Source: Enterobacteria phage vB_EcoM_IME341. Taken from it: 64,000 bases of DNA. How positions within the stretch are numbered: the stretch's first letter is position 1; each line of letters starts with the position of its first letter. The stretch is from sequence record MH051917. One strand, written 5' to 3'. This document shows, piece after piece, positions 1 to 64,000 of the stretch. The notes beneath the pieces were generated by a model. It saw nothing but the letters and a program-made list of their open reading frames with translations. It searched no databases and was not told where the DNA came from. Both the position numbers and the translations under genes were made by a program.

Positions 1-88
1 GCTGCGTGTAGAAACGTTTAAAGGCCCACAGGTTGGAATGGATACGACTTCTGCTGATATCGACGACTACATTAATTCACTTAAGTAA
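1..88 (+). CDS. 3' end of upstream CDS (partial; 5' end outside window)
   Basis: frame open from window edge to TAA at 86-88; followed by hairpin terminator. Confidence 0.3.
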   Translation, partial: LRVETFKGPQVGMDTTSADIDDYINSLK

Positions 89-95
89 TGTTACC

Positions 96-120
96 GGGAG
101 ACTTCGGTCTCCCTATTTGG
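96..120 (+). terminator. putative intrinsic terminator (UUCG tetraloop)
   Basis: GGGAGAC-TTCG-GTCTCCC hairpin followed by TATTT. Confidence 0.4.
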
Positions 121-136
121 AGGAGAGGAGAATATT

Positions 137-679
137 ATGAGTTTATATGATGACCTGATATCAAATATTGATTGGTTTAAACATAGCGGTCTTTCCCATG
201 AAACTAATGCAGTTCTTTATAGAATTCGCCAAGACCTAGGTTATTCCAATGATTTCTTAAGTCGAACAAGTAGCCATGGACACACTACCAAATTGCCCTT
301 TATCTTCGCTTTAGCTGAAGACCTTTCTTTTGCAGAAGCTTTAGAAATTATTGACGTAAATCTGGGTATTCAACGAGTGGAATTCGCTGGATTATGCTAT
401 TCAGTATACGCTTTAAATGAACCAAGTGATTGTAAACAGCTTGTTGATGCTGACGATGATTACCATTTAGTATGCTATTTGATGTTAGAAAATGGTGACC
501 ACTTTGGTATGGTCGACCGCCGCCCGAGTTATTCGGATATTAAAAATTACGATAAAGATGAGCTTATTATTTTGGCTAATGAGTATACATCAGAGATTCG
601 AAAACAACAACGGAAGCTTAATCGTTTTATTGCTGAATGTCGCGAATACGCTAAAGAGGTTCAAAATGGAACGGCCTAG
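137..679 (+). CDS. hypothetical protein
   Basis: 180-aa ORF, ATG preceded by GGAGGAGAGG SD; no family recognised. Confidence 0.6.
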   Translation: MSLYDDLISNIDWFKHSGLSHETNAVLYRIRQDLGYSNDFLSRTSSHGHTTKLPFIFALAEDLSFAEALEIIDVNLGIQRVEFAGLCYSVYALNEPSDCKQLVDADDDYHLVCYLMLENGDHFGMVDRRPSYSDIKNYDKDELIILANEYTSEIRKQQRKLNRFIAECREYAKEVQNGTA

Positions 680-1019
680 TCTTTCATCACATGTTTATCA
701 ATTGGCTGAATATGATATTGCTATTTCCTTATTTATGGGAATTGTCACCGGTATGCTAGGAGGTTTGGTTGGTCTGGTAATGACCACGGTTATGGCGGCA
801 ATCGAAGGAGTCACGCCTATTGAGATGGGTTTTTATATGATAATCGCTCCGGCTGTCGTGGCTTATTTTATCCCTGTTGTGTATGATATTTGCCATACAA
901 ACGCTTTGAATGCTCCCATCCGTAAGAGATATGCTTTAGAGATGGCTAATTATAATGAGCATGTAAAACAAACTAAACGTAATGACCTTGAAATCTTTAT
1001 TAAGGAATGTAAATCATGA
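666..1019 (+). CDS. small membrane protein
   Basis: in-frame ATG at 666 (MERPSL...) overlapping previous stop; two hydrophobic helices. Confidence 0.5.
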   Translation: MERPSLSSHVYQLAEYDIAISLFMGIVTGMLGGLVGLVMTTVMAAIEGVTPIEMGFYMIIAPAVVAYFIPVVYDICHTNALNAPIRKRYALEMANYNEHVKQTKRNDLEIFIKECKS

Positions 1020-1306
1020 ATAAAATTGAAATCGAAATCCCAGAACACAACGATGAGAAATCTGCAGAAAAGGCTATCTATGCTCTTCTGAATAAAGTGA
1101 ATACCATCGAACATGAATGTGAAGCTATTGCCGATAAGTATGGTATCCAATTCGGTACCGGTGATTATGGTTCAGGCCGTACATATTATCCTGTCGGTTA
1201 TGAATGCTCCCAGTGGTTTAAAGATGAAATTGAAAACAACGGCGGTGAAGTTGAAAACGGCGTCGTTACAGTTGGTGCTTGGGTCTCCTCTTCAGCAATG
1301 TGCTAA
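1016..1306 (+). CDS. small acidic protein, W-x-SSS-x-x-C family member 1
   Basis: 96 aa; ATGA overlap with previous gene; C-terminus ...AWVSSSAMC; first of five tandem paralogs. Confidence 0.6.
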   Translation: MNKIEIEIPEHNDEKSAEKAIYALLNKVNTIEHECEAIADKYGIQFGTGDYGSGRTYYPVGYECSQWFKDEIENNGGEVENGVVTVGAWVSSSAMC

Positions 1307-1315
1307 GGAAACGCT

Positions 1316-1597
1316 ATGATGAATGATAACCATAACAACCCGGAGCTTCTGGCCGCAGTAAAAGAAATCCATGAAGCTATTCGTCGTGCTGAGGAAATTG
1401 CAGACAAATATGAGACTCATTTTAATATATACCCTGCTCGCGGTATGGGCGGTGACTATTATTCTCCTGGCGCCCTGAAAGCTGACCTGGCCCACTGGGA
1501 AGAAGATGGTCATCCTGAATGGGCTATTGTTAATACTCATGACTATACAACTGACCTGGAAAATGGTGGTTGGGTGTCCTCTTCTTCTGAATGTTAA
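1316..1597 (+). CDS. small acidic protein, W-x-SSS-x-x-C family member 2
   Basis: 93 aa; SD AAGGAA; C-terminus ...GGWVSSSSEC. Confidence 0.6.
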   Translation: MMNDNHNNPELLAAVKEIHEAIRRAEEIADKYETHFNIYPARGMGGDYYSPGALKADLAHWEEDGHPEWAIVNTHDYTTDLENGGWVSSSSEC

Positions 1598-1606
1598 GGA
1601 ATTATT

Positions 1607-1804
1607 ATGTCTCGTGAATTAGATTGTGCAATCCGTACTGCAGCCGCAGCTATTGAAAACGTTATCCAGATTTGTAAAGAAGAACGCGAAGAAGCCGATA
1701 TCTATATCGATGGTGTTCGTGACCTAGAACGACATATCACGCTTTATAACGGTTGTATTACTATTAGTGGTACCTCTTGGGTGTCCTCCTCTTACGAATG
1801 CTAA
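1607..1804 (+). CDS. small acidic protein, W-x-SSS-x-x-C family member 3
   Basis: 65 aa; SD AAGGAA; C-terminus ...TSWVSSSYEC. Confidence 0.6.
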   Translation: MSRELDCAIRTAAAAIENVIQICKEEREEADIYIDGVRDLERHITLYNGCITISGTSWVSSSYEC

Positions 1805-1813
1805 GGAAATAAA

Positions 1814-2023
1814 ATGACTATTGATGAAATTGAAAAACAAATCCGTGAATTAGTACGTAAAGGCCAGTCTGTGGCTGACGAAACAGGTCAGCACTTCCAC
1901 GCTGGTGGCGAAGAATATATTCCAGCTTCTAGTCCGGAATATGATGATTACGAATGGGTCCGTGATGACTACGGTATTCCTGAAGGTGAAGGTTTCTGGT
2001 TTAGCTCCTCTATGTCTTGCTAA
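1814..2023 (+). CDS. small acidic protein, W-x-SSS-x-x-C family member 4
   Basis: 69 aa; SD AAGGAA; C-terminus ...GFWFSSSMSC. Confidence 0.6.
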   Translation: MTIDEIEKQIRELVRKGQSVADETGQHFHAGGEEYIPASSPEYDDYEWVRDDYGIPEGEGFWFSSSMSC

Positions 2024-2033
2024 GGTGATAAAA

Positions 2034-2258
2034 ATGACTGATATTAATGAATTAGAAAAAGCGGCACTTGAACTGGCTGCACTGTATAAGAAAGTAAAAG
2101 ATATGGCTTCTGCTCAGGATTTTGGTGTTGAGCTCGATGATTATGACGGTGAAGTTCGTCTCGAAGATTGGCTGAATAGCTCTTGTTATGGTGAAGAAGC
2201 TGGTCGCACCTTCGTTGCTCGGTCCGATGGTAAAATCTGGTACCCAAGCTCATGCTAA
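2034..2258 (+). CDS. small acidic protein, W-x-SSS-x-x-C family member 5 (divergent)
   Basis: in-frame ATG at 2034 after SD AAGGTGA; C-terminus ...KIWYPSSC. Confidence 0.55.
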   Translation: MTDINELEKAALELAALYKKVKDMASAQDFGVELDDYDGEVRLEDWLNSSCYGEEAGRTFVARSDGKIWYPSSC

Positions 2259-2479
2259 AATTGAAAAAACGATACATTCGTAAAATAAACGGTCTTCGCG
2301 ATTATGCCAAAGGTTGGCCACTAAGTATTATTATGGCTGATAGACACCCACGTTATAATACCGAGATGACTTATTACAAAAAGTATGATTCGTATTGTCG
2401 GTCTAAAGCAGGCCGTTTAGATGGTTCTTACGAAGACTATTTTGGTAAAAAACCTACTCGTGTTTCGTTAGGAAAATAA
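2252..2479 (+). CDS. hypothetical basic protein
   Basis: 75-aa ORF overlapping previous stop; Lys/Arg-rich; no family recognised. Confidence 0.35.
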   Translation: MLKLKKRYIRKINGLRDYAKGWPLSIIMADRHPRYNTEMTYYKKYDSYCRSKAGRLDGSYEDYFGKKPTRVSLGK

Positions 2480-2509
2480 TTTAACCACATGGATGTGGTA
2501 GGAGGACTT

Positions 2510-2839
2510 ATGCATAAAGATTCAGTATTCAAATATCTTTTGAAAACAGATAAAGAATTCTATATGAATGGGCAAGCCTTCTTGTTCGTTCGTGGTAAAC
2601 GTGAGATGTTTTACAAATGCGACCTCTCAATGCACCATCATATGTATCACACCCATGGCGAGCCTATACTGGGGTTCTCTGGTGACGAAACTAGACGTAT
2701 AGCTATGTACTACGACCATTTTAAGCTCAATGATTGTGGTGACAACGCTCTGGTCTGGAATCCATCTTGGCGTCGTTGGGATACGGTAGACAACGATAAA
2801 TTATTTTTAGAATATTGCAGAAGTGATGTACAACTCTAA
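2510..2839 (+). CDS. hypothetical protein
   Basis: in-frame ATG 2510 preceded by GGAGGA SD; 109 aa. Confidence 0.5.
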   Translation: MHKDSVFKYLLKTDKEFYMNGQAFLFVRGKREMFYKCDLSMHHHMYHTHGEPILGFSGDETRRIAMYYDHFKLNDCGDNALVWNPSWRRWDTVDNDKLFLEYCRSDVQL

Positions 2840-2882
2840 AAATACGTGTTACTATTACCCTACACAAACATGAGGAGAACAT

Positions 2883-3122
2883 ATGTGGTATTACGCTCCG
2901 ATGTCCGATAAGTCTAATGAACCGGTACGCATTACTCGTGCCAAGTTTAAAAAGATTTATGGCTTTGCTTATAAGAAGTCTGATTACGGTGTTCGTTTTG
3001 AAGATGCTCACTGTATCAATGACCCTTATGCAGAAGAAATTTCTAATGAGATAATTCCTATCGTTGAGAGTAATTCCAATGATATGTGGGAATTGCATAA
3101 CACTTACGTTGCCGAAATTTAA
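2883..3122 (+). CDS. hypothetical protein
   Basis: 79-aa ORF, SD GAGGAG upstream. Confidence 0.5.
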   Translation: MWYYAPMSDKSNEPVRITRAKFKKIYGFAYKKSDYGVRFEDAHCINDPYAEEISNEIIPIVESNSNDMWELHNTYVAEI

Positions 3123-3141
3123 GTTTACTGAGGAAAATATT

Positions 3142-4101
3142 ATGATGCTAGTTATTGGTTCTCGCGCACTGCACCACGCTGGTCTGATTGAAAATAAGTA
3201 TATCGAAAATTCTGATTGGGATTTCATTGCCGACCAAGGCTCATGGAACCACTTTAAAGCTCGGATGTTCGGCGCCCATGTACACGTTGACAATCCTGAT
3301 GTTCAGGCTTTCAAATGTATGCATAATGGTAAAGAAACCTATTTCGAAGCTTATATCGTCCGTGCTCTGACTAACGTACGTGAAATCACTGGTGAGCTCC
3401 AAGACGAAGATTTCACCTCAAGTTATCGTCTCCTGAAATATGCTGAAAATCGTATTAAAAAGGACCGTCTTACAGGTTTCTATTGGGCTACGCCTGATAT
3501 CTGTCTGGCTATCAAAACCTCTCATCGTTTCCTGAAGAATAATCCTTTCTTCTTGAAAACTATGTCCCACATCAAATACCTTCGTAATAAAGGTATCACC
3601 CTGAATGAAGAACTCCAGGAAATTATGCTGCAGCGTCAAAAAGAAACGTTGAGCTATTCCCACCCTAAATTGGATGTAAACAAATCATCGTTCTTTAACG
3701 ATACCATTTATACGCTAGACCACGACTCTATCCATGAAGCCGTGGCATTGGCAGGGCGCCCGGCATATACCTTTTATATGAAGGAAGGTTCTGAAGTCAT
3801 GACCTCTCGTGAGAAGTTCGAGGCTTTGCCTGAAGCTATTAAACTGGCTGGTGTATATGAAGAAACTTGTGTCCTGGCACTAGAACGTTCACAGGTTCCT
3901 AATGACTTCAATATTTCACCATCATTAAGTTTCTATATGGCTCTTGAGAAAGTGTGTACCTCAATCACTTCAGGTTGGTTCCGTGAGTACGCCTGGGAAA
4001 ACTACCAAGCTGTGGTTAATATGTACAAGACTTTAGGTGAAAACGACTACATCAAACGATTCCAAGATAACCATCATTTAATTCGTCCTTTCGAAAAATA
4101 A
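3142..4101 (+). CDS. hypothetical protein (weak nucleotidyltransferase-like N-terminus)
   Basis: in-frame ATG 3142 after SD GAGGAAAA; 319 aa; N-terminal VIGSRAL...SDWDF loosely resembles G-S...D-x-D. Confidence 0.55.
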   Translation: MMLVIGSRALHHAGLIENKYIENSDWDFIADQGSWNHFKARMFGAHVHVDNPDVQAFKCMHNGKETYFEAYIVRALTNVREITGELQDEDFTSSYRLLKYAENRIKKDRLTGFYWATPDICLAIKTSHRFLKNNPFFLKTMSHIKYLRNKGITLNEELQEIMLQRQKETLSYSHPKLDVNKSSFFNDTIYTLDHDSIHEAVALAGRPAYTFYMKEGSEVMTSREKFEALPEAIKLAGVYEETCVLALERSQVPNDFNISPSLSFYMALEKVCTSITSGWFREYAWENYQAVVNMYKTLGENDYIKRFQDNHHLIRPFEK

Positions 4102-4113
4102 TTGCATAAAATT

Positions 4114-4143
4114 GTTTACAAGGTCTATAGGCATGATACTATA
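4114..4143 (+). promoter_or_regulatory. early sigma70-type promoter
   Basis: GTTTACA -35, 17-18 nt spacer, TG-n-TACTAT extended -10, then conserved GACCTATCAA. Confidence 0.6.
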
Positions 4144-4167
4144 GACCTATCAAAACAACAGAGTGAA

Positions 4168-4392
4168 ATGGAGAATAAAATGAAACTTTCTAACCAAGCA
4201 ATCAACATGTTAAACGAAGTTCGTGCAGCTGGTGCTAAATGCCTGATGGTTAACACTCGTGACGGTGACCTTCGTCAAGCATTCGGTGAATTGAAATCTG
4301 CTGACCTGGTTAAATGTTCAGTTGGTATCGGTAACGCACTTCGTGTATCCTTATCCCCTAAAGGTAAAATGTACTTTTTCAACAAAAAGTAA
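4168..4392 (+). CDS. hypothetical protein
   Basis: downstream of early promoter cassette; ATG 4168 or 4180 both in frame. Confidence 0.5.
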   Translation: MENKMKLSNQAINMLNEVRAAGAKCLMVNTRDGDLRQAFGELKSADLVKCSVGIGNALRVSLSPKGKMYFFNKK

Positions 4393-4406
4393 GTGAGGAA
4401 AATATT

Positions 4407-5093
4407 ATGAACGGTCCAAAAACTTTTAATTCTAAAGCTCGTGCAGTAGGTGGTTTCGCTGGTAAAATTTCTAATGATAAAATCAAAAACGAACCTATGT
4501 TCTTCAACAGCTCGTTGGCCTTCGCTTTTGATAATGGTGGCCCTATTACTCGCAGCTTCATCATGAACCTACCGGATGATTGGAACACTGACCGGGTTGT
4601 ATTTGATTCTCGTGTTCATATGCTGATGCCTGGCTGGTACCCTGCTATCCCAGGTTATCACCATGATGATGTACCACGTCCGGATATTCCGGTTGGCCAA
4701 CACTTTATTACCGCAGGGCAGCCTGATTATGATAATCCTCGTTACCATTCTGAACATATTCTTGGTCTTGTTAACGCTGATGTGTGTCCTACCCATTTTG
4801 CAACCGGAACTGCGCAATTTAGCCAGATTCCTGAAGGCGAACTTATCTATCGCCAGTGGCATAAAGAAGTTCTGGAAAAAATTGAGTCCAATGAATTAAC
4901 CAAGTGGGATGCTCCTGACCGCACGTTGCTCCAATTTGATTGGCAGACATGGCATACAGGTTCTCGTGCAGTAAGTAACGGTTGGCGCTGGTTTGGTCGT
5001 GTCTCTCGTAATACCGACCGTGTTAAAAAGATTACTAATGAAATCCGTGTTAATGCTCAAGTTTATCTGGAATTCCCTATGGAGGGCTGGTAA
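4407..5093 (+). CDS. hypothetical protein
   Basis: 228-aa ORF, SD GAGGAAAA upstream; Trp-rich; no family recognised. Confidence 0.55.
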   Translation: MNGPKTFNSKARAVGGFAGKISNDKIKNEPMFFNSSLAFAFDNGGPITRSFIMNLPDDWNTDRVVFDSRVHMLMPGWYPAIPGYHHDDVPRPDIPVGQHFITAGQPDYDNPRYHSEHILGLVNADVCPTHFATGTAQFSQIPEGELIYRQWHKEVLEKIESNELTKWDAPDRTLLQFDWQTWHTGSRAVSNGWRWFGRVSRNTDRVKKITNEIRVNAQVYLEFPMEGW

Positions 5094-5680
5094 TGGCCCT
5101 TTATGAACCCGGGTGTATGGGCATTGATGTAAACTTCATCCGTCGGTCGGAAAATGCCGGAATTATTATCCCAAGAGGTGAGAATATGATTATTAAAAAG
5201 TCCTGGCGAAATCTCGATGACGGTGATGAAGGAATTTCAGCCAGTACAATAGATTGGTCAGGTTGTACTGCTGAAATGAAACAGCTTTTAATTGAGGAAT
5301 ATAAAATGGGTTATATCGTAAACGGTTGGCAACCTGAACCACATAAAGAGCAGACTCCGGACCCGTTGATTTGTTATAGTAAAAAATACGGCTTTCGCGC
5401 ATGGAGTGACGAATATGACAAATTAGTGAGTTCTAGGTTCTATGTTTGGATGGGAATATTATTTTTTCCACTCCTTTGGTTTTTCCTGACAACAGATAAT
5501 GACCTGCCTATTTGTGTATTCGCTTCAGCGATGTCTGCGGCTATCTCGGGTCTTATTGCGTCATTTTTATGGACCTCGGTTATCGAAGTACCTTTTCGTA
5601 TTTCTAAAGTTAAAAAGGTATATGATGATATCTCCAAGAAAAATACATTAAACTCTTTTATTGAGGAATGCCGTAAATGA
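5093..5680 (+). CDS. hypothetical membrane protein
   Basis: 195-aa ORF (alternative start 5186); C-terminal hydrophobic helices. Confidence 0.5.
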   Translation: MALYEPGCMGIDVNFIRRSENAGIIIPRGENMIIKKSWRNLDDGDEGISASTIDWSGCTAEMKQLLIEEYKMGYIVNGWQPEPHKEQTPDPLICYSKKYGFRAWSDEYDKLVSSRFYVWMGILFFPLLWFFLTTDNDLPICVFASAMSAAISGLIASFLWTSVIEVPFRISKVKKVYDDISKKNTLNSFIEECRK

Positions 5681-5913
5681 GTATTGCAATTTATATTAAA
5701 TCTGAGTCATGTGATTCTTATCTGTATTCCTATGATACCGGAACGTCAGAAGAAAAAATCAAAGAAGATTTAGAAAGCGACTTGGATATGTTCCGACCTA
5801 TTTCTGATTATATGGTCCAAATATCTGATAGTGAAAGTCCGTCAACAGAAACGTGTGTTGAAATTATTATACGAGATATCTTTAAACAATCATGGGACCG
5901 AGACAATGAGTAA
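5677..5913 (+). CDS. hypothetical protein
   Basis: 78-aa ORF, ATGA overlap with previous gene. Confidence 0.4.
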   Translation: MSIAIYIKSESCDSYLYSYDTGTSEEKIKEDLESDLDMFRPISDYMVQISDSESPSTETCVEIIIRDIFKQSWDRDNE

Positions 5914-6355
5914 GAAAGCTAAGGAATTATCGGCAGGTATTTTGTTCATGACTGTTGATAAAGAACTGGTCATGGGGCGTGTAACAGGCTCTCGTAATCC
6001 AGAGAATATGCGTCATAAATGGGACATTCCTAAAGGTCATGTCGAACCAGGCGAAGAGCCTATTCAAGCGGCAATGCGTGAAACCGAAGAAGAGATTGGA
6101 TTCACAGCATACGATCCTGCGTTCCTGAAAGACCTAGGTGAGTTCAAATATTCAAGCAATAAGAATCTACATCTGTTCTTATATACGGTGCCTGTGGAAC
6201 ACGAGCAGTTCAAGAATTGCAAATGTACGGCTTACCATACGTTCCCTGACGGTCGCACGATTCCTGAATTCGATGCGTTTGCCTTGATTAAACGTCCACA
6301 ATGGGAATATGTCATGGGTAAGTCGATGTTTAAGGTTTTAGATTCGCTCTTTTGA
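5906..6355 (+). CDS. nudE: Nudix hydrolase
   Basis: Nudix box GHVEPGEEPIQAAMRETEEEIG; immediately upstream of lysozyme e as in T4. Confidence 0.8.
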   Translation: MSKKAKELSAGILFMTVDKELVMGRVTGSRNPENMRHKWDIPKGHVEPGEEPIQAAMRETEEEIGFTAYDPAFLKDLGEFKYSSNKNLHLFLYTVPVEHEQFKNCKCTAYHTFPDGRTIPEFDAFALIKRPQWEYVMGKSMFKVLDSLF

Positions 6356-6363
6356 TATAAATA
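6356..6363 (+). promoter_or_regulatory. late promoter of lysozyme gene e
   Basis: exact TATAAATA 22 nt upstream of e start codon. Confidence 0.7.
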
Positions 6364-6385
6364 CCTCCTATACTCAGGAGGTATT

Positions 6386-6880
6386 ATGGATATTTTTGAT
6401 ATGTTACGTCAAGACGAAGGTCTTGATTTAAATCTTTATAAAGACACCGAAGGTTATTGGACTATTGGGATTGGCCAGTTGATTACCAAAAACCCTTCAA
6501 AAGATGTTGCTCGTGCCGAACTTGATAAGCTTATGGGCCGGGTTTGCAACGGTCGTATTACTATGGCTGAAGCTGAACAACTCTTTAACCGATCGGTTGA
6601 AAATGCTCGTAGAGCTATTCTGCGTAATCCTAAATTGAAACCTGTTTATGATGTACTGGACGAAGTTCGTCGTTGTGCTTTAATTAACATGGTCTTCCAG
6701 ATGGGTGAAGCAGGTGTAGCTGGGTTCACTAACTCTTTACGTATGCTCCAACAGAAACGTTGGGACGATGCGGCAGTTAACCTGGCTCAATCCCGTTGGT
6801 ATAAACAAACTCCTAATCGTGCTAAGCGCGTGATTTCAACATTTAAAACAGGTACTTGGAAAGCATATGAAAACTTATAA
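6386..6880 (+). CDS. e: endolysin (T4 lysozyme family)
   Basis: 164 aa; [13 protein letters not shown]...[13 protein letters not shown] closely matches T4 lysozyme. Confidence 0.95.
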
Positions 6881-7169
6881 TGAATTTATCACTGAAGCCC
6901 GCGTAACCGCAGGTAAATTAGAAGCCGCTGTAAATAAAAAGGCCCATTCATTTCATGATTTGCCAGATAAAGACCGTAAGAAACTTGTAAGCCTTTATAT
7001 TGACAAAGAGCGTATTCTCGCTCTCCCGGGCGCTAATGAAGGTAAACAGGCCAAGCCTTTGAATTCTGTCGAAAAGAAAATTGATAACTTTGCTTCTAAG
7101 TTTGGTATGTCTATGGATGACCTTCAGCAAGCGGCTACCGAAGCAGCTAAAGCAATTAAAGGTAAATAA
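6867..7169 (+). CDS. internal head protein (IP family)
   Basis: N-terminal [11 protein letters not shown] resembles T4 IP capsid-targeting sequence; T4 ipII/ipIII position. Confidence 0.65.
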
Positions 7170-7171
7170 CA

Positions 7172-7200
7172 GTTTACTTTTACAATAGCTGTGATATAGT
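7172..7200 (+). promoter_or_regulatory. early promoter upstream of denV
   Basis: GTTTAC -35 and TG-n-TATAGT -10. Confidence 0.5.
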
Positions 7201-7229
7201 GTTCTCACACAAACATGGAGAACACTAAA

Positions 7230-7646
7230 ATGACTCGTATTAACCTTACCTTAGTATCTGAATTGGCCGACCAACACTTAATGGCTGAATATCGCGAATT
7301 ACCACGTGTTTTCGGTGCAGTTCGTAAGCATGTTGCTAATGGTAAACGTGTTCGTGATTTTAAAATTAGCTCTACTTTTATCCTTGGTACCGGCCATGTT
7401 ACTTTCTTTTATGATAAGCTTGAATTTTTACGTAAACGTCAAATCGAGCTTATAGCCGAATGTTTAAAACGTGGTTTTAATATCAAGGACACTACGGTCC
7501 AAGACATTAGTGATATTCCTCAGGAATTCCGTGGTGACTATACTCCACACGAAGCTTCTATTGCTATATCTCAGGCCCGTTTGGACGAAAAAATTGCACA
7601 GCGTCCTACCTGGTACAAACATTATGGCAAGGCTATTTACGCTTAA
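7230..7646 (+). CDS. denV: endonuclease V, pyrimidine-dimer DNA glycosylase
   Basis: [27 protein letters not shown]... matches T4 DenV. Confidence 0.9.
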
Positions 7647-7688
7647 TTAAATCCGTGATAGAATACTTCTATCAACTTAAGGAATAAT

Positions 7689-7988
7689 ATGAAAACTTAT
7701 CAAGAATTTATTACAGAAGCCAAAGCTCCTAAAGCATTTCAAATTGGAGTTCAAGGCAATTTAGACCAAGAATATGTTGATGCTATTGTAGCAAGCCTCG
7801 GTAAACAGGGTGTACAAGTGGATTTTGTTGATTTTACCAAAGGTAATACTTTTAATATTGTTACATCTAAAGGTTCTTTAGCTAAAGTTAAAAAGGCCTT
7901 TGGCGTAGCACAAGCATATGAAATCGACCACTCCGAATTGGAAAATAAAGGTCGCCAGAACACAATTAAAGGTTCTGGTTCTTTCTAA
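7689..7988 (+). CDS. internal head protein (IP family)
   Basis: N-terminal MKTYQEFITEA capsid-targeting-like sequence. Confidence 0.65.
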   Translation: MKTYQEFITEAKAPKAFQIGVQGNLDQEYVDAIVASLGKQGVQVDFVDFTKGNTFNIVTSKGSLAKVKKAFGVAQAYEIDHSELENKGRQNTIKGSGSF

Positions 7989-8084
7989 TAAAGGCAAGCC
8001 GGCCCTCTCCTCATGAACGTCGCGTCCTCTGAGTGATGGACCTTTCCCTACCTGTAATAAGGTCGAGCCCAAGTGCGGTAAAGG

Positions 8085-8113
8085 GTTTACATACGGATAC
8101 ATGGACGAATTAT
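8085..8113 (+). promoter_or_regulatory. putative early promoter
   Basis: GTTTACA -35 with weaker -10 AATTAT. Confidence 0.4.
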
Positions 8114-8148
8114 GTGCCAAGGAACGGCCCCACCACTAAGAGACTACT

Positions 8149-8676
8149 ATGAAATTTTTAACTCCCATTTATCTAACCTTAATGCACGCCTTCGCTGAAC
8201 GCGCCATTGAACGTTTAGACTCAGACCAATATACCTGGTATGAACCTGCTTCAAGAATGCAAGAGTTTGGTACTCTTCGACTTGATGGCGGACGCCAAAC
8301 AGGTAAAACAAGTGCCCTTGCTCAGTTCGCAGCTGATTGGGTTTCCAAGGGTAATGATGTGATTGTTATGTCAAGTTCTTCGCATCGCTCGCGGGAAATC
8401 TGTAATATAATAAAGCGGGTTTCTAAGGCACAACCGCATCTTAATGTTGACCAACCCGGTTTTATCGTCTACGATACTGTTCGTTCATTTTTAGATGAAG
8501 ATCATTTCCATAAGTACCGTGGGCTATCTGTTACCCGATTATTGATTATTATTGAAGAGCCGATGCGCCTTCCGGCAATGGATAAGTTCTATGAAGCTTA
8601 TCAGGTAATGATTAATAAATTTATGTGCCAAGGCGACAAACCTTTACCTCTGTTCTTTGTGATAGGAATGCAATGA
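8149..8676 (+). CDS. hypothetical P-loop protein
   Basis: 175 aa; Walker-A-like GGRQTGKTS and hydrophobic-EE stretch LLIIIEEP. Confidence 0.5.
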   Translation: MKFLTPIYLTLMHAFAERAIERLDSDQYTWYEPASRMQEFGTLRLDGGRQTGKTSALAQFAADWVSKGNDVIVMSSSSHRSREICNIIKRVSKAQPHLNVDQPGFIVYDTVRSFLDEDHFHKYRGLSVTRLLIIIEEPMRLPAMDKFYEAYQVMINKFMCQGDKPLPLFFVIGMQ

Positions 8677-8969
8677 TGACTGATGAAGAACTTTTTGAGT
8701 TCTGTTATTTCTCACGTAAGGTTCGAAGAGAGGACCTTACCGCGAATTTTGAATATGCTTATTTTTACCCACTAGAATACGTGTTCATGACAGGGCCCTT
8801 TAAGGGCTCTCGTTTTAGATGTCATGCCCCAAGCATCCGATTAATGAAACAGGTTCCTTACTTTACCCTCGAGTTCATCTCAGGGCCTTGTAAGGGTATT
8901 ATTACTCGCAGTCTCTTAACTTATGACCAAGAGATTCATATGATTTCTGACTGGAAGAAATATGTCTAA
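8673..8969 (+). CDS. hypothetical protein
   Basis: in-frame ATG 8673 overlapping previous stop. Confidence 0.5.
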   Translation: MMTDEELFEFCYFSRKVRREDLTANFEYAYFYPLEYVFMTGPFKGSRFRCHAPSIRLMKQVPYFTLEFISGPCKGIITRSLLTYDQEIHMISDWKKYV

Positions 8970-9180
8970 ATTGACAATTGAAGGCTCTGATGAAGCTCTG
9001 AAGATGTTTGTTGACTGGTTCCACGGACAGGGCGAACAAGGCTTTTTGGAATGTTGGGATGGCGGACGCTGGAATGGTAAAGAAACCGTTTATCCTAGCA
9101 CATATATCTCTGTTCGTGGTGGATATGACGGGATTCATTTAGTTGAATACGATATTGCATCTGATGAGGAAGTGAAATGA
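8962..9180 (+). CDS. hypothetical protein
   Basis: 72-aa ORF, overlap-coupled. Confidence 0.5.
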   Translation: MSKLTIEGSDEALKMFVDWFHGQGEQGFLECWDGGRWNGKETVYPSTYISVRGGYDGIHLVEYDIASDEEVK

Positions 9181-9455
9181 TTGAAGATATTAAGGGTTAC
9201 AAACCACATACCGACGACAAAATCAGTAAAGTGAACGCGATTAAAGATGCTGAAGTTCGATTAGGGTTAATCTTTAAAGCCTTGGAAGAAGAATATGTTG
9301 AAGCCTTTACATGCTCGGGTGTTGACAAAATGAGTGATGAAGAATTCAACCTCACCCATGAACGCCTAGCCCAGATTCGTACGGCAATCGAACGCTTGAA
9401 AGAAGCAAGCATGTGGGCGTGTCGTTCCGTTTTCCAGCCCGAGGAAAAATACTGA
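9177..9455 (+). CDS. hypothetical helical protein (T4 vs-region position)
   Basis: 92-aa ORF, ATGA overlap; position corresponds to T4 vs.3-vs.5 region. Confidence 0.5.
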   Translation: MIEDIKGYKPHTDDKISKVNAIKDAEVRLGLIFKALEEEYVEAFTCSGVDKMSDEEFNLTHERLAQIRTAIERLKEASMWACRSVFQPEEKY

Positions 9456-9664
9456 TGAAAATTGAAAGTTTACAAGATTTCCAGCGTATCATTGGTGAAG
9501 CCTGTACCGGCTACCACAAATACTTGCTTGACGACCAAATGGCTTGTCTCGAAGAAGGTGAAGTACAGTATGCAGCCCAACGCCTTGAACAAGTGAAAGA
9601 GTTTTATCCTGTATTGGTAGAAATTTGTTCAGCTGCTGGAAAACTTACCCCATTCCAAGAATAA
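9455..9664 (+). CDS. hypothetical protein
   Basis: in-frame ATG 9455 overlapping previous stop. Confidence 0.45.
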   Translation: MKIESLQDFQRIIGEACTGYHKYLLDDQMACLEEGEVQYAAQRLEQVKEFYPVLVEICSAAGKLTPFQE

Positions 9665-9668
9665 AGCA

Positions 9669-9698
9669 GTTTACATCTCCTGTAGACATGATACTATA
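9669..9698 (+). promoter_or_regulatory. early promoter upstream of regB
   Basis: GTTTACA -35, TG-n-TACTAT -10; spacer pairs with downstream SD. Confidence 0.6.
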
Positions 9699-9725
9699 AA
9701 CCTATCAACTACAGGAGATTACAAA

Positions 9726-10184
9726 ATGTCAGAAATTAATTCAGAAGTATTCATCCGCCGCAACAAATTACGTCGTCAGTTCGAAACCGAATTCCGTGAA
9801 CTGAATGCGTCCATCAAAAAAGCCGCCATTAAGAGCGGTGTCCCAGCCTTCTTTATTAAGTACTCTAATCACTTGTTGGACCGTGCTATCCAACGTGAAA
9901 TCGACGAAAAATACGTTTTTGCTTTATTCAAGCAACTCCATAACCATGTTAAAGAAATCCACGAATTCTTAATCCAGGAACCTCTGCCTGATGTAGAATC
10001 CGAAATTGTCCCTGGTAAAGTGTATCGTCCATTGCGTCTCGAAATTACCGATAAAACCTTATGGCTAGGTATGACAGTAGACCGTAAACATCCTGATAAA
10101 GGATATTCCCTTAAATGTCGTATGGCATTTGTTAACTCTAAACGTTTAGAAGGTAAAACCAGCACTAAAGTAATCTATCTTTAA
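9726..10184 (+). CDS. regB: RegB site-specific endoribonuclease
   Basis: 152 aa; EVFIRRNKLRR...HLLDRAIQREIDE matches T4 RegB. Confidence 0.85.
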   Translation: MSEINSEVFIRRNKLRRQFETEFRELNASIKKAAIKSGVPAFFIKYSNHLLDRAIQREIDEKYVFALFKQLHNHVKEIHEFLIQEPLPDVESEIVPGKVYRPLRLEITDKTLWLGMTVDRKHPDKGYSLKCRMAFVNSKRLEGKTSTKVIYL

Positions 10185-10196
10185 TAATGAGGTCTC

Positions 10197-10736
10197 ATGA
10201 AAAAAGTATTAGCCACTTTACTATTGACAGTTAGTATGTCTGCCCATAGCGTAGAGCCTACTTTCAGTAATGAACAACTCGATAATTTACATTACGCGTA
10301 TGCTTTCGGTGAACAATACCAAAAGTCGGGAAAGTTCAAAGAAAACCCTAATCAAAAAGGATTAGGATATATCATGGCCGGATTACTATGGCAGGAATCA
10401 TCCGCCGGAATTAATCAAGGTTTAAATAAAGATAAGCACCATGCTTATGGCATGTTCCAAAATTACTTGCCTACGTTAAGAAGTCGTGTTCAACAGGTAG
10501 GTTGGAAGATGTCAGACAAAGAAATAATTCGTATGGTCCAAAAACGACAGAACAGTGCCTCTTGGGCCTACATTGAGCTGTCTTATTGGATTGATGTTCA
10601 CAAAGGTGACCTGAGAAAAGCGATTGCTTCTTATAATGCGGGCTGGAACGTCAAAGCAGGCAGTAAGTATGCTTCTGAAGTTCTAGAAAAGGCCAATTAC
10701 CTAAAATCTAAAAAGATGTTTGAGGCGGTATATTAA
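10197..10736 (+). CDS. secreted lytic-transglycosylase-like protein
   Basis: signal peptide MKKVLATLLLTVSMSAHS; LLWQESSAG SLT-like motif; T4 vs.1 position. Confidence 0.55.
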   Translation: MKKVLATLLLTVSMSAHSVEPTFSNEQLDNLHYAYAFGEQYQKSGKFKENPNQKGLGYIMAGLLWQESSAGINQGLNKDKHHAYGMFQNYLPTLRSRVQQVGWKMSDKEIIRMVQKRQNSASWAYIELSYWIDVHKGDLRKAIASYNAGWNVKAGSKYASEVLEKANYLKSKKMFEAVY

Positions 10737-11093
10737 ATGATTAAGCAGATGACTATAGCGCTTATGTTGATCGCTCCGGGAGTATTAGCGTCACAAGTTG
10801 ATGATAGCAATAATTCAATTGTTGAGTATGCTACCCGCACAGCAAAAGATTATTGTCATCCAAGTAATACTGAATGCGTTATCGAATTCAGTTCAAAAAT
10901 CACAGCGGCTTTTAAAGATGGACAGAACGACGTAGAGCATCGCAGAATGAAAGAGAAAACTCTTTCTAAAAGGTACGAGCAACGTCTAAACGTTACTGAA
11001 TGTGTTCCATCTGATAAAAAGTACAAAGAAATGTGTGCGTCTATGGTAGACAGACTCGTTGACTCATACAACCGAGGATTAAACTCTAAATGA
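10737..11093 (+). CDS. secreted Cys-containing protein (T4 vs position)
   Basis: signal peptide; 118 aa; position of T4 vs. Confidence 0.45.
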   Translation: MIKQMTIALMLIAPGVLASQVDDSNNSIVEYATRTAKDYCHPSNTECVIEFSSKITAAFKDGQNDVEHRRMKEKTLSKRYEQRLNVTECVPSDKKYKEMCASMVDRLVDSYNRGLNSK

Positions 11094-11557
11094 TTATTGA
11101 TTATATTAAGGGCGATATAGTCGCCCTGTTTCTTCAAGGTAATAATGTTGCACACGGGTGCAATTGTTTCCATACAATGGGTTCAGGTGTAGCCGGACAA
11201 TTGGCTAAGGCTTATCCGCCTATTCTCGCTATCGATAAAACCACTTATTTAGGTGGGGTAGAAAAACTTGGCACGTTTACCCAAGCCACAGGTAATAATG
11301 GCCAAATTTGCTATAATCTTTATACGCAATACGAACCTGGCCCTAATCTTGATTATGGTGCTTTAGTAAACTGTATGATAGAATTAAACCGTACCGCAAA
11401 GGGTCTTTTGTTTAAACCCAGAATTTATATTCCTCGCATCGGTTGTGGTATTGCTGGTGGTGATTGGGACAAGGTTTATCAATTGATTAATTTGTTTACT
11501 CCTGATATTAATTTAGTGGTGGTAGATTATGAAAGCCCATTACCCACATCCGTTTGA
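11090..11557 (+). CDS. macro-domain protein (ADP-ribose binding/processing)
   Basis: GDIV...HGCNCF...MGSGVAGQ and ...IPRIGCGIAGGDW match macrodomain motifs. Confidence 0.6.
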   Translation: MIIDYIKGDIVALFLQGNNVAHGCNCFHTMGSGVAGQLAKAYPPILAIDKTTYLGGVEKLGTFTQATGNNGQICYNLYTQYEPGPNLDYGALVNCMIELNRTAKGLLFKPRIYIPRIGCGIAGGDWDKVYQLINLFTPDINLVVVDYESPLPTSV

Positions 11558-11741
11558 CCCTAAAAACAAAGCGGAAATTATTCGACGCTGGACCGAAACC
11601 CGAGTAACCAAATGTCCTATAAAAAGTCAACACAACACCGATAAATGGTATATCGGTGAATACGTTGAATATACTTTTATAGATAAAAATAAACGTAAAC
11701 ATCATGTAGAAGAATATTGCTTAAAGGTGCAATGGCTATGA
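11529..11741 (+). CDS. hypothetical protein
   Basis: 70-aa ORF overlapping end of macro gene. Confidence 0.4.
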   Translation: MKAHYPHPFDPKNKAEIIRRWTETRVTKCPIKSQHNTDKWYIGEYVEYTFIDKNKRKHHVEEYCLKVQWL

Positions 11742-11923
11742 GTCTGAGTAAAGAACAGAAAGATAAATTGTTTGAGCTTATCCATGAGCTTTTGGATGAG
11801 CATACAGAAGCAAACGCCTTTTATGATGAATACGGTCCAATAGATGCCGAACATCAGGAAGAATTTGCCAATCGATTTGATGAGAAAGAAAATGAATTAA
11901 TAGCTTATGTAAATAGTCTTTAA
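11732..11923 (+). CDS. hypothetical acidic protein
   Basis: in-frame ATG 11732; 63 aa. Confidence 0.45.
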   Translation: MAMSLSKEQKDKLFELIHELLDEHTEANAFYDEYGPIDAEHQEEFANRFDEKENELIAYVNSL

Positions 11924-11932
11924 GAAGGTAAT

Positions 11933-12505
11933 ATGGCCCAACTTTATTTTCACTACGCAGCAATGAATTCCGGGAAGACCGCTTCATTGCTAACAGCCGC
12001 TCATAACTACAAAGAACGTGGTATGGGCGTACTTCTTTTAAAGCCTGCGATAGACAATAGAGAATCAAGCCATAGCATTTCGTCTCGTATAGGGATTAGC
12101 CAAGAGGCTAATGCAGTGACTCCAGATATGGACCTATACGAGTTCTATCGTTGGGCTGAATCTCAAAAAGATATCCACTGCGTGTTTGTGGATGAAGCAC
12201 AGTTCTTAGAACCAATACAGATAAAACAACTGGCAAAGATAGTAGACAATTATAATGTTCCAGTTATGTGCTATGGGCTAAGAACTGATTTTCAGGGTAA
12301 ACTGTTTCCTGGTTCTGCTGAATTACTCGCTACAGCAGATAAACTCGTTGAGTACAAAGGTGTGTGCCATTGTGGACGTAAAGCTACTATGACGGCTCGT
12401 ATCCAAGATGGTATCGCAATTAAGGACGGTGACCAAGTTTCTATAGGTGGCAACGATTCTTACGTGTCATTGTGCAGGAAGCACTGGATAGAAATAACGA
12501 GTTGA
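11933..12505 (+). CDS. tk: thymidine kinase
   Basis: MAQLYFHYAAMNSGKT P-loop start and C-terminal Cys cluster typical of Tk. Confidence 0.9.
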   Translation: MAQLYFHYAAMNSGKTASLLTAAHNYKERGMGVLLLKPAIDNRESSHSISSRIGISQEANAVTPDMDLYEFYRWAESQKDIHCVFVDEAQFLEPIQIKQLAKIVDNYNVPVMCYGLRTDFQGKLFPGSAELLATADKLVEYKGVCHCGRKATMTARIQDGIAIKDGDQVSIGGNDSYVSLCRKHWIEITS

Positions 12506-12512
12506 GGGTACT

Positions 12513-12791
12513 ATGGACCTAAATTCAAAGATTTTAATTCTAGCGTTCGCTGTGGCTATTTCTTATATTGTTCTTTCGCCTATCATGGATGATGTGGCTT
12601 ACAAAAGAGAGATAGAGGTTGTAGCAGCGACGTATAATGCTAATAATAAAGAATGCCCTAATAAAAATGGGATGGATTTAATTAAAGCGCATTATATGCT
12701 TTCCATTACCTCGCCTATACAGAGGAATTGGGTTGAATATAATTTTAACGACGTGTTCTATTCTTATTGTCGTAAGCTTAAAAAGCTATAA
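12513..12791 (+). CDS. hypothetical membrane protein
   Basis: 92 aa with N-terminal hydrophobic helix; T4 rI.1 position. Confidence 0.5.
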   Translation: MDLNSKILILAFAVAISYIVLSPIMDDVAYKREIEVVAATYNANNKECPNKNGMDLIKAHYMLSITSPIQRNWVEYNFNDVFYSYCRKLKKL

Positions 12792-12794
12792 ATA
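12787..12794 (+). promoter_or_regulatory. putative late promoter upstream of rI
   Basis: exact TATAAATA, about 90 nt upstream of rI ATG. Confidence 0.35.
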
Positions 12795-12883
12795 ATAATA
12801 CTAACCGTAGAGCTTTAGCTTTTGGTAATCGCTATCGGTTAAGGCCGAAAGGCAAATAGTATAAAACAACAAAGGACATTTGT

Positions 12884-13177
12884 ATGGATATTTTCCGTAC
12901 AGCGGCTTGTATCCTTATGGCGGGATGTTTAGGCCCTTCAGTTTCACTAGCAAATGATACCAATGATAAATTGATGGACGCGTTTGCTAGTAGTGCGATG
13001 CCTGTTTATGCGCAAATGAGTAGACCCAGCGTAAAAGCCTCCGAAGATTATTGGGCCTATGTTACGGCTTCCTGGAAGAATTCAAGTTGTCGGACTATAG
13101 AAGCGTGCTCAATTGAAGGTCGTGCCATCGGAGAGCGTTATGCAAAACTAATGAAGGTAGAAGATGAAATTCAATGA
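12884..13177 (+). CDS. rI: lysis-inhibition regulator rI
   Basis: 97 aa, N-terminal signal anchor; C-terminal CSIEGRAIGERYAKLM resembles T4 RI. Confidence 0.7.
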   Translation: MDIFRTAACILMAGCLGPSVSLANDTNDKLMDAFASSAMPVYAQMSRPSVKASEDYWAYVTASWKNSSCRTIEACSIEGRAIGERYAKLMKVEDEIQ

Positions 13178-13547
13178 TTTCGTACCCGGTCGAGGGTCTG
13201 AAGTGGATTCTTATATTGGTTGGCTACTGGTTTCTTTAGCCTATTTTAAGTCAGCCCATTTAGAAACCAAAAGCTATGCAAGACACAAAGCGTATGACTT
13301 CTATTATGTAGAAGTTCAAGGACCTCTGGACCAATTTAGTGAGCAATATCTTGGATTCAGTGGCAAAGAATATAAAGCATCATTACCGTCTGCTTCAGAC
13401 TTGCCTAAGGACCCTGTAGATTTCCTTGATGAGCTTCTTAAAGCAACTGATAAAATCTATGGCACTCTTCCTAAGGCCATCCAGTCGACTTTGGACGATA
13501 TCACTGGCGTCTTTTACCAGACTAAGTATTTGCTGACGTTAGAATAA
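13164..13547 (+). CDS. hypothetical protein
   Basis: 127-aa ORF overlapping rI stop; followed by intrinsic terminator. Confidence 0.5.
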   Translation: MKFNDFVPGRGSEVDSYIGWLLVSLAYFKSAHLETKSYARHKAYDFYYVEVQGPLDQFSEQYLGFSGKEYKASLPSASDLPKDPVDFLDELLKATDKIYGTLPKAIQSTLDDITGVFYQTKYLLTLE

Positions 13548-13552
13548 TCAAA

Positions 13553-13578
13553 GGTCTCACTTCGGTGGGACCTTTTTT
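13553..13578 (+). terminator. intrinsic terminator
   Basis: GGTCTCAC-TTCG-GTGGGACC hairpin plus T6. Confidence 0.7.
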
Positions 13579-13587
13579 CGTTTAGGT

Positions 13588-13617
13588 GTTTACATCCTCT
13601 AGGAACATGATACTATA
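13588..13617 (+). promoter_or_regulatory. early promoter
   Basis: GTTTACA -35, TG-n-TACTAT -10, conserved GACCTATCAA downstream. Confidence 0.6.
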
Positions 13618-13644
13618 GACCTATCAACTAATGAGGAAAACAGT

Positions 13645-13881
13645 ATGAAACTTACAAGTACTACGGTTTCATTAGAATATGAAATCAACGGTCGTATCCT
13701 TGAGATTAAGATATTCGACGACCGAAGTATCTTTGCCGATTATCGAGGATACAGAATTCGTCTGGAAAAGGACGAGCTCAAGGAACCGTGGCTCCTTAAA
13801 GACACATTAAAGGGTTGTGGGTGTAAACTGAAAACCACCCAAGCCCAAGAATTAATTTCTACTATCAACAAATACTGGTGA
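13645..13881 (+). CDS. hypothetical protein
   Basis: first ORF after early promoter cassette at 13588. Confidence 0.5.
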   Translation: MKLTSTTVSLEYEINGRILEIKIFDDRSIFADYRGYRIRLEKDELKEPWLLKDTLKGCGCKLKTTQAQELISTINKYW

Positions 13882-13885
13882 TATT

Positions 13886-14068
13886 ATGTTAACTACTGAA
13901 CAGTGTGCAAAAATTCTTAAATTGGCTATTGAAATTGAAAGAGATTCTAACGACCTTGCGGTTGAGATGTGTGAAGGTTATTCATATTCCGGAATAGAAC
14001 GGTGTAAACGAGATTTGGCTAAATCAAAACAGGCTTTGGTTGATTATTTAGAAGAATTGAAAGCATAA
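13886..14068 (+). CDS. hypothetical protein
   Basis: 60-aa ORF. Confidence 0.45.
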   Translation: MLTTEQCAKILKLAIEIERDSNDLAVEMCEGYSYSGIERCKRDLAKSKQALVDYLEELKA

Positions 14069-14092
14069 TGGCTGGTGGCATAGGAGCATGAT

Positions 14093-14188
14093 ATGATTTA
14101 CTATCTTGAACCTTGGGCTTGGCTAACAATGGCTGTAGGGCCTGTTTTAATTGGTTTATTCTTTTCATGGTTAGCGAGGAAACTGTAA
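14093..14188 (+). CDS. micro-ORF, hydrophobic peptide
   Basis: 31 codons, SD AGGAG upstream, TAATG overlap with next gene; not in ORF track. Confidence 0.3.
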   Translation: MIYYLEPWAWLTMAVGPVLIGLFFSWLARKL

Positions 14189-14385
14189 TGTTATACGATC
14201 CGAGTGGTTGTTCTGAAGATGGTATTATTGTTCTTTTGGCAGATGTTGAAGAATCTGACGATGATATCTTTGTTAAAGATTGGGAAGAAAAAGGTGGAAT
14301 TACGCTCCAACAAGAAAATGATATGATTTGTCTGAACGCAAGCCAAGTCGAAGAGCTTTATAGTATTTTAAAACACAACCGGTGA
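14188..14385 (+). CDS. hypothetical acidic protein
   Basis: in-frame ATG 14188. Confidence 0.45.
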   Translation: MLYDPSGCSEDGIIVLLADVEESDDDIFVKDWEEKGGITLQQENDMICLNASQVEELYSILKHNR

Positions 14386-14388
14386 TTT

Positions 14389-14571
14389 ATGAAAACCGAA
14401 GAAAAGCACTTAAAGCTTGAAGAGCTTATCGAGATATATTCTGGAGCAGTGGCCAGATTTGAAACTGCGTTTTGCAACGATTACCCAGCTAGTGAATGCA
14501 GCAGGCTTTCTAAAGAAGAAGATGAAGCTCTTAAAGAGTTGTTAAATTTTATTAAACAAAATGTGAAATGA
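14389..14571 (+). CDS. hypothetical protein
   Basis: 60-aa ORF. Confidence 0.45.
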   Translation: MKTEEKHLKLEELIEIYSGAVARFETAFCNDYPASECSRLSKEEDEALKELLNFIKQNVK

Positions 14572-14581
14572 GGAACGGAAA

Positions 14582-15142
14582 ATGATTATTGAAACATCTG
14601 GGTTGTTTGGTGACCTGACCGCTGAAGTAGTTGATAATGCAATTGTGCTTTCACAAGAAGACGATAAAATCGTACTGACTATCCAAGATATCAAACCACT
14701 TTACGATTTAAAGGTTTTGGACAAACACCAATATCTTAATGGTAGTTTTAGAGGTGTATTTAATATTAACGATGATATGTGGGCCCAGATTTATAACCAT
14801 GACAACGGGTTTAATTTGGAAACGGATAGGGAATGTCTAAGCATTAGTGATTCTGCTAATTTCTTTAAATGTATTTTTAAACTGTTCCAGGAAGAATGTA
14901 AGCCAGAAGTCGAATGGAAAGTCCCTGGCCAAGATGCGGTGATTCGTTCTAGTGAAACCTTTGAGGGTGACGAAGAAGAACTGGATTATGACACCGAATT
15001 GTCCGTGTATCAACACCAGGGTCGTGATTTGCTATCCTTGACCCAAAGACATGACGGTGAAAATGAAGTGGTATTTACTAAGGACGAGCTCAAGGCTTTA
15101 GTCTCTTATCTGAACTCTGTTATCCCAACTATGAACTCTTAA
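14582..15142 (+). CDS. hypothetical protein
   Basis: 186-aa ORF, SD GAGGAACGGAAA upstream. Confidence 0.55.
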   Translation: MIIETSGLFGDLTAEVVDNAIVLSQEDDKIVLTIQDIKPLYDLKVLDKHQYLNGSFRGVFNINDDMWAQIYNHDNGFNLETDRECLSISDSANFFKCIFKLFQEECKPEVEWKVPGQDAVIRSSETFEGDEEELDYDTELSVYQHQGRDLLSLTQRHDGENEVVFTKDELKALVSYLNSVIPTMNS

Positions 15143-15151
15143 GGAAATATT

Positions 15152-15604
15152 ATGATTATCAATACAAACTCTTGGCACGTTAAATTACACGACCGTTTTT
15201 ATGACCGTCATTCTCGACCGCACTCTTTATGTGCTTACTTCTGGAAAATGGTTTGGGCCTGTTTTGCTTGTGCTGTTGTTGCAGGTAGTACGCTTTTTGG
15301 ATTAACTGTTGCAGGCGCTGGTGTATTAGAGCATTTCTTTGTATTAAGTACCCCTGTTCTGTTGAGTCTAGGGTTTGTTTTAGGGTTGATTACGATAGCT
15401 CTTATTATTGCGCTATCCATTGGTTTGGCATTCGGTGCGATGAATTTACACGCATGGTATGATGCCCGTAGAGAAGAAAAGGAATGGCAACGTATTCAAG
15501 CTGAGCGTGAAGGCCGAGAAACTAAAGAAAACGTTGTCATCCAATATATTAAAGCTCGTAAATCTAAGGTCTGCCCTGTAATCCACTTCGAGAACAAAGA
15601 ATGA
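15152..15604 (+). CDS. hypothetical membrane protein
   Basis: 150 aa with multiple TM helices. Confidence 0.5.
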   Translation: MIINTNSWHVKLHDRFYDRHSRPHSLCAYFWKMVWACFACAVVAGSTLFGLTVAGAGVLEHFFVLSTPVLLSLGFVLGLITIALIIALSIGLAFGAMNLHAWYDARREEKEWQRIQAEREGRETKENVVIQYIKARKSKVCPVIHFENKE

Positions 15605-16611
15605 GAACAGTTATGAAAGGCTACTTCGGTAGCCACCTTTATGGAACAAGTACTCCGGAATCTGATGTCGATTTTAAAGAAATCTTTGTTCCACATCCGC
15701 GTGATATTCTGTTAGGTACGGCTATGAACCATACCAACCTGAATACGAATAACACCGCTTCCAAAAACACTAAAGATGATGTTGACCACGAGCTTTATAG
15801 CCTGAAATATTTCTTTAAACTAGCGGCTGAAGGCGAAACCGTTGCTCTGGACATGATTCATACTCCACCTGAACTGGTGGTTAAATCTGATTTACCTGAT
15901 GTATGGAAATTTATCCAGGATAACCGTTCACGGTTCTATACAACCAACATGAAAGCCTATTTAGGGTACGTCCGTAAGCAAGCTTCTAAATATGGTGTTA
16001 AAGGTTCTCGTCTGGCTGCTCTGCGTGGTGTACTGGCTATTGTTAACCAGATTCCTGAACAGTGGGTCGATTATCAAGAAGATGGTTCGACTAAGCAACG
16101 TCGCTCTAAGGTGGAAGATATCAAACATCGGCTCCCTGAAAACGAATTCTGTGAATGGGTATTCCATAACCATGAGAAAACAGGTCCTCAAACGTTTTAT
16201 ACTGTTCTCGGACGTAAATACCAAACCACTCTGTCATTAATCGAGCTCAAGCAATCTCTGAATAAGCTCGATGCGGAATATGGTGAACGTGCTCGTAAGG
16301 CTGAAGCCAATGAAGGTATTGACTGGAAAGCTCTGAGCCATGCTTATCGTGCTGGTTATCAGTTGAAGGAAATCTATCAAACAGGTGACCTGGTTTATCC
16401 GCTTAAAAATGCTTCTATTATTAAAGCAATAAAAGCAGGTGATATGCCTTTTAAAGTGGTCCAAGGGCTGTTGGAAAATATTGTTGATGAAGTCGAAGTC
16501 CTGGCTATCCAGGCTCATAAGAACGGTATGCCTGAGAAGGTAGATATGAAGTTCTGGGACAAGTTCGTTGAAGAGGTGTACCTTGACAACCACAACGCTT
16601 ATTACCGCTAA
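15601..16611 (+). CDS. pol-beta-superfamily nucleotidyltransferase-like protein
   Basis: N-terminal GSHLYGTSTPESDVDF fits G-S-x(9-13)-D-x-D NTase motif; 336 aa. Confidence 0.6.
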   Translation: MRTVMKGYFGSHLYGTSTPESDVDFKEIFVPHPRDILLGTAMNHTNLNTNNTASKNTKDDVDHELYSLKYFFKLAAEGETVALDMIHTPPELVVKSDLPDVWKFIQDNRSRFYTTNMKAYLGYVRKQASKYGVKGSRLAALRGVLAIVNQIPEQWVDYQEDGSTKQRRSKVEDIKHRLPENEFCEWVFHNHEKTGPQTFYTVLGRKYQTTLSLIELKQSLNKLDAEYGERARKAEANEGIDWKALSHAYRAGYQLKEIYQTGDLVYPLKNASIIKAIKAGDMPFKVVQGLLENIVDEVEVLAIQAHKNGMPEKVDMKFWDKFVEEVYLDNHNAYYR

Positions 16612-16806
16612 AGAAGAAATTAACGTCTTTCTATCGTATGGAAGACCTCATAAAACTCGACGTTGGTATCTTGAAGCCGTCTGTAAAGAAACCGGACGTC
16701 GAGTCAATATCAAGTACGCATGCAAACCTACGCCTAAACAGACAAGACGATTTGTTAACTGGGCTATAAATGATATCCGCTTCTATAATTTTTGGAGCGC
16801 AATTTA

Positions 16807-16828
16807 GGAACCTTCGGGTTCCTTTTTT
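16807..16828 (+). terminator. intrinsic terminator
   Basis: GGAACC-TTCG-GGTTCC hairpin plus T6. Confidence 0.7.
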
Positions 16829-16847
16829 GGGTTTAGTGCAAAAAGGT

Positions 16848-16877
16848 GTTTACAACCTCGTAGAGCATGATACTATA
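16848..16877 (+). promoter_or_regulatory. early promoter
   Basis: GTTTACA -35, TG-n-TACTAT -10, conserved GACCTATCAA downstream. Confidence 0.6.
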
Positions 16878-16924
16878 GACCTATCAAATAAATGAACTGA
16901 AACAACTTAAAACGGAGATACAAA

Positions 16925-17179
16925 ATGAATATTAAAGCACCTTTCGCCGGTAATGTTATTCGTGAAGATTCAATCGAAATCAACGGTGTGGTAGTTAAAG
17001 CGGTTTTAACTGATATCAAAACCCTGGTTAAAGTTGATTACTTAACCTTTAATTTCGAAAACATTGAAGGTTATATTAATTTCCCACCAAGCATTAAAAT
17101 GCATGTACGCCATGAAACTTGGTCTAAAGCAGATCAGCAAAAAGCAGTAGATTTTATTATTGAGTTCTTCTCAAAATAA
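16925..17179 (+). CDS. hypothetical protein
   Basis: 84-aa ORF downstream of early promoter cassette. Confidence 0.5.
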   Translation: MNIKAPFAGNVIREDSIEINGVVVKAVLTDIKTLVKVDYLTFNFENIEGYINFPPSIKMHVRHETWSKADQQKAVDFIIEFFSK

Positions 17180-17182
17180 GTG

Positions 17183-17210
17183 TGTACATATGCTTTAAAC
17201 GTGTTATTAT
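17183..17210 (+). promoter_or_regulatory. putative promoter upstream of AAA+ ATPase gene
   Basis: TGTACA -35-like and TATTAT -10; TGCTTTA MotA-box-like motif overlaps. Confidence 0.4.
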
Positions 17211-17247
17211 AGACCTATCAAATCTACTGAGTGAAATGGAGAATATA

Positions 17248-18228
17248 ATGTTAACTATCAAAATCAACAAAGGTATCTATCGCGGTAATGAAATCTCTGG
17301 TACGTTCATGAGTTCAGGTAAAACCTGGTTCCCTAATAAAATTCATGAATCCGAAGCTCACCTCGGTGATGGCAAGGTATTCGTACAGATTGATGGTGTT
17401 GAACGTGGTGTATGGGTGTTCAAATGTGACGTTGAAATGGAAGGTGCTGAAGCTCCTGTAGTGGTTACTGAATCCGCTGAAGAAATGAAACATCGCATCA
17501 ACAAACGTTTTAAAGTAATGAACATGATGACTAACGGAATCATCGATGGTAAAATTCGTTCCCTTATCATCTCTGGTGCCGCAGGTATTGGTAAAACGTA
17601 TTCTTTGGATAAAGCATTACAGAATGCCCATGAAAATGAAACTATCGAATATAAATCAATCAACGGAAAGATTAGTGGAATCGGTCTTTACGAGCAGCTT
17701 TGGAATAACCGCGGCCCTAATAGTGTTCTTCTTATCGATGATGTTGATGTATTCTCTGATATGGATATCCTGAACCTGTTAAAAGCAGCATTGGATACCG
17801 GTGAAAAACGTAAGGTGTGCTGGAGCACTTCAAGTTCTTACCTCGATGATAAAAATATCGATAAAGAATTCGAATACGAAGGCACCATCGTGTTCATCAC
17901 CAACGTTGATATTGACCGTGAATTAGAACGTGGAACTAAACTTGCTCCACACCTCCAGGCTTTAGTATCTCGTTCAGTTTACTTAGACCTCGGAGTTCAC
18001 TCTAACGAAGAGATTATGGTTCGTGTTGAAGACGTTATCCTGTCCACTGATATGATGCAAAACCGAGGTCTGTCTGATGCTGAGACCTATCAAGCTTTAG
18101 CATGGATGAAGGCTAATGTATCTCGTCTTCGTAACGTATCATTACGTACAGCTCTTTATCTAGCGGACTTCATTGCCACCGATAAAAATGACTGGAACGA
18201 AATCGCTGAAGTTACCCTTCTGAAATAA
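17248..18228 (+). CDS. AAA+/P-loop ATPase
   Basis: Walker A GAAGIGKT and Walker B VLLIDDVD; in-frame ATG 17248. Confidence 0.6.
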   Translation: MLTIKINKGIYRGNEISGTFMSSGKTWFPNKIHESEAHLGDGKVFVQIDGVERGVWVFKCDVEMEGAEAPVVVTESAEEMKHRINKRFKVMNMMTNGIIDGKIRSLIISGAAGIGKTYSLDKALQNAHENETIEYKSINGKISGIGLYEQLWNNRGPNSVLLIDDVDVFSDMDILNLLKAALDTGEKRKVCWSTSSSYLDDKNIDKEFEYEGTIVFITNVDIDRELERGTKLAPHLQALVSRSVYLDLGVHSNEEIMVRVEDVILSTDMMQNRGLSDAETYQALAWMKANVSRLRNVSLRTALYLADFIATDKNDWNEIAEVTLLK

Positions 18229-18238
18229 AGGTGAAATT

Positions 18239-18580
18239 ATGTTCGAACAATTTAGTTACGACCTTATAAAAGCAGAGTTGAAGTACTCTAATGCCATGAA
18301 ACAGTCCGTCGAGGACTACGATAATGAATTTAAATACAAATTCGCCGAAAAGGTTTATAAAACCGATTGTGAAGAAGGAGACTACAAGAGACTGGCCTTG
18401 GCCGCTAAGACTCAGGCCTTAATAAATCTAGACCGTAAGCAGGTAAAGTTGGCAGGCGACTTCCGAGGTGAACTCTGCGCCATCAGGAATGAATACCTTA
18501 TTCGTATTAAACACCAACGGAAAGAGAACAACCAATCCGCTTGGTTTAGTGGTCAATCAGGTGAAAAAAGTTTCTATTAG
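18239..18580 (+). CDS. hypothetical protein
   Basis: 113-aa ORF. Confidence 0.5.
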   Translation: MFEQFSYDLIKAELKYSNAMKQSVEDYDNEFKYKFAEKVYKTDCEEGDYKRLALAAKTQALINLDRKQVKLAGDFRGELCAIRNEYLIRIKHQRKENNQSAWFSGQSGEKSFY

Positions 18581-18581
18581 T

Positions 18582-18611
18582 TGTTTACATCTCCAGTAGA
18601 AATGATACTAT
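18582..18611 (+). promoter_or_regulatory. early promoter
   Basis: GTTTACA -35 and TG-n-TACTAT -10. Confidence 0.6.
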
Positions 18612-18637
18612 AGACCTATCAACTACTGGAGGTTATC

Positions 18638-19162
18638 ATGAACGCTAAAGATATTTTTTCACTGATTAATTTCAACAACGGTAATTTCAAATCTGAAAAA
18701 CAAAGCAAGTTCTTTAACGACGTTGCTTGTGGTAATGAGATTACCGTATCTGGAGGAGAGATTTACAAAAGCCGTTGGAACTGGATTGCTATCATCGATT
18801 CAGTTGGTATTGTAGAGCTCTATAAAAACACTAACAAAAAACGTATTCTTTACTGGAGTCGTGAAAACAATCAAGCTTATCAAGCTGAACGTAACAAACG
18901 TTTAATGCCTACTGAATCTGACCTGGCAAACGTTAAATCTGATATCGCTTATTTCGATAATCTGATTGCCGAACAACAAGCAGTTATTGATAAGTTTGAC
19001 GAAATCAAAGCTTGTAAAGAGATTCCTGAATTCATGCGGGAATCAGTAAACGAACAGTACGCCCTCACTTCAGGTCGTATCGAGCAGTACAAATCACAAC
19101 GAGCTGAACGCCAAGCTCTGCTTCAGAAATTTGAAGAGCGTTTAAAGACGGTTCTCGCATAA
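18638..19162 (+). CDS. hypothetical protein with C-terminal coiled coil
   Basis: 174-aa ORF after early promoter cassette. Confidence 0.55.
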   Translation: MNAKDIFSLINFNNGNFKSEKQSKFFNDVACGNEITVSGGEIYKSRWNWIAIIDSVGIVELYKNTNKKRILYWSRENNQAYQAERNKRLMPTESDLANVKSDIAYFDNLIAEQQAVIDKFDEIKACKEIPEFMRESVNEQYALTSGRIEQYKSQRAERQALLQKFEERLKTVLA

Positions 19163-19225
19163 ACGCTTTATACCAAGGATGGTATAATGGTTCTAGGTTC
19201 TTAATTACTTACTGAGGAAATTATT

Positions 19226-20068
19226 ATGTCACAGGCAATTAATCAAATTCGTTCTGAAGTTAAAAAAGTTATTAAATTTGGTCGTATTCCACTGAATAAA
19301 GAAGTGGTTGAAAAGGTTTTGGCCATGATGTGGGAAAAGTTTGAAGTTTGTATTTCTGTAGATGAATTCACTAAAATCTTTGACAAGACTAAAGGTTTGT
19401 TTACGTTAGAAGACAGAGTCATGAAATCTCTTCACAGGGCCGGTATGTTGACTCGTGCTAACGCCAGAATTATTCTTAGAAATTATAACAAAGGCTACGA
19501 CCTCTATGGTCGTTTAATCCCGGCGATGTCATTTGATGAAGTTGTTAAAGATCTTCGTACTAACCAACGTCGTTTACTAGCACTGGGTGCTCGTCTGGCT
19601 TTAGGTAAAGATAAGCAAATGCCATTTAAGACTAATGGTTCGGGCGATTGGATTATCTTTAATATTGTCAACCAACCAGGTAACGAAAACGAGTATCTTA
19701 CTTCAACTTTTAGTGGTTGTCAATATGACAATTGGAAATTCCATCTTCGATTAGCTTTGTCCGAACTCGAACGTAGCGGTATTCTTACCTTCGATAATGT
19801 TAATACCAGTACAGGCTGGCGTATTAAACTTGTTAAGCCCGGTAATGAAGTTAAAAGTCATTCAGAAGCTCCTAAACCAGAACCTGTGCCAGTGCGCAGC
19901 AATGAGAAGCATCAAGCCCAGATTGAGTATTTTAGCAATTTGCTTACTTGCTTGAATGTTACAATCCAACAACAAGATGATGAGATTTTCCGACTCTCTG
20001 GTCTGAATGCTAAAGCTAAGGCTGAACGTCAAAAATATATCGATATCCTAAATCTTCTTAAGGATTAA
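19226..20068 (+). CDS. hypothetical protein with C-terminal coiled coil
   Basis: 280-aa ORF, SD GAGGAAA. Confidence 0.55.
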   Translation: MSQAINQIRSEVKKVIKFGRIPLNKEVVEKVLAMMWEKFEVCISVDEFTKIFDKTKGLFTLEDRVMKSLHRAGMLTRANARIILRNYNKGYDLYGRLIPAMSFDEVVKDLRTNQRRLLALGARLALGKDKQMPFKTNGSGDWIIFNIVNQPGNENEYLTSTFSGCQYDNWKFHLRLALSELERSGILTFDNVNTSTGWRIKLVKPGNEVKSHSEAPKPEPVPVRSNEKHQAQIEYFSNLLTCLNVTIQQQDDEIFRLSGLNAKAKAERQKYIDILNLLKD

Positions 20069-20069
20069 T

Positions 20070-20273
20070 ATGGCTATAATTATCAGTTTTATTTTTGGAT
20101 ACCTTGTGATAGGATTCATTACTGTCCTTATTGGTCGTAATCATATGGAAATTAACTCAGGTGGTGAAGCAGTATTCGCTACCTTTATTTGGCCTGTGCT
20201 TGTTTTATTTGGAATAGTTTCTATTGTGACTTGGCCTTTAGCTAAACTCTATGAAAAATTATTTGGACTTTAA
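20070..20273 (+). CDS. small membrane protein
   Basis: 67 aa, two TM helices. Confidence 0.5.
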   Translation: MAIIISFIFGYLVIGFITVLIGRNHMEINSGGEAVFATFIWPVLVLFGIVSIVTWPLAKLYEKLFGL

Positions 20274-20274
20274 T

Positions 20275-21144
20275 ATGAACATTAAAACACGTAAAGAATA
20301 TTCCCGATATGATTTTGATACCACACGTCGTATCGCTATCGATCGGCTGGCCGACTTCGGCCATATTTGTAATGGTAATTATACTTATGGTGTAGGACGT
20401 AAAGGGACTTATATTAGTTCTTTGAACGATTATTGCCGTTGCCCAGCCCATCTGTTTGGAGCAACATTGCGAGCTAATATCAAAGACCTCTTGGCTACTG
20501 CAGGACGTATTTCTACGGTTCCTGTCAATATCAAGAATATTAATTTTACGGCTCGTAACCTAGTCATTAATATTCTGTCTGACGGTATCCAAGTTCGTTT
20601 CCGTCCTACCTCAAAAGGTAATAAGGCCCTTCGTGAAGCATTCGAAACCTTATTCAGAGAAGCAATGACTCGTATTAAGGCAGTAGAATCATATAAAGTT
20701 ACAACCGATGAATATGCTGATTGTTCCGGACGGCCTGATGCAGTGTATTTTAATGTTAAACTAACTCGTGAATATCTTTTGTCTTATGCCCCTTATCAAT
20801 CCCAACAAAAGGACCCACAAATGGAACGTCGTATCTCTGCAGTATCATGTGACAGTGTAGGCCAGTATGCAGCCTATGACAAATTCAAAACCACAGCCGT
20901 GCCTAGTCCATTCAATTCTGAACCGTATCATTGGAAAATTAAACCCGAGAATTCTTTGGTTGTTACTAACCCTACGATGAAACCTATCGAGAAGTATCAT
21001 GAGGACCACCTCCAGGAATCAATCCACCGTTTAAACGGTCAGATCGAAGATGAGAAAAAGAGTATTCAAGACGTACTGATTCGCATCAAGAACATGGAAC
21101 TCCAGCGTGACAAGCTCCGCTCGGCAGTATTAGCTCTAAAATAA
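20275..21144 (+). CDS. hypothetical protein with C-terminal coiled coil
   Basis: ATG 20275 directly after previous stop (alternative ATG 20251). Confidence 0.55.
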   Translation: MNIKTRKEYSRYDFDTTRRIAIDRLADFGHICNGNYTYGVGRKGTYISSLNDYCRCPAHLFGATLRANIKDLLATAGRISTVPVNIKNINFTARNLVINILSDGIQVRFRPTSKGNKALREAFETLFREAMTRIKAVESYKVTTDEYADCSGRPDAVYFNVKLTREYLLSYAPYQSQQKDPQMERRISAVSCDSVGQYAAYDKFKTTAVPSPFNSEPYHWKIKPENSLVVTNPTMKPIEKYHEDHLQESIHRLNGQIEDEKKSIQDVLIRIKNMELQRDKLRSAVLALK

Positions 21145-21145
21145 T

Positions 21146-21175
21146 GTTTACATCCAAGGACGGATGGAGTATAAT
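21146..21175 (+). promoter_or_regulatory. early promoter
   Basis: GTTTACA -35 and GAGTATAAT -10. Confidence 0.6.
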
Positions 21176-21201
21176 CTTTCTATCAACTTGAGGAGAATAT
21201 C

Positions 21202-22212
21202 ATGACTCGTACTGAATACATTAATGCCTTTACTACTTATATCACTGCCAATACCCCTCCATTAACCCCATATGTGGTAATAGTTTCTAATATCAATAAA
21301 TGGGTCGACCAAATTGATGATGCATTATCGCGCTGTTTCAAAGCTGAAATCGAAAAGATTGCAGGCCGTTTGTGCATTCATGATATCATTAAAACATTTA
21401 AAGGTTCTCGACTGCTTTCGCGACTGGTCAATAAGGACATCCTTTCAGAGTTTGGCAAAGAGAAACATCCGGGTTCTAGCCATGCTGTTAGCTACAAATG
21501 GTTTGGTGATACCATAAAAAGTTATATCAAAATTAAAGGTATGGACCCTAGTAGTTTATTTCCGCAACGTTGGGTTACCGAATTCAAGGCTAACTCTGCA
21601 TTAATTCTCAAAGCGGCCTCTAAAACTATAGTTTCCGGTGATTGTCGTACTATTCACCCGATGGCTAATTGCATGATTAAAACAAATAGTTATAAAGGAA
21701 AAGCTATTATTTCTGTTATTTGGTCACCTAATAGGAAACCTAAAGATGATGCGGAAGTTGTAAAGTATCAAGATATTGCTTACGATACCTTGAATACTAT
21801 CGAACAAGCTTTAGCTCTGATGGATACCGTAGAGAAATATGAGACCCAAGAAGTTAAACACCACTTAGGCTGGAAAGGATATGAAGTCTTAGTAACAGTT
21901 CGCGAAATCAAATGTACTGTTCCAAAAACTGATGCTGAAATTTACCAAGAAAAATGTGAGGAAATTGTGAATACTGATAAAGAGCCTGCAACATTAGAAG
22001 ACTTGATTAACGACTTGAACAGCCCTATCATGGCCCCTACACCAATTACTAAATCCAAGTTACCAGAAATCGTTGCCTTAGAAAAAGCGTATAAAGATGC
22101 CCTGGCTATCAACAAAAAACTGACCGGACAATATACTGCTGCCAAGAAACTTTGGGAAGAGTCTACCAATCGTTTAGACCGTCTTGAACAGGCTCTGGAG
22201 CTGCTGAAATGA
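21202..22212 (+). CDS. hypothetical protein with C-terminal coiled coil
   Basis: 336-aa ORF after early promoter. Confidence 0.55.
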   Translation: MTRTEYINAFTTYITANTPPLTPYVVIVSNINKWVDQIDDALSRCFKAEIEKIAGRLCIHDIIKTFKGSRLLSRLVNKDILSEFGKEKHPGSSHAVSYKWFGDTIKSYIKIKGMDPSSLFPQRWVTEFKANSALILKAASKTIVSGDCRTIHPMANCMIKTNSYKGKAIISVIWSPNRKPKDDAEVVKYQDIAYDTLNTIEQALALMDTVEKYETQEVKHHLGWKGYEVLVTVREIKCTVPKTDAEIYQEKCEEIVNTDKEPATLEDLINDLNSPIMAPTPITKSKLPEIVALEKAYKDALAINKKLTGQYTAAKKLWEESTNRLDRLEQALELLK

Positions 22213-22520
22213 AACAACGTTTAGCTGAAGATATTGCTTCAACAACCAATACCGGTTTATTGAAATTTATTAAAGCCGAGGATGTTGAAGTTGAATTGGT
22301 TGGTAAAATTCATGGCTGTGATGAATATAGTGATGCTGTTAATTGGGATGCTGTAATGGCTATGGTCGCACGCCGCGAGCAAGCTTCTAAGAATGTACCA
22401 AACTGTCCTGAGTGTGGTACAGAACAGGTCCAATTGGTCCATTGGCAGACTAGTAATCTTCGTTACAAATGCCGTCATTGTAAACACAAATTTGAGCGAG
22501 ACGAAAATGGCAAAGCGTAA
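22209..22520 (+). CDS. zinc-ribbon protein
   Basis: CPECG...CRHCKH four-Cys motif; ATGA overlap. Confidence 0.5.
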
Positions 22521-22743
22521 AGAATATGTAGAGGCTGCCGATAAGGCAGTCCGCGAACTTACTCTAGCTTATTATAAAGAGCATGGTAAATTCCCAGACA
22601 GTTATTCAGTATTGAAATCTGCTTTAACTCGCTCGTATAATAATATACTATCTGATGTATATGATTTAAAATATGAGCACATGGAAAAATATGGAACAGA
22701 ACTCGACCGTTCTGAAGCATTCAAACAAATATTAGGAATTTAA
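22507..22743 (+). CDS. hypothetical protein
   Basis: in-frame ATG 22507. Confidence 0.45.
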
Positions 22744-22745
22744 AA

Positions 22746-23009
22746 ATGTTTAAAGTTTATGGTTACGATTCAAATATTCACCGCTGTGTTTTCTGTGATA
22801 ATGCCAAACGTCTGCTTGATGTTAAGAAACAACCTTACGAATTCATTAACGTGATGCCTGAAAAAGGCGTATTTGATGATGAGAAGATTGCTGAACTCTT
22901 GACTGCTCTTGGTCGCGAATCTCAGGTAGGTTTGACTATGCCTCAGGTATTTGCTCCGGACGGAACTTCTATTGGTGGCTTTGACCAACTGCGAGCTTAT
23001 TTCAAATGA
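22746..23009 (+). CDS. nrdC: glutaredoxin/thioredoxin NrdC
   Basis: 87 aa; CVFC active site; matches T4 NrdC. Confidence 0.85.
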   Translation: MFKVYGYDSNIHRCVFCDNAKRLLDVKKQPYEFINVMPEKGVFDDEKIAELLTALGRESQVGLTMPQVFAPDGTSIGGFDQLRAYFK

Positions 23010-23167
23010 TTGAATTAATGTTGGTTGTTTTATATCTTATCATCGGTATTGGTTATGCTAAGACCCTAGCTAAATTAGATGATTCCGGTGATTTTTGTTG
23101 GTGGCTGACGTCTATGATTTGTTGGCCTTTATTTCTGGTTGGTGCTTCATTCTGGAACTTCAAATGA
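23006..23167 (+). CDS. micro-ORF, membrane peptide
   Basis: 53 aa, ATGA overlap with nrdC stop; hydrophobic; not in ORF track. Confidence 0.3.
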   Translation: MIELMLVVLYLIIGIGYAKTLAKLDDSGDFCWWLTSMICWPLFLVGASFWNFK

Positions 23168-23340
23168 CTGAATTTGATATAGCTTATGAAACCTGCGCAA
23201 GTGAGTTTGATACTCCTGCGCCTAGTAAAGAAACCGTATTGGCAAATCTCCCGGATTGGTTAAAAGAAGAAGCCAACGAATGGGGTTGGACTGATACCTG
23301 TGTACGTGACCAGCTATTTGAATTTATGGTGGAGTTATGA
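23164..23340 (+). CDS. hypothetical acidic protein
   Basis: in-frame ATG 23164. Confidence 0.4.
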   Translation: MTEFDIAYETCASEFDTPAPSKETVLANLPDWLKEEANEWGWTDTCVRDQLFEFMVEL

Positions 23341-23645
23341 TTGAATTAAACGAACAAACCATTTTTCTAGGTGATGGCACCGAAGATGACCTGGAATATA
23401 AACTATACGAATATATGGTTTGGTTGGCTAAAGCAGAAGGTATAGACTTTGCTGTAGCTCACCCATATGGCGAGAACACTGTTGTAATCGGTGGCACTGC
23501 TTATGAAGTCCAATGGCAATACGTTGGGCTTGAATCTGAAGAATTTGAAGAAGATGAACATGGCGATTGGCATCCAGTCGGCCCTTGGTACTGGGAACAC
23601 GGTGAACCTGATTTTGAAGTAAGTAGTTGGTGGTGGGACCGTTAA
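23337..23645 (+). CDS. hypothetical acidic protein
   Basis: 102-aa ORF, Trp/Glu-rich. Confidence 0.5.
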   Translation: MIELNEQTIFLGDGTEDDLEYKLYEYMVWLAKAEGIDFAVAHPYGENTVVIGGTAYEVQWQYVGLESEEFEEDEHGDWHPVGPWYWEHGEPDFEVSSWWWDR

Positions 23646-23691
23646 GCCATGGTATACCGCTCGATGGGAAACTGTCGAGCCAGAGGAACCT

Positions 23692-23720
23692 GTTTACAAC
23701 GATTCCGAAATAGAGTATAA
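23692..23720 (+). promoter_or_regulatory. early promoter
   Basis: GTTTACA -35 and GAGTATAAT -10. Confidence 0.55.
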
Positions 23721-23761
23721 TGAACCTTCAAACAATGATTTAATCGATATGGAGTTTGGAT

Positions 23762-23935
23762 ATGAGTACCAAAATTGAAGTTGGCCGTCATAAAGGCCGT
23801 CTGATTGAACATTCGCTTTACGAGTTGTCGGATTCAGGTTCTTTACCTGACCTAGAATCCGATTTGATTAAAGCTGCGGCCGATTATATTCATTGGCTTG
23901 AAGCTCAACTTCGCTTTTCCGATGAGGCCTTCTGA
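23762..23935 (+). CDS. hypothetical small protein
   Basis: 57 aa downstream of early promoter at 23692; not in ORF track. Confidence 0.35.
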   Translation: MSTKIEVGRHKGRLIEHSLYELSDSGSLPDLESDLIKAAADYIHWLEAQLRFSDEAF

Positions 23936-24237
23936 TGAATTTATTTGAATTTGAAGGTAAAACTGTTCGTATTACTGAAGAAGATGTCGACCATTATGTT
24001 GACTGGCCTGAATTAAATGGTAATCGTGGTTTTGAGTCAGGTGAGCTCTGTGAAGGCGCCGAAGTTAAAATCCTTAAGGTGGAAATGTCTCCATGGGGCG
24101 ACCCTGAAATCATCGGCGTAACTGCTATCGAATTCAATGGTAAGGTATACGAATACACTAAAGAAATGTTTGAAGATACTAAAGCTTCATTCTGGTGTTT
24201 TTGGACCAACGATGATAATGAATTTGAGGTCGCATGA
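23935..24237 (+). CDS. hypothetical protein
   Basis: 100-aa ORF, overlap-coupled. Confidence 0.5.
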   Translation: MNLFEFEGKTVRITEEDVDHYVDWPELNGNRGFESGELCEGAEVKILKVEMSPWGDPEIIGVTAIEFNGKVYEYTKEMFEDTKASFWCFWTNDDNEFEVA

Positions 24238-24410
24238 AAACTGTATTAGTCTATACCGAAAAGTTGAATGGTGGTAAGGTCTGGAAACTTCTTATCAAAG
24301 GAAGCCCTACCGACCAGTTTATGGCCACCTGTATAGGATTATATACCCGTCCTACTAAAAAGATGATTCGACAATTTAAACGTTTGCATCGTTCGTTCTA
24401 TGGGGTCTGA
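24234..24410 (+). CDS. hypothetical small protein
   Basis: 58 aa, ATGA overlap; not in ORF track. Confidence 0.35.
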   Translation: MKTVLVYTEKLNGGKVWKLLIKGSPTDQFMATCIGLYTRPTKKMIRQFKRLHRSFYGV

Positions 24411-24539
24411 TATGGATGCTCTTATTACGGTATTTTGGGTAGGAGTTGTTTTATTCGGATTGTTGTTAGTGCTAAGTTGCACTGCTAAACTATTAGGATA
24501 TTAATAAATACCCTTATCTAATAATGGTAAGGGTTTATT

Positions 24540-25013
24540 ATGTTGTTGACCGGCAAATTATACAAAGAAGAAAAACAAAAACTTTATGATGCACAATGTG
24601 GTAAGTGTTTGATTTGTAAACGTGAATTAAACCCTGATGTTCAAAGTAACCACCTTGACCACGACCACGAGTTAAACGGGCCAAAAGCCGGTAAGGTTCG
24701 TGGTTTACTATGTAACCTGTGCAATGCTGCAGAAGGACAAATGAAGCATAAGTTCAACCGTTCTGGTCTTAAAGGTCAAAACGTTGACTACCTCGAATGG
24801 TTAGAGAATTTGCTGGTCTATCTGAAAGCTGATTATACTGAAAACAATATTCATCCTAATTTCGTTCCTGATAAAACCAAAGAGTTCAGCAGGTTGGGTA
24901 AGGAAGAAATGATTGCTGAAATGCTTTCACATGGAATGACTTATAATGAATCTGCTACTAAGAAACAAATGGTCGATTCGTTTAAAAAACAACTGAGGAA
25001 ATCGCTTAAATGA
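24540..25013 (+). CDS. 49: endonuclease VII (Holliday-junction resolvase)
   Basis: MLLTGKLYKEEKQK...LDHDHELNG...CNLCNAAEG matches T4 gp49. Confidence 0.9.
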   Translation: MLLTGKLYKEEKQKLYDAQCGKCLICKRELNPDVQSNHLDHDHELNGPKAGKVRGLLCNLCNAAEGQMKHKFNRSGLKGQNVDYLEWLENLLVYLKADYTENNIHPNFVPDKTKEFSRLGKEEMIAEMLSHGMTYNESATKKQMVDSFKKQLRKSLK

Positions 25014-25134
25014 TTAATTTTTATGGCTACACATTTTATGCTTTAGCCGAATCTCTGAACGATGCAGTGCGTATTATGGGTGTTGAGTATCCTGCTCAAT
25101 GGTTATTTGTTGTAACTAACATGTGGGTTCTTTA

Positions 25135-25350
25135 ATGAACAAATTTCGTAATGCTGTTTCCGATATCCTGGCCAATATTACATTTGCCCTGTTTATCGTG
25201 TGCCTTTTAATCCTGGTCATCCCGTTTGGATTACTGTTTGTTATTATCGGTGCCCTGAGTACTGAAAAAGGTCTTGAAGGGTCTGAGTTCGAAAAACGAA
25301 TCCAGTCTGTTCATGGTGTTATTTCTAAAATGATGAAGGTGAAAGAATGA
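25135..25350 (+). CDS. small membrane protein
   Basis: in-frame ATG 25135; TM helix. Confidence 0.45.
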   Translation: MNKFRNAVSDILANITFALFIVCLLILVIPFGLLFVIIGALSTEKGLEGSEFEKRIQSVHGVISKMMKVKE

Positions 25351-25643
25351 AACGTTTTGAAGAATATGTAGCTACTAATTGGACCGCATGGGACAAGTTC
25401 GGTGATGATTGGTACTTCCATGACTGTGACCTGAACCCGGAATTCTTTGTCGGTAAGGAAGAAGACCTCAAGGACATCTATACTCTTTCAGAGATTCATG
25501 GTATCAAACCTACTGTCTACTTCTCTTTTGATGATACCGGGTTCCTTATCAAGATTTACGTCCCGTATGGAACTAATGAGGACGAAGTTCTAAAAACCTG
25601 GGACTACCAAGGAGTTATTTCCTGTGGACCAAAAGTTAACTAA
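25347..25643 (+). CDS. hypothetical protein
   Basis: 98-aa ORF. Confidence 0.5.
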   Translation: MKRFEEYVATNWTAWDKFGDDWYFHDCDLNPEFFVGKEEDLKDIYTLSEIHGIKPTVYFSFDDTGFLIKIYVPYGTNEDEVLKTWDYQGVISCGPKVN

Positions 25644-25941
25644 AATCGAAATCTACGGCATTCCTGAGACAGTTATGCGCTGTCCAGGGTGCATTGCAGT
25701 TCTATCGCTCCTAAATTCCCTTTCTATCCCACATACTTTCTATCCTGTGATTAACCAGACGCCGTCAGGCGCGGTATATGACAAGCCTCTTATAGTATCA
25801 TTGGCTAAACGCGCCGGCTTCAAGAGCTTAGCGATACGCTATCCTGTCATCTTTGTCGATAATAAGAAAATAGAAAATATTCCTGCCTTCAAATCACTTT
25901 TGATTGAACTTGGTTATGACCAAGATTTAATTGAAGATTAG
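25624..25941 (+). CDS. NrdH-like thioredoxin-fold redoxin
   Basis: CPGC motif near N-terminus; apparent GTG start at 25624; ~105 aa. Confidence 0.5.
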   Translation: MDQKLTKIEIYGIPETVMRCPGCIAVLSLLNSLSIPHTFYPVINQTPSGAVYDKPLIVSLAKRAGFKSLAIRYPVIFVDNKKIENIPAFKSLLIELGYDQDLIED

Positions 25942-25942
25942 T

Positions 25943-25971
25943 GTTTACTTCCTCTCCTCACGTGTTATAGT
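25943..25971 (+). promoter_or_regulatory. early promoter
   Basis: GTTTAC -35 and TG-n-TTATAG -10. Confidence 0.5.
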
Positions 25972-26000
25972 CTATCCTATCAACACATGAGGAGAACATT

Positions 26001-26183
26001 ATGACTATCCAAGATAAAGAAATTAAAGCCGACCAGTATTATTTGGTAAATGGGCGTGCGGTTCGTGTAATTGCTGCTAGCGATTCAGACGTATGGTATC
26101 GTGTACTGGACCATAGAAATATTCCATTGATGGTATGTGACCGTAGTTTGTTTTGTTCGATAGCTAAGGAAATTAAATTATGA
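26001..26183 (+). CDS. hypothetical protein
   Basis: 60-aa ORF after early promoter 25943. Confidence 0.45.
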   Translation: MTIQDKEIKADQYYLVNGRAVRVIAASDSDVWYRVLDHRNIPLMVCDRSLFCSIAKEIKL

Positions 26184-26434
26184 GCCTGAAATTACACTCA
26201 ATGGAAAATATCATTACCCTTAATCTGGATGATGAGCGCCTGATTTTTCTCACCATCACTGATAAAAATATTGAAATCGCTAACGGCCCGAAAACTTATT
26301 GCTGTCCTGTTAAGAATTGGAAACGCGTAACATTTCTTACTCTGGCCGAACGCCTGAAAGATATTAAGTTAGATTTGGATGTCAAAGATGTCCAATACAT
26401 TAAAAATCTTATTGGATACAAACTGCTGAGGTAA
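26180..26434 (+). CDS. hypothetical protein
   Basis: 84-aa ORF. Confidence 0.5.
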   Translation: MSLKLHSMENIITLNLDDERLIFLTITDKNIEIANGPKTYCCPVKNWKRVTFLTLAERLKDIKLDLDVKDVQYIKNLIGYKLLR

Positions 26435-26436
26435 CT

Positions 26437-26730
26437 ATGGGTAAAACTATCCGTCGTAAAGAATTGTCTGTAAAAGATTTTTATTATTCCGGACGCCGTA
26501 AAGCACCGGACGGCGTAAGTCAGGATTTGGTTGAAGAAAATATCTTCCGTTCTGACAAGTGGAAACGTATGCGCGGTGTTGATTCCGAAGTTAAGAATGA
26601 AATGAATCGCCAGCTTCGTAAAGAAGTGAGAAAGCTGAAAAAAGATGTTTACAACGATGATGAACCTGATTACAATACTTCTCATCAAGTTGCAAAACGT
26701 AAATCAAACGAATGTTATCGTTACAGCTGA
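26437..26730 (+). CDS. hypothetical basic protein
   Basis: 97-aa ORF. Confidence 0.5.
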   Translation: MGKTIRRKELSVKDFYYSGRRKAPDGVSQDLVEENIFRSDKWKRMRGVDSEVKNEMNRQLRKEVRKLKKDVYNDDEPDYNTSHQVAKRKSNECYRYS

Positions 26731-26737
26731 GGAAAAT

Positions 26738-26869
26738 ATGAATATCAAACGAATGCTTTTTAAGCAAGGGTTATATACCTTAAATGTTGCTCCAAAAGGC
26801 GATACAACCAAGTGGTCAGTAAATGACTGGGTTAAATTCATTGATGAAAATGGCAATTGGAAAATTTAA
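26738..26869 (+). CDS. hypothetical small protein
   Basis: in-frame ATG 26738 after SD GAGGAAAA. Confidence 0.35.
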   Translation: MNIKRMLFKQGLYTLNVAPKGDTTKWSVNDWVKFIDENGNWKI

Positions 26870-27070
26870 ATGAATCCTGAATCTAAATTATCACAGCAAA
26901 TTTCTGAAGCCCGTCGTCAGTTCTTTGAAAATATGATAGCCCAAGGTATTGATGACGAAGTTTTTCTGAACTGGTTTTGGAACCACAAATATTCAGCTTG
27001 TTCAGGCGCTTTGTTAATTTCCGCAGCAATGATGTTCGAAGGTTGGAAAGGCGCTAAAGCACAAAAATAG
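26870..27070 (+). CDS. hypothetical protein
   Basis: 66-aa ORF. Confidence 0.45.
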   Translation: MNPESKLSQQISEARRQFFENMIAQGIDDEVFLNWFWNHKYSACSGALLISAAMMFEGWKGAKAQK

Positions 27071-27099
27071 TTTACAAACTCTTGGGACCAGAGTATAAT
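27070..27099 (+). promoter_or_regulatory. early promoter
   Basis: GTTTACA -35 and GAGTATAAT -10 lying in loop of GGGACCA/TGGTCC hairpin. Confidence 0.55.
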
Positions 27100-27138
27100 G
27101 GTCCTACGGATTATAACTTTAAAACTGAGGAAATTATT

Positions 27139-27468
27139 ATGTCACAAGCTATTAAAAACGTACTGAACTCTTTCGCTTTCGATAAAGTAAACGAACTGAT
27201 GAAAACAGGTTTTGTAACTCCTCAGGTTCTTGACCAATGGGTTGCCGAACTGTTACCAATCATGCACTCCAAAGACCAGAAAATTGGTAAGAATGGTATT
27301 CGTGAAATCCTGGTCCAATATATCCTCGATGAATTCGATGTCGCTGCCTTTGGTGTTGAATCTAAAGCTTGGGCCCCTGGTGAAATCTCGGATAAAACTA
27401 TCCGTCGTATGAAAAACCAACGTAAGAAAAAATTCGTTGACCTTAAAATTGTTAAGGCGGCGAAATGA
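27139..27468 (+). CDS. hypothetical protein
   Basis: in-frame ATG 27139 after SD GAGGAAA. Confidence 0.5.
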   Translation: MSQAIKNVLNSFAFDKVNELMKTGFVTPQVLDQWVAELLPIMHSKDQKIGKNGIREILVQYILDEFDVAAFGVESKAWAPGEISDKTIRRMKNQRKKKFVDLKIVKAAK

Positions 27469-27713
27469 GTAATTTGCCTGAAGATGTATCGGTTATAATA
27501 GTTCTTAAAGCTTTAGCCGGTTTCCAACGTACACCCATGATGGATAATATTGAAACTATTATAAAAGCGGTTAAGAGGCTAAGTGTAATCCATCGTGATT
27601 TCAGGATATTTCCTATAAGCTCTGAGACCACTTATATGAAAATGCCTAATCCTAAAACAGCTTGGGATGAAGGCATGACATTAAATGAATTTGAGGATTA
27701 TTTAAATGATTAA
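27465..27713 (+). CDS. hypothetical protein
   Basis: 82-aa ORF. Confidence 0.5.
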   Translation: MSNLPEDVSVIIVLKALAGFQRTPMMDNIETIIKAVKRLSVIHRDFRIFPISSETTYMKMPNPKTAWDEGMTLNEFEDYLND

Positions 27714-27972
27714 AATAAAACTCTCTAATTACGATAAAAACTTGGAAATGATTACTATGAAAGAAGAACTCCTGAATGATGTCCGCTTTACCGGTTATGC
27801 AGTTCAATTTAATGGCGATGGGACTCTTCAAATTGAAGGCGACCACTTTATTATTGAATATGAATTCCACCAGTATTGGTTGTATGCGAAGGACGAAGTT
27901 GGCGGTGTTGATTACGTCGATGAGTTTGATAATCTTGATGACGCACTAGAAGGAGCTCGATTCCTACAATGA
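27706..27972 (+). CDS. hypothetical protein
   Basis: 88-aa ORF. Confidence 0.5.
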   Translation: MIKIKLSNYDKNLEMITMKEELLNDVRFTGYAVQFNGDGTLQIEGDHFIIEYEFHQYWLYAKDEVGGVDYVDEFDNLDDALEGARFLQ

Positions 27973-28232
27973 CCCCTGTATCCACTACCCTCGCCTACGA
28001 AGGACTAGGGATTTTCTTAATAGATAGTTATATGAATGTTGAGTTTATTTGTGGAGAGACTTCTGAAGTGTGGAAGTCTCATATTTCCAAATATAACCAA
28101 TCAGAATATTTGGTCCTTTACCAACAATTCTGTCTTTACATTCAAAGCCAAGGGTTTGAAGGAGCTCCTTCCTTTGAAGAGTTCAAAAAAATCCTTGAAA
28201 CAGTATTTCAGGCTTATTGCTTACTCCGTTGA
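27969..28232 (+). CDS. hypothetical protein
   Basis: 87-aa ORF. Confidence 0.5.
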   Translation: MTPVSTTLAYEGLGIFLIDSYMNVEFICGETSEVWKSHISKYNQSEYLVLYQQFCLYIQSQGFEGAPSFEEFKKILETVFQAYCLLR

Positions 28233-28257
28233 TGCTTTAAACGGGTCTTCAAATACT
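28231..28257 (+). promoter_or_regulatory. MotA-box middle promoter upstream of gene 55
   Basis: TGCTTTA box, 14-nt spacer, TACTAT -10. Confidence 0.5.
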
Positions 28258-28298
28258 ATGATATAATAGACCTATGATTTGAGTTATCTGAGGTAACA

Positions 28299-28856
28299 AT
28301 GACCGAAATTAAACTGACTAAAAATAACTATGTAAATAATAAGGAGCTTCTGAAAGCTATTACCCAATGGAAAACAGAGCTCAGAGAAAATACCGATCCT
28401 AATAAAATAGTTCGTCAGAACGACGTTATCGGCTTGGCTATTATGCTCATTGCTGAAGGACTAAGTAAACGTTTCAACTTCTCAGGATATACCCAATCTT
28501 GGAAGCAAGAAATGATTGCTGATGGAATCGAAGCTTCGATTAAAGGTCTTCACAACTTCGACGAAACAAAATACGACAACCCACATGCATATATCACTAT
28601 GGCTTGTTTTAATGCCTTCGTTCAGCGTATCAAAAAAGAACGTAAAGAAATGGCAAAGAAATATAGCTACTTCGTCCATAACGTCTATGACAGTAATGAT
28701 GACGACATGGTAGGTATTGCAGATGAAACCTTTATCCAAGATATCTACGACAAAATGACTCAGTATGAAACCTCTTTAACTAAAGCACCAGGGTCTGATA
28801 AGAGTGCCGAACCTAAAGTTGGTGAACTGGATTTTTTATATGGAACATCAGATTAA
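28299..28856 (+). CDS. 55: late-transcription sigma factor gp55
   Basis: 185 aa; strong match to T4 gp55; preceded by MotA-box promoter. Confidence 0.9.
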
Positions 28857-29070
28857 TATCACTCCACTTTTGGATGGAATGGAAGACTTTGAAGCACTCC
28901 CTTATTTTATTAAATTGATATTACGGGATGTTAAAGGCCTTCCTATTGATATTGACCCACTTAACGTCAGGAATATTGAATTCACTTCTCCTGACAATAA
29001 CGTAGATTATCGTTATCATGTTGAGAACGCTAATTTCTACTTCACTATTGAATTGACTCCAAAGGATTAA
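28840..29070 (+). CDS. hypothetical protein
   Basis: in-frame ATG 28840. Confidence 0.45.
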
Positions 29071-29071
29071 T

Positions 29072-29383
29072 ATGCAAAGCCATGACATTTCTCAATTGAC
29101 TGATGAGCAAATTGAAGAAGCCCAGCAACGTTTAGAAGAGCACAATATTAAAGAAGCTAATTCTCAAGCGGCTAAGATTCTTAAGAAGAATGCTCGTGAA
29201 ATCCGTCGTTTAAATCTCCATGCCCAAGGCGCTGTACTTGAAAACAACTTTGAAGCATATAAGTACGCTTTAATTAAATTACGTGGTATTTACCGTCAAC
29301 CTGTTACTGATGAACTTGTTCAATTGATGTGGGAATCTACTCGCAAACAAATTTGGGAAATCGTCAATGGCTCTAGTAAATAA
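29072..29383 (+). CDS. hypothetical protein
   Basis: 103-aa ORF. Confidence 0.5.
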   Translation: MQSHDISQLTDEQIEEAQQRLEEHNIKEANSQAAKILKKNAREIRRLNLHAQGAVLENNFEAYKYALIKLRGIYRQPVTDELVQLMWESTRKQIWEIVNGSSK

Positions 29384-29567
29384 ACCCTTTAAACGGCTTC
29401 TTATTGGAGCCGCCTTTAGACTTCGCTCATACGGTAATATCTGTATTAAGCAGTCCGAAACCGAATATAAAATGATGGGCCAATATTCTGATGGTATTTT
29501 TCAGATTGAGCCCGTAGCCAAGGTTTGGGTAGATTCTCATCAACTTAAGAAGTGGTGGCAGAGATGA
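29367..29567 (+). CDS. hypothetical protein
   Basis: 66-aa ORF. Confidence 0.4.
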   Translation: MALVNKPFKRLLIGAAFRLRSYGNICIKQSETEYKMMGQYSDGIFQIEPVAKVWVDSHQLKKWWQR

Positions 29568-29625
29568 TAACATGGACTGCAGGCTAATGAAAGACGAATA
29601 CGAAAAAGTTTAAGAGGCTGTATGA

Positions 29626-29799
29626 ATGACGAATTCGATGGATTTTGATAAGATTAAATCTGACAAAAATGAGATGTTGCTTCAATTTGAAGCCGCTCGT
29701 ATTAAAGCAGAAAATGAAGGTACTATTACCTATAAGCCTATCAAGTTCAGGTCTAATCACGAACCTCTGTACGGTGTATTAGTTGGTAAAGGAGCTTAG
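29626..29799 (+). CDS. hypothetical small protein
   Basis: 57 aa, SD AAGAGG; stop overlaps terminator hairpin; not in ORF track. Confidence 0.3.
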   Translation: MTNSMDFDKIKSDKNEMLLQFEAARIKAENEGTITYKPIKFRSNHEPLYGVLVGKGA

Positions 29800-29810
29800 G
29801 CTCCTTTTTT
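29791..29810 (+). terminator. intrinsic terminator
   Basis: GGAGC-TTAG-GCTCC hairpin plus T6, overlapping stop codon of small ORF. Confidence 0.6.
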
Positions 29811-29834
29811 GCTTTATGCATATCGGAGTACAAT
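29810..29834 (+). promoter_or_regulatory. MotA-box middle promoter upstream of gene 47
   Basis: TGCTTTA box, 12-nt spacer, TACAAT -10. Confidence 0.5.
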
Positions 29835-29855
29835 AGTCTAAACTGAGGAGAACAT

Positions 29856-29999
29856 ATGGAATTATTTTTAGGATATGTCGTGCTATTAATGGCATTCTAT
29901 ACATTCACACGAGCTTGTTGGATAGGATTCTTTTCCACTCCTGACGGGTTCATTTCAATAATTTTATTTTGCACTGCGATAACGGCGCTTGGCTTATGA
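29856..29999 (+). CDS. micro-ORF, membrane peptide
   Basis: 47 aa, SD GAGGAG, ATGA overlap with gene 47 start; not in ORF track. Confidence 0.35.
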   Translation: MELFLGYVVLLMAFYTFTRACWIGFFSTPDGFISIILFCTAITALGL

Positions 30000-31018
30000 A
30001 AATACTAAACACAGGTGACTGGCACCTTGGAGTTAAGAACGATGATGTGTGGGTACAGAATATCCAACGTCAAGGTATCCAAGACGCTATTGATTATTCT
30101 AAAGCAAATGGTATTACTGTCTGGATTCAGTACGGTGATATCTTTGACGTTCGTAAAGCAATTACCCACAAGTGCATGGAATTCGCTCGCGAAATTTCCG
30201 ATTTGCTTAAAGCCAACGGCATTACCATGTATACTATCGTTGGCAACCATGATATGCACTACAAAAATACCTTGACTCCGAACGCAGCTTCAGAAGTTCT
30301 GGGTAAATATGACCATATCAAGGTTATTGAGAAACCTACTACGGTTAACTTTGATGGCACCGAAATTGATTTGATTCCATGGATGTGTGAAGAAAACACG
30401 ACCGATATCATGGACCATATCAAAAATACCACAGCAGATTTCTGTATAGGTCACTGGGAATTAAATGGTTTCTATTTCTATAAAGGAATGAAATCTCATG
30501 GTTTAGAACCTGATTTCCTTAAGAAGTATAAGCAAGTTTGGTCAGGCCATTTCCACACTATTTCTGATGCAGCAAACGTTAAGTATATTGGTACGCCATG
30601 GACCCTGACTGCTGGAGATGAGAACGACCCTCGCGGCTTTTGGATTTTCGATACAGAAACCCATAAGATGGATTTCATCATTAATGAAACCTGTTGGCAC
30701 CGTAAGATTCATTATCCAAATGCGACTATCGATTACAAAGATTTTACAAATATCGCAGTTCGTGTTATAGTCGATAAAATTGATGACGGTCTTACTAAGT
30801 TCGAATCAGAGCTTGAAAAGGTTGTCCATTCTTTACGTATCGTGTCTAAGGTAGATAACAGTGTTGATATCGATGATTCTGAAGAGGAAGATGAAGTTAA
30901 GTCCCTCTTGGATATGATGTATGATTATATCGATGCCCTTCCTGATGGCCACACTGAAGACGATGTTAAAGCCCTTAAGACTATGGCTGCACAACTTTAT
31001 AATGAGGTTACACGATGA
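29996..31018 (+). CDS. 47: recombination endonuclease subunit gp47 (Mre11-like)
   Basis: MKILNTGDWHLG and GNHDM phosphoesterase motifs; matches T4 gp47. Confidence 0.9.
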   Translation: MKILNTGDWHLGVKNDDVWVQNIQRQGIQDAIDYSKANGITVWIQYGDIFDVRKAITHKCMEFAREISDLLKANGITMYTIVGNHDMHYKNTLTPNAASEVLGKYDHIKVIEKPTTVNFDGTEIDLIPWMCEENTTDIMDHIKNTTADFCIGHWELNGFYFYKGMKSHGLEPDFLKKYKQVWSGHFHTISDAANVKYIGTPWTLTAGDENDPRGFWIFDTETHKMDFIINETCWHRKIHYPNATIDYKDFTNIAVRVIVDKIDDGLTKFESELEKVVHSLRIVSKVDNSVDIDDSEEEDEVKSLLDMMYDYIDALPDGHTEDDVKALKTMAAQLYNEVTR

Positions 31019-31278
31019 CTTTAGATGAATTCAAAAAATCAGGCCTTGAACTAGAACACGACTGTATCGTTATTGATGACGATAACCAAACGAGCATCAT
31101 TAAGTTCTGGTTTGAAGCCGTGAGCACTCGTGATACCAACGAGCTTATTAAAGTTTATGTTGCTACTGATTGGGCTGTGGAATTTAGCTTTAATGTAATG
31201 GTAGATGATACTCCAGAAACATTAATTCATATGGCTGAATCATGCATCAAGGATGCTTATAACGATGAAGACTTTTAA
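31015..31278 (+). CDS. hypothetical protein
   Basis: 87-aa ORF between 47 and 46. Confidence 0.45.
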   Translation: MTLDEFKKSGLELEHDCIVIDDDNQTSIIKFWFEAVSTRDTNELIKVYVATDWAVEFSFNVMVDDTPETLIHMAESCIKDAYNDEDF

Positions 31279-32947
31279 GTTAAAGAAAGTAACGTATAAA
31301 AATATTATGTCGGTAGGCCAGCAACCTATTACAATCCAACTTGACAAGGTCCAAAAGACCTTAGTCACCGGTAAAAATGGCGCTGGTAAATCTACGTTCC
31401 TTGAAGCCGTTACATTTGCTCTGTTCGGTAAGCCTTTTCGTGATGTTAAGAAAGGGCAGTTGATTAACTCAAGTAATAAGAAAGACCTTTTGGTCGAACT
31501 GTGGATGGAATATGATGGCAAAGAATACTATATCAAGCGCGGGCAAAAACCCAATATTTTTGAAATCTCTTGTGGCGGTGAACGTCTTGATGAATCTGCC
31601 AGCAGTAAAGACTTCCAAGCAGAATTTGAACAGCTTATCGGAATGTCATATGCCAGTTTCAAACAGATTGTCGTACTTGGTACAGCAGGGTATACCCCTT
31701 TCATGGGTTTGTCGACCCCTGCGCGCCGAAAGCTTGTGGAAGACCTCTTAGAGGTTTCTGTATTGGCGGATATGGACAAGTTGAACAAATCTTTGATTCG
31801 TGAGACTAATAGCCAAATCCAGGTAATCGACGTTAAACAGGATTCTATTACCCAGCAAATTAAAATTTATAATGACAACGAAGAACGTCAGCGTAAATTA
31901 TCCGGCGAGAATGCAGCACGTCTACAAACAATGTACGATGAGCTCGTGAAGGAAGCCAGGACTGCGAAGGGCAATATAGAAAAACTGACTGATGAATTAC
32001 TCAATGTCATCGTCGATGATGACCCTAGCAACTCTATGAGTGACCTGAGCAATAAAGGATTTGCAATCAAGAATGATATGGCAACCTTTACTAAGGTTGT
32101 GAAATTATACGAAACCGGTGGTAGTTGTCCTACATGTATGCAAGGATTGGAAGAGCATGGAAATATCCTTACTAAAATTAAGGATAAGAACTTTGAGCTT
32201 CAAAAATCTTTGGATAAGATTAATGAGCAGTACCAAGAACTCAAGCTCATTAAGGACCAAGTAACCGAACAACGTAATAAAGCACTGGCTATTAAATCTC
32301 AGATAGCTACTCATAAGCAACAAGCCATTACTGCTGTAGAGAAAGCTAAAAAGGTTAAAGTATTAATTGACCAAGCTGCGGCAGAGTTCGTAAGTAATGC
32401 CGAAGAGATTGCCACGCTTCAAGCAGAGCTTGATAAAATCGTCTCTACCAAATCGTCCTTAGTAATGGAAAAATATCATCGTGGAATTCTGACAGAAATG
32501 TTGAAGGATACCGGTATTAAAGGTTCCATTATTAAGAAATACATTCCTATCTTTAATAAGCAGATAAATTCTTATTTGAAGATTATGGAAGCCGACTACG
32601 TCTTTACACTGGACGAAGAGTTCAATGAGACGATTAAATCACGTGGACGTGAAGACTTTAGCTATGCTTCATTTTCACAGGGTGAGAAAGCACGTATTGA
32701 TATCGCACTACTTTTTACATGGCGCGATATTGCTTCTAAGGTATCAGGTGTTAATATCAGCACGTTAATTCTTGATGAGGTATTTGACAGTGCTACTGAC
32801 GCTGAAGGCGTTAAGACCATTGCAACCATCTTGAATAGCCTTGAGGATACGAACGTGTTCATTATCTCTCACCGAGACCATGACCCACAAGCTTATGGCC
32901 AACATCTTCAAATGAAGAAAGTTGGACGATTTACGGTGATGGAATGA
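31265..32947 (+). CDS. 46: recombination endonuclease subunit gp46 (Rad50/SbcC-like)
   Basis: Walker A GKNGAGKST, coiled coil, C-terminal LILDEVFD; near-identical stretches to T4 gp46. Confidence 0.95.
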   Translation: MKTFKLKKVTYKNIMSVGQQPITIQLDKVQKTLVTGKNGAGKSTFLEAVTFALFGKPFRDVKKGQLINSSNKKDLLVELWMEYDGKEYYIKRGQKPNIFEISCGGERLDESASSKDFQAEFEQLIGMSYASFKQIVVLGTAGYTPFMGLSTPARRKLVEDLLEVSVLADMDKLNKSLIRETNSQIQVIDVKQDSITQQIKIYNDNEERQRKLSGENAARLQTMYDELVKEARTAKGNIEKLTDELLNVIVDDDPSNSMSDLSNKGFAIKNDMATFTKVVKLYETGGSCPTCMQGLEEHGNILTKIKDKNFELQKSLDKINEQYQELKLIKDQVTEQRNKALAIKSQIATHKQQAITAVEKAKKVKVLIDQAAAEFVSNAEEIATLQAELDKIVSTKSSLVMEKYHRGILTEMLKDTGIKGSIIKKYIPIFNKQINSYLKIMEADYVFTLDEEFNETIKSRGREDFSYASFSQGEKARIDIALLFTWRDIASKVSGVNISTLILDEVFDSATDAEGVKTIATILNSLEDTNVFIISHRDHDPQAYGQHLQMKKVGRFTVME

Positions 32948-33135
32948 GTGATTTTATAACAGGCCAGCATTTGTTGGCCGTTCCTGAACTAAAGCGATAC
33001 GTTTTAGTTAACAACTTCTCTGGTGACGAACACCTTGTTACTGAAGATTATCTCCGAAATGCTTTTAAGTCAGAGTATGATAGAATCATGTCGAACAGGA
33101 ACCCTGCCTGGTTCGTTTATGAATACTTTGATTAA
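32944..33135 (+). CDS. hypothetical protein
   Basis: 63-aa ORF. Confidence 0.45.
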   Translation: MSDFITGQHLLAVPELKRYVLVNNFSGDEHLVTEDYLRNAFKSEYDRIMSNRNPAWFVYEYFD

Positions 33136-33141
33136 ATTAAG

Positions 33142-33165
33142 TGCTTTAAAATATTGATTTATAAT
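33142..33165 (+). promoter_or_regulatory. MotA-box middle promoter upstream of rpbA/45
   Basis: TGCTTTA box, 11-nt spacer, TATAAT -10. Confidence 0.5.
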
Positions 33166-33195
33166 ACATCTACCAACCAAATGAGAGAAAATATT

Positions 33196-33609
33196 ATGTT
33201 TGCTAACGCTATTACTGTTAAAGATATCCAAGTTAAAACCATTCGTACTGACTCTAACCCACACAATCAAAACCGTATTCGTAAATCATGGGTACTGAAT
33301 ATTGATACCAACTCTGCACGTCGTCTGCAGTCTCTTCCACAAGAAACTAAGTTCATGCTCTATGGTATCATTGATAACGACGTATCCGATAAGTGGGTAG
33401 AAATTATGCGTCGTCATTATAATGATTCTCTGGCCGCAGGTGCTAAACTGGTTATCGACCGTGATGGTTCTGAACGTCTCGAAGATGATTATTGCGTAGA
33501 TTTTGACGAACAACTGCTTGAAGCCGGTGCTATTGTTGCTTCCCAGATTCCAGAGTATATTGAATCTCTGCCTGAATCCATTCGTAAACAAATGATCGTT
33601 ATTGCTTAA
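33196..33609 (+). CDS. rpbA: RNA polymerase-binding protein RpbA
   Basis: position upstream of gene 45; in-frame ATG 33196 after SD. Confidence 0.75.
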   Translation: MFANAITVKDIQVKTIRTDSNPHNQNRIRKSWVLNIDTNSARRLQSLPQETKFMLYGIIDNDVSDKWVEIMRRHYNDSLAAGAKLVIDRDGSERLEDDYCVDFDEQLLEAGAIVASQIPEYIESLPESIRKQMIVIA

Positions 33610-33637
33610 TTAATTTTTGACTTGATAAGGAAACATT

Positions 33638-34336
33638 ATGAAATTCTCTAAAGAAACTCTGAACATTCTGAAAAACTTCTCCGGTATTAACCCAGGTATC
33701 ATGCTTAAACCTGGTAACACTATTCTAACTCGTTCAGTAACGGGTGCCAGTTATGGTGAAGCTACTGTAAATGACACCTTTGATATCGAAGCCGCAATTT
33801 ATGATTTGAATGGCTTCTTAAGTATTCTGTCATTGGTATCCGATAGTGCTGAAGTTTCGGTAAGTGAAGACCAAACCACCTTAATTATTAAAGACCAACG
33901 TTCAACTATTAAGTGGCCTATTGCCGACCCAAGTACAATTGCATTCCCAAGCAAAGCTATTCCGTTCCCGGTGGCTGAAGTTATTTTTGACCTTAAAGCC
34001 GAAGATTACCAACAGTTGATGCGTGTGTCCTCTGGACTGAGTATTGATACATTTGCTATCACTGTAGACAATGGTAAAATTGTAATCAACGGTTACAAAC
34101 AAGTTGATGATAAGGACCTGGCACGTCCATTGTATTCCTTAGTGGTTGCGGACCATGATGGCCCTGAATTCAAATTCATTATTAACAAAACTAATATGAA
34201 AATGATGCCGGCTGATTACCATGTATTGCTATGGGCTCGTGGTGAAGGTCAAGACGCTCGTTTCGCAGCCAAGTTTGAAGGTTCACAAGCTTCTTACGTA
34301 TTAGCTATGGAAGCAGGCTCAAGCCACTCGTTCTAA
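33638..34336 (+). CDS. 45: sliding clamp gp45
   Basis: 232 aa; strong match to T4 gp45 throughout. Confidence 0.95.
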   Translation: MKFSKETLNILKNFSGINPGIMLKPGNTILTRSVTGASYGEATVNDTFDIEAAIYDLNGFLSILSLVSDSAEVSVSEDQTTLIIKDQRSTIKWPIADPSTIAFPSKAIPFPVAEVIFDLKAEDYQQLMRVSSGLSIDTFAITVDNGKIVINGYKQVDDKDLARPLYSLVVADHDGPEFKFIINKTNMKMMPADYHVLLWARGEGQDARFAAKFEGSQASYVLAMEAGSSHSF

Positions 34337-34397
34337 AGCATGGGGAGGAGATTCCTCCCTTGGAGTATAATGTAAAAACAAACCTGAGGAAATTAAT

Positions 34398-35357
34398 ATG
34401 CTTACAGTAAATAATAATGAATTCATGTGGGAACAGAAATATCGTCCGGGTACTTTATCTGAATGTATTCTGCCTGCACATGATAAAGAAACTCTCCAAG
34501 CCATTGTTAATAAGGGCCTAATCCCTAACATTATCCTAGTCTCTGCTTCACCAGGCACAGGCAAAACTACCGTAGCTAAAGCATTGTGTGCTGATACAAA
34601 TTCAGATATGCTGTTTGTTAACGGTTCTGACTGTCGTATTGATTTCGTTCGTAATGAACTTACTCGTTTTGCATCTTCCAAATCTATCGAAGGTAAGCGT
34701 AAGGTAATTGTTATCGACGAATTCGACCGTGCTGGTGTTGCTGAAGCTCAACGTCACCTTCGTTCGTTCTTAGAAGCCTATTCCTCAAACTGTTCTGTAA
34801 TTATTACAGCAAACAATATTGATGGTATTATTGGCCCACTTCAATCCCGTTGTCGCGTTATTAAATTTGGTGAAGCCACTCCGGCTGACCAAACATCCAT
34901 GATGAAAGAAATGATTCATCGTGCTGTAGCAATCTGTAAAAACGAAAATATCGAAGTCGAAGACCTTAAAGTTATTGCTGCTTTAGTTAAGCAAAACTTT
35001 CCTGACTTCCGAAAAACAGTTAACCAACTAGACCGTTACTCATCCAGTGGTAAAATCGATACAGGCATTTTGAGTATTGTAATGAATACCAATTCGCCTA
35101 TAGATGAAGTAGTGGCTGCACTGAAAGATAAAAACTTTAAAGAACTCCGTGCATTAGCTCCACGCCACGTCAATGACTATTCCAACTTTATTATGACACT
35201 GGCTAACGAACTCTATGGTAAATTGCCTGGGCCAAGCATTGTTAGAATGTACGAAATTGTCGGTGAAAATAACCAATACCACGGTATTGCGGCTAACCCA
35301 GAAATTCACATGACTTATCTGTTCATCCAACTTGCTCTGGAGCTCCAATGGCTATAA
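34398..35357 (+). CDS. 44: clamp loader large subunit gp44
   Basis: Walker A SPGTGKTT, VIDEFDR; matches T4 gp44. Confidence 0.95.
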   Translation: MLTVNNNEFMWEQKYRPGTLSECILPAHDKETLQAIVNKGLIPNIILVSASPGTGKTTVAKALCADTNSDMLFVNGSDCRIDFVRNELTRFASSKSIEGKRKVIVIDEFDRAGVAEAQRHLRSFLEAYSSNCSVIITANNIDGIIGPLQSRCRVIKFGEATPADQTSMMKEMIHRAVAICKNENIEVEDLKVIAALVKQNFPDFRKTVNQLDRYSSSGKIDTGILSIVMNTNSPIDEVVAALKDKNFKELRALAPRHVNDYSNFIMTLANELYGKLPGPSIVRMYEIVGENNQYHGIAANPEIHMTYLFIQLALELQWL

Positions 35358-35920
35358 GTCTTTTTGATGATGACGTTGAACTGAACGAACATGAAGTTGC
35401 TTGGAAACAACGTAACGATGCTGCTATTCAAGCCTTGGCCGATTCATTTAAAGAAAAGGCTGAAAACGAACTGTTCGCTATTATGAACGATATCACATAT
35501 GGTAAGAACCAACGTAACCTAGCTCAATCGGAAAACTATAATCAATTTTGGCTCGATAATAGTTTGAGCCAACATGTGGATTGCATTATGCAAGCTGCAA
35601 TGGTTAACTGTTTGAAACTTGATGACCAAAGTCATTTTAACTATCTTTTACACGCCGTTCCTAAGGGTAAGAGATTTGGTAAATGGGCTAAGGCCCATGA
35701 TGATGAAGTTAGTGTAGTTTTTATTACTCGTTTATTGATGAAATACCATTCAATTAATAATGATGACGCTTATCGTTATCTCGAGACTTATAAAATTAAA
35801 GGCCATCTTCCGGCAGTGCTTAAGAAGATGAAAGGGTTGGTTACGGACGAATTCCTGAAATCCGTAACTAAAAATGTTAAAGAACAAAAAGACTTGAAAA
35901 AGAAAGCATTGGAATGGTAA
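35348..35920 (+). CDS. 62: clamp loader small subunit gp62
   Basis: 190 aa, overlaps gp44 stop; T4 gene order 44-62-regA. Confidence 0.85.
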   Translation: MAISLFDDDVELNEHEVAWKQRNDAAIQALADSFKEKAENELFAIMNDITYGKNQRNLAQSENYNQFWLDNSLSQHVDCIMQAAMVNCLKLDDQSHFNYLLHAVPKGKRFGKWAKAHDDEVSVVFITRLLMKYHSINNDDAYRYLETYKIKGHLPAVLKKMKGLVTDEFLKSVTKNVKEQKDLKKKALEW

Positions 35921-35926
35921 ATTAAA

Positions 35927-36289
35927 ATGATTGAAATTACTCTGAAACAACCTGAAGACTTCTTGAAAGTGAAAGAGACCCTAACTCGTATGGGTATTGC
36001 TAATAATAAAGAAAAGAAACTATATCAATCCTGCCACATTCTGCAAAAGCAAGGGCTATATTATATCGTCCACTTTAAAGAGATGTTGCGTATGGATGGC
36101 CGCCAAGTTGATATTGATGGTGAAGACTACCAACGTCGGGATTCTATTGCCCAGCTTCTTAAGGAGTGGGGACTGATTGATATTGTAGATGAATCTGAAC
36201 TGTTTGAAATCACCAATAACTTCCGTGTCATTTCCTTTAAGCAGAAAAATGACTGGGAACTATTGTCCAAATACACAATCGGTAATTAA
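35927..36289 (+). CDS. regA: translational repressor RegA
   Basis: MIEITLKQPEDFLKVKETLTRMGIANNK... nearly identical to T4 RegA. Confidence 0.95.
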   Translation: MIEITLKQPEDFLKVKETLTRMGIANNKEKKLYQSCHILQKQGLYYIVHFKEMLRMDGRQVDIDGEDYQRRDSIAQLLKEWGLIDIVDESELFEITNNFRVISFKQKNDWELLSKYTIGN

Positions 36290-36290
36290 T

Positions 36291-36506
36291 ATGATTCATG
36301 AAATTGAAACGTGTGAACGACTTAAAGAGGTGTACGGGCTTTCCACAACTCAAACTGTTTTTGACCTTTCCGAAGAGCTCCAAATAGAATTTCAAAAGGA
36401 CCTCCAAAAGTTACTACATCCTGGCCAGCAAGTCTTCCAGGCTATGATTAAAACTAAAGACGAAGATGGTAATTCAACTATTAAACGTCAGACAATAGAA
36501 ATTTAA
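36291..36506 (+). CDS. hypothetical protein
   Basis: 71 aa, ATG directly after regA stop. Confidence 0.5.
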   Translation: MIHEIETCERLKEVYGLSTTQTVFDLSEELQIEFQKDLQKLLHPGQQVFQAMIKTKDEDGNSTIKRQTIEI

Positions 36507-36510
36507 GCAA

Positions 36511-36529
36511 AGGGACTTCGGTCCCTTTT
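36511..36529 (+). terminator. hairpin/terminator upstream of gene 43
   Basis: GGGAC-TTCG-GTCCC hairpin plus T4. Confidence 0.5.
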
Positions 36530-36587
36530 GGAGTATAATGATTCATCAACAAACAAAAGACAATCACTCGTCTATAAAGGAAATGAA

Positions 36588-39299
36588 ATGCAAGAATTCT
36601 ATTTGACAGTCGAACAAATCGGTGATAATATTCTCGAACGTTACATCGATAAAAATGGTAACGAACGTAGTCGTGAAGTTCCTTACAAGCCCACAATGTT
36701 TATGCATGCCAATCCAGAGCAAGCCGTAAAATACATTGATATCTATGGTAAGGGTTGTGTTAAGAAAGAATTCGACTCTATGCGCGATGCATCCCAATGG
36801 ATGAAACGTATGGACGATATGGGTCTCGAAGCCCTGGGTATGGACGACTATAAATTAGCCTATTTGTCTGATACCTATCGTAAAGAAATCAGGTATGATT
36901 CTTCTAAGATTCGTATTGCTAACTTCGACATCGAGGTAACATCTCCTGATGGATTCCCTGAACCAGCTCAGGCTAAACATCCTATCGATGCCATTACCCA
37001 CTACGACTCGATTGACGATAAATTCTATGTATTCGACCTTTTAGTTTCGCCTTATGGTACCGTCGAAGAGTGGTCGATTAAAATCGCTGAGAAACTCCAA
37101 GAAGAAGGTGGTGACGAAGTTCCACAAGAAATCATTGACAAAATCGTTTATCTTCCGTTTAATTCCGAAGAAGAAATGATGCTTGAGTATCTGAATTTCT
37201 GGCAACAGAAAACTCCTGTGATTTTGACTGGATGGAACGTTGAGTCGTTTGACGTACCATACGTTTATAACCGTCTGAAAAATCTGTTTGGTGAGAACAC
37301 TGCTAAGCGATTAAGCCCGCATCGTAAGACTCGTGTTAAAGTTATCGAGAACATGTACGGTGCTCGTGAAATTATTACATTGTTCGGTATCTCTGTTCTA
37401 GATTATATCGACCTGTATAAAAAATTCAGCTTTACCAACCAGCCTTCTTATTCTCTGGATTATGTTTCTGAATATGAATTGAAAGTAGGTAAGTTGAAAT
37501 ATGATGGTCCAATCTCCAAGTTACGTGAGACTAACCACCAACGATATATTTCCTATAACATTATCGACGTATATCGTGTAGTGCAGATTGATATGAAACG
37601 CCAGTTCATTCTTTTGAGTTTGGACATGGGTTATTATGCTAAGATGCAGATTCAGTCGGTGTTCAGTCCAATTAAGACTTGGGATGCTATTATCTTTAAT
37701 AGCCTTAAAGAACAAGGCAAGGTCATTCCGCAGGGTCGTTCACACGTGGTCCAACCTTATCCTGGTGCTTTCGTTAAGGAACCTATTCCTAACGCTTACA
37801 AATATGTAATGAGTTTCGACCTTACATCTCTGTACCCGAGTATCATTCGACAAGTGAATATAAGCCCAGAGACCATCGCAGGGACATTCGCTAACGCACC
37901 TATACATGAATATATTGCCGGAACAGCTCCGCGTCCTAGCGACACCTACAGTTGCTCTCCTAACGGCATGATGTACTATAAAGACCGTGAAGGTGTGATT
38001 CCGACAGAAATCACTAAGGTGTTCTTACAACGTAAAGAACATAAAGGTTATATGCTTGCAGCCCAACGTAATGGTGAGTTAATTAAAGAAGCATTAGAAA
38101 ATCCTAATCTCTCGGTTGATAGTCCACTGGATATCGATTATCGTTTTGACTTCTCTGACGAAATCAAAGCCCAGATTAAAGCACTGTCAGCGCCTTCTTT
38201 AAGAGAAATGTTGAAGAAAGCCGAGCTCACTGAAGTTGCAGGTAATACGGCTCAGATTAACCGTAAGTTGCTTATCAACTCCCTTTATGGTGCACTTGGT
38301 AACGTATGGTTCCGTTACTACGACCTCAGGAACGCAACTGCAATCACACTGTTTGGTCAAATGGCCCTCCAATGGATTGAACGTAAGGTTAACGAATATC
38401 TGAATAGCGTGTGTAAGACTGAAAACCAGAAGTTCGTGCTCTATGGTGATACTGACTCCATTTATGTTAAGGCAGATGCAATCATCAATAAAGTAGGTGA
38501 AGATAAATTCCGTGACACTAACCACTGGGTCGACTTCTTAGATAAATTTGCACGTGAACGTATGGAACCGGCTATTGATGCAGGCTTCCGTGAGATGTGC
38601 GAGTACATGAACAACAAACAACACTTGATGTTCATGGACCGAGAAGCTATCGCAGGTCCTCCACTTGGTTCTAAAGGTCTTGGTGGATTCTGGACAGGCA
38701 AGAAACGTTATGCACTGAACGTTTGGGACATGGAAGGTACTCGTTATGCCGAACCACACTTGAAAATCATGGGCCTTGAAACTCAGAAATCAAGTACGCC
38801 TAAAGCGGTTCAGAAAGCTCTGAAAGAATGTATCCGTCGTATGCTTCAGGAAGGCGAGGCCTCTTTGCAAGAATATTTCAAACAGTTTAATAAGGAATTT
38901 AACGAACTAAACTATGTAAGCATTGCAGCAGTATCCAGTGCTAACAACATTGAGAAATATAACGAAGGCGGATTCCCTGGTTCTAAATGCCCGTACCATA
39001 TCAAAGGTTGCTTAGCTTACATGCGTGCTTCTGCAGGTGATTTGACTATGCCTCGTATCGTTGATGGTGAAAAGGTATATGTACTGCCACTTAAAGAAGG
39101 CAACCCGTTTGGTGAAGCCTGTATGGCATGGCCGTCAGGTATTGAACTTCCAGTTCAGATTCGTGACCAAGTCCTCCGTTGGATGGACTACAACGTACTG
39201 TTCCAAAAGACCTTTATCAAGCCTCTGACTGGTTTTACTGAGTCCGCTAAAATCGACTACGAGAAAAAAGCAACATTATTTGATATGTTCGACTTTTAA
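36588..39299 (+). CDS. 43: DNA polymerase gp43 (family B)
   Basis: exo FDIE and pol YGDTDS motifs; colinear with T4 gp43; start at in-frame ATG 36588. Confidence 0.97.
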   Translation: MQEFYLTVEQIGDNILERYIDKNGNERSREVPYKPTMFMHANPEQAVKYIDIYGKGCVKKEFDSMRDASQWMKRMDDMGLEALGMDDYKLAYLSDTYRKEIRYDSSKIRIANFDIEVTSPDGFPEPAQAKHPIDAITHYDSIDDKFYVFDLLVSPYGTVEEWSIKIAEKLQEEGGDEVPQEIIDKIVYLPFNSEEEMMLEYLNFWQQKTPVILTGWNVESFDVPYVYNRLKNLFGENTAKRLSPHRKTRVKVIENMYGAREIITLFGISVLDYIDLYKKFSFTNQPSYSLDYVSEYELKVGKLKYDGPISKLRETNHQRYISYNIIDVYRVVQIDMKRQFILLSLDMGYYAKMQIQSVFSPIKTWDAIIFNSLKEQGKVIPQGRSHVVQPYPGAFVKEPIPNAYKYVMSFDLTSLYPSIIRQVNISPETIAGTFANAPIHEYIAGTAPRPSDTYSCSPNGMMYYKDREGVIPTEITKVFLQRKEHKGYMLAAQRNGELIKEALENPNLSVDSPLDIDYRFDFSDEIKAQIKALSAPSLREMLKKAELTEVAGNTAQINRKLLINSLYGALGNVWFRYYDLRNATAITLFGQMALQWIERKVNEYLNSVCKTENQKFVLYGDTDSIYVKADAIINKVGEDKFRDTNHWVDFLDKFARERMEPAIDAGFREMCEYMNNKQHLMFMDREAIAGPPLGSKGLGGFWTGKKRYALNVWDMEGTRYAEPHLKIMGLETQKSSTPKAVQKALKECIRRMLQEGEASLQEYFKQFNKEFNELNYVSIAAVSSANNIEKYNEGGFPGSKCPYHIKGCLAYMRASAGDLTMPRIVDGEKVYVLPLKEGNPFGEACMAWPSGIELPVQIRDQVLRWMDYNVLFQKTFIKPLTGFTESAKIDYEKKATLFDMFDF

Positions 39300-39301
39300 G
39301 T

Positions 39302-39331
39302 GTTTACATACCACAAGGAACGTGGTAGTAT
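39302..39331 (+). promoter_or_regulatory. early promoter upstream of imm
   Basis: GTTTACA -35 (overlaps gene 43 stop) and TG-n-TAGTAT -10. Confidence 0.5.
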
Positions 39332-39362
39332 CCTTCCTATCAACTACTTAGAGGAAATTACA

Positions 39363-39599
39363 ATGGAAGCTTTAATCGTTAGTGCTGGTGTTTTAGGATT
39401 TGGTTCTCTGGTTATTATGTTCATCGGTTACTTTTTACCATGGATTTTAGCTCTTCTGCGAGGCACTCGTAGTAATGTAGGAATTTTCTTCCTTAATCTC
39501 CTGTTGGGTTGGACGATGATTGGTTGGGTAGTGGCTTTAATCTGGGCTATCGTCGCTGAACGTAAATCAAACGCACAAATCATTATCGTTAAGCAATGA
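39363..39599 (+). CDS. imm: superinfection immunity protein (Imm-like)
   Basis: 78 aa, two TM helices; position immediately after gene 43 as T4 imm. Confidence 0.55.
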   Translation: MEALIVSAGVLGFGSLVIMFIGYFLPWILALLRGTRSNVGIFFLNLLLGWTMIGWVVALIWAIVAERKSNAQIIIVKQ

Positions 39600-39733
39600 A
39601 AATAATTATTTTATTTCTTATAATGGCTGCCTTTACCGTTTATTGGGCAGTGGCAATTCCGCCAATGATTCCGACACTAATCATCGGATGGATTATTCTT
39701 ATAGCACAAATTAAGTATAACTGTTTTAATTGA
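39596..39733 (+). CDS. micro-ORF, membrane peptide
   Basis: 45 aa hydrophobic, ATGA overlap with imm stop; not in ORF track. Confidence 0.3.
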   Translation: MKIIILFLIMAAFTVYWAVAIPPMIPTLIIGWIILIAQIKYNCFN

Positions 39734-39740
39734 GGATATT

Positions 39741-40241
39741 ATGAAAAAGTTAATTATCGCAATGAGTATACTCCTATCAGGTTGCGCGGCCCAATATGGT
39801 GATGCAGTTTCAGCCGATGAAGTTGGTAAAGCTCGTATCGCAGCTGAACAGAAACAATTCGATGGCGAAATGAAATTCCGTGCAGGTTCTGGACTTGTGT
39901 ATACCCGAGCTAATAATCAATGCGGTAATAACTGTGCAAAATATGCTCAAAGGGAAATCGAATTCCAACGTGAACAAGAGTCTAAGCGTGAAGCGGTACT
40001 AGCCAAACACCAGGCAGAAATGAAGCGCCAAGATGATTTGTACAAAAAGCAGAAACTGTATGCGATGTGCGTAAACCATATCAATCTACAGATTTCTATC
40101 CATGAGGCTCGTTATTACGAAATGCTCGAAACCGAGAGCTTCGATAAAGCCCGTGATTATAAGAAACAAATCAATAAGCTCAAGACCAAAGTACCGGCGG
40201 CAATAGAACAGTGTATTGAAATCGGTAAAGATAAGATTTAA
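39741..40241 (+). CDS. lipoprotein
   Basis: signal peptide with lipobox LLSGC; 166 aa. Confidence 0.55.
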   Translation: MKKLIIAMSILLSGCAAQYGDAVSADEVGKARIAAEQKQFDGEMKFRAGSGLVYTRANNQCGNNCAKYAQREIEFQREQESKREAVLAKHQAEMKRQDDLYKKQKLYAMCVNHINLQISIHEARYYEMLETESFDKARDYKKQINKLKTKVPAAIEQCIEIGKDKI

Positions 40242-40301
40242 GCAATACCAATTTATTAAAAATAGTGTATAATGTACCTACATTCACTTGAGGAACAGAT
40301 A

Positions 40302-41975
40302 ATGAAAAAGGTTGTTATTTTAGGCGCAGGTCTTGGCTCACGGTTGTATCCAATTACTAACGAAATCCCGAAGGTATTGGTTAACTACAAACAACATACT
40401 GTATTAAAACATTTGTATGATTTGTATAGTAACCAATCGGATGAAATTATTCTGGTTATTCACAGCAAATTTAACGACCTCGTTAAAGGCTATATTAAAT
40501 CCATTAACATGATTAATAGTGATAAGCCTAAATTCACTATTCGTAACGTAGATGTGGCTAATGGTTCAGCTCATGCTATTGATTGCATTGCCGAAGATAT
40601 CATCGGGCACAATGTCTTGTTTAACTGGTGTGATATTATTCCTGAAGGTTATAAAGTTGAGTGGGATAACGACTATTGCTATACCTACGGGACTGACTGT
40701 CGTTTTACATTTGAAGAACCGTACTTGCGTGAAATTGGTACCGGTGGTGGCGTAGTTGGCTTGTATCAGGTGGCTAATTGGACAGGTTTTAACGGTCTGT
40801 ATTATGGCGAAGACCTGGCCGACAACCTGGATTCAATGGTCCATTTGACCGAACGTAAGCTAGACTTTGTAGTTGATGTCGGTGACAAACTGAAACTGGC
40901 TAAGGCCCATGAAGAATCTGAAATTAACCGTGAATTTAATAAATTAGAGTTCACTGAGAATCTGGCTATTAAAGTACCTACCAACGAATTAGGTAAAGAA
41001 ATCCAATCTAAAGAAATCAATTGGTATAATTCTATTGATTCTGAATTTGTTCCGAGCATTGTAGACTTTGCTCCAGGTGAATTCATTAAAATGGAACGTA
41101 TCTTTGGTCGTACTATGGCAGATGCCTATCGGTTTATGTCTAAAGAAACTAAAGTCCTCATGGTTTATAAGGTCATTAGTGCATTACGTTCATTCGGTGG
41201 AACTATCGATAATCCATCCGATGAGCAATGGTATTCCGATGTTAAGAAAGAAGTATTGGACAAGGTCCTTATTCGTAATGCTTCTATTGCCGGATTGATT
41301 GAAGGCTTTGCTCCACAGGGCATTACCCATGTCAATGACTTTAAGGTAGGCGACCCTGAAAAACTTCTTCGCCATGCACTAGAAATTCTGTCTGAACATA
41401 AAGAACCGTACCAACTTATTCATGGCGACCCGCACTACAGTAATATTATGTTGTCGGACGAAGGTGATATTAAAATCATCGACCCACGTGGTTATTTTGG
41501 TAATAGTTCTAAAGGCCCTGCGATTTATGACGAAGCTAAAGTGCTTTATTCTATCGATGGTTATGACAAATTTAACTCTGACCCTCTATGGGGCGGCTTA
41601 ACTCGTAACGGAACTCGTGTATTCGTTGATATTGAAAAGGTTATGCCTTTAGACGATATTCCGATGTGTACATTTAAGCACAAGCTCTGGATTGCTGTTA
41701 TCTGGATGGCATTGGCAGGTTACTTTAAAAATAACCCTCTGAAAGCTCTGGGTGCTTATTACAACGGGTTGTACCAACTGAGTGTGCTGCTTAAGCGGCA
41801 TCCTCGTAAGCGTAAGCTTATCACAGGTGAATTTGTCGATGAAGTTCGTGACCCTATCACGGCTCAAATTATCACTCGTTGTCCTGATAAGTGGGTTTTG
41901 CTTGACCAAGAAACTGGTGTAAAATATAAACCTACAGGTTCTACTGAACTCCACAAACAATGGAAGAAAATTTAA
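40302..41975 (+). CDS. bifunctional nucleotidyltransferase / APH-fold kinase
   Basis: N-term ILGAGLGSRL (sugar-phosphate NTase); C-term HGDPHYSNIM and IIDPRG (APH/choline-kinase-like). Confidence 0.65.
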   Translation: MKKVVILGAGLGSRLYPITNEIPKVLVNYKQHTVLKHLYDLYSNQSDEIILVIHSKFNDLVKGYIKSINMINSDKPKFTIRNVDVANGSAHAIDCIAEDIIGHNVLFNWCDIIPEGYKVEWDNDYCYTYGTDCRFTFEEPYLREIGTGGGVVGLYQVANWTGFNGLYYGEDLADNLDSMVHLTERKLDFVVDVGDKLKLAKAHEESEINREFNKLEFTENLAIKVPTNELGKEIQSKEINWYNSIDSEFVPSIVDFAPGEFIKMERIFGRTMADAYRFMSKETKVLMVYKVISALRSFGGTIDNPSDEQWYSDVKKEVLDKVLIRNASIAGLIEGFAPQGITHVNDFKVGDPEKLLRHALEILSEHKEPYQLIHGDPHYSNIMLSDEGDIKIIDPRGYFGNSSKGPAIYDEAKVLYSIDGYDKFNSDPLWGGLTRNGTRVFVDIEKVMPLDDIPMCTFKHKLWIAVIWMALAGYFKNNPLKALGAYYNGLYQLSVLLKRHPRKRKLITGEFVDEVRDPITAQIITRCPDKWVLLDQETGVKYKPTGSTELHKQWKKI

Positions 41976-42334
41976 TGCATCTGTGTTTTGATATCGATAA
42001 CACAATCACGGTTTGGAACCACGACCGTGATTATGAAAACTTTAAACCGGACACCGAAATGGTGTCCATGATTAATAAGCTTTATGACGAAGGTTATGAG
42101 ATTACACTGTTCACTGCTCGTGGCATGACTTCATGTGGACCCGGTCGAATCTTGGTTGAAGTAGTTCCTGCATTGGTTAAGAACCTTGAAAAGATTGGAT
42201 TGAAATATCATAATCTGCTTACACACAAGCCGAGTTATACTTTTATCATCGATGACCGAGCAATCCGTCCTGACCACTTTAAAGAAATGGTTCGTGAAGG
42301 AACTCTTGAAACCTATAAGGCATATCATCCGTGA
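41975..42334 (+). CDS. HAD-superfamily phosphatase-like protein
   Basis: FDIDNTI (DxDxT motif I) and FIIDDR (motif IV); TAATG overlap with upstream gene. Confidence 0.5.
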   Translation: MHLCFDIDNTITVWNHDRDYENFKPDTEMVSMINKLYDEGYEITLFTARGMTSCGPGRILVEVVPALVKNLEKIGLKYHNLLTHKPSYTFIIDDRAIRPDHFKEMVREGTLETYKAYHP

Positions 42335-42867
42335 AACCAAAAATCATTGTTATCGACGGCCCGGATAATTCCGGGAAGTCTACTTTAATTGAATCACTTT
42401 TATCTGATAAGAAATATCGTCTTATTGATTTTCCTAAAAAGATTAATGGCAAATGCATTTCATTAGGGACTGATAATGACAAGGCTTTAGTCGAGACGTT
42501 GTATAAGTTTTTAGACCCTAATTTCGTTTACATCCTCGACCGTGGTTATCCAAGTAATATAGTTTACTCAGGATTCCTTCGTGGTGAAATGGACCCTTAT
42601 GTGGAACTAGCAGATTGGATTGATTTCAAAAAAGAATTCAATATCATTGAGATTATTTTAACCCGTAATCCGTTGGATAAAGACTTTGAAGATGACCTCA
42701 TTAAACTGACTAAAGATGAGTTCAACTTAACTATTCAGAAATATGAAGACTGTTTTAAAAATGTTTTTAAAGTTTTAAACCATGACGGACATAATAACTT
42801 GCTTAACGTCGATATGGTAGAATTAAAACGTCTGAATGAATATATTGAAAATAAGGTGAATAAATGA
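42331..42867 (+). CDS. P-loop kinase (thymidylate/dNMP-kinase-like)
   Basis: VIDGPDNSGKST Walker A; apparent GTG start overlapping upstream stop (GTGA). Confidence 0.6.
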   Translation: MKPKIIVIDGPDNSGKSTLIESLLSDKKYRLIDFPKKINGKCISLGTDNDKALVETLYKFLDPNFVYILDRGYPSNIVYSGFLRGEMDPYVELADWIDFKKEFNIIEIILTRNPLDKDFEDDLIKLTKDEFNLTIQKYEDCFKNVFKVLNHDGHNNLLNVDMVELKRLNEYIENKVNK

Positions 42868-43562
42868 AACACATTACCGCTGTTAGTTTTGAAAACGCGT
42901 TTAAGCAAATGAACGAAGAAATCCTGGAAGCTCCACAGTTTGCAGTTGATTCTCGTATCGGCCGTTGTTATGAAATTGGTTCTGCTTCGGTAGAAGTACT
43001 GGATGCAAGCACTTACAAATTCACCGATCCCCGCATTAATCGTATCAACTATGATTATGCCGAATCTTTCTGGAAATTTATGATTTCTGGTGGTACTGAT
43101 GCCGCCGAAGCATTTAAGGAATATCCTAATGTTGCTAAGTTCATTGATAAGCCGAAAAGTGACGTATTGCCTGCAAACTTCAACACTTTCTATGGACCTC
43201 GAATTGTGGCCCAACTCCCAGCCCTACTTAAAGAGCTTAAAGAAAAGCCTAACTCGCGAAGAGTTGTGTTCCAGATTCTCCAAGAACAAGACCAAGCCCT
43301 CCTTGATTCTGACGAATCCTTAGAATATCCGTGTACCGATTCGGTAACATATTATATTCGTGATGGACGTCTGTATGCACACACTCATATGCGTTCACAG
43401 AACTGTGCTATCGTTATGCAGCTGGATTTCTATCTGCAGGGTAAACTGATGGCCTTTATTGCTGAACAGTGTGGTGTTGGTCTGGGTACGTATTCCCATA
43501 CTATGGTTAGTGCACATGTATTTGAACGTGATTTTGACTACGTTCGAGGATTCCTGAAATGA
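42864..43562 (+). CDS. 42: thymidylate-synthase-family pyrimidine hydroxymethylase (gene 42 homolog, divergent)
   Basis: PNSRR, catalytic Cys in YPCTDSV, HMRSQN; pattern closer to T4 gp42 than to ThyA. Confidence 0.7.
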   Translation: MKHITAVSFENAFKQMNEEILEAPQFAVDSRIGRCYEIGSASVEVLDASTYKFTDPRINRINYDYAESFWKFMISGGTDAAEAFKEYPNVAKFIDKPKSDVLPANFNTFYGPRIVAQLPALLKELKEKPNSRRVVFQILQEQDQALLDSDESLEYPCTDSVTYYIRDGRLYAHTHMRSQNCAIVMQLDFYLQGKLMAFIAEQCGVGLGTYSHTMVSAHVFERDFDYVRGFLK

Positions 43563-44452
43563 GTCTGTTTATCGTTCCTATTTTCAGTATGCGTAGTTAC
43601 GAAACAGGTGAATATGCCGTCCTTAAGGACGGTAATTTTCAACTCCATTTAAACCGTGCTTGCCCAGGTGATTATCTGGCTTATCCTAGAAATTCGAGCG
43701 ATATCAAAGAATGTATTGAATTGTTTCCTGAACTGAATTTTGTACCGCTTTGGTATAAAGAAAATGCTTATGAAACCCGTAAACATTTTTGGTCTGAAAA
43801 TGAGTTCGTTGTTGATTCGCTAATCGAATACTATGACTGCTCAGGATTAGTAACCGATATCACAGGTTATGATGGTGCTCAGACAGTACAATTCAACTTT
43901 AACATTACAATGGACCCTGAAGTTCCTCGTTATTATATTGATGAGTTCATTGATATCGATGTGTCTTCGGTTGAACGTTCGATTTATACTACAGTCCTTA
44001 ACCAATGCCAGAAAGACGTCCTGGTGTCACGAGGTGCGTCCTCTGATAAGATTTTTGTAGACCAAAAGGTAATTAATCCTGCAATAATTGAGCGTTACTC
44101 TGAAGGTCTAGCGCCTATTAAAATTGATGGTATTTTCCATCCATTCCGTATCTCTGATAAATGCTATCAATTCGAAAGAGTTGTAGACCAAGCTGCGGCT
44201 GAAGGTTCTCGTCTTTACATCACCGATCCGAATGATTCATTTAAGCGTGAAGACTATCGTCCTGATGTAGAGATTATTAAATTCAAACCGAGTAAGGTTG
44301 AATATTATCAGATTCTGAAATCAAGACCTCATATCATTTATCATGAGAATCCTGGTTTAGTATTCCATCCTGGTCTAGCTGAATTCATTTATTTCGGTGC
44401 CCATATCCATTCTGAGTACGAAATGCCGAGTTATGAGGACGTAGTATGCTAG
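43559..44452 (+). CDS. hypothetical protein in beta-glucosyltransferase position (candidate DNA-modifying transferase)
   Basis: 297-aa ORF, ATGA overlap with gene 42 homolog; no similarity to T4 beta-gt recognised. Confidence 0.5.
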   Translation: MSLFIVPIFSMRSYETGEYAVLKDGNFQLHLNRACPGDYLAYPRNSSDIKECIELFPELNFVPLWYKENAYETRKHFWSENEFVVDSLIEYYDCSGLVTDITGYDGAQTVQFNFNITMDPEVPRYYIDEFIDIDVSSVERSIYTTVLNQCQKDVLVSRGASSDKIFVDQKVINPAIIERYSEGLAPIKIDGIFHPFRISDKCYQFERVVDQAAAEGSRLYITDPNDSFKREDYRPDVEIIKFKPSKVEYYQILKSRPHIIYHENPGLVFHPGLAEFIYFGAHIHSEYEMPSYEDVVC

Positions 44453-44654
44453 GTCCTTTATTGCTTTTTATAGGTTTGTTATTATTCTCTTTCGGAGCCT
44501 TGTTATTATTATGCTGGCTCGAGAAACGAGAAGTCCGGAAGATAGTCGATAAGGCTATCAACCGAGGAATAAAATAACGCTGTAAATGTGAAGTGATATA
44601 ATTACCCTATCTTAAAACGTGAGTAAAATATAATGGTGCCTATGGAAAAATATA

Positions 44655-45836
44655 ATGTCCGATTTAAAATCCCGTTTGATTAAAGCTTCTACTTCTAAAA
44701 TGACTGCCGACCTGACCAAATCTAAATTGTTTAATGGTCGTGACGAAGTTCCTACTCGTATCCCTATGCTTAATATTGCATTAGGCGGTGCATTGAATGC
44801 AGGCTTACAATCAGGTTTGACAATCTTTGCTGCTCCATCTAAACACTTTAAAACGTTGTTTGGACTTACCATGGTTGCGGCATATATGAAGAAATATCCA
44901 GACGCAATTTGTTTGTTCTATGACTCTGAGTTTGGTGCTTCAGAATCTTATTTCCGTTCGATGGGTGTTGACCTGGAACGTGTGGTTCATACACCAATCC
45001 AGTCAGTCGAACAGCTTAAAGTTGATATGACCAACCAGTTAGAAGAAATTACTCGCGGCGAAAAGGTTATTATCTTTATCGACTCCATTGGTAACACTGC
45101 TTCTAAGAAAGAAACCGAAGATGCTTTGAACGAGAAAGTTGTAGGTGATATGACTCGTGCTAAGTCACTGAAATCTCTGTTCCGTATCGTAACACCTTAT
45201 CTGACCATCAAAGATATCCCTTGTGTAGCAATTAACCACACGGCTATGGAAATTGGTGGAATGTATCCTAAAGAGATTATGGGTGGTGGTACTGGTATTC
45301 TGTACTCTGCTTCTACCGTGTTCTTTATCTCTAAACGTCAGGTTAAAGATGGTACTGAGCTCACTGGTTATGACTTCACACTGAAGGCTGAGAAATCTCG
45401 TACGGTTAAAGAGAAGTCAACGTTCCCTATCACCGTTAACTTTGAAGGCGGTATCGACCCGTTCAGTGGATTGCTTGAAATGGCTACTGATATCGGCTTT
45501 GTCGTGAAACCTAAAGCTGGTTGGTATAATCGTGCATTCCTTGACGAAACCACGGGTGAAATGGTTCAAGAAGAAAAAGCATGGCGTGCCAAAGCTACCG
45601 ATTGTGTTGAGTTCTGGGGACCTCTGTTTAAACATGCCCCGTTCCGTGAAGCAATCGAGAATAAGTATAAGCTTGGTGCAATTAATTCTATTAAAGAAGT
45701 TGACGATGCAGTGAACGACCTTATTAACTCTCGTGTCTCTAAGAACGTTGCTGTTAAATTAGGCGGAAATACCCAAAGCGCCGCTGACATCGAAAGCGAT
45801 TTAGAAAACATGAATTTTGTGAGCGACCATGACTGA
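44655..45836 (+). CDS. uvsX: recombinase UvsX (RecA-like)
   Basis: 393 aa; MSDLKSRLIKASTSK... strong match to T4 UvsX. Confidence 0.95.
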   Translation: MSDLKSRLIKASTSKMTADLTKSKLFNGRDEVPTRIPMLNIALGGALNAGLQSGLTIFAAPSKHFKTLFGLTMVAAYMKKYPDAICLFYDSEFGASESYFRSMGVDLERVVHTPIQSVEQLKVDMTNQLEEITRGEKVIIFIDSIGNTASKKETEDALNEKVVGDMTRAKSLKSLFRIVTPYLTIKDIPCVAINHTAMEIGGMYPKEIMGGGTGILYSASTVFFISKRQVKDGTELTGYDFTLKAEKSRTVKEKSTFPITVNFEGGIDPFSGLLEMATDIGFVVKPKAGWYNRAFLDETTGEMVQEEKAWRAKATDCVEFWGPLFKHAPFREAIENKYKLGAINSIKEVDDAVNDLINSRVSKNVAVKLGGNTQSAADIESDLENMNFVSDHD

Positions 45837-46158
45837 TTTATCTGATTTAGATAATTTTGTTAAAGATACCGAAGAGGGTCCTAGTGACCCTCGTTATTAT
45901 GAGAAATCATTAGATATAATCCGTAAGTCAATGGGTTCTGTTAAGCAGGAAATTATGCTTACTTTACCCGATGGCACTGCTCACATCGTTTATGTGATGA
46001 ATATTGTTATTGAGAAAGATGGAAAAGTGTCGGTTGATTTCGGAACACCTTCCGAAGACCGAAAAGAAGAGCTAGCGCTTCATGTAGAAAAATGTGTTAC
46101 AATGCAAATACAAGAAGAACTGGATAAAATTAAATCTAAGAGGTGGTGGAAGTGGTAG
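45829..46158 (+). CDS. 40: gp40-like protein
   Basis: 109 aa between uvsX and 41 as in T4. Confidence 0.55.
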   Translation: MTDLSDLDNFVKDTEEGPSDPRYYEKSLDIIRKSMGSVKQEIMLTLPDGTAHIVYVMNIVIEKDGKVSVDFGTPSEDRKEELALHVEKCVTMQIQEELDKIKSKRWWKW

Positions 46159-47582
46159 AAACTATTTTGGCTCAACTGCTAGGCAATAGTGATTATTTCA
46201 CTAAGGTCTGGCCTTATATGAATGATTCATATTTTGACCAGGGTCCTGCAAAGACCCTTTTCAAAGAAATTAAAAAACACGTCAATGAATATAATGCAGT
46301 GCCTTCTAAGAACGCATTGAGCATTGCATTAGATAACAGTACGCTTTCAGAAGTTGAACATCAAGGCGCTAAAGAGCTTTTAAGCTCACTGAATGCTGGA
46401 CCTGAAGACCAAGAATGGTTGGTTAAAGAGACGGAGAAATACGTTCAGAAAGCAGCGATGTATAATGCAACTTCAAAAATCATTGAAATCCAAACTAATG
46501 CCGACCTTCCGGTTGAGCAACAAAATAGAAAACTTCCAGGTATTGGTGCTATTCCAGATATCATGCGTGATGCATTATCGATTTGTTTCGATTCTGAATT
46601 AGGTCATGACTGGATGGATGACTATGAAGAACGATTCAAAAGTTATTCCGATAAAGCACGTAAGGTTCCATTCCGTCTTAATATTCTGAATAAGATTACC
46701 AAGGGCGGTGCTGAGTTTGGTACTGAAAACGTATTGTTGGCAGGAACAAACGTAGGTAAGTCTCTTGGGCTGTGTTCATTGGCTGCTGATTACCTTCAAT
46801 CCGGATACGATGTTCTTTATATCTCCATGGAGATGGCAGAGGAAGTATGTGCTAAGCGTATCGATGCCAACCTTCTGGATGTATCACTGGATGATATCGA
46901 TGATGGTCACGTCTCTTGGCCTGAATATAAAGCTAAGATGGATAAATGGCGTTCAACTGCTACTTTAGGTCGTTTAAAGATTAAACAGTATCCTACCGGT
47001 GGTGCTAATGCCGATACATTCCGAGCATTATTAAACGAATACAAGCTCAAACAAAACTTTGTCCCACAGGTCGTTATCGTCGACTACTTGGCCATCTGTG
47101 CATCATCTCGTACGAAAGTTTTCTCTGAAAACAGTTATGGATTGATTAAGATGGTAGCCGAAGAACTACGTGGACTTGCAGTAGAGAAGAAATTATTGTT
47201 GTGGACTGCAGCCCAGACTACTCGTGGTGCGAACGTTGCCGCCGAAATCGATATGGCTGATATTGCTGAATCCTTTGGTATTGCACATACTGCCGACTTC
47301 ATGTTGGGTGTGGTCGAGACAGAAGAGTTTGCCCAGATGGGTATGCAGATGGTTAAGCAGCTTAAATCTCGTTATGGCGATAAGAGCTACTACAACAAAT
47401 TTAAGATTGGTGTTAAGAAAGGAAATCAACGTTGGTACGAAGTTGAAGATGATTCCAATCCGGGTCCAGTGAACACTGTTCGTGAGGCTACAGGTGAGAT
47501 GAATCGTCAAGCCGAGGTCAATCGACAGACGCGTGTTAATAGAAGTGATTTGGATGATTTAGCAGCATCTATCAAATTTTAA
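46152..47582 (+). CDS. 41: replicative helicase gp41 (DnaB-like)
   Basis: Walker A GTNVGKS; strong match to T4 gp41; GTG start inferred (46143 or 46152). Confidence 0.93.
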   Translation: MVETILAQLLGNSDYFTKVWPYMNDSYFDQGPAKTLFKEIKKHVNEYNAVPSKNALSIALDNSTLSEVEHQGAKELLSSLNAGPEDQEWLVKETEKYVQKAAMYNATSKIIEIQTNADLPVEQQNRKLPGIGAIPDIMRDALSICFDSELGHDWMDDYEERFKSYSDKARKVPFRLNILNKITKGGAEFGTENVLLAGTNVGKSLGLCSLAADYLQSGYDVLYISMEMAEEVCAKRIDANLLDVSLDDIDDGHVSWPEYKAKMDKWRSTATLGRLKIKQYPTGGANADTFRALLNEYKLKQNFVPQVVIVDYLAICASSRTKVFSENSYGLIKMVAEELRGLAVEKKLLLWTAAQTTRGANVAAEIDMADIAESFGIAHTADFMLGVVETEEFAQMGMQMVKQLKSRYGDKSYYNKFKIGVKKGNQRWYEVEDDSNPGPVNTVREATGEMNRQAEVNRQTRVNRSDLDDLAASIKF

Positions 47583-47602
47583 GGAGCTTCGGCTCCTTTT
47601 TT
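47583..47602 (+). terminator. intrinsic terminator after gene 41
   Basis: GGAGC-TTCG-GCTCC hairpin plus T6. Confidence 0.7.
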
Positions 47603-47611
47603 GTTTTAAGG

Positions 47612-47641
47612 GTTTACATCTCCTGTAGGCGTGATACTATA
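47612..47641 (+). promoter_or_regulatory. early promoter
   Basis: GTTTACA -35, TG-n-TACTAT -10, GACCTATCAA downstream. Confidence 0.6.
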
Positions 47642-47664
47642 GACCTATCAACTTGGAGAACAAA

Positions 47665-47982
47665 ATGAAAACCATCGACTGTAAAGCAGAATATAAAGTG
47701 TATTACCACGGAAGTTGTAGTGTTGCTAATATCGGTAATATGCTTTGTCCTCCTGAGGAAACAGGAGTTCTGTCTGAAACTGGTCGTAAGAAAAACCTGA
47801 ATCGTGTGTTCTTTACTGAAGATATCGGTTTGGCTAAGATTTATGCTGGACGTGCAGCTCGTTCAGTGGGAGGAGAACCTCGTCTTTATCGTGTAATTGC
47901 TCCGGTAGATGTGGTTTGTTTAAATGATACTAAAGGCGCTACGGTTTATCATGCTGAATGGGCCTTCTGTGAGGAAATCTAA
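47665..47982 (+). CDS. hypothetical protein
   Basis: in-frame ATG 47665 after early promoter. Confidence 0.5.
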   Translation: MKTIDCKAEYKVYYHGSCSVANIGNMLCPPEETGVLSETGRKKNLNRVFFTEDIGLAKIYAGRAARSVGGEPRLYRVIAPVDVVCLNDTKGATVYHAEWAFCEEI

Positions 47983-48177
47983 ATGTCTGAATCAATTAAA
48001 GTAAAATTTGTCGGCCATTTCACCAACGGCGATACCGCTACCAAAGAAGCTTCAGTGCGTGAAAACGATATCGTGTGGGTGACTACCCAATTCGCTGAAG
48101 TCAATAATATTTTGGTTAAGGCGTATGTCGACGATGTAGAAGTTTATGAACATGATGCCCGTATTGAGGAAATCTAA
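47983..48177 (+). CDS. dmd: Dmd antitoxin (inhibitor of RnlA/LsoA)
   Basis: 64 aa; VWVTTQFAEVNNILVKAYVDD resembles T4 Dmd; T4 61.5 position. Confidence 0.7.
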   Translation: MSESIKVKFVGHFTNGDTATKEASVRENDIVWVTTQFAEVNNILVKAYVDDVEVYEHDARIEEI

Positions 48178-48318
48178 ATGGAAGAATTTGAATGTGTAGT
48201 ATGTGGTTGTTCGGTCTGTGAAGACCAGGCAGTATTTGATGCTTGGGACAACGCAACCTGTTTAGACTGTGACAGCGAATTCGAAGAAATTGCTCATAAA
48301 CATGAAGGCGAGGAATAA
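48178..48318 (+). CDS. micro-ORF, Cys-rich acidic peptide
   Basis: 46 aa with CVVCGCSVC and CLDCD motifs; not in ORF track. Confidence 0.35.
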   Translation: MEEFECVVCGCSVCEDQAVFDAWDNATCLDCDSEFEEIAHKHEGEE

Positions 48319-48558
48319 ATGAATATCGTACTAATGAAACCAACTCCTAGCTCTTTTTGGAATAAATCTTTCGGTAAGCATAATATGTTTATCCACCGCA
48401 CTGTAAGCAACTGGGAACTGGTTCTTTCAGTGGGCCACAACGATTATGAACAAGAATACGTAGAGTTCTTCGAATTTCCTGTGAAGCCTACTAAGCGTCA
48501 GATTCGTCAGACAAAACGTAAATTCCGTAAGATTTATTTGGAAGATTCGTTAAAATAA
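48319..48558 (+). CDS. hypothetical protein
   Basis: 79-aa ORF. Confidence 0.45.
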   Translation: MNIVLMKPTPSSFWNKSFGKHNMFIHRTVSNWELVLSVGHNDYEQEYVEFFEFPVKPTKRQIRQTKRKFRKIYLEDSLK

Positions 48559-48559
48559 A

Positions 48560-48590
48560 GTTTACAACGGTCTATGGTAGTGATACTATA
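48560..48590 (+). promoter_or_regulatory. early promoter upstream of sp
   Basis: GTTTACA -35, TG-n-TACTAT -10, GACCTATCAA downstream. Confidence 0.6.
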
Positions 48591-48617
48591 GACCTATCAA
48601 CTAACGAGGAGTTAAAA

Positions 48618-48911
48618 ATGAAAAAGTTATTAATCGCAGCAATCCTTACAGTAGCATCATGTGGCACGGCTCCAGTTACGGCTGGATTGGATAAAGACCT
48701 TTGTGAATGGTCTATGACTGCAGACCAAGAATCGGTTGAACATCAGATTTATGCTGATATCATGAACATCACTAAACGCGACCGCCCTGATATGGCTAAA
48801 GAAGTGTCAGACCAATTAGCTTCAGGTGGCGTTATGCAATATAACTATGTTTTGTATTGCGATGCCAATTTCGATAACAAAAATATCGTTAAAGAGGTGA
48901 CAGGTGAATAA
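48618..48911 (+). CDS. sp: Spackle periplasmic protein
   Basis: 97 aa with signal peptide; CEWSMTADQ...GGVMQYNYVLYCD matches T4 Sp. Confidence 0.8.
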   Translation: MKKLLIAAILTVASCGTAPVTAGLDKDLCEWSMTADQESVEHQIYADIMNITKRDRPDMAKEVSDQLASGGVMQYNYVLYCDANFDNKNIVKEVTGE

Positions 48912-49344
48912 GATTAACAGAAATTTAGTTATCAAAAAACTTTGTTGTAAAAATCCAAATGCACAAGCATACAGGATGTTTTGGAGCGACGACCACCAAT
49001 ACCTAGGTTATTTTCTTGTTGATAGTGATGATCGAATCACAATGGCTCATAAACTTCTTAACAGAGAATTAAACCATTGGCAAGAACTTATTGCGGTGAG
49101 GTCTAAATTATTTTCGTGCAATACAATGCACCAATTGGTTTATTTTTTCGCTGAAGGTATTCCTGACAAGGTCGAGTTTGATGGATTCGAATTTAAAGAT
49201 ATCCTCCCGGACAACGAATTGAATGACGGCGTTAATATGGATATCCCTAGCAAGTATATCAAAAACAGTCTGTTGAAAATTCTGGAAGCTCCGGTTTATT
49301 CAATAGATGACCAAATTTTTAATGCTTTTATGAATCGAGGTTAA
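48904..49344 (+). CDS. hypothetical protein
   Basis: 146-aa ORF with apparent GTG start. Confidence 0.45.
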   Translation: MNKINRNLVIKKLCCKNPNAQAYRMFWSDDHQYLGYFLVDSDDRITMAHKLLNRELNHWQELIAVRSKLFSCNTMHQLVYFFAEGIPDKVEFDGFEFKDILPDNELNDGVNMDIPSKYIKNSLLKILEAPVYSIDDQIFNAFMNRG

Positions 49345-49345
49345 T

Positions 49346-49567
49346 ATGTTTGTCTTAACTCAATTCTCTAAAGCAGTGTATAGTTACTCTTGTCAGTGGG
49401 AAGTCTTTATCGATTCTCCTTCACCTAAGTACGGTGTTTTTGGACGAGTAACTACCCAATCTTATGTTGCGCGGCCAACTAAGCGCCAGCTTCGTAAACT
49501 TAAAAAGGCTCATCGCCAACTGATTAAAAGAAGGGAACAATATGAGTGCAATGTGTACGGGCTCTAA
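49346..49567 (+). CDS. hypothetical basic protein
   Basis: 73-aa ORF. Confidence 0.45.
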   Translation: MFVLTQFSKAVYSYSCQWEVFIDSPSPKYGVFGRVTTQSYVARPTKRQLRKLKKAHRQLIKRREQYECNVYGL

Positions 49568-49733
49568 GATTTCTGTATTCGAATTATTCGAAGAATATGA
49601 AATAGTATCAAAAGACCAAGAAGCTATCCATATTATTGCTGGTGATGGCGTAACTTGGATTATTCCACTTTACCACGAAGATACCTATGAAGTCACTGAT
49701 GCAAATGGTGATAAAGCTATTTTCGTAATATAA
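49542..49733 (+). CDS. hypothetical protein
   Basis: 63-aa ORF. Confidence 0.4.
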   Translation: MSAMCTGSKISVFELFEEYEIVSKDQEAIHIIAGDGVTWIIPLYHEDTYEVTDANGDKAIFVI

Positions 49734-49736
49734 ATA
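49729..49736 (+). promoter_or_regulatory. putative late promoter
   Basis: exact TATAAATA 14 nt upstream of small ORF 49750-49911. Confidence 0.4.
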
Positions 49737-49749
49737 AGGCCAGGAGCCT

Positions 49750-49911
49750 ATGAAATCTTTTAAAGAAGTTATGAACGAAGATATGGTCGCAGGTGATGCA
49801 GGCGGAAATCCTACTGCTATTGCCTCCGGAACTACCTCAGGCGCTGTCGTCAACAAAGGGCCTGAACAAATCCCATCTAAAAAGCGTAAAGAAAAATCTG
49901 AAAACGAATGA
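49750..49911 (+). CDS. hypothetical small late protein
   Basis: 53 aa; TATAAATA 14 nt upstream plus SD AGGAG; not in ORF track. Confidence 0.4.
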   Translation: MKSFKEVMNEDMVAGDAGGNPTAIASGTTSGAVVNKGPEQIPSKKRKEKSENE

Positions 49912-49949
49912 TATAATGGCTCTATTAATTTAGAGCCCAAGGAAAAATA

Positions 49950-50978
49950 ATGTCATATGTCGATAGAGAATTTGCTGTACGTGCCTTGAATTACCAACCT
50001 AAATTCAGACAAGTAACTGGTAGTGATTTTAAATTAAACTGTCGTTGCCGTGTATGTGGCGACTCCCTAAAAGATGAGAACAAAGCGCGTTTTTGGGCCT
50101 ATCCGGCTAATGACGGCTCTGTAATGCTGCACTGTTTTAACTGTGATTATTCAGCAGGAATTAAGAAGTATCTATACGAATATGAGCCTGATTTATATCG
50201 CGAATATATTCTTGAGAAACATAAAGAGCAATCGTTCGGGAGACAAGCTGCACCTAAGGTGGAGATATCTGAAAAAATTAAAGCTAAGATGCCTGTCATC
50301 GAAAAGCTTAATTTCTGTGAACGATTAGATAGAATGCCAAAGGACCATCCTATTATCAAATATGTGACACTACGTTGCATTCCTGAAAACAAATGGAATC
50401 GGCTGTGGTTTACTAAAGAATGGCCTGCATTAGTTAACTCTGTGAATCCAGGGACCTATTCTAAAGAAATGCCTGAGCCTCGTTTGGTTATTCCAATTTT
50501 CAATAAGAATAAACAAATTGAAAGTTTTCAGGGTCGAGCCTTACGTAAAGATGCTCCACAAAAATATATTACAATAAAAGCTCATGACCAAGCTACAAAA
50601 ATATATGGAATGGATACAGTTGATGAACGTCAATTGGTGTGGGTAATGGAAGGTCCTATCGATTCATTATTCGTACCGAATGCAATAGCAATTACTGGCG
50701 GATCGTTGGACTTGGCTATGGTTCCGTGTAAAGAAACACGTGCCTGGGTAATGGACAATGAACCCCGCCATCCTGACACAATTAAGCGTATGCAACGATT
50801 AGTTGATGCCGGCGAAAGGGTTCTATTCTGGGACAAGGCTCCGTGGCCTTCTAAAGATATAAATGATATGGTTATGAAAGATAAAGCCGATATAAATGAT
50901 GTACTGGCATATATGAAAGCTAATATCGCACAAGGTCTAATGGCAAAAATGAGACTTTCAAAATATTCCAAGATTTAG
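49950..50978 (+). CDS. 61: DNA primase gp61
   Basis: N-terminal zinc ribbon CRCRVCGD...CFNCDY; matches T4 gp61. Confidence 0.9.
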   Translation: MSYVDREFAVRALNYQPKFRQVTGSDFKLNCRCRVCGDSLKDENKARFWAYPANDGSVMLHCFNCDYSAGIKKYLYEYEPDLYREYILEKHKEQSFGRQAAPKVEISEKIKAKMPVIEKLNFCERLDRMPKDHPIIKYVTLRCIPENKWNRLWFTKEWPALVNSVNPGTYSKEMPEPRLVIPIFNKNKQIESFQGRALRKDAPQKYITIKAHDQATKIYGMDTVDERQLVWVMEGPIDSLFVPNAIAITGGSLDLAMVPCKETRAWVMDNEPRHPDTIKRMQRLVDAGERVLFWDKAPWPSKDINDMVMKDKADINDVLAYMKANIAQGLMAKMRLSKYSKI

Positions 50979-51175
50979 GCAGGAATTCCGCTAAAGAATC
51001 CAACTATGCTTAACACATGCTCCATTGTAACCGCTGGTAAAATTACACCCTGACTAGCGGCTACAGGGACTACCAGAAGATTCCAAAGGAATACGTCTAG
51101 CGCAAGAAAACCTAACATCATTTTCTTGTCTTTCTTTTCGGCCAATTTCCAGATTTGGTAAAAAATACTACCCAT
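50975..51175 (-). CDS. small membrane protein (minus strand)
   Basis: 66 aa hydrophobic; strong SD AGGAGGA 5 nt upstream on minus strand; convergent with gene 61. Confidence 0.45.
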   Translation of the reverse strand: MGSIFYQIWKLAEKKDKKMMLGFLALDVFLWNLLVVPVAASQGVILPAVTMEHVLSIVGFFSGIPA

Positions 51176-51266
51176 GTTATCCTCCTGTTAAATTATTATT
51201 TATTCGCTTTAATTTAACAGTTTATAATTATCTAACTTATTAATGAATTGAAAAAGGAAAAATATA

Positions 51267-51788
51267 ATGGCACACTTTAATGAATGTTCACAACTTATTG
51301 CTGGTGTTGATAAAGCTGAGAAAGCTTATTTTAATGCTCTGATTCACGAAGATAAAGACCCTCTGCAGGTTATGCTTGATATGCAGAAATCATTACAGGT
51401 CCGTTTGGCTAAAGATAAACCTGAATATAACCGTCATCCTGATGACTTGGCTACTGCAGGTGAAGTTGTTGATTGGTTGCGCAATCAGAAAGATTATATT
51501 GATGATGAATTCCGCGAACTTCTGACTTCTCTTGGTGGCATGAGCAATGGCGAAAAAGATGCGAGCGCTGTATGGAAGCCTTGGAAAGCTCAACATGCTG
51601 AACGTCGTGAAACCCTGATTAACGATTTGTCTCCTGAAGACCAGCTCGAAATTAAATTCGAAATGATTGATATTCTGCACTTTGTTCTGAATATGTTCCA
51701 AGGCCTTGGACTGACTGCTGAAGAAATCTTTAAGTTGTATTACCTGAAAAACGCTGAGAACTTTGCTCGTCAAGACCGAGGTTATTAA
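51267..51788 (+). CDS. 56: dCTP pyrophosphatase gp56 (MazG-like)
   Basis: 173 aa; MAHFNECSQLIAGVDKAE...EIFKLYYLKNAENFARQDRGY resembles T4 gp56. Confidence 0.85.
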   Translation: MAHFNECSQLIAGVDKAEKAYFNALIHEDKDPLQVMLDMQKSLQVRLAKDKPEYNRHPDDLATAGEVVDWLRNQKDYIDDEFRELLTSLGGMSNGEKDASAVWKPWKAQHAERRETLINDLSPEDQLEIKFEMIDILHFVLNMFQGLGLTAEEIFKLYYLKNAENFARQDRGY

Positions 51789-51790
51789 GT

Positions 51791-51798
51791 TATAAATA
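51791..51798 (+). promoter_or_regulatory. late promoter of soc
   Basis: exact TATAAATA about 30 nt upstream of soc ATG. Confidence 0.7.
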
Positions 51799-51829
51799 CA
51801 CCTGTAATTAAACAACAAAGGAGTTTATT

Positions 51830-52066
51830 ATGGGTGGTTTCGTTAATATCAAAACCTTCACACATCCAGCTGGTGAAGGCAAAGAAGTTAAAGGTACTGA
51901 GGTTTCGGTCCCGTTTGAGATTTATTCAAACGAGCACCGTATTGCAGACTCTCATTATCAGACTTTCCCTTCAGCCGTTGCAGCCTACTCAACCGTAGTG
52001 ACTGATGCTGCTGACTGGAAGACCAAGAACGCAGCAATGTTCACGCCTACACCAGTAAGTGGTTAA
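51830..52066 (+). CDS. soc: small outer capsid protein Soc
   Basis: VNIKTF...HYQTFPS...AAYSTV matches T4 Soc; TATAAATA late promoter upstream. Confidence 0.85.
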   Translation: MGGFVNIKTFTHPAGEGKEVKGTEVSVPFEIYSNEHRIADSHYQTFPSAVAAYSTVVTDAADWKTKNAAMFTPTPVSG

Positions 52067-52075
52067 ATAATTTAA

Positions 52076-52101
52076 GGAATCCTTCGGGATTCCTTTTTTT
52101 T
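52076..52101 (+). terminator. intrinsic terminator after soc
   Basis: GGAATCC-TTCG-GGATTCC hairpin plus T8. Confidence 0.75.
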
Positions 52102-52110
52102 GTTTCTACG

Positions 52111-52140
52111 GTTTACATCCACTAAAAACTGTGGTAAGAT
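52111..52140 (+). promoter_or_regulatory. early promoter
   Basis: GTTTACA -35 and TAAGAT -10 after soc terminator. Confidence 0.5.
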
Positions 52141-52168
52141 ATTCTTACTTACTCAAGAGGAGAACAAT

Positions 52169-52378
52169 ATGTTAAATCGTTGGATTAAACCAAATAAAAC
52201 TTTGGATGAAATTATCGCTAATCACGTATTGAAAAAGTACTTCTATACGCCTTGGTATACCGAAGTTATTGTCCATTCATTTATGATGCATGAAGACGGT
52301 TCTATCGAATTTAATGCCGAAATCCGTCACGAGACTGATGATATCGATAAAGTTGAATTTAAACGAGGTTTCCTATGA
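52169..52378 (+). CDS. hypothetical protein
   Basis: in-frame ATG 52169 after SD GAGGAG. Confidence 0.45.
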   Translation: MLNRWIKPNKTLDEIIANHVLKKYFYTPWYTEVIVHSFMMHEDGSIEFNAEIRHETDDIDKVEFKRGFL

Positions 52379-52692
52379 TTCGTTGGCTTAAGAATTTTTT
52401 CAAGACCAAACCTGGTGAAGGGGTGGTTCCTATCTCAGGCCCAAAGGAATATGTTTACGTGGGTGATGGTATGATGGAAGAAGTTACCCGTCGACCTGAA
52501 AAAGCTGGTAATGTGGGGCTGGGCGCTCTTCCTTTGAATTCTAAAAAGTTAAAAGAACATCTAGAAGCTCGTCGCACAAGCCATATTGATACCACTCCTA
52601 TTATGGTTGCGGCGGCTGTTAGTTCGTGGACTGGTGATTCGTCTTATTCTGACTCAGGAAGCTGTGGCTCATCGTCCGGCTCGTGTGATTAA
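52375..52692 (+). CDS. hypothetical protein
   Basis: 105 aa with Ser/Gly/Cys-rich C-terminus. Confidence 0.5.
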   Translation: MIRWLKNFFKTKPGEGVVPISGPKEYVYVGDGMMEEVTRRPEKAGNVGLGALPLNSKKLKEHLEARRTSHIDTTPIMVAAAVSSWTGDSSYSDSGSCGSSSGSCD

Positions 52693-52892
52693 TGAAACCT
52701 TTATCATGGCTTAAAGATTGGCTAGACCGTCCAGGCGATTATCTTGATGACGGATGGTTAGACCAAGCCAATGTGGAAATGAAACGCGACTCCGAAGAAT
52801 GGATTCTTAAAGGTATCCGTGAAGAACGCGAAAAGAAATTGGAACGCGAAGCTCTTAGAATTATGCGTGATATCTATGGGGATAAATCATGA
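52692..52892 (+). CDS. hypothetical protein
   Basis: 66-aa ORF. Confidence 0.45.
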
Positions 52893-53056
52893 CTATTAAA
52901 GAGGCCGAAGAACGTGCTAAAGAGGCATTGGATTTGCTTCTTAAAATCGGTAGTAAAATGATGGAAGAAAACGAGAAATACATCCAAGAAAATAAAATTC
53001 CGGATGGCCCTTTAGTAGGTAAACTAAGAAGAGGAAAACATAATGAAAGTCTATGA
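52889..53056 (+). CDS. hypothetical small protein
   Basis: 55 aa, ATGA overlap; not in ORF track. Confidence 0.35.
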
Positions 53057-53534
53057 ACTAGAATTCTTTGTTCGTGATTCTGCCGGACAAACACGTCCTT
53101 ATGATGCTGCGGCGTGTCTTATCCTTGTCGATAATGGTACGAATTCTATAACCCAGTTAGAAACACGATTAAAAGATATTAAGCCGCCAGAAAATATTCT
53201 AATGAAGGCATATCATAATAAAAATGTTGATGTTGCTGAGGGTTGTCCTTTTAGCCTGGCTGAAGCATTACATATCAAGGGTTATCGTTATCCGGCAGAC
53301 CCATACGCCGAAGGAACCATGGATATTTTCTATAAGGATAGAGATAAAATGGCAAATGAGCGTCTTAAAGGACGTACTTATCTGATTTCCACCACCGAAG
53401 ACCTTACTGAAGTCGAACGTCAGATTTGGAAACACTTTGATATTGGACTGCGCTTTACCATGACTGAAGACGCTATTTGTGATGCTAAGGCGCGAGCTCG
53501 TATGTACGGTTACGGTCCTATCGGTGGTTACTAA
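53043..53534 (+). CDS. hypothetical protein
   Basis: 163-aa ORF. Confidence 0.5.
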
Positions 53535-53722
53535 TGGACTTATTTGATATGTTTGTCATTCCGGACCCTGAGCCTGAAACAACTCAGGAGCCGCCTGTTG
53601 ACCTCGTCAACGAACTTGATATGATTATACAGAAGCATGGTTTTAAGTTGCCTAAAGATGTTCTTAGTGACCTAGCTTCTTATTACTTAGACCCTCCTCC
53701 ATGGGCTCCTTGGGTAAAATAA
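53534..53722 (+). CDS. hypothetical acidic protein
   Basis: 62-aa ORF. Confidence 0.45.
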   Translation: MDLFDMFVIPDPEPETTQEPPVDLVNELDMIIQKHGFKLPKDVLSDLASYYLDPPPWAPWVK

Positions 53723-53750
53723 AGTTTTACACCTCCTCCCTTCATGTTAT
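53722..53750 (+). promoter_or_regulatory. early promoter upstream of modB-like gene
   Basis: GTTTTACA -35, TG-n-TATAAT -10; followed by SD-sequestering hairpin. Confidence 0.55.
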
Positions 53751-53777
53751 AATGACCTCTAAATCACTGGAGGTCAT

Positions 53778-54347
53778 ATGAACATCGAACAAAAATGTCT
53801 TTATCAAGACCGAATCAATTCCAAATTCTCAAAACACGAACAGAATCTTTTAGAAAAATGTCTAGATGCTAAAAAAGACCCTAACTTCCATTACGACCTT
53901 GATAAGCTAGTTCGTAAGCATGTTACTTCAGCGGTTCCGGTAGAGCTTTATCGTGGGATTACCCCTATGGAACTTGAGCAACTTGAAGTTCTTTCTGTTG
54001 GGTGTCAGTGGTCACCGGGTCGTGTTACTTCTTTTAGTACGCAATACTCTCAGGCTCGTCAGTTCGCAGGGGCATGGGAATACGGAACCAAAACCATTTT
54101 AAGTCTCAGGAATGCTCCATTCATTTTTGACTACTATAACCATGCTATCGACCTTGTTCTTGCAGGGAATGTGGATGAGCTTGAAATAGATGAAACCCGT
54201 ATAGACCTCTACGATATGGTCGAAACTGAATGTGAGTTCATGGTCTCTAGCCTATCACGATTTGAGATTGTTGAAATCGAAACCATCAAAAGGGACCCGT
54301 ACGAAATCGAGTACAAAACAATTCATTTAAAAATGTTGGATTTTTAG
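53778..54347 (+). CDS. modB: ADP-ribosyltransferase, ModB-like
   Basis: R-S-E ART signature (LYRG, SFSTQYSQ, E-x-E); paralog of next gene; T4 modB position. Confidence 0.55.
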   Translation: MNIEQKCLYQDRINSKFSKHEQNLLEKCLDAKKDPNFHYDLDKLVRKHVTSAVPVELYRGITPMELEQLEVLSVGCQWSPGRVTSFSTQYSQARQFAGAWEYGTKTILSLRNAPFIFDYYNHAIDLVLAGNVDELEIDETRIDLYDMVETECEFMVSSLSRFEIVEIETIKRDPYEIEYKTIHLKMLDF

Positions 54348-54377
54348 TTTACAGGCAAGGAGGCTTGTGGTACTATC
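54347..54377 (+). promoter_or_regulatory. early promoter upstream of modA-like gene
   Basis: GTTTACA -35 and TG-n-TACTAT -10. Confidence 0.55.
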
Positions 54378-54401
54378 TTTCTATCAACTGAGGAGAATAA
54401 T

Positions 54402-55016
54402 ATGTTATATCCAAGCCATAAATTAGCAGAATTTATCAACAATGCCAAATGCGATGATTTCCGTGAGAATACTCAGATAGAAATTGATGAGGTGTATTCT
54501 GATTTAGAACAGAGTACCCTCTGGCAGTGCATGGAAAATAAACCAGATTGTATCCAGGAAACTCTGAACAAAATCATCCGTAAGAACCTGACTTCTGTAG
54601 TGCCTGATAAGCTCTATCGCGGCATATCTAAAAAGACTATGAAGTATCTAGAGTCCACAATGTGTGTAGGTGCGGTAATTGAATTCGACCGCGTGATGAG
54701 CTTCTCTAAAGACTTCAACGTGGCAAGGAATTTCGCATCTTATAACTTCTACGGCACATTTAATATCTTTTGTATTAATGATGCACCATTTGTGTACAAT
54801 TATCAGGAAGAAATCTTTAAAATGTTATGTGCCGCGCCCCCTGAAGAGTTCCCAGGCGCATTTCCTGAATCTACCCGTGTAGCAAACTTACAATTAATAA
54901 ATGATGAAGATGAGATGATGTTCCCTGCGGGAACTACGCTGCGCGTAGACTCTATTGAGAGAAATCCTAAATGGAATAATTACACCATTTGGAATCTTTC
55001 CGTTCTTTCTTACTGA
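54402..55016 (+). CDS. modA: ADP-ribosyltransferase, ModA-like
   Basis: R-S-E ART signature (LYRG, SFSKDF, E-x-E); T4 modA position. Confidence 0.55.
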   Translation: MLYPSHKLAEFINNAKCDDFRENTQIEIDEVYSDLEQSTLWQCMENKPDCIQETLNKIIRKNLTSVVPDKLYRGISKKTMKYLESTMCVGAVIEFDRVMSFSKDFNVARNFASYNFYGTFNIFCINDAPFVYNYQEEIFKMLCAAPPEEFPGAFPESTRVANLQLINDEDEMMFPAGTTLRVDSIERNPKWNNYTIWNLSVLSY

Positions 55017-55082
55017 ACCGCCAGGTTTAATTGAAAGGCAAAGTCCTTGATTCATTATACCGTCGAAAATTTAAAGCAAAAA

Positions 55083-55112
55083 AGTGTTTACTTTATCGAG
55101 CAACGTGATACT
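55083..55112 (+). promoter_or_regulatory. early promoter
   Basis: GTTTAC -35, TG-n-TACTAT -10, GAACCTATCAA downstream. Confidence 0.6.
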
Positions 55113-55155
55113 ATAGAACCTATCAACTAATCGTCCGTAAGATGAGAAAAATATT

Positions 55156-55890
55156 ATGACCACTGAATTTGATTTAAAAGTTTACAAACGTCGCGAACAC
55201 ACTAAAGCCTCTGCCAAAAAACGGGGTAAGGACTTTAACCTATCTAGCAAATACGTTCGTAGACTTCTTGAACAAAAAGTGTGTGCATATTCAGGCGAGC
55301 GCTTTGATGAGAATTCGGATAGTGATAAGATTTCGTTTGAACGCTTTAACAACGATATAGGTTATATCGAAGGTAATGTAATCCCAGTTAAAGTTAAGTA
55401 CAACTGGTTGCGCGCTGATTTGTCTTTAGATGAATTGAAACGTGTACAGACTCGTTTAGCGTCCCGTATTTCAGGTAGTTCTAAAATGCCTAATAGTTTT
55501 AAAGTTACCCCAGATAATTATTATAAAATTCGTAAAATCGTTAAAAATATTAAAGATACCCAAAGAGGTCTTAAAAAGCGTGAAAAACGTCTTAAGGACC
55601 TTATTAAATCAGGAGCTACTGATAAGACCCCTTCTGTTATCGCGGTTAAAGCTCGTATCCACGGTTCTAACGCTTCGATTGGTATGATGGAAAAGGGTCT
55701 TAAATCTTTAATTGGTGGGCCTGATTGGCGCGTGAAGTTTAAATTGTCTGAAGCAGAAACGCGTTACGATATGTATGATAAAATTATTCAAGGTCTGGAG
55801 CGTTTAGAACACCTTTCTTTTATTGACAAATTGAAGTTGAAAAAAGGTCTTCCGCTGAATGCTTCAATTTTTTCACTGATTAGAGGTTAA
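55156..55890 (+). CDS. Srd-position protein with degenerate HNH-like segment
   Basis: 244 aa between modA and dda (T4 srd slot); identity not established by sequence. Confidence 0.4.
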   Translation: MTTEFDLKVYKRREHTKASAKKRGKDFNLSSKYVRRLLEQKVCAYSGERFDENSDSDKISFERFNNDIGYIEGNVIPVKVKYNWLRADLSLDELKRVQTRLASRISGSSKMPNSFKVTPDNYYKIRKIVKNIKDTQRGLKKREKRLKDLIKSGATDKTPSVIAVKARIHGSNASIGMMEKGLKSLIGGPDWRVKFKLSEAETRYDMYDKIIQGLERLEHLSFIDKLKLKKGLPLNASIFSLIRG

Positions 55891-55894
55891 CGTG

Positions 55895-56191
55895 ATGTAT
55901 TACGCATATGTATTGGTTCACAAGGACAAAGATGGTTATGAAATTCCATTGGAATATGACGGAAAGGTGACCTTATATTCCACAAAAGCCGCTGCTGATT
56001 TCGAATGCGCTGGGTATTCATACACTACAAAACGATATTTAAGTAAAGGACACATTGAAACAGTGTACACACCTAGAAAATGGTGGTTTGATAAGCGGGA
56101 AACAAAAACCGTATATCCTACTGAAGAACGGGCTCGAGAACTTAAATTAGTTTTAGACACTTTATATGTTAAGCGAGTAAAATTGGCATGA
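55895..56191 (+). CDS. hypothetical protein
   Basis: ATG 55895; T4 dda.1 position. Confidence 0.45.
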   Translation: MYYAYVLVHKDKDGYEIPLEYDGKVTLYSTKAAADFECAGYSYTTKRYLSKGHIETVYTPRKWWFDKRETKTVYPTEERARELKLVLDTLYVKRVKLA

Positions 56192-57519
56192 TTACATTTG
56201 AAGACTTGAACATTGGCCAGAGGACGGCTTTTAAAGAAATCATTGAAGCTATTAAACGACGTAAGGGTGAATGGATTACATTGAATGGCCCCGCTGGTAC
56301 GGGTAAAACAACCCTTACCAAATTTATTCTTGACCATCTAGTCAAGAATGGTGAACTCGGAGTTATTTTGACTGCACCCACCCATGCTGCCAAAAAGGTG
56401 TTGTCGAAACTCGCAGGTCAAGAAGCATCAACAATCCACAGAATTCTAAAGATTAACCCTACTACATACGAAGACCAGGATATCTTTGAACAGCGCGAAG
56501 CTCCTGACTTGAGCAAATGTAACGTTCTGGTTGTTGATGAAGGCTCGATGATTGATGGTAAGCTGTTTAAGATTATCGAATCTTCCGTGCCACCATGGTG
56601 TACTGTATTAGGGATTGGCGACAGAGCTCAGCTACAGCCAGTGGAACCTGGAAGTGATGGTAGTCCACAGTTGTCTCCGTTCTTTACTCATCCAAAAATT
56701 AAGCAATTACATTTGACCGAAGTAATGCGTAGCAATGCTCCTATCATTGAGGTTGCTACTGAAATCCGTAATGGCGGATGGTTTAGAGATTGTGTATTCG
56801 AAGGGCATGGTGTCCATGGCTTTAAATCTCAAACCGCTTTAAAAGATTTTATGATGAATTATTTTTCCATTGTAAAAGACGCGGATGCCTTATTTGAAAA
56901 TAGGATGTTTGCTTATACAAATAAATCAGTTGAAAAGCTGAATAGCATTATTCGTAAAAAGCTTTATGAAACCGATGCACCTTATATCAAGGGTGAAATC
57001 CTAGTGATGCAAGAGCCTTTTATGAAGGAACTTGAATACGACGGTAAGAAATTCTCTGAAACCATTTTTAATAACGGACAAATGGTTCGTATTCTGGATG
57101 TGAACCATACCTCATTGTTCTTGTCTGCTAAGGATGTAGGCCCTCGACAAATGATTAATTACTGGGACCTGCAAGTAGAATCTATCGATGAAGATGATGA
57201 GTATTACGTAGAGCATTTAAAGGTTATCGATGAGGCTTCAGTTGAGAAGTTCCATTATTTCTTGGCTAAGGTTGCTACTGAATACAAAGCCATGCGTGGA
57301 ACGGGTAAGAAACCTAAGTGGGCTGATTTTTGGAAAGCTAAGAGAATGTTTACTAAGGTTCGAGCTCTTCCGGTGAGCACTGTTCATAAATCTCAGGGCC
57401 TCACAGTCCAGAACAGTTTCATCTATACGCCGTGTATGCATATGGCCGATGTGAGTTTAGCTTCACAGCTAGCTTATGTTAGTATTACTCGTGCTCGTAC
57501 CGATGCTTATTACGTTTGA
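56188..57519 (+). CDS. dda: DNA helicase Dda (SF1B)
   Basis: NGPAGTGKTT Walker A; extensive match to T4 Dda. Confidence 0.95.
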   Translation: MITFEDLNIGQRTAFKEIIEAIKRRKGEWITLNGPAGTGKTTLTKFILDHLVKNGELGVILTAPTHAAKKVLSKLAGQEASTIHRILKINPTTYEDQDIFEQREAPDLSKCNVLVVDEGSMIDGKLFKIIESSVPPWCTVLGIGDRAQLQPVEPGSDGSPQLSPFFTHPKIKQLHLTEVMRSNAPIIEVATEIRNGGWFRDCVFEGHGVHGFKSQTALKDFMMNYFSIVKDADALFENRMFAYTNKSVEKLNSIIRKKLYETDAPYIKGEILVMQEPFMKELEYDGKKFSETIFNNGQMVRILDVNHTSLFLSAKDVGPRQMINYWDLQVESIDEDDEYYVEHLKVIDEASVEKFHYFLAKVATEYKAMRGTGKKPKWADFWKAKRMFTKVRALPVSTVHKSQGLTVQNSFIYTPCMHMADVSLASQLAYVSITRARTDAYYV

Positions 57520-57526
57520 GGAAAAT

Positions 57527-57766
57527 ATGATTAAAGTAACTAAAGACCAATTTTATAAGTTGAAATTTGAAACCGAATATATTATTAAGGTCAACCAAGA
57601 CGATACCAATATCCTTGGCAAGGCTCATAAGGTCTTGCGTTCTCTTAAAGAGATTGAAAGTGATTTTATTGCAATACAAAAACTGATGGACGACAATATC
57701 TCTTCGGTTTATATTGAAGACTACACCGTCGGTCAAATCCGTGACCTTATGAGGTATGTTAAATGA
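57527..57766 (+). CDS. hypothetical protein
   Basis: in-frame ATG 57527 after SD GAGGAAAA. Confidence 0.45.
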   Translation: MIKVTKDQFYKLKFETEYIIKVNQDDTNILGKAHKVLRSLKEIESDFIAIQKLMDDNISSVYIEDYTVGQIRDLMRYVK

Positions 57767-58437
57767 AAGATATAATTATTGACTTCGAAACCTTTGCCAC
57801 AACCCAAAATGCTGCGGTTATCGACCTCGCTGTAATTGCTTATGACCCTAATCCAGAGGTTGTAGAAACGTTTGAAGAGCTTACTCAACGAGGCCTTCGT
57901 ATTAAATTTGACCTCGCTTCTCAACGTGATAGACGCCTGTTTTCTAAAAGCACGTTACAGTGGTGGAAAGAGCAAGGGCCTGAAGCACGTAAAAACCTGG
58001 CGCCATCTGAAATTGATGTGAGCACTTCTATCGGCCTTGGTAATTTCCTGGAATACTGCCGTAAAAACGAAGTGGACCAATGGAAATCACAGATGTGGTG
58101 TCGTGGAATGTCATTTGACTTTCCTATCTTAGTCGACCTTATTCGCGATGCTTATCGTTCTGAAGGTGTCCCTGAGAATGAAATCGATACCAGCAAATTA
58201 GAACCGGTTAAATTCTGGAACCAACGTGACATCCGTACGGCTATTGAAGCATATTCATTGACTCGTGGATTGAGCATGTGTCCTCTGCCTAACGGAACAT
58301 TGAACGGCTTTGTTGCTCATGACTCCATCCATGACTGTGCTAAGGATATCTTGATGCTTAAATATGCCCAACGATACGCCTTGAGCCTGGAAGATGTCCC
58401 TGAGAATCCTGACCCATTAAGTATAAAAAATCGATAA
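57763..58437 (+). CDS. dexA: exonuclease A
   Basis: 224 aa; N-terminal IIDFETF DEDD-type motif; T4 dexA position. Confidence 0.8.
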   Translation: MKDIIIDFETFATTQNAAVIDLAVIAYDPNPEVVETFEELTQRGLRIKFDLASQRDRRLFSKSTLQWWKEQGPEARKNLAPSEIDVSTSIGLGNFLEYCRKNEVDQWKSQMWCRGMSFDFPILVDLIRDAYRSEGVPENEIDTSKLEPVKFWNQRDIRTAIEAYSLTRGLSMCPLPNGTLNGFVAHDSIHDCAKDILMLKYAQRYALSLEDVPENPDPLSIKNR

Positions 58438-58441
58438 AAGT

Positions 58442-58470
58442 GTTTACTTCTCCTCATGACATGATATTAT
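58442..58470 (+). promoter_or_regulatory. early promoter
   Basis: GTTTAC -35 and TG-n-TATTAT -10. Confidence 0.55.
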
Positions 58471-58497
58471 CTACCCTATCAACATGAGGAGAACAAA

Positions 58498-59007
58498 ATG
58501 AAAATTTATCGAGTGGAGTCATCGTTCAGTATCCTAGATTATGAAGATGTTATAACAATACGACGAGACCTCTGTACTCAAATGACTCCGTATAGAAGTA
58601 CGACGGACCCATGGAGTGAAGGTTGGTTATTGGAAGTAGGTTTCGACAGACCTAATTTTAGACACCACCATGCCGTTAATAAAAATATTCCGCTACCAGG
58701 TCAAGATAAGTTGTTGGTAGAAAATTCTAATAAAGCAATTAAAACCAAGTGGAAACGGCCTGATTATGAAGGCTCTGATGATTATATTCCAGGTTGGTTT
58801 GTTAACCTCCACCATTTTGCTTTTGCCAGTGAGTATGATATGATGCGCTGGTTCACTCGTGAAGAGCGTGAAGAATTATCTTCTAAAGGATTTTACCTTG
58901 CTGTTTACGAAATACCAGAAGATGAGGTTGTCATCGGCGGTCGCCAAGTAATGTTCCGCAAATCCTATGCCGAACTTGTAGATTTTATTGAAATGAGAAA
59001 ATTATGA
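58498..59007 (+). CDS. hypothetical protein
   Basis: 169-aa ORF after early promoter. Confidence 0.5.
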   Translation: MKIYRVESSFSILDYEDVITIRRDLCTQMTPYRSTTDPWSEGWLLEVGFDRPNFRHHHAVNKNIPLPGQDKLLVENSNKAIKTKWKRPDYEGSDDYIPGWFVNLHHFAFASEYDMMRWFTREEREELSSKGFYLAVYEIPEDEVVIGGRQVMFRKSYAELVDFIEMRKL

Positions 59008-59759
59008 ACACTTTTGATCCGAATGCCAAATATATTGTTACGCCGTTTTCAGCCCTTAAGCTCCACAACCAAGCTTATGACATCCTTAAAAAGATGACTA
59101 AAGGTAACGAGTTCCGTATTCTTTCTATTGAACCTGATGAGTTTGATAATATTAAATCTGTAACAGTTCAAGAATGCGGTGTCCCGGAAATCCACGCCAT
59201 TCGTTTGTCACAACGAGAAATTGATTCATTTATTCGTTTGGCCCCAATGGCAAGCCAGCTAATTGATTTTGATGTTTTAAGCACTTATGTATGCCCTGTT
59301 AAACAACTGGAAATTAAGGAACCTACTATGACTACAGCTATTGAAATCGGCAAAACCTACAAACTGGTTGAACCTGAAATTAAAACTAAGGCCTTGATTT
59401 CCGGTTATAAAACTCTGACTGATGTTTTTGGCGAAGGCGAATTTATTGTTGAAGAATTTACCAAAAGTGACTGGTTTACTAAATCTTACGTCATCCACGG
59501 CCGTCGATTAGATAATAACAAAATAGAGAAAATCTTGGTTTATGAAGCAGAGTTCATCCTGTTCCAAGAAGTTGAAGTCGAACAAGACCCTACCGACCTG
59601 CTGTGTGCTGCTGTGTCTATCCGTCGTCCTTTTGATAATCCTATCTGTGGTTGGGTAACAGACCAGTGGGTTGAAGACGGTGTTGAGCTTCTGAACGTTG
59701 TACATGCTGGTGATTTTAGCGTAGTACCTCGTAGTGCAGTGGTTAATGTATTGAATTAG
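59004..59759 (+). CDS. hypothetical protein (paralog pair member A)
   Basis: C-terminal ...WVTDQWVEDGVELLNVVHAGDFSVVP shared with next gene. Confidence 0.55.
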   Translation: MNTFDPNAKYIVTPFSALKLHNQAYDILKKMTKGNEFRILSIEPDEFDNIKSVTVQECGVPEIHAIRLSQREIDSFIRLAPMASQLIDFDVLSTYVCPVKQLEIKEPTMTTAIEIGKTYKLVEPEIKTKALISGYKTLTDVFGEGEFIVEEFTKSDWFTKSYVIHGRRLDNNKIEKILVYEAEFILFQEVEVEQDPTDLLCAAVSIRRPFDNPICGWVTDQWVEDGVELLNVVHAGDFSVVPRSAVVNVLN

Positions 59760-59761
59760 TA

Positions 59762-59790
59762 GTTTACTTTATCGAGAGCTATGTTATAAT
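59762..59790 (+). promoter_or_regulatory. early promoter
   Basis: GTTTAC -35 and TG-n-TATAAT -10 lying in loop of GAGAGC/GCTCTC hairpin. Confidence 0.55.
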
Positions 59791-59832
59791 GGCTCTCATG
59801 GAGAATAAACCTTTAACCAAGAGAGAAAAATT

Positions 59833-60399
59833 ATGATTACTATTTCCGATATCGGCGGTATTGTTCGTGTATCCAAAAAGTCTCGTTCAAAAGCTGCAGG
59901 CTGTTTAGTTGAAGTTGTTAGTATCCAACTTAAAGAAGGTGTCAGTGTAGAAAATTCTGAAGTAAAAGTGCGTATCATTCCTAAAAATGGCCAGACTGAA
60001 ACTCAATTCGCTTATGTGCGGGCTAAATTCCTGGAATCGACTGAATTTACCGGATACATCGCTCCTGTAGTTGAAGAAGTTGAATCCCATGATGGGTACG
60101 TATGTGAAAGCAATGATACCCGTGGCGTAGTAGCTCAAGACGTTGAAACTATTGACCAGTCTCATGTGGGTGTCGATTTTAAATGGGAATTGGGTAAAGG
60201 TGTCTTTTTCGTTTCCCCTAAGCCGTTTGAATATGATGACGAACCTTTCGGTACTTACGAAACTACTAGCATGTCTGGTTATATCACAGACCAATGGGTT
60301 GAAGAAGGTGTTAAACTCTATAACATCGTATTCCTTGGAACCTTTAAGGTGGTCCCTGAAAGCTTTATTGTTGAATATGCCAATATTCATCGTGCATAA
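59833..60399 (+). CDS. hypothetical protein (paralog pair member B)
   Basis: C-terminal ...YITDQWVEEGVKLYNIVFLGTFKVVP shared with previous gene. Confidence 0.55.
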   Translation: MITISDIGGIVRVSKKSRSKAAGCLVEVVSIQLKEGVSVENSEVKVRIIPKNGQTETQFAYVRAKFLESTEFTGYIAPVVEEVESHDGYVCESNDTRGVVAQDVETIDQSHVGVDFKWELGKGVFFVSPKPFEYDDEPFGTYETTSMSGYITDQWVEEGVKLYNIVFLGTFKVVPESFIVEYANIHRA

Positions 60400-60473
60400 A
60401 GTTTAAAAAAACAGTATACAATATGGTAGGGTAGTGATAAGATTACCCTATCAACAAATGAGAGGAAAATAAA

Positions 60474-60692
60474 ATGGCTAAAGTTACTGTGAACTCGACT
60501 CGTGAAGAATTTGAAGATGTTCTGTTCAACCCTGATTTAATCGTGGTTCAAAAGGAACATTCTGATACGTTTTCTCATTTATCGTCGGTTTATGTATACG
60601 AAAATCAAGGCGATAAAACCCCTATCTATGCAGTGTTCCGTGAAATCACTGCTGAAGGCACCGACTTCTGGAAGGAAACTTACAATGCTTAA
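60474..60692 (+). CDS. hypothetical protein
   Basis: 72-aa ORF. Confidence 0.45.
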   Translation: MAKVTVNSTREEFEDVLFNPDLIVVQKEHSDTFSHLSSVYVYENQGDKTPIYAVFREITAEGTDFWKETYNA

Positions 60693-61092
60693 TCAAGAAC
60701 CTGAATTTGAAAAAGGTAAATGGTACTATTTTAAAGATGATGCGGCAGAAGCTGAATTCCGTCGTAGAGGTATCAATAATATTGTAGCCGATGTTATTAT
60801 TGAAGGTGAAGGTTTTTCCCCGGTTAAAATTTCAAATGGATGTGTAACCAACTTCGACCTGGTTTACGGCGATAATAAAGATATGGTTATATACGCTAGT
60901 GAGAGGAAATTTTTTACCGAAATGGTTGAAGTTGAGTGCGACGAAGAATTGGATGAAGACCGTGATTATGACTACGATGATAGTGATGAACCGTCTGAAC
61001 CAAGTGATTTCCCTTTGACTAAAATCACTATCTCTAATAATTCTGAAGCCTGGACTGTTTACCAGATGCTGAAAGCTCACTTTAAGGAATAA
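60685..61092 (+). CDS. hypothetical protein with acidic C-terminus
   Basis: in-frame ATG 60685. Confidence 0.45.
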   Translation: MLNQEPEFEKGKWYYFKDDAAEAEFRRRGINNIVADVIIEGEGFSPVKISNGCVTNFDLVYGDNKDMVIYASERKFFTEMVEVECDEELDEDRDYDYDDSDEPSEPSDFPLTKITISNNSEAWTVYQMLKAHFKE

Positions 61093-61093
61093 T

Positions 61094-61270
61094 ATGCCAC
61101 TTTATGATTACAAATGCCAATCTGAAGACTGTGCGAAAGAATACGAAAAAATCAAGAAAATCTCTGAAAGAGATAATGATGTTTGCCCTGATTGCCATCG
61201 GCTGGCTGTTCGGTTAGTCTCGGCCCCTAAACATGTTAATGGTGGGTTTTACGACCTGCTGACTAAGTGA
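61094..61270 (+). CDS. zinc-ribbon small protein
   Basis: 58 aa; C-x2-C ... C-x2-C (YDYKCQSEDC...VCPDCH); not in ORF track. Confidence 0.4.
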   Translation: MPLYDYKCQSEDCAKEYEKIKKISERDNDVCPDCHRLAVRLVSAPKHVNGGFYDLLTK

Positions 61271-61276
61271 GAAATT

Positions 61277-61537
61277 ATGAAATATATTAATCGTTCTATT
61301 GCAGCTCTTGTACTAGCAGTTTCGTTGGTAGGTTGTACTGATGCTGATAATGCTACCCGTGTATTGGATGCAAATGGCTACGAACAAATCCAAATCACAG
61401 GATACAACCTATTTGGCTGCTCTGAAGATGATTTCCAACGTACAGGCTTTATTGCTGTAGGGCCGACAGGTAAAAGGGTTGAAGGAACGGTTTGTTCTGG
61501 ATTATTCTTTAAAAAGTCGACCATTCGATTTGATTAA
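61277..61537 (+). CDS. putative lipoprotein
   Basis: signal peptide with LVGC lipobox; 86 aa. Confidence 0.5.
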   Translation: MKYINRSIAALVLAVSLVGCTDADNATRVLDANGYEQIQITGYNLFGCSEDDFQRTGFIAVGPTGKRVEGTVCSGLFFKKSTIRFD

Positions 61538-61553
61538 GGGCTTCGGCCCTTTT
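61538..61553 (+). terminator. intrinsic terminator
   Basis: GGGC-TTCG-GCCC hairpin plus T4. Confidence 0.5.
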
Positions 61554-61554
61554 A

Positions 61555-61579
61555 TGCTTTAAGTGAAATGGGATAATAT
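61555..61579 (+). promoter_or_regulatory. MotA-box middle promoter upstream of gene 39
   Basis: TGCTTTA box followed by GATAAT/TAATAT -10. Confidence 0.45.
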
Positions 61580-61603
61580 TCTCCTACTACATGAGGAAAT
61601 AAC

Positions 61604-63421
61604 ATGATTAAGAATGAAATTAAAGTACTGTCCGACATTGAACATATCAAAAAACGTAGTGGGATGTATATTGGCTCCAGTGCTAATGAAGCTCACGGTC
61701 GATTCCTGTTTGGTAATTTTACACAGGTAAACTATGTTCCTGGACTGGTTAAATTAATTGACGAAATCATTGATAACTCTGTCGATGAAGCTATTCGTAC
61801 CAATTTTAAATTCGCAAATAAAATTGATGTTCAAATTAAGAAAAACCAGGTTTCGGTTTCTGATAATGGTCGTGGTATTCCACAAGCAATGGTCATCGAT
61901 CAAAATGGTGAACAAATCCCAGGTCCTGTAGCAGCATGGACTATTCCAAAGGCAGGTGGTAACTTTGGAGATGATGCAGAGCGTAAGACAGGCGGCATGA
62001 ATGGTGTCGGTAGTAGTTTAACTAATATCTTCTCTGTTTTGTTCACAGGCATCACCTCTGATGGCGAGAATGAAATTACAGTTAACTGTTCCAATGGAAT
62101 GGAAAACAAAGGTTGGTCTACTAAGAAATCTAAAGGTAAGGGTACTTCTGTTATATTCACTCCAGACTTTAGCCATTTCGAAGAAAATAGCCTGTCACAA
62201 ATTTATCTGGATATTACATTAGACCGATTGCAAACTCTGGCCGTAATTTATCCTGATATTCAATTTACTTTTAATGGTAAAAAAGTAGATGGCAACTTTA
62301 AAAAGTATGCTAAGCAATTTGGTGATGATTTTGTAATCCAGGAAACTGATAATGTTTCGATGGCATTTACTCCTTCTCCGGATGGATTCCGTCAACTGAC
62401 TTATGTAAATAACATCCATACTAAGAATGGCGGCCACCACGTTGAATGTGTATTCGATGATATTTGTGAGCACCTTCTGCCAGGCATTAAAAAGAAATAC
62501 CGTGGAATTGAAGTAACTAAAGCTCGTGTTAAAGAATGCCTTACGATGGTGATGTTCATTCGTGATATGAGCAACATGCGTTTTGATTCCCAGACTAAAG
62601 AACGTTTGACCTCTCCTTTTGGTGAGATTCGTAATCATATCCAAATTGATGCTAAGAAAATTGCTCAAGCTATTCTTAAAGTTGATGGGTTGATTATGCC
62701 TATCGTTGAAGCTGCTTTAGCACGTAAATTAGCAGCTGAAAAGGCAGCTGAAACTAAAGCCGCTAAGAAAGCTTCTAAAGCCAAGGTCCATAAGCATATT
62801 AAAGCTAACTTATACGGCAAAGATGCTGATACAACCCTATTCCTAACCGAAGGTGATTCCGCTATGGGTCCTTTCATTGAAGTTCGTAATAAGGACCTTC
62901 AAGGCGGGTACCCATTACGTGGTAAGGTTATGAATACCTGGGGAATGACAGCAACAGATATCATGAAGAACAAGGAACTATTTGATATCTGTGCAATCAC
63001 TGGATTGGTTATTGGTGAACCTGCAGAGAAAACTAACTATCGTAATATTGCCATCATGACCGATGCTGATGTGGATGGCACCGGTTCGATTTATCCGTCA
63101 TTGCTAGCCTTCTTTAGTCAGTGGCCTGAATTGTTCGAACAGGGTCGAATTCGTTTCTGTAAAACTCCAGTGATTATTGCTCAGGTTGGTAAAGAACAGG
63201 AATGGTTCTATGATGTCCCTAGTTATACCAAAGCTAAGGACTCTCTACCAAAACATTCTATTCGTTATATCAAAGGACTAGGTTCTCTTGAGAAGGCTGA
63301 ATACCGTCGAATGATTCAAGACCCTAAATTTGATGTGGTTCAATTGCCTGAAGATTGGAAAGAACAGTTCGAAATGCTCCTCGGAAACGACCCTCAACTC
63401 CGTAAGGCCTGGATGTCGTAA
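61604..63421 (+). CDS. 39: DNA topoisomerase II large subunit gp39 (GyrB-like; includes gene 60-equivalent C-terminus)
   Basis: GHKL ATPase DNGRGIP and TOPRIM LTEGDSAMG; continuous 605-aa ORF. Confidence 0.9.
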   Translation: MIKNEIKVLSDIEHIKKRSGMYIGSSANEAHGRFLFGNFTQVNYVPGLVKLIDEIIDNSVDEAIRTNFKFANKIDVQIKKNQVSVSDNGRGIPQAMVIDQNGEQIPGPVAAWTIPKAGGNFGDDAERKTGGMNGVGSSLTNIFSVLFTGITSDGENEITVNCSNGMENKGWSTKKSKGKGTSVIFTPDFSHFEENSLSQIYLDITLDRLQTLAVIYPDIQFTFNGKKVDGNFKKYAKQFGDDFVIQETDNVSMAFTPSPDGFRQLTYVNNIHTKNGGHHVECVFDDICEHLLPGIKKKYRGIEVTKARVKECLTMVMFIRDMSNMRFDSQTKERLTSPFGEIRNHIQIDAKKIAQAILKVDGLIMPIVEAALARKLAAEKAAETKAAKKASKAKVHKHIKANLYGKDADTTLFLTEGDSAMGPFIEVRNKDLQGGYPLRGKVMNTWGMTATDIMKNKELFDICAITGLVIGEPAEKTNYRNIAIMTDADVDGTGSIYPSLLAFFSQWPELFEQGRIRFCKTPVIIAQVGKEQEWFYDVPSYTKAKDSLPKHSIRYIKGLGSLEKAEYRRMIQDPKFDVVQLPEDWKEQFEMLLGNDPQLRKAWMS

Positions 63422-63464
63422 TAAATATGTATGGTACATGAGTGCCATACAATTAGGAGACTTT

Positions 63465-63617
63465 ATGAGAAAGTACTGGATAACGCTAGCCACCGGTGAA
63501 TTTGGATATCTCTGGGCTGAGAAGAGACCTTTGTTCGCAGAGTACGTGACCATTATGGTAGAAACCTGGGAAGGCGAATTTTATCAAGTTCGAGGACAAG
63601 TCTACAAAATTGAATAA
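63465..63617 (+). CDS. hypothetical small protein
   Basis: in-frame ATG 63465 after SD AGGAG. Confidence 0.35.
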   Translation: MRKYWITLATGEFGYLWAEKRPLFAEYVTIMVETWEGEFYQVRGQVYKIE

Positions 63618-63621
63618 TTAA

Positions 63622-63639
63622 GGGCCGCAAGGCCCTTTT
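63622..63639 (+). terminator. intrinsic terminator
   Basis: GGGCC-GCAA-GGCCC hairpin plus T4. Confidence 0.55.
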
Positions 63640-63643
63640 CGGG

Positions 63644-63668
63644 GTTTACAACATAACAAAACTATGAT
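63644..63668 (+). promoter_or_regulatory. putative early promoter
   Basis: GTTTACA -35; -10 (TATGAT) at sub-optimal spacing. Confidence 0.35.
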
Positions 63669-63690
63669 AGGATTATCTAGAGGTGAGAAT

Positions 63691-64000
63691 ATGATTATGC
63701 AAGATAACAGTATAGTGAATACTGGCAACCTGGCTTTATCCTTTATGGAAACGGCTATTCGTAACTGTAAAGATGAAGGAGTAGTGACTACAAGCGGCAA
63801 GGGGCTCGAATACTTAAAGGCTGTAAAATCTATTGCCTTAAAGATTAAAGATAACCAGGCGCTCTCTCCTGTGGTCCAGGAAAAGGTTTTAGAGATAATG
63901 TATCGCCACAGAGAGCACAAAAGTACAATGGGTTCTATGAGAAGAATTCTGGCTGAACTTGGTTCTACCAGAGAATATGTTCAACATGAGATAGTTAAAA
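63691..64000 (+). CDS. hypothetical protein (partial; 3' end outside window)
   Basis: ATG 63691 after SD GAGGTGA; open to window edge. Confidence 0.45.
   Translation, partial: MIMQDNSIVNTGNLALSFMETAIRNCKDEGVVTTSGKGLEYLKAVKSIALKIKDNQALSPVVQEKVLEIMYRHREHKSTMGSMRRILAELGSTREYVQHEIVK

Follow-up and report, generated by a model that had tools for sequence, protein, structure and literature searches.

A long-form RlaP-family nucleotidyltransferase encoded by the nrdC.11 ortholog of a T4-like coliphage, with a possible part in tRNA repair

The nrdC.11 locus and its distribution

The window (the whole stretch of DNA analyzed here, 64,000 nucleotides from sequence record MH051917) corresponds to the early region e-tk-nrdC-55-47/46-45 in a T4-like coliphage that belongs to the Dhakavirus group. 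Its DNA is 91–95% identical to that of IME08, QL01, dhabil, and others. An initial annotation, made from the sequence alone, had placed a 336-residue protein at 15601–16611, and a plus-strand ORF that begins with ATG and runs for 336 codons before its stop is found exactly there. Judged by sequence and position, this ORF encodes the ortholog of T4 nrdC.11. The product is 82% identical over all 336 residues to its counterparts in T4, T2, and RB3, the genes are syntenic, and a note in the RB3 record labels the counterpart “nrdC.11.” Identity to deposited phage proteins is 98–100%, with 98.5% for Escherichia phage UPEC01 and 99–100% for IME341.

The neighbors are genes for a protein like T4 mobD.1/y05I, a small membrane protein, and the NrdC.10 AAA ATPase. 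The phage protein thus shares with T4 NrdC.11 its length, its motifs, and a place between a mobD.1-like gene and nrdC.10, and the surroundings differ in two respects. In T4 and RB3, a mobD homing endonuclease gene lies immediately upstream, whereas here that position is taken by the small membrane-protein gene (150 aa), whose stop codon overlaps the start codon of the nrdC.11 ortholog in the sequence ATGA. Unlike T4, there is also an extra stretch of ∼570 nt before nrdC.10, containing a terminator, a promoter-like site, and an 84-aa ORF. Terminator-like hairpins, each followed by the same promoter-like sequence, occur both upstream and downstream of the gene (Table 1); promoter-like sites were no commoner in the consensus scan than in shuffled sequence. 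On these signals, a transcription unit that starts at the 13550–13616 module and ends at 16806–16876, with the nrdC.11 ortholog as its last gene, is probable.

Sequence like nrdC.11 was detected by tblastn in 1,545 phage records. An exhaustive HMMER search recovered 3,167 clusters (50% identity) at E ≤ 1e-3 and 816 at E ≤ 1e-30, nearly all of them full-length matches to proteins of 310–350 aa. RefSeq names the ortholog “nucleotidyltransferase,” and many GenBank and UniRef entries for nrdC.11 orthologs carry the label “thioredoxin,” apparently inherited from the gene symbol nrdC. The gene, its assignment to the RlaP family, and the general functional hypothesis are already in databases and the literature.

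Table 1. Positions in the window of features within and around the nrdC.11 ortholog
Feature	Position	Strand	Residues	Description
Terminator-like hairpin	13550–13575	+		Consensus scan
Promoter-like site	13589–13616	+		TTTACA-N16-TACTAT; consensus scan
N-terminal NTase domain	15601–15945	+	about 1–115	Modeled
GSHLYGTSTPESDVDF	15628–15675	+	G10..F25	hG[GS] motif plus two putative metal-binding aspartates, D22-x-D24
D62	15784–15786	+	62	Inferred third catalytic carboxylate; V61-D62-H63, strand 61–67
D84	15850–15852	+	84	97% D, else E or N; helix 80–85, then T88-P89
C-terminal domain	15952–16608	+	about 118–336	Helical bundle, modeled
Insert in C-terminal domain	16060–16224	+	154–208	Beta-rich, poorly conserved
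Terminator-like hairpin	16806–16823	+		∼195 nt past the stop codon; consensus scan
Promoter-like site	16849–16876	+		Identical to the site at 13589–13616; consensus scan

Family assignment, active site, and modeled fold

The ORF had been singled out because it fits the signature of Pol-β-type nucleotidyltransferases (NTases) at its extreme N terminus. The string in question, GSHLYGTSTPESDVDF, is present, although it occupies residues 10–25 rather than 9–24 as first given. Some database orthologs start at Met5 (332 aa), which leaves the motif at most 10 residues from the N terminus. In its loose form, G-[GS]-x(9–13)-D-x-[DE], the pattern is carried by seven of the window's plus-strand ORFs, and shuffling the residues of the ORFs gives 4.4 ± 2.1; since this is not beyond chance, the motif alone is an insufficient basis for assigning an NTase. 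A hydrophobic-flanked version, h-G-[GS]...D-h-[DE]-h, has the 15601–16611 ORF as its sole match in the window, with 0.35 expected. The motif was judged to be real because of independent evidence, namely the Pfam RlaP and PHROG 388 matches, residue conservation, and a modeled Pol-β fold, and the same four lines support the proposed Pol-β-type NTase.

Pfam RlaP (PF10127) matched at 42.9 bits against a gathering cut-off of 23 (E = 6e-11), over residues 8–134 only, which correspond to model positions 25–142 of 249. Precomputed annotation gives PF10127 in all listed homologs. PHROG 388, “nucleotidyltransferase,” matched the whole protein (E = 7.5e-130). Neither the protein itself nor a 67-sequence profile retrieved anything relevant in PDB sequence searches. 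We regard the fold and family assignment (Pol-β NTase, RlaP) as close to certain.

Conservation was measured in a set of 145 sequences with pairwise identity of ≤50%. G10 and both catalytic aspartates, D22 and D24, are 100% conserved, and S11 is 99% conserved. The position of D62 is occupied by D or E in every one of the 145, and nearby D60 is 97% conserved. The initial annotation had left the third catalytic acidic residue to be located; conservation, placement on a strand, and alignment to D82 of canonical RlaP all point to D62, which we infer to be the third carboxylate alongside D22 and D24. D84 was considered for the same role and rejected, as it is part of a helix and its partner in the alignment is another invariant residue of canonical RlaP, a Glu, whereas D62 is strand-borne and aligns to the invariant Asp. 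The active site, comprising G10-S11, D22, D24, and D62 together with conserved D84, is intact.

A confident AlphaFold2 model built from a 67-sequence alignment (mean pLDDT 89, pTM 0.71) contains the α/β NTase fold expected of a Pol-β-type enzyme. The modeled N-terminal domain consists of strand 2–9, the GS turn, strand 23–30, a hairpin with loop 49–60, strand 61–67, and helices 68–85. F9-G10-S11 comes directly after strand 2–9, and D22-V-D24-F opens strand 23–30. The C-terminal domain is clade-specific and rich in invariant basic residues; its near-invariant positions are Y123, Q127, Y131, R137, R230, D241, W242, K243, H247, R250, P267, K278, and G280. The insert within this domain is built from AlphaFold2-predicted strands 154–158, 164–168, 184–191, 195–202, and 205–208 and falls in a gap-rich region of the alignment.

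A long RlaP clade and its bacterial neighborhoods

NrdC.11-type proteins are a separate, “long” RlaP clade of about 320–340 aa. They share with canonical RlaP the PF10127 match, the order of an NTase followed by a helical C-terminal domain, and gene neighborhoods for RNA repair. The long form is ∼70 residues longer, lacks the leading N-terminal helix (∼20 residues) of canonical RlaP, which is what places its motif at the extreme N terminus, and has in addition a loop insertion at residues 49–60 and the beta-rich insert 154–208. When the long profile was compared to the canonical one by hhalign, only ∼90 N-terminal columns aligned (probability 52%, E = 1.5e-4). Within them, G10-S11, D22/D24, D62, D84, and T88-P89 align to the canonical invariant residues G31-S32, D43/D45, D82, E104, and S108-P109, respectively. 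The C-terminal 200 residues of the long form gave no alignment to canonical RlaP in this profile-profile comparison. As the shared columns are so few, the determinants of substrate binding may differ from those of characterized RlaPs. Two of these, PfRlaP and PaRlaP, have an NTase domain at the N terminus and a helical domain at the C terminus (10.64898/2025.12.29.696909); the PfRlaP structure, compared here through its published description, is reported as an NTase plus a helical domain, with no mention of a beta-rich insert.

To place the clade in cellular genomes, one genome per prokaryotic species was scanned, which gave 80 loci with full-length relatives (26–52% identity), mostly in Alphaproteobacteria. 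All ORFs within 6 kb were clustered for the 70 loci that spanned 7 kb or more, and the list of recurrent neighbors leaves out unrelated housekeeping genes. Half of these cellular loci (35 of 70) have an RNA-repair neighbor from one of five recurrent clusters: canonical RlaP (26 loci), Pnkp (7), Hen1 (5), an HD-domain protein (5), and RtcB (3). The neighboring canonical RlaPs are full-length (Pfam positions 2–248 of 249, E down to 4e-75), and the bacterial Pnkps have kinase, phosphatase, and ligase domains. A scan of the immediately upstream gene added a T4 Rnl1-type ligase at one locus and RtcA at another. The typical order, Hen1-Pnkp-long RlaP-canonical RlaP, is seen in Asticcacaulis solisilvae. 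The long gene is immediately upstream of the canonical gene, with a 4-nt overlap in 16 of 24 pairs, an arrangement read as translational coupling. Such pairs sit within operons of the Hen1-Pnkp or RtcB type.

Catalytic residues are kept in both members of these pairs. That the long form usually has a canonical RlaP with an intact active site as its partner suggests that the two are not equivalent, and the pairing may reflect a division of labor between two enzymes, which might differ in their preference for nucleotides or ends or might form a heteromer. Among phages, canonical RlaP was found in only 78 records, chiefly those of Pseudomonas jumbo phages, and in none of the T4-like phages, which carry the long form alone. 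It is conceivable, and we offer the idea tentatively, that the long proteins are a functionally distinct enzyme, that the bacterial pair divides the labor, and that T4-like phages kept only the long form, as a dedicated weapon against nucleotide-excising anticodon nucleases. No description of the long/canonical pairing was found in the literature searched, which excluded the founding family paper, Burroughs & Aravind 2016. A separate long clade that is paired with canonical RlaP in bacteria and stands alone in T4-like phages may be the novel point here.

A candidate role in tRNA repair, and alternatives

RNA repair was discovered in T4, where Pnkp and Rnl1 reverse the cut that PrrC makes in tRNA-Lys. 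One proposal holds that RloC-type nucleases are the host's answer to T4 repair; they also remove a nucleotide, and simple religation then yields a dead tRNA. We know of no RloC-type nuclease shown to restrict T4-like phages such as this one.

T4 NrdC.11 falls in PF10127 similarity-network cluster 5 and is classed there as an RlaP of unknown function (Carruthers, Fatma and Huang, December 2025 preprint, 10.64898/2025.12.29.696909). The characterized enzymes belong to cluster 1a. PfRlaP and PaRlaP, both from Pseudomonas, add 1–2 NMPs to an RNA 3′-OH, using any NTP and also dATP; Mn2+ is preferred, and the enzymes are inactive on DNA and protein (10.64898/2025.12.29.696909). RlaP treatment restores aminoacylation to tRNA missing one anticodon-loop nucleotide, and the preprint's authors propose that RlaP is an antidote to nucleotide-removing ribotoxins such as RloC (10.64898/2025.12.29.696909). 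Iyer et al. 2021 had made the same prediction for jumbo phages, where the distribution of RlaP mirrors that of RNA ligases (PMC7824862).

From these enzymes and from the gene neighborhoods of the long clade, we consider it reasonably probable that the NrdC.11 ortholog adds nucleotides to RNA 3′-OH ends and thereby assists the tRNA repair that Pnkp and Rnl1 carry out for the phage. An RNA 3′ end is a fairly likely substrate; the odds of a role directed specifically against RloC are about even. In the proposed mechanism, D22, D24, and D62 would hold two divalent metal ions, and one or two NMPs would be moved from NTPs onto a broken RNA 3′-OH without a template. The likeliest targets would be tRNA 5′ halves that host RloC-type anticodon nucleases have cut and then trimmed by one nucleotide. 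Phage Pnkp would heal the ends and Rnl1 (or Rnl2) would seal them, so that some repaired tRNAs would regain full length. The gene would, on this proposal, be a non-essential early counter-defense gene. The nrdC.11–mobD.3 segment is absent from viable genome-reduced T4 and is dispensable in the laboratory (PMC9825161). If the proposal is true, NrdC.11 would be a third enzyme in the classical T4 repair pathway and would close one loop of this arms race. Conservation of the gene extends to over 1,500 sequenced phages.

The proposed partner enzymes lie elsewhere in the genome of the closest annotated relative. The 64-kb window contains neither a tRNA gene nor a gene for Pnkp or an RNA ligase; in IME08, pseT (Pnkp) and rnlA (Rnl1) are ∼90 kb distant. 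Phage records counted genus by genus give almost identical numbers for NrdC.11-like proteins, Pnkp, and Rnl1. Such co-occurrence is weak evidence, because all three are in the conserved gene set of one lineage (the shared ancestry of Straboviridae). In a metagenomic phage contig, the homolog lies between an Rnl1-type gene and a second RNA ligase gene.

The same chemistry might instead be directed at the tRNA 3′ acceptor end or at other RNA 3′ ends, in the manner of CCA repair. A homolog does lie inside the tRNA gene cluster of Phaeobacter phage MD18, another is found among tRNA genes in a related metagenomic phage, and the homolog in Ruegeria phage RpAliso is labeled “tRNA nucleotidyltransferase” (annotation only). 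Bacterial RlaPs also labeled full-length tRNAs and rRNAs in total RNA, but on a cleaved-tRNA mimic RlaP acted on the 5′ half, at its 3′ end, in preference to the acceptor end (10.64898/2025.12.29.696909). We think acceptor-end repair unlikely, given further that cellular relatives adjoin enzymes that deal with internal breaks (Pnkp, Hen1, RtcB, and Rnl1-type ligase) and that no CCA-adding or PolyA_pol-type head domain was matched in Pfam or NCBIfam at E ≤ 0.1.

A protein could also be the acceptor, with the NrdC.11 ortholog AMPylating a host HEPN-type RNase toxin as MntA does or modifying a host protein in a DrrA/GlnE-like way. MntA is the sole NCBIfam match (13.3 bits, below the cut-off of 60), and no HEPN toxin gene was identified beside the nrdC.11 ortholog. 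We hold protein nucleotidylation to be quite improbable.

Synthesis of a free nucleotide or oligonucleotide signal, CD-NTase/OAS- or HalB-like, for instance as a decoy that holds a host effector off, appears to us decidedly improbable. Hailong HalB, the synthase of a DNA-oligonucleotide signal (dATP oligomerization), is the best structural match of the model. HalB and the minimal/KNTase-type NTases (3c18, ANT(4′), LinB, and MNT) are 9–13% identical in sequence to the nrdC.11 ortholog, with no family-level sequence match; their substrates (dATP oligomerization, aminoglycoside, lincosamide, and HEPN toxin) are unsupported by the gene context here. A PADLOC scan of the ortholog gave no match. The arrangement of the motif had been likened to that of OAS/cGAS-like and MNT enzymes; membership in the CD-NTase/cGAS/OAS signaling synthases did not stand, as neither a defense-system NTase profile match nor a cGAS-like fold was found. 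None of these three alternatives is specifically supported.

That the motif is a chance match in a protein that is not an active nucleotidyltransferase, for which the seven loose-pattern ORFs in the window against 4.4 expected might speak, has next to no probability and is effectively refuted by the family HMMs, the predicted fold, and the strict conservation that all catalytic residues show even in highly divergent homologs.

A second ORF, at 3142–4101, had been listed by the initial annotation as a much weaker candidate NTase with a stretched motif. It corresponds to Pfam DUF7277 plus DUF7275 and to PHROG 2141 (“unknown”), and no mention of either DUF was found in the literature searched. 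An assignment of DUF7275 as an HD phosphohydrolase was tried and rejected; hhalign against HD_4 proteins gave 0.1% probability, and a PDB profile search was empty. This ORF is less annotated than the nrdC.11 ortholog. Its NTase fold is MenT/AbiEii-like, and the pattern GS..DxD..E is invariant: G6, S7, D25, D27, and E69 are invariant in 41 homologs, at identities down to 45%.

Tandem RlaP genes in bacteria

In bacteria, the gene for the NrdC.11-like long form of RlaP is directly followed by a gene for a canonical RlaP, the typical PF10127 form. The paired genes share a 4-nt start/stop overlap in 16 of the 24 pairs, and catalytic residues are retained in both proteins. The pair often lies downstream of the RNA-repair genes Hen1-Pnkp or close to RtcB. 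The RlaP preprint (10.64898/2025.12.29.696909) makes no mention of this tandem.

Features around nrdC.11 and its homologs (L-numbers denote loci or contigs carrying NrdC.11-like homologs)
Feature	Location	Strand	Remark
150-aa membrane protein, PHROG 944	window 15152-15604	+	upstream neighbour of nrdC.11
Terminator-like hairpin	window 16806-16823		within spacer
Promoter-like site	window 16849-16876		within spacer
84-aa ORF	window 16925-17179		within spacer
NrdC.10, P-loop ATPase	window 17182-18228	+	downstream neighbour of nrdC.11, conserved in T4-like phages
Long + canonical RlaP pair	~6001-7800 of most loci		L016, L018, L020, L030, L034, L036, L041, L047, L051-L053, L055, L058, L062, L063, L066, L069, L072, L074-L077, L087 (Asticcacaulis solisilvae)
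SLOG-family gene	L002 11309-11683		Phaeobacter phage MD18
SLOG-family gene	L003 7348-7719		
SLOG-family gene	L006 6566-7075		
SLOG-family gene	L010 10323-10754		
tRNA gene cluster	L002 1938-12871		Phaeobacter phage MD18; homolog at 5989-6978

Neighbours and spacer in the phage

The upstream membrane-protein gene ends in a stop codon that shares nucleotides with the start codon of nrdC.11 (ATGA); T4 and RB3 instead carry the homing endonuclease gene mobD at this position. On the downstream side, NrdC.10 belongs to PHROG 1250, whose function is listed there as unknown, and gave sub-threshold matches to AAA_14/AAA_22, novel STAND NTPase and clamp-loader models. Because the PHROG match begins at residue 23, the true start of NrdC.10 probably lies downstream of the GTG at 17182.

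The gap between nrdC.11 and nrdC.10 is ~570 nt in the window (16612-17181), compared with 21 nt in IME08, the closest annotated relative. The 84-aa ORF within it had no match in a family search. The hairpin and promoter-like site of this spacer (16806-16876) have a counterpart at 13550-13616: at each, a terminator hairpin is followed ~14-26 nt on by a promoter-like site, and the two sites share hexamers and spacing (TTTACA-N16-TACTAT, with TG preceding the -10 hexamer). Judged by sequence, they look like repeated terminator-promoter modules that separate early gene blocks.

Distant phages and database names

In four distant contigs, phage or phage-like (Phaeobacter phage MD18, Vibrio phage K491, one contig from a Hydrogenophaga MAG and one from a metagenome), a small gene of the SLOG family (Pfam YAcAr or YpsA) is located 0.3-5 kb from the NrdC.11-like gene; none was found near the nrdC.11 ortholog in the window. 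The MD18 homolog sits within a cluster of >20 tRNA genes, and L010, a contig related to MD18, has a similarly gappy gene layout.

Many GenBank and UniRef entries, including those of phages dhabil, dhaeg, P896, CLB_P2, JK38 and KP1, name the ortholog "thioredoxin". The name of the locus, nrdC.11, appears to be the source of this label, NrdC itself being the thioredoxin. Single entries are named "HNH homing endonuclease" and "ArsR family regulator".

Follow-up and report, generated by a model that had tools for sequence, protein, structure and literature searches.

Probably, the T4-like coliphages of the Dhakavirus lineage use a pathway for arabinosyl-5-hydroxycytosine in place of the hydroxymethylcytosine-glucose system of T4, and lack the class III reductase. 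The DNA analyzed here (the window, 64,000 nucleotides of sequence record MH051917) comes from Enterobacteria phage vB_EcoM_IME341, a T4-like coliphage and Dhakavirus (JS98/IME08 group). Positions 26000-34000 were 96.9% identical to phage C6 and 96.5% identical to IME08. For vB_EcoM_IME341 itself the 64-kb window was searched, and absence from a whole genome was judged on the complete genome of IME08, at this identity of 96.5% in the region. Genes in the intervals 49-55 and 55-47 were assigned by tblastn with T4 and RB69 proteins. The absences described below are a matter of which genes are present, for which chance need not be considered as it would for a statistical pattern.

Gene content of the intervals 49-55 and 55-47

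The initial annotation had reported no alpha-gt between genes 55 and 47, no nrdD/nrdG between genes 49 and 55, and only small ORFs (at most about 130 aa) in both intervals, and all three observations were confirmed. Its interval 28856-29996 was exact, with gp55 ending at 28856 and gp47 starting at 29996. Five small genes of 47-103 aa were alone there, homologs of a-gt.5, a-gt.4, a-gt.3, a-gt.2, and 47.1 by tblastn, and T4 alpha-gt gave no significant tblastn match. The slot between a-gt.2 and 47.1 was reduced to 56 bp (29800-29855), the equivalent of which holds mobB and a-gt on the T4 map; in IME08, a seg-like GIY-YIG ORF was inserted in the same slot.

The order of the 49-55 interval was 49, a 109-bp spacer, 55.8, an RB69-ORF082-like gene, nrdH, 55.6, an RB69-ORF079-like gene, 55.5, 55.4, 55.3, 55.2, an 82-aa ORF (27465-27713, no match among T4/RB69 proteins or Pfam), 55.1, an RB69-ORF072-like gene, and 55. 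Nothing but the spacer separated 49 from 55.8, and this contiguous 49|55.8 junction was common to 46 phage records. The largest ORF on the + strand of the interval was 128 aa; an antisense ORF of 130 aa is unlikely to be a real gene. Thus, the segments absent relative to T4 were exactly mobB plus a-gt and nrdD/mobC/nrdG. When the window was searched by tblastn with T4 alpha-gt, T4 beta-gt, RB69 NrdD, and RB69 NrdG, nothing better than E = 0.02 was obtained, this being the best match of T4 alpha-gt (400 aa) over 36 aa; T4 beta-gt (351 aa) had no match at E <= 1. Promoter-like sites in 24400-30200 were not enriched over shuffles (16 found vs 17.6 expected).

Table 1. Features of the vB_EcoM_IME341 window (positions of the whole stretch)
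Feature	Position	Strand	Basis
Gene 49, endonuclease VII; adjoins the empty nrdD/nrdG slot on its upstream side	24540..25013	+	87% to T4 gp49; Pfam Endonuclease_7 and dimerisation domain
109-bp spacer; T4/RB69 position of nrdD(-mobC)-nrdG	25014..25122	+	T4 and RB69 gene maps
55.8 homolog	25123..25350	+	42% to T4 55.8, 37% to RB69 55.8
nrdH glutaredoxin homolog	25624..25941	+	60% to T4 NrdH
Gene 55, late sigma factor	28299..28856	+	79% identity to T4 gp55 over 185 aa
a-gt.5 homolog (DUF5491)	28840..29070	+	41% to T4 a-gt.5; Pfam DUF5491; phrog_1169
a-gt.4 homolog (DUF2654)	29072..29383	+	41% to T4, 49% to RB69 a-gt.4; Pfam DUF2654
a-gt.3 homolog	29367..29567	+	45-46% to T4 and RB69 a-gt.3; phrog_1648
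a-gt.2 homolog (DUF5486)	29626..29799	+	56-57% to T4 and RB69 a-gt.2; Pfam DUF5486
Terminator-like hairpin (29788-29807; a-gt.2 ends within it) with short spacer	29788..29855	+	
47.1 homolog, small hydrophobic protein	29856..29999	+	76% to T4 gp47.1; phrog_6693
Gene 47, SbcD-like nuclease subunit	29996..31018	+	71% to T4 gp47 over 339 aa; Pfam Metallophos
AfhE-like bifunctional enzyme, predicted: N-terminal sugar-1-phosphate nucleotidyltransferase, C-terminal sugar kinase	40272..41975	+	Pfam; role from PMC13326640
AfhF-like small HAD-type phosphatase, predicted	41960..42334	+	63% to RB69 gp51 over 122 aa; phrog_1238; role from PMC13326640
P-loop nucleotide kinase (RB69 gp45-like)	42331..42867	+	37% to RB69 gp45; weak AAA/P-loop Pfam matches
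Predicted 5-hydroxy-dCMP synthase (ThyA superfamily)	42864..43562	+	RB69 gp48 identity, PDB match, signature residues
GT-B fold DNA glycosyltransferase, RB69 gp46:47-like, putative first arabinosyltransferase	43559..44452	+	T4 beta-gt position
Gene 56, dCTPase/dUTPase	51267..51788	+	91% to RB69 gp56 over 173 aa; Pfam dUTPase_2

The modification cassette and its relatives

The gene at 42864-43562 had been taken for a retained homolog of gene 42. It does belong to the ThyA family, but its product was only 24-25% identical to T4 gp42 (E = 1.8e-9) and 78-79% identical to RB69 gp48. Identity was 71% to DLP3 gp80 and 79% to the homolog of the Mosigvirus NicPhage, and the protein matched the crystallised HY126 enzyme (PDB 9iqu/9iqc, E ~1.5e-125) and Pfam Thymidylat_synt (E = 4.8e-14). 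In E. coli ThyA numbering it carries N169, D177, E143, and C146, all as in RB69 gp48. The catalytic Cys (C146), the cytosine-specifying Asp (E. coli N177 position), and the ThyA fold family are shared with gp42, whereas close similarity to gp42 was not found and the D169 position, Asp in T4 gp42, is occupied by Asn. Lee et al. 2026 (PMC13326640, discussion) give this Asn as diagnostic of 5-hydroxy-dCMP synthases, and the whole set of D169N, N177D, L143E, and catalytic Cys was present together with high identity to characterised members. Both RB69 gp48 and DLP3 gp80 are 5-hydroxy-dCMP synthases by experiment; the RB69 enzyme makes 5hodC and not 5hmdC, as demonstrated by LC-MS with an authentic standard and 18O2 labelling (PMC13326640, section 24), and 5-ara-dC was found by mass spectrometry in NicPhage DNA (PMC13326640, PMC13390438). 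Judged from sequence, the product of 42864-43562 is almost certainly a 5-hydroxy-dCMP synthase and not a hydroxymethylase. Considering the Asn signature and the RB69 gp48-level identity, the predicted base is 5-hydroxycytosine and not the hydroxymethyl-pyrimidine of the initial annotation.

The whole cassette (40272-44452), comprising AfhE-like, AfhF-like, nucleotide kinase, synthase, and GT-B genes, agreed with the earlier view of an alternative modification module. In the AfhE-like ORF (567 aa), Pfam placed an NTP_transferase domain at residues 13-110 and an APH kinase domain at residues 356-427; RB69 gp53 (43% identity) and gp52 (41%) aligned with it in collinear order within the one ORF. 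The AfhF-like protein had no Pfam match. The sole glycosyltransferase of the cassette (43559-44452, 297 aa) was 66-70% identical to RB69 gp46:47; a GT-B fold was found for it by fold search, and a sequence search against PDB sequences gave no match. Three components of an Afh pathway, namely an AfhE-type enzyme, an AfhF-type phosphatase, and a syntenic first glycosyltransferase with GT-B fold, were present. The genome is probably glycosylated by this GT-B enzyme, whose gene is inside the window, so that the former caveat about glucosyltransferases beyond it looked in the wrong direction. [quoted passage not shown] Two candidates were rejected: the 39|rIIA.1 slot as the site of a gp3-type transferase is occupied by a DUF7367 ORF of roughly 110 aa, and the 166-aa ORF at 39741-40241, considered as an isomerase substitute, carries a signal peptide of the lipoprotein type (MKKLIIAMSILLSGC), lacks Pfam domains, and belongs to a narrow family (11 clusters). 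The cassette was kept at at least 90% identity in about 50 phage records.

The arabinosyl-5-hydroxycytosine cluster of RB69 and the Mosigviruses (gp45-gp55 plus gp3; Afh genes of HY126) was described by Lee et al. (NAR 2026, PMC13326640) and reportedly also by He et al. and by Mahler et al. (2025). As in RB69, the Dhakavirus cassette lies between gene 43 and uvsX, and the 55-47 interval is without a-gt in both. The orthologs were 78% (synthase), 66-70% (first glycosyltransferase), 63% (AfhF), 41-43% (AfhE), 37% (nucleotide kinase), and 91% (gp56) identical, the last being the dCTPase correctly noted before as retained. The Dhakavirus cassette differs in lacking the isomerase (gp55), gp50, gp49, and the second transferase gp3, in having imm and a lipoprotein gene upstream, and in the position of the kinase, which is upstream of the synthase and not downstream of the glycosyltransferase as in RB69. 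Moreover, RB69 retains nrdD/nrdG, whereas vB_EcoM_IME341 is without both. The logic of T4 (gp42, gp56, alpha-gt, beta-gt) appears to be the same, namely a dCTPase, C5 modification of dCMP by a ThyA-family enzyme, and finally a GT-B enzyme that adds the sugar after replication. The gene of this transferase adjoins the ThyA-family gene as T4 beta-gt adjoins 42, and a-gt.2-a-gt.5 and 47.1, the small genes that flank the a-gt slot, are shared with T4. Shewanella phage Thanatos, which is only distantly related, infects another host, and was compared from the paper alone, likewise has one syntenic arabinosyltransferase, and its cytosine is mono-arabinosylated (PMC13326640, section 26).

Proposed pathway and alternative explanations

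What was observed is the gene content, the degree of homology, the residues of the signature, and the fold of the glycosyltransferase. From these we infer what each enzyme does, which sugar is attached, and how many sugars there are, as follows. The gp56 dCTPase would deplete dCTP and supply dCMP, the enzyme of 42864-43562 would hydroxylate dCMP at C5 with O2 and flavin to give 5-hydroxy-dCMP, and phage kinases would convert this to the triphosphate, which would replace C at replication. The AfhE-like kinase/uridylyltransferase and the AfhF-like phosphatase would provide UDP-arabinofuranose, with arabinose 5-phosphate presumably supplied by the host because the phage has no isomerase, and the single GT-B transferase would add arabinose onto the 5-hydroxyl. 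Without a second transferase of the gp3 type, the pathway most likely ends at mono-arabinosyl-5-hydroxycytosine; a single sugar is also predicted because Thanatos, with its one syntenic arabinosyltransferase, is mono-arabinosylated. What speaks against the proposed transfer is that single transferases, when purified, showed no activity on 5hoC DNA (PMC13326640, section 26). In this lineage ribonucleotides would be reduced by phage NrdAB and, without oxygen, by enzymes of the host. A lineage without the hydroxymethylcytosine-glucose system of T4 would have an a-gt slot that is empty save for the conserved small genes. The literature searched contained no nucleoside chemistry of Dhakaviruses, only genomic inference: Lee et al. 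2026 (PMC13326640, section 24, Fig. 4) list them among the phages with the cluster and draw them among 'cytosine arabinosylation gene clusters'.

Since the genome is roughly 170 kb long and the window covers 64 kb of it, a T4-type glucosyltransferase and/or nrdD-nrdG could have been relocated beyond it, a possibility raised for the glucosyltransferases by the initial annotation, which also proposed a whole-genome search for alpha-gt/beta-gt homologs. This search was run on the relative IME08, and none was detected by tblastn or phmmer. In the complete IME08 genome, alpha-gt, beta-gt, gp3, NrdD, and NrdG had no tblastn match better than E = 0.07, which was the best match of alpha-gt (beta-gt, E = 7.6), and no phmmer match at E <= 1. 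Neither class III NrdD (about 605 aa) nor NrdG (about 156 aa) matched significantly in the window or the IME08 genome, and the only nrd genes in the IME08 annotation are nrdA, nrdB, nrdC, and nrdH. Furthermore, JS98-type phages were listed without alpha-gt and beta-gt (Petrov et al. 2010, PMC2993671), and JS98, JS10, and IME08 appear in the NrdA/NrdB trees but not in the NrdD tree (Dwivedi et al. 2013, PMC3653736). Relocation is thus extremely unlikely, and the earlier claim of a genome without T4-type glucosyltransferases stands for the window and for complete IME08. The other part of the initial reading, a gp42-type dCMP hydroxymethylase with hydroxymethylcytosine either bare or decorated via its hydroxymethyl group, like the ara-hmC proposed for RB69 (Thomas et al. 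2018, PMC6024577), could draw on the distant homology to T4 gp42, on the cytosine-specifying Asp and the acidic residue at L143 common to gp42, and on many database records that say dCMP hydroxymethylase. Nevertheless, it is very improbable in view of the far higher identity to RB69 gp48 (78%), the 5hodC product of that enzyme, and the Asn at D169, and the 2018 assignment was explicitly called erroneous (PMC13390438).

If the base is 5-hydroxycytosine, it might still bear a group other than arabinose or be unglycosylated, and the cassette would then be a reduced and diverged RB69 cluster. The absence of isomerase, gp50, and gp3 homologs is compatible with this, and the AfhE homolog is so distant from that of RB69 (41-43%) that the sugar could differ. 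On the other hand, E. coli produces its own arabinose 5-phosphate via KdsD/GutQ, so a phage isomerase would be dispensable, and the AfhF homolog and the transferase are much closer to their RB69 counterparts (63% and 66-70%). In phage RL38J1, 5hoC bears other sugars (galactose/glucose) (PMC13326640), but the Dhakavirus clusters were drawn with those for cytosine arabinosylation in the same paper. We therefore consider a different sugar, or none, unlikely and prefer mono-arabinosylation.

A possible oxygen requirement, and significance

The two absences might be linked through oxygen. The synthesis of 5-hydroxy-dCMP needs molecular oxygen and dCTP is destroyed by gp56, so Dhakaviruses may not replicate without O2; NrdD/NrdG would then have become useless and been lost, in a lineage with a minimal cassette and a mono-arabinosyl product made from host arabinose 5-phosphate. 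IME08 encodes alc, denA, and denB, which act against cytosine DNA, and in spot checks of the slot alone, nrdD/nrdG were also missing from it in synthase carriers of two further enterobacterial lineages, Klebsiella phage Clarke_MM3 and Kanagawavirus IME523, as the idea would predict. However, Mosigviruses carry the same synthase yet retain nrdD/nrdG, and the link, though conceivable, is rather doubtful.

The gene content reported here is real, ordinary, and already documented and explained. The missing glucosyltransferases of JS98-type phages were reported in 2010 (Petrov et al., PMC2993671), and nothing is new beyond the literature of that year and of 2025-26. Reasoning from the T4 map, however, would wrongly give hydroxymethylcytosine DNA. 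Dhakaviruses serve as therapeutic and biocontrol coliphages, and the chemistry of their DNA decides how far restriction, CRISPR, and type IV systems (GmrSD/BrxU) can act on it and how readily it is sequenced and cloned. Testable predictions are that the product is mono-arabinosylated, that the phage depends on arabinose 5-phosphate from the host, and that its growth may require oxygen. Many Dhakavirus records still label the cassette genes 'dCMP hydroxymethylase', 'thymidylate synthase', 'phosphoheptose isomerase', and 'thymidylate kinase', the third of these being a frequent mis-annotation of the AfhF-like phosphatase.

Gene content around gene 55

The T4 and RB69 proteins were mapped onto the window by tblastn, with the T4 and RB69 records as reference maps (see table). 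The initial annotation had reported that no alpha-glucosyltransferase gene is present at 28856-29996, and both this observation and its coordinates were confirmed: the interval between genes 55 and 47 consists of five small genes (a-gt.5, a-gt.4, a-gt.3, a-gt.2, and 47.1) assigned to functionally uncharacterized Pfam or PHROG families. T4 contains the same five, and there a-gt.2 and 47.1 are separated by mobB and a-gt; in the window the corresponding slot is 56 bp long and carries a terminator-like hairpin, and RB69 likewise has no a-gt between 55 and 47. The nrdD and nrdG genes, also reported as missing, are indeed absent between 49 and 55. T4 and RB69 possess nrdD(-mobC)-nrdG between 49 and 55.8, whereas the window phage has only a 109-bp spacer, and this contiguous junction is common to 46 phage records. 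From 49 to 55 the order is 55.8, RB69-ORF082-like, nrdH, 55.6, RB69-ORF079-like, 55.5, 55.4, 55.3, 55.2, an 82-aa ORF, 55.1, and RB69-ORF072-like. All genes of the examined region lie on the + strand, the direction of T4 early genes. The longest ORF between 49 and 55 (26296-26688, - strand; 130 aa from a TTG start) runs antisense to 55.5 and the RB69-ORF079-like gene and is probably not a real gene.

Features of the window phage and their relation to T4 and RB69
Feature	Position	Strand	Remarks
Gene 49	24540-25013	+	87% identity to T4 (tblastn)
82-aa ORF	27465-27713	+	No assignment
Gene 55	28299-28856	+	79% identity to T4 (tblastn)
a-gt.5	28840-29070	+	tblastn with T4/RB69 proteins
a-gt.4	29072-29383	+	tblastn with T4/RB69 proteins
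a-gt.3	29367-29567	+	tblastn with T4/RB69 proteins
a-gt.2	29626-29799	+	tblastn with T4/RB69 proteins
47.1	29856-29999	+	tblastn with T4/RB69 proteins
Gene 47	start 29996	+	71% identity (tblastn)
Predicted AfhE-type protein, 567 aa	40272-41975	+	N-terminal nucleotidyltransferase, C-terminal APH-type kinase domain
Predicted AfhF-type phosphatase	41960-42334	+	63% identity to RB69 gp51
Predicted nucleotide kinase	42331-42867	+	37% identity to RB69 gp45
Predicted ThyA-family synthase	42864-43562	+	232 aa, thymidylate-synthase family
Predicted GT-B glycosyltransferase, 297 aa	43559-44452	+	70% and 65% identity to the two halves of RB69 gp46:47
gp56 dCTPase	51267-51788	+	91% identity to RB69 gp56
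DUF7367 ORF, ~110 aa	63664-64000, running past window end; IME08 locus L004 2423-2773		Between gene 39 and rIIA.1

Across the whole window, T4 alpha-gt, T4 beta-gt, RB69 NrdD, and RB69 NrdG gave no significant tblastn match. About 50 complete phage genomes match window 26000-34000 over most of that length, the closest being Escherichia phages C6 (96.9%) and IME08 (96.5%), both of the genus Dhakavirus (JS98 group). The whole-genome search was run on the relative IME08, whose complete genome was put together from five loci and searched by tblastn and phmmer; T4 alpha-gt, T4 beta-gt, RB69 gp3, NrdD, NrdG, RB69 gp50, and the RB69 arabinose-5-phosphate isomerase gave no hit better than E = 0.07. 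For ribonucleotide reduction, the IME08 annotation lists class Ia nrdA/nrdB only, plus nrdC and nrdH; it also contains alc, denA, denB, cd, td, frd, and the gp1 dNMP kinase. This gene content has been known since 2010, and the mechanism since 2025-26: RB69 and JS98 were found to encode 42 and 56 homologs and to lack glucosyltransferase genes (Petrov et al. 2010, PMC2993671), and JS98, JS10, and IME08 appear in the NrdA/NrdB trees and not in the NrdD tree (Dwivedi et al. 2013, PMC3653736).

The a-gt.2|47 slot (29800-29995) is an insertion hot spot, with mobB and a-gt in T4 and 47.1 only in the window phage. In IME08 (locus L001 17823-18444) it holds an unannotated seg-like GIY-YIG ORF (MKYITYLTIYSGTKLPPFYIGST...) and lacks 47.1, and HNH or homing endonucleases are listed in several other Dhakavirus records under the same 8-kb match.

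The modification cassette

The interpretation in the initial annotation was partly supported. The absence of T4-type glucosylation and the reading of 40302-44452 as an alternative modification module were right; a hydroxymethyl-pyrimidine genome was not. The dCTPase gene is retained as described, and a ThyA-family gene does lie where a gene 42 homolog was placed, but its product is 78-79% identical to RB69 gp48 and only 24-25% to T4 gp42. RB69 gp48 and DLP3 gp80 produce 5-hydroxy-dCMP, not 5-hydroxymethyl-dCMP, as established by LC-MS with an authentic standard and 18O2 labelling; the synthase binds flavin, an Asn aligned with D169 of E. coli ThyA predicts its activity, and in RB69 DNA an ether bond joins arabinose to 5-hydroxycytosine (Lee et al. 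2026, PMC13326640). The 2018 "arabinosyl-hmC" assignment has explicitly been termed erroneous (PMC13390438). In our alignment (E. coli ThyA positions) the window protein has N169, D177, E143, and the catalytic C146, the same as RB69 gp48; residue 169 is D in T4 gp42 and in genuine thymidylate synthases. Its identity to the homolog of Acinetobacter phage DLP3 is 71%, and it matches PDB 9iqu/9iqc/9ir2 at E = 1e-125; these entries, labelled only "thymidylate synthase", are almost RB69 gp48 in sequence and presumably represent the HY126 enzyme to which PMC13326640 refers.

The 40272-41975 product is collinear with RB69 gp53 and gp52 (43% and 41% identity) and, judged from sequence, is a predicted AfhE-type arabinose-5-phosphate kinase/UDP-arabinose pyrophosphorylase. 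The 297-aa protein resembles gp46:47, the proposed first arabinosyltransferase of RB69. It had no Pfam match and no PDB sequence match; its AlphaFold2 model (42 homologs) was confident (pLDDT 94.7) with a GT-B fold. This likeness and fold place a predicted DNA glycosyltransferase inside the window, adjoining the ThyA-family gene and with uvsX downstream, where T4 has beta-gt. Searching IME08 with the profile of this family gives one copy in the whole genome; Serratia phage 92A1 also has a homolog, as do phages of Acinetobacter, Yersinia, Edwardsiella, and Proteus. The names given to the 41960-43562 genes and their homologs in public records disagree with one another and, for this pathway, mislead in most cases ("phosphoheptose isomerase", "thymidylate kinase", "thymidylate synthase", "dCMP hydroxymethylase", "deoxycytidylate 5-hydroxymethyltransferase", even "capsule biosynthesis protein").

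Expected product and anaerobic reductase

Compared with RB69, the arabinose-5-phosphate isomerase, gp50, gp49, and a gp3-type second transferase are missing from the Dhakavirus cassette, and the 39|rIIA.1 slot that holds gp3 in RB69 holds the DUF7367 ORF, which carries no annotation in the IME08 RefSeq record. Arabinose 5-phosphate is produced by E. coli itself, as a precursor of Kdo, so the phage isomerase may be dispensable to Dhakavirus. Dhakaviruses were counted among the lineages with the cluster on synteny grounds, and phage Thanatos, with one syntenic transferase, is mono-arabinosylated (PMC13326640); by analogy, we infer a mono-arabinosyl product for the window phage. Our literature search found no report on the nucleoside chemistry of any Dhakavirus. 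Between imm and the cassette, a 166-aa ORF (39741-40241) has an N-terminal lipoprotein signal peptide (MKKLIIAMSILLSGC), lacks a Pfam domain, and belongs to a family with just 11 homologous clusters; on these grounds it was rejected as a sugar-pathway member, and it may be a superinfection-exclusion-type lipoprotein.

NrdD matched 2778 phage records, 1017 of them named Escherichia; because it is so common in coliphages, its absence from a large T-even-like coliphage is somewhat unusual. Since 5-hydroxy-dCMP synthesis needs O2, a link between the synthase and the loss of NrdD/NrdG is conceivable, albeit improbable. In spot checks of two further lineages with the synthase, represented by Klebsiella phage Clarke_MM3 and by Kanagawavirus IME523, the slot is also empty. 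At these two loci, small ORFs and a glutaredoxin/thioredoxin gene directly follow gene 49, without nrdD/nrdG. In Clarke_MM3, small ORFs separate gene 55 from gene 47, and a-gt is absent; the IME523 locus ends inside gene 55, so its 55-47 interval lies outside. The 5hodCMP-synthase cluster is present in Clarke_MM3 and, for IME523, was seen only in other Kanagawavirus records. Mosigviruses, in contrast, keep nrdD/nrdG, and the Mosigvirus NrdD checked (RB69, NicPhage) is ~98% identical to that of Tequatrovirus. Between RB69 (locus L003 45444-47261) and T4 (locus L002 21536-24386), NrdD is ~98% and the adjacent NrdG 80% identical, and NrdD at least 95% identical to that of RB69 occurs in 638 phage records. 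These sequence identities suggest that nrdD is either extremely conserved or recently exchanged between Mosigvirus and Tequatrovirus.

Follow-up and report, generated by a model that had tools for sequence, protein, structure and literature searches.

A compact Dhakavirus gene cassette likely to direct arabinosylation of 5-hydroxycytosine in virion DNA

Introduction

In the gp42/alpha-GT/beta-GT system of phage T4, a thymidylate-synthase (TS)-fold enzyme acts on dCMP to install a hydroxymethyl group at C5 via folate, a GT-B enzyme adds a sugar, and gp56 and gp1 are also used. For a second pathway, the arabinosylation of 5-hydroxycytosine, Lee et al. credit the biochemistry and biology to Mahler et al. 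2025 and He et al. 2026.

The modification of RB69 has been revised from arabinosyl-hmC to arabinosyl-5-hydroxycytosine (PMC13326640, PMC13390438). In published work on phage HY126, summarised in PMC13326640, AfhE and AfhF convert arabinose-5-P to arabinose-1,5-bisP, arabinose-1-P and finally UDP-arabinofuranose. The same paper describes D169N as the diagnostic residue of 5-hydroxy-dCMP synthases, validated on nine further enzymes. The Mosigvirus cluster consists of RB69 gp45-gp55 plus gp3, and of the HY126 Afh genes (PDB 9iqu, 9iqw, 9iqz); Dhakaviruses are named among the clades with a syntenic arabinosylation cluster (Lee et al., NAR 2026). A mass of m/z 376 has been reported for mono-arabinosyl-5hodC in RB69 and DLP3, while the searchable literature yielded no nucleoside or chemical analysis of any Dhakavirus DNA.

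Here, we analysed a 64,000-nucleotide window of Enterobacteria phage vB_EcoM_IME341 (MH051917), in which an initial annotation had proposed a DNA-hypermodification cassette of five genes. The window belongs to a Dhakavirus, a T4-like coliphage of the JS98/Bp7/KIT01 type (96.6% identity to KIT01).

Results

All five open reading frames lie on the plus strand at the coordinates originally claimed, and every quoted motif was found in the translations (ILGAGLGSRL, HGDPHYSNIM, IIDPRG, FDIDNTI, FIIDDR, VIDGPDNSGKST and YPCTDSV). The proposed overlap coupling was likewise confirmed by the four junctions: TAATG at 41973-41977 between fusion gene and phosphatase (16 nt with phosphatase start 41960), GTGA at 42331-42334 between phosphatase and thymidylate-kinase (TMK)-like kinase, and ATGA at both 42864-42867 (kinase and TS homologue) and 43559-43562 (TS homologue and 297-aa protein). 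The reading frames are not due to chance: 50 phage records contain the block at 93–97% DNA identity, and homologues of its proteins occur in 355–372 phage records. Base composition is not anomalous (GC 0.34–0.43 inside, 0.36–0.44 in the flanks). Two small ORFs (39596-39733 and 39741-40241) separate imm from the cassette and a 43-aa ORF (44446-44577) separates it from uvsX; the five genes are present in this slot as claimed, but the statement that T4 carries only gene 42 and beta-gt there fails, since segA also lies between imm and uvsX.

The first gene (40302-41975) encodes a putative bifunctional sugar-phosphate kinase/NDP-sugar pyrophosphorylase of the AfhE type, assigned by its domains and RB69 homology. 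A nucleotidyltransferase occupies residues about 1–230 (Pfam NTP_transferase, 34.3 bits, cut-off 21.2) and an APH/choline-kinase-fold kinase residues about 231–557 (APH, 25.9 bits, cut-off 23.2), and identity to RB69 gp52:53, which is AfhE-type, is 41–43%. The predicted structure is confident, with templates 4y7t, 1jyk and glucosamine kinase 6hwj; those published for the RB69 fusion are 4y7t, 1jyk and glucosamine kinase 6hwl. Both fold calls of the initial annotation were therefore right. Metagenomic proteins of 922–946 aa join a HAD domain, a SIS/arabinose-5-P-isomerase-like domain, the nucleotidyltransferase and the kinase in a single chain, which ties the fusion family to arabinose-5-phosphate. 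We favour start 40302 (557 aa) over the ATG at 40272 (567 aa) because GAGG stands 8 nt upstream, the alternative lies within a perfect TATAAT, and residue 1 of RB69 gp53 aligns at 40302. Ahead of this gene, a putative -10-like hexamer and ribosome-binding site were read from the sequence on the plus strand (40268-40293; TATAAT at 40268-40273, GAGG at 40290-40293). No -35 match accompanies the hexamer, and in a consensus promoter scan promoter-like sites were no commoner than in shuffled sequence.

The second gene encodes a small HAD phosphatase of the AfhF type, with FDIDNTI as its DxDxT motif. It matches PDB 9iqw of the HY126 series (E 7.8e-54), PDB 1xpj (E 2e-12) and RB69 gp51 (63% identity); the NCBIfam TIGR01689 capsule-biosynthesis phosphatase match (1e-14) is under its cut-off and the Pfam HAD match is sub-threshold. 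We place its start at 41960 (41960-42334, 124 aa) rather than at the earlier 41975 (119 aa), because the alignment to 9iqw already begins at residue 3 of the longer form. The third gene (42331-42867, 178 aa, GTG start) encodes a thymidylate-kinase-like P-loop nucleotide kinase with Walker A GPDNSGKST. It matches phrog_761 (4e-40) and is 37% identical to RB69 gp45 and 81% to its Marfa homologue, but it scores far under the cut-offs of the thymidylate-kinase and CMP-kinase models in Pfam and NCBIfam. It may act on the modified dNMP, as the initial annotation suggested.

The fourth gene (42864-43562, 232 aa) had been assigned to the thymidylate-synthase family with the catalytic Cys retained, in agreement with C146 and a Thymidylat_synt match of 52.6 bits. 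PDB matches and signature residues identify it more closely as a probable 5-hydroxy-dCMP synthase, a TS-fold dCMP 5-hydroxylase. It matches 9iqu/9iqc/9ir2 at E 1.5e-125, a sequence 100% identical to that of phage HY126 (PP658200), and shares 79% identity with the crystallised enzyme 9iqu, 78% with RB69 gp48 and 26% with T4 gp42. L143E, D169N, N177D, W80A, G173V and Y209F are as in RB69 and HY126, unlike T4 gp42, which keeps D169. The published hydroxylase signature (L143E, D169N, N177D) indicates that the base is 5-hydroxycytosine rather than hmC.

The fifth gene (43559-44452, 297 aa) encodes a predicted GT-B-fold glycosyltransferase homologous to RB69 gp46:47 ("arabinosyltransferase 1"). No sequence match was found in Pfam, NCBIfam or PDB, nor did BLASTP relate the protein to T4 beta-gt (best E 0.6), to which the initial annotation had recognised no resemblance. 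The choice between GT-B and GT-A that it left to a fold check falls to GT-B: in the confident predicted structure, the top matches are all Leloir glycosyltransferases, with template 6kih, which is also the published template of the RB69 enzyme. Acinetobacter homologues are about 50% identical.

Outside the cassette, the window encodes a further pathway member, the gp56 dCTPase/dUTPase (51267-51788, plus strand; 91% identity to RB69 gp56 over 173 aa). No isomerase gene was found in the window, and the whole genome of the Dhakavirus Bp7 holds no arabinose-5-phosphate isomerase, U32-family gene or second glycosyltransferase, and no homologues of RB69 p055, p050, p049 or p003; its gp39-rIIA slot is empty. 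Bp7 carries denA, denB, gp1 and ipI, as expected for a phage that fully replaces cytosine.

Compared with the Mosigvirus cluster, the cassette has five homologous functions (37–79% identity), the position between gp43 and uvsX, the TS signature and the support genes gp56 and gp1. The window has no counterpart of the isomerase (p055), of the U32-family protein (p050), of p049 or of the second transferase (p003); its kinase lies between phosphatase and hydroxylase, whereas the Mosigvirus kinase follows the glycosyltransferase, and imm and a lipoprotein gene separate gp43 from the cassette. Shewanella phage Thanatos (TH1_060 to TH1_063 and neighbours) also has only one GT-B gene, placed immediately behind the TS homologue, along with the fusion, HAD and TMK-like kinase genes, imm upstream and no isomerase found in 17.7 kb of the locus; it differs in an extra U32 gene and chorismate mutase, with protein identities of 41–71%. 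Lee et al. describe it as mono-arabinosylated, with a single ara-GT. The closest relatives of the fusion, in Klebsiella Marfavirus (80%) and Proteus Bragavirus PM2 (72%), share the fusion-HAD-kinase order and a gp43-uvsX region without isomerase, but both retain the U32 gene (83–89% identity to that of RB69) and PM2 has chorismate mutase too. Acinetobacter phage DLP3 (gp76-gp83) has the hydroxylase, first glycosyltransferase, TMK-like kinase, HAD and fusion and likewise no U32 gene, but it encodes an isomerase as well as three glycosyltransferases, and its bases are tri-arabinosylated. With T4, the window shares the genomic slot, a TS-fold enzyme on dCMP, a GT-B enzyme and the use of gp56 and gp1; the C5 group (hydroxyl via flavin and O2) and the sugar donor, which must be phage-made here, are different, and the glycosyltransferase has no sequence similarity to beta-gt.

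Discussion

The cassette is real, and the logic first proposed for it is right in outline, but the system is already known. Homology to the RB69/HY126 arabinosylation cluster bears out the hypermodification idea, and the suggested NDP-sugar route of kinase, nucleotidyltransferase and phosphatase matches the published AfhE/AfhF route. Calling the chemistry unknown is out of date, and the contrast drawn with RB69-type relatives was mistaken, as the cassette is itself of the RB69 type in every gene. Our own evidence consists of homology, signature residues, folds, gene content and synteny, while the enzyme activities come from papers on the RB69, DLP3 and HY126 homologues.

In the proposed pathway, gp56 would convert dCTP to dCMP, removing dCTP, and the TS-fold enzyme would hydroxylate dCMP at C5 with flavin and O2. 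A gp1-type dNMP kinase, whose gene lies beyond the window, would act with host NDP kinase to yield 5hodCTP for incorporation by the phage polymerase. In parallel, the fusion kinase domain would phosphorylate D-arabinose-5-phosphate at C1, the HAD phosphatase is predicted to take the 5-phosphate off arabinofuranose-1,5-bisphosphate, and the N-terminal nucleotidyltransferase domain would form UDP-arabinofuranose, from which the GT-B enzyme would place one arabinose on the 5-hydroxyl. Since there is no phage isomerase, arabinose-5-phosphate should come from host KdsD/GutQ, and the single glycosyltransferase predicts a mono-arabinosylated product. We infer the host origin of the sugar phosphate, the single arabinose, DNA as acceptor and the role of the TMK-like kinase. 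We counted against this explanation the 37–43% identity of the fusion and TMK-like kinase to RB69 proteins, the null result of Lee et al. on single glycosyltransferases and the report on TH1_063.

A different order of steps, in which the GT-B enzyme glycosylates free 5hodCMP, the TMK-like kinase phosphorylates the product and the sugar enters via the polymerase, is unlikely, although several observations point to it. Kinase, glycosyltransferase and TS homologue co-travel in distant phages (RL38J1_214-216, Thanatos, RB69). The gp1-type kinase of RB69 phosphorylates 5hodCMP (Lee et al., NAR 2026), which calls for a different role for the second kinase; gp1 is also encoded in Bp7. Single glycosyltransferases were inactive on 5hoC DNA in Lee et al., who left the first arabinosylation possible on either mononucleotide or DNA. 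The glycosyltransferase family is acidic (pI 4.78 and net charge -19 for the window enzyme; family median pI 5.15), compared with pI 9.05 for T4 beta-gt and 6.33 for RB69 AraT2. However, pI is a weak indicator, and the T-even sugar modifications characterised so far are, to our knowledge, all added after replication. DLP3 gp76/77 use DNA as their substrate (Lee et al.), and the question may already have been settled by He et al. It is also improbable, in our view, that the cassette attaches a different pentose in place of arabinose, such as one derived from ribose-5-phosphate or xylulose-5-phosphate. The isomerase is absent from the window and from Bp7, the kinase-nucleotidyltransferase has diverged (42% identity to the Mosigvirus fusion), in Bragavirus isomerase loss goes together with a swap of the fusion gene (47.6% identity, versus 95–97% for its flanking genes), and the Thanatos authors considered xylose or a deoxypentose. 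Yet such divergence is unexceptional, as fusion proteins across all phage lineages share only 42–54% identity with 65 columns, catalytic and other, invariant, and the HAD and glycosyltransferase are 63–70% identical to their RB69 counterparts. Arabinose-5-phosphate is available in the E. coli host, which makes it for Kdo. Thanatos is arabinosylated according to Lee et al., yet its cluster has no isomerase within the 17.7 kb.

That the 297-aa protein is instead a UDP-pentose pyrophosphorylase, with another protein as transferase, is very improbable. Thanatos TH1_063, 51% identical and in the same position, was reported by the Thanatos paper as a UDP-xylose pyrophosphorylase in vitro; against this stand the GT-B fold with its Leloir matches, the canonical nucleotidyltransferase domain already in the cassette, and the lack of another glycosyltransferase candidate in the Dhakavirus genome by RB69 p003 homology. 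The initial reading of a gp42-like hydroxymethylase, with the sugar on 5-hydroxymethylcytosine, is scarcely credible. The TS fold, the retained Cys, a dCMP-specifying Asp at 177 and the gene 42 allele listed for JS98 in older literature (PMC2993671) would fit it, but D169N, W80A, G173V and Y209F fit hydroxylases, identity to gp42 is far below that to the HY126 enzyme, and the RB69 modification itself is now 5-hydroxycytosine. Judging from these residues and identities, it is very probable that the sugar is accepted by something other than hydroxymethylated DNA.

The window holds the smallest form of the arabinosylation cluster. Most likely, the cassette is the Dhakavirus version of the pathway with which phages substitute O-arabinosylated 5-hydroxycytosine for the cytosine of virion DNA, and its predicted product is mono-arabinosyl-5-hydroxycytosine built from host arabinose-5-phosphate.

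Organization and relatives of the imm–uvsX cassette

The five genes between imm and uvsX belong to a DNA arabinosylation system that is already known, with Dhakavirus, the genus to which megablast assigns the window, named in print as a carrier. DNA of RB69 and Acinetobacter phage DLP3 contains mono- to tri-arabinosylated 5-hydroxycytosine (Lee et al., NAR 2026, PMC13326640). In this base C5 bears the sugar through a direct ether linkage, a thymidylate synthase (TS) homologue hydroxylates dCMP with O2 and flavin, and Dhakaviruses are among eleven further clades with a syntenic cluster (PMC13326640). The revised structure of the modification was independently confirmed in a Mosigvirus (PMC13390438), and already in 2010 JS98-type phages were noted to have a gene 42 allele and to be without a glucosyltransferase (PMC2993671). 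Our literature search found no chemical analysis of any Dhakavirus DNA. The initial annotation had read the cassette as a DNA-hypermodification pathway of unknown chemistry. The architecture of that proposal stands; its base has to be replaced, being very probably 5-hydroxycytosine and not hydroxymethylcytosine (hmC). The view that the chemistry is unknown is out of date.

The five ORFs lie on the + strand at exactly the positions first assigned to them (40302-41975, 41975-42334, 42331-42867, 42864-43562, and 43559-44452), overlap by 1-4 nt, and contain all of the motifs originally quoted. Their GC content is unremarkable. Translated searches with RB69 proteins matched all five, and none of the five proteins scored above any NCBIfam cut-off. 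By megablast, the cassette is 96.6% identical to that of KIT01 and 93-96% identical to those of Bp7, QL01, WG01, IME08, and JS10; Bp7 is collinear with the window.

Upstream are DNA polymerase gene 43 (36528-39299) and imm (39300-39599; Pfam Imm_superinfect, E 8e-18), followed by a 45-aa membrane ORF (39596-39733) that is 56% identical to RB69 p054 and a 166-aa lipoprotein-like ORF (39741-40241; phrog_1754, function unknown) with an LSGC lipoprotein signal. Together with imm, these two ORFs may form a superinfection-exclusion block. Downstream, a 43-aa hydrophobic, membrane-type ORF (44446-44577) overlaps the end of the last cassette gene, and uvsX (44655-45836), gene 40, and gene 41 follow. 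The gap between the last cassette gene and uvsX (44453-44654) is 202 nt in the window vs 77 nt in Bp7, about 125 bases more. The gp56 dCTPase gene (51267-51788) encodes a protein 91% identical to RB69 gp56 in the translated search. Scans for promoters (20 promoter-like sites vs 17.8 expected) and terminators (one terminator-like site vs 3.9 expected) were uninformative.

The predicted modified base

The protein encoded at 42864-43562 has a thymidylate synthase fold (Pfam PF00303, 52.6 bits vs a cut-off of 24.3) and matches MilA and ThyA structures by sequence. We aligned it by MAFFT with E. coli ThyA, the true thymidylate synthase of Bp7, T4 gp42, RB69 gp48, and the enzyme of phage HY126, numbering residues as in E. 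coli ThyA. The catalytic C146 is kept and the dCMP-specifying N177D is present. E143, N169, D177, A80, V173, and F209 are the same in RB69 gp48 and HY126; the T4 gp42 residues are D143, D169, D177, W80, G173, and Y209. A PDB sequence search matched 9iqu, 9iqc, and 9ir2 (E 1.5e-125), with 79% identity to 9iqu, and RB69 gp48 is likewise 79% identical in the translated search. By tblastn, the 9iqu sequence belongs to HY126; this phage is a Mosigvirus, and its enzyme shares 98.7% identity with that of RB69.

D169N, together with L143E, has been proposed as diagnostic of the 5-hydroxylase and was validated on nine more enzymes (PMC13326640); both residues are found in the window's protein. From N169 and the other hydroxylase-like residues, the base made by this enzyme is predicted to be 5-hydroxycytosine, with 5-hydroxy-dCMP (5hodCMP) predicted to form by flavin and O2. 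A dCMP hydroxymethylase of the T4 gp42 type is ruled against by N169, A80, and an identity to gp42 of 25.6%. The hydroxylase signature, D169N included, also makes it very unlikely that the acceptor is hydroxymethylated DNA, as had been supposed.

The kinase encoded at 42331-42867 is 37% identical to RB69 gp45 in the translated search. Its Walker A and DR motifs show a putative nucleotide kinase of TMK-like type, not thymidylate kinase (Tmk) itself; the Tmk scores are 15.3 bits vs 27 in Pfam and 19.3 vs 83 for the NCBIfam dTMP kinase. A PDB sequence search with this kinase gave no useful match. In RB69, 5hodCMP is already phosphorylated by a gp1-type kinase (PMC13326640), and gp1 is present in Bp7.

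Predicted sugar activation and transfer

The first gene (40302-41975) encodes an N-terminal sugar-1-phosphate nucleotidyltransferase domain joined to a C-terminal kinase of the APH/choline-kinase fold, the architecture of AfhE. It is homologous over its full length to RB69 gp52:53 (43% identity to gp53 and 41% to gp52 in the translated search), which a sequencing error had divided from a single gene; IME08 gp43 served in 2018 as the full-length model of the RB69 fusion (PMC6024577). In HY126, AfhE converts arabinofuranose-5-phosphate to the 1,5-bisphosphate and at a later step makes UDP-arabinose, and the HAD phosphatase AfhF takes off the 5-phosphate (He et al., Nat Chem Biol 2026, as summarised in PMC13326640). 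The HAD protein of the window (41975-42334, or 41960-42334 from the favoured upstream start) is of the AfhF type, with a DIDNT motif, a match to PDB 9iqw (E 7.8e-54), and 63% identity to RB69 gp51 in the translated search.

We predict that the fusion uses arabinose-5-phosphate and yields UDP-arabinofuranose (UDP-Araf). Indirect support comes from three metagenomic proteins of 922-946 aa (P0185, P0196, and P0204) that join HAD, SIS, nucleotidyltransferase, and kinase domains in a single chain; their SIS domain is 32% identical to the RB69 arabinose-5-phosphate isomerase, p055 (E 4e-25). One metagenomic locus (L011) carries such a four-domain gene at 14-2854, followed by a sulfotransferase gene, and many two-domain homologues lie on contigs of >300 kb that are probably bacterial.

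The 297-aa protein encoded at 43559-44452 lies directly downstream of the hydroxylase gene, with an ATGA overlap. The initial annotation had asked whether its fold is GT-B or GT-A and had seen no resemblance to T4 beta-gt. The fold is GT-B, and the lack of resemblance is borne out, as the best BLASTP E value to beta-gt is 0.6 and only the GT-B superfold is shared. The protein is 70% and 65% identical to RB69 gp47 and gp46, respectively, in the translated search, and these two are in reality one gene (PMC13326640). A PDB sequence search with the transferase gave no useful match. Its predicted role would be to transfer arabinose from UDP-Araf to 5-hydroxycytosine.

A minimal gene set

Homologues of p055, p050 (a U32-family protein), p049, and p003 (the second transferase) of RB69 are found neither in the window nor in the complete Bp7 genome, and for p055 this holds at E <= 1. 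In RB69, p003 lies between gene 39 and rIIA, whereas Bp7 and the window have only small ORFs at that slot; in the window (63422-64000), gene 39 is followed by a short ORF (~60 aa) and by one that is cut off at the window's end, their collinear counterparts in Bp7 being a small hypothetical gene and one resembling rIIA.1. Gene counts across the phage collection fit this pattern: the hydroxylase was found in 372 records, the fusion in 366, the first glycosyltransferase in 355, the isomerase in 270, and the U32 gene in 222. The Dhakavirus set, five genes with gp56 and gp1, is the smallest seen, which suggests that no further phage genes are needed in E. coli.

A single transferase would be expected to give mono-arabinosyl-5-hydroxycytosine. 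Thanatos has been described as mono-arabinosylated (PMC13326640), and its locus has the same core as the window and no isomerase within 17.7 kb. An AfhE-type fusion does not strictly require an accompanying isomerase: the stretches read of the Thanatos, Marfa, and PM2 loci showed none. The host would then supply arabinose-5-phosphate. E. coli KdsD and GutQ make this compound for Kdo, and, as a rough estimate, the few million molecules of Kdo made per generation are of about the same order as the demand of ~67,000 cytosines per genome at a burst of ~100. If these genes suffice, the second transferase, the U32 gene, and the isomerase would be accessories, which would be of use for pathway transplantation.

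Since the fusion is only 42% identical to that of RB69 and the isomerase is missing, a distinct "type 2" enzyme could be imagined that activates a sugar other than arabinose. However, fusions of all phage lineages are only 42-54% identical to each other in our identity matrix, and the Thanatos locus is also without an isomerase, yet its fusion is RB69-like. We downgraded the "type 2" enzyme after these comparisons and regard another sugar as highly improbable. A second alternative keeps arabinose and concerns the acceptor: the first sugar could be added to a small molecule, at the nucleotide level, and not on DNA. Single transferases were without activity on 5-hydroxycytosine DNA, and nucleotide and DNA were both considered as acceptors of the first sugar (PMC13326640). 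The window's transferase is acidic (pI 4.78, net charge -19), as is the first-transferase family (alignment A1, median pI 5.15), vs a pI of 9.05 for T4 beta-gt, which is weakly compatible with a nucleotide acceptor; we consider this route unlikely, though less so than another sugar.

A module swap is seen in the gp43-uvsX region of two Proteus phages of one genus. phiP4-3 has the arabinose-5-phosphate isomerase and an RB69-like fusion, whereas PM2 has no isomerase and a fusion like that of the window. At 47.6% identity, the two fusions stand apart from gp43, the U32 protein, and uvsX, which share 95-96%, and from the HAD, kinase, TS homologue, and transferase, which share 73-87%.

The U32 and chorismate mutase module

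Most enteric-phage versions of the cluster encode a Peptidase_U32 protein homologous to RB69 p050, which Dhakaviruses are without; among phages of facultative anaerobes, nearly every version has it. It is found at 9493-10662 of the RB69 locus (L001) and 9787-10947 of the Marfa locus (L009), with related loci in Thanatos (L012, 12428-13818) and PM2 (L008, 9826-12323). Identities of 79-89% among phages of E. coli, Klebsiella, Proteus, and Shewanella make U32 the most conserved gene of the cluster, and its cysteine motifs are invariant. A type II chorismate mutase gene directly follows it in Thanatos, a gene of this type lies between the U32 and hydroxylase genes in two Proteus phages, and one Klebsiella phage record carries such an annotation where U32 matches. 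No chorismate mutase was detectable in RB69 p049, and a PDB sequence search with p050 gave no useful match.

The U32 proteins RlhA, TrhP, and UbiU/V are O2-independent, prephenate-dependent hydroxylases, and the product of RlhA is 5-hydroxycytidine in rRNA. Acinetobacter is an obligate aerobe. It is absent from the genera listed with a U32 gene, and U32 is also not among the DLP3 cluster genes (PMC13326640). Lee et al. (PMC13326640) make no mention of U32, prephenate, or chorismate, and our literature search found no paper linking U32 to this cluster. This module may serve to make 5-hydroxycytosine anaerobically. That the Dhakavirus cassette is a pared-down form of the pathway that depends on oxygen is a speculation from comparative genomics alone, and one we hold as doubtful; if true, DNA modification in Dhakaviruses, which lack the module, would be poor under anoxic conditions, and these phages would be conditionally restriction-sensitive in the gut.

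Gene names and implications

In most of the ~50 Dhakavirus records, the cassette genes are labelled "hypothetical", "thymidylate synthase", "thymidylate kinase", "phosphoheptose isomerase", or "RNA polymerase binding protein". Misannotations have propagated: the HAD protein is misnamed "phosphoheptose isomerase" in PHROG 1238 and RefSeq, the hydroxylase is misnamed "thymidylate synthase" or "dCMP hydroxymethylase", and in several records the transferase is called "RNA polymerase binding protein". The five genes can now take names from published biochemistry, and the window's cassette opens no question beyond those of the 2025-2026 papers.

Arabinosylated 5-hydroxycytosine blocks many type II enzymes (PMC13326640) and reportedly gives protection from type I CRISPR-Cas, and RB69 DNA that carries the modification maps poorly in nanopore sequencing. 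JS98-type coliphages are predicted to carry arabinosylated 5-hydroxycytosine, which bears on their use in phage therapy and engineering.
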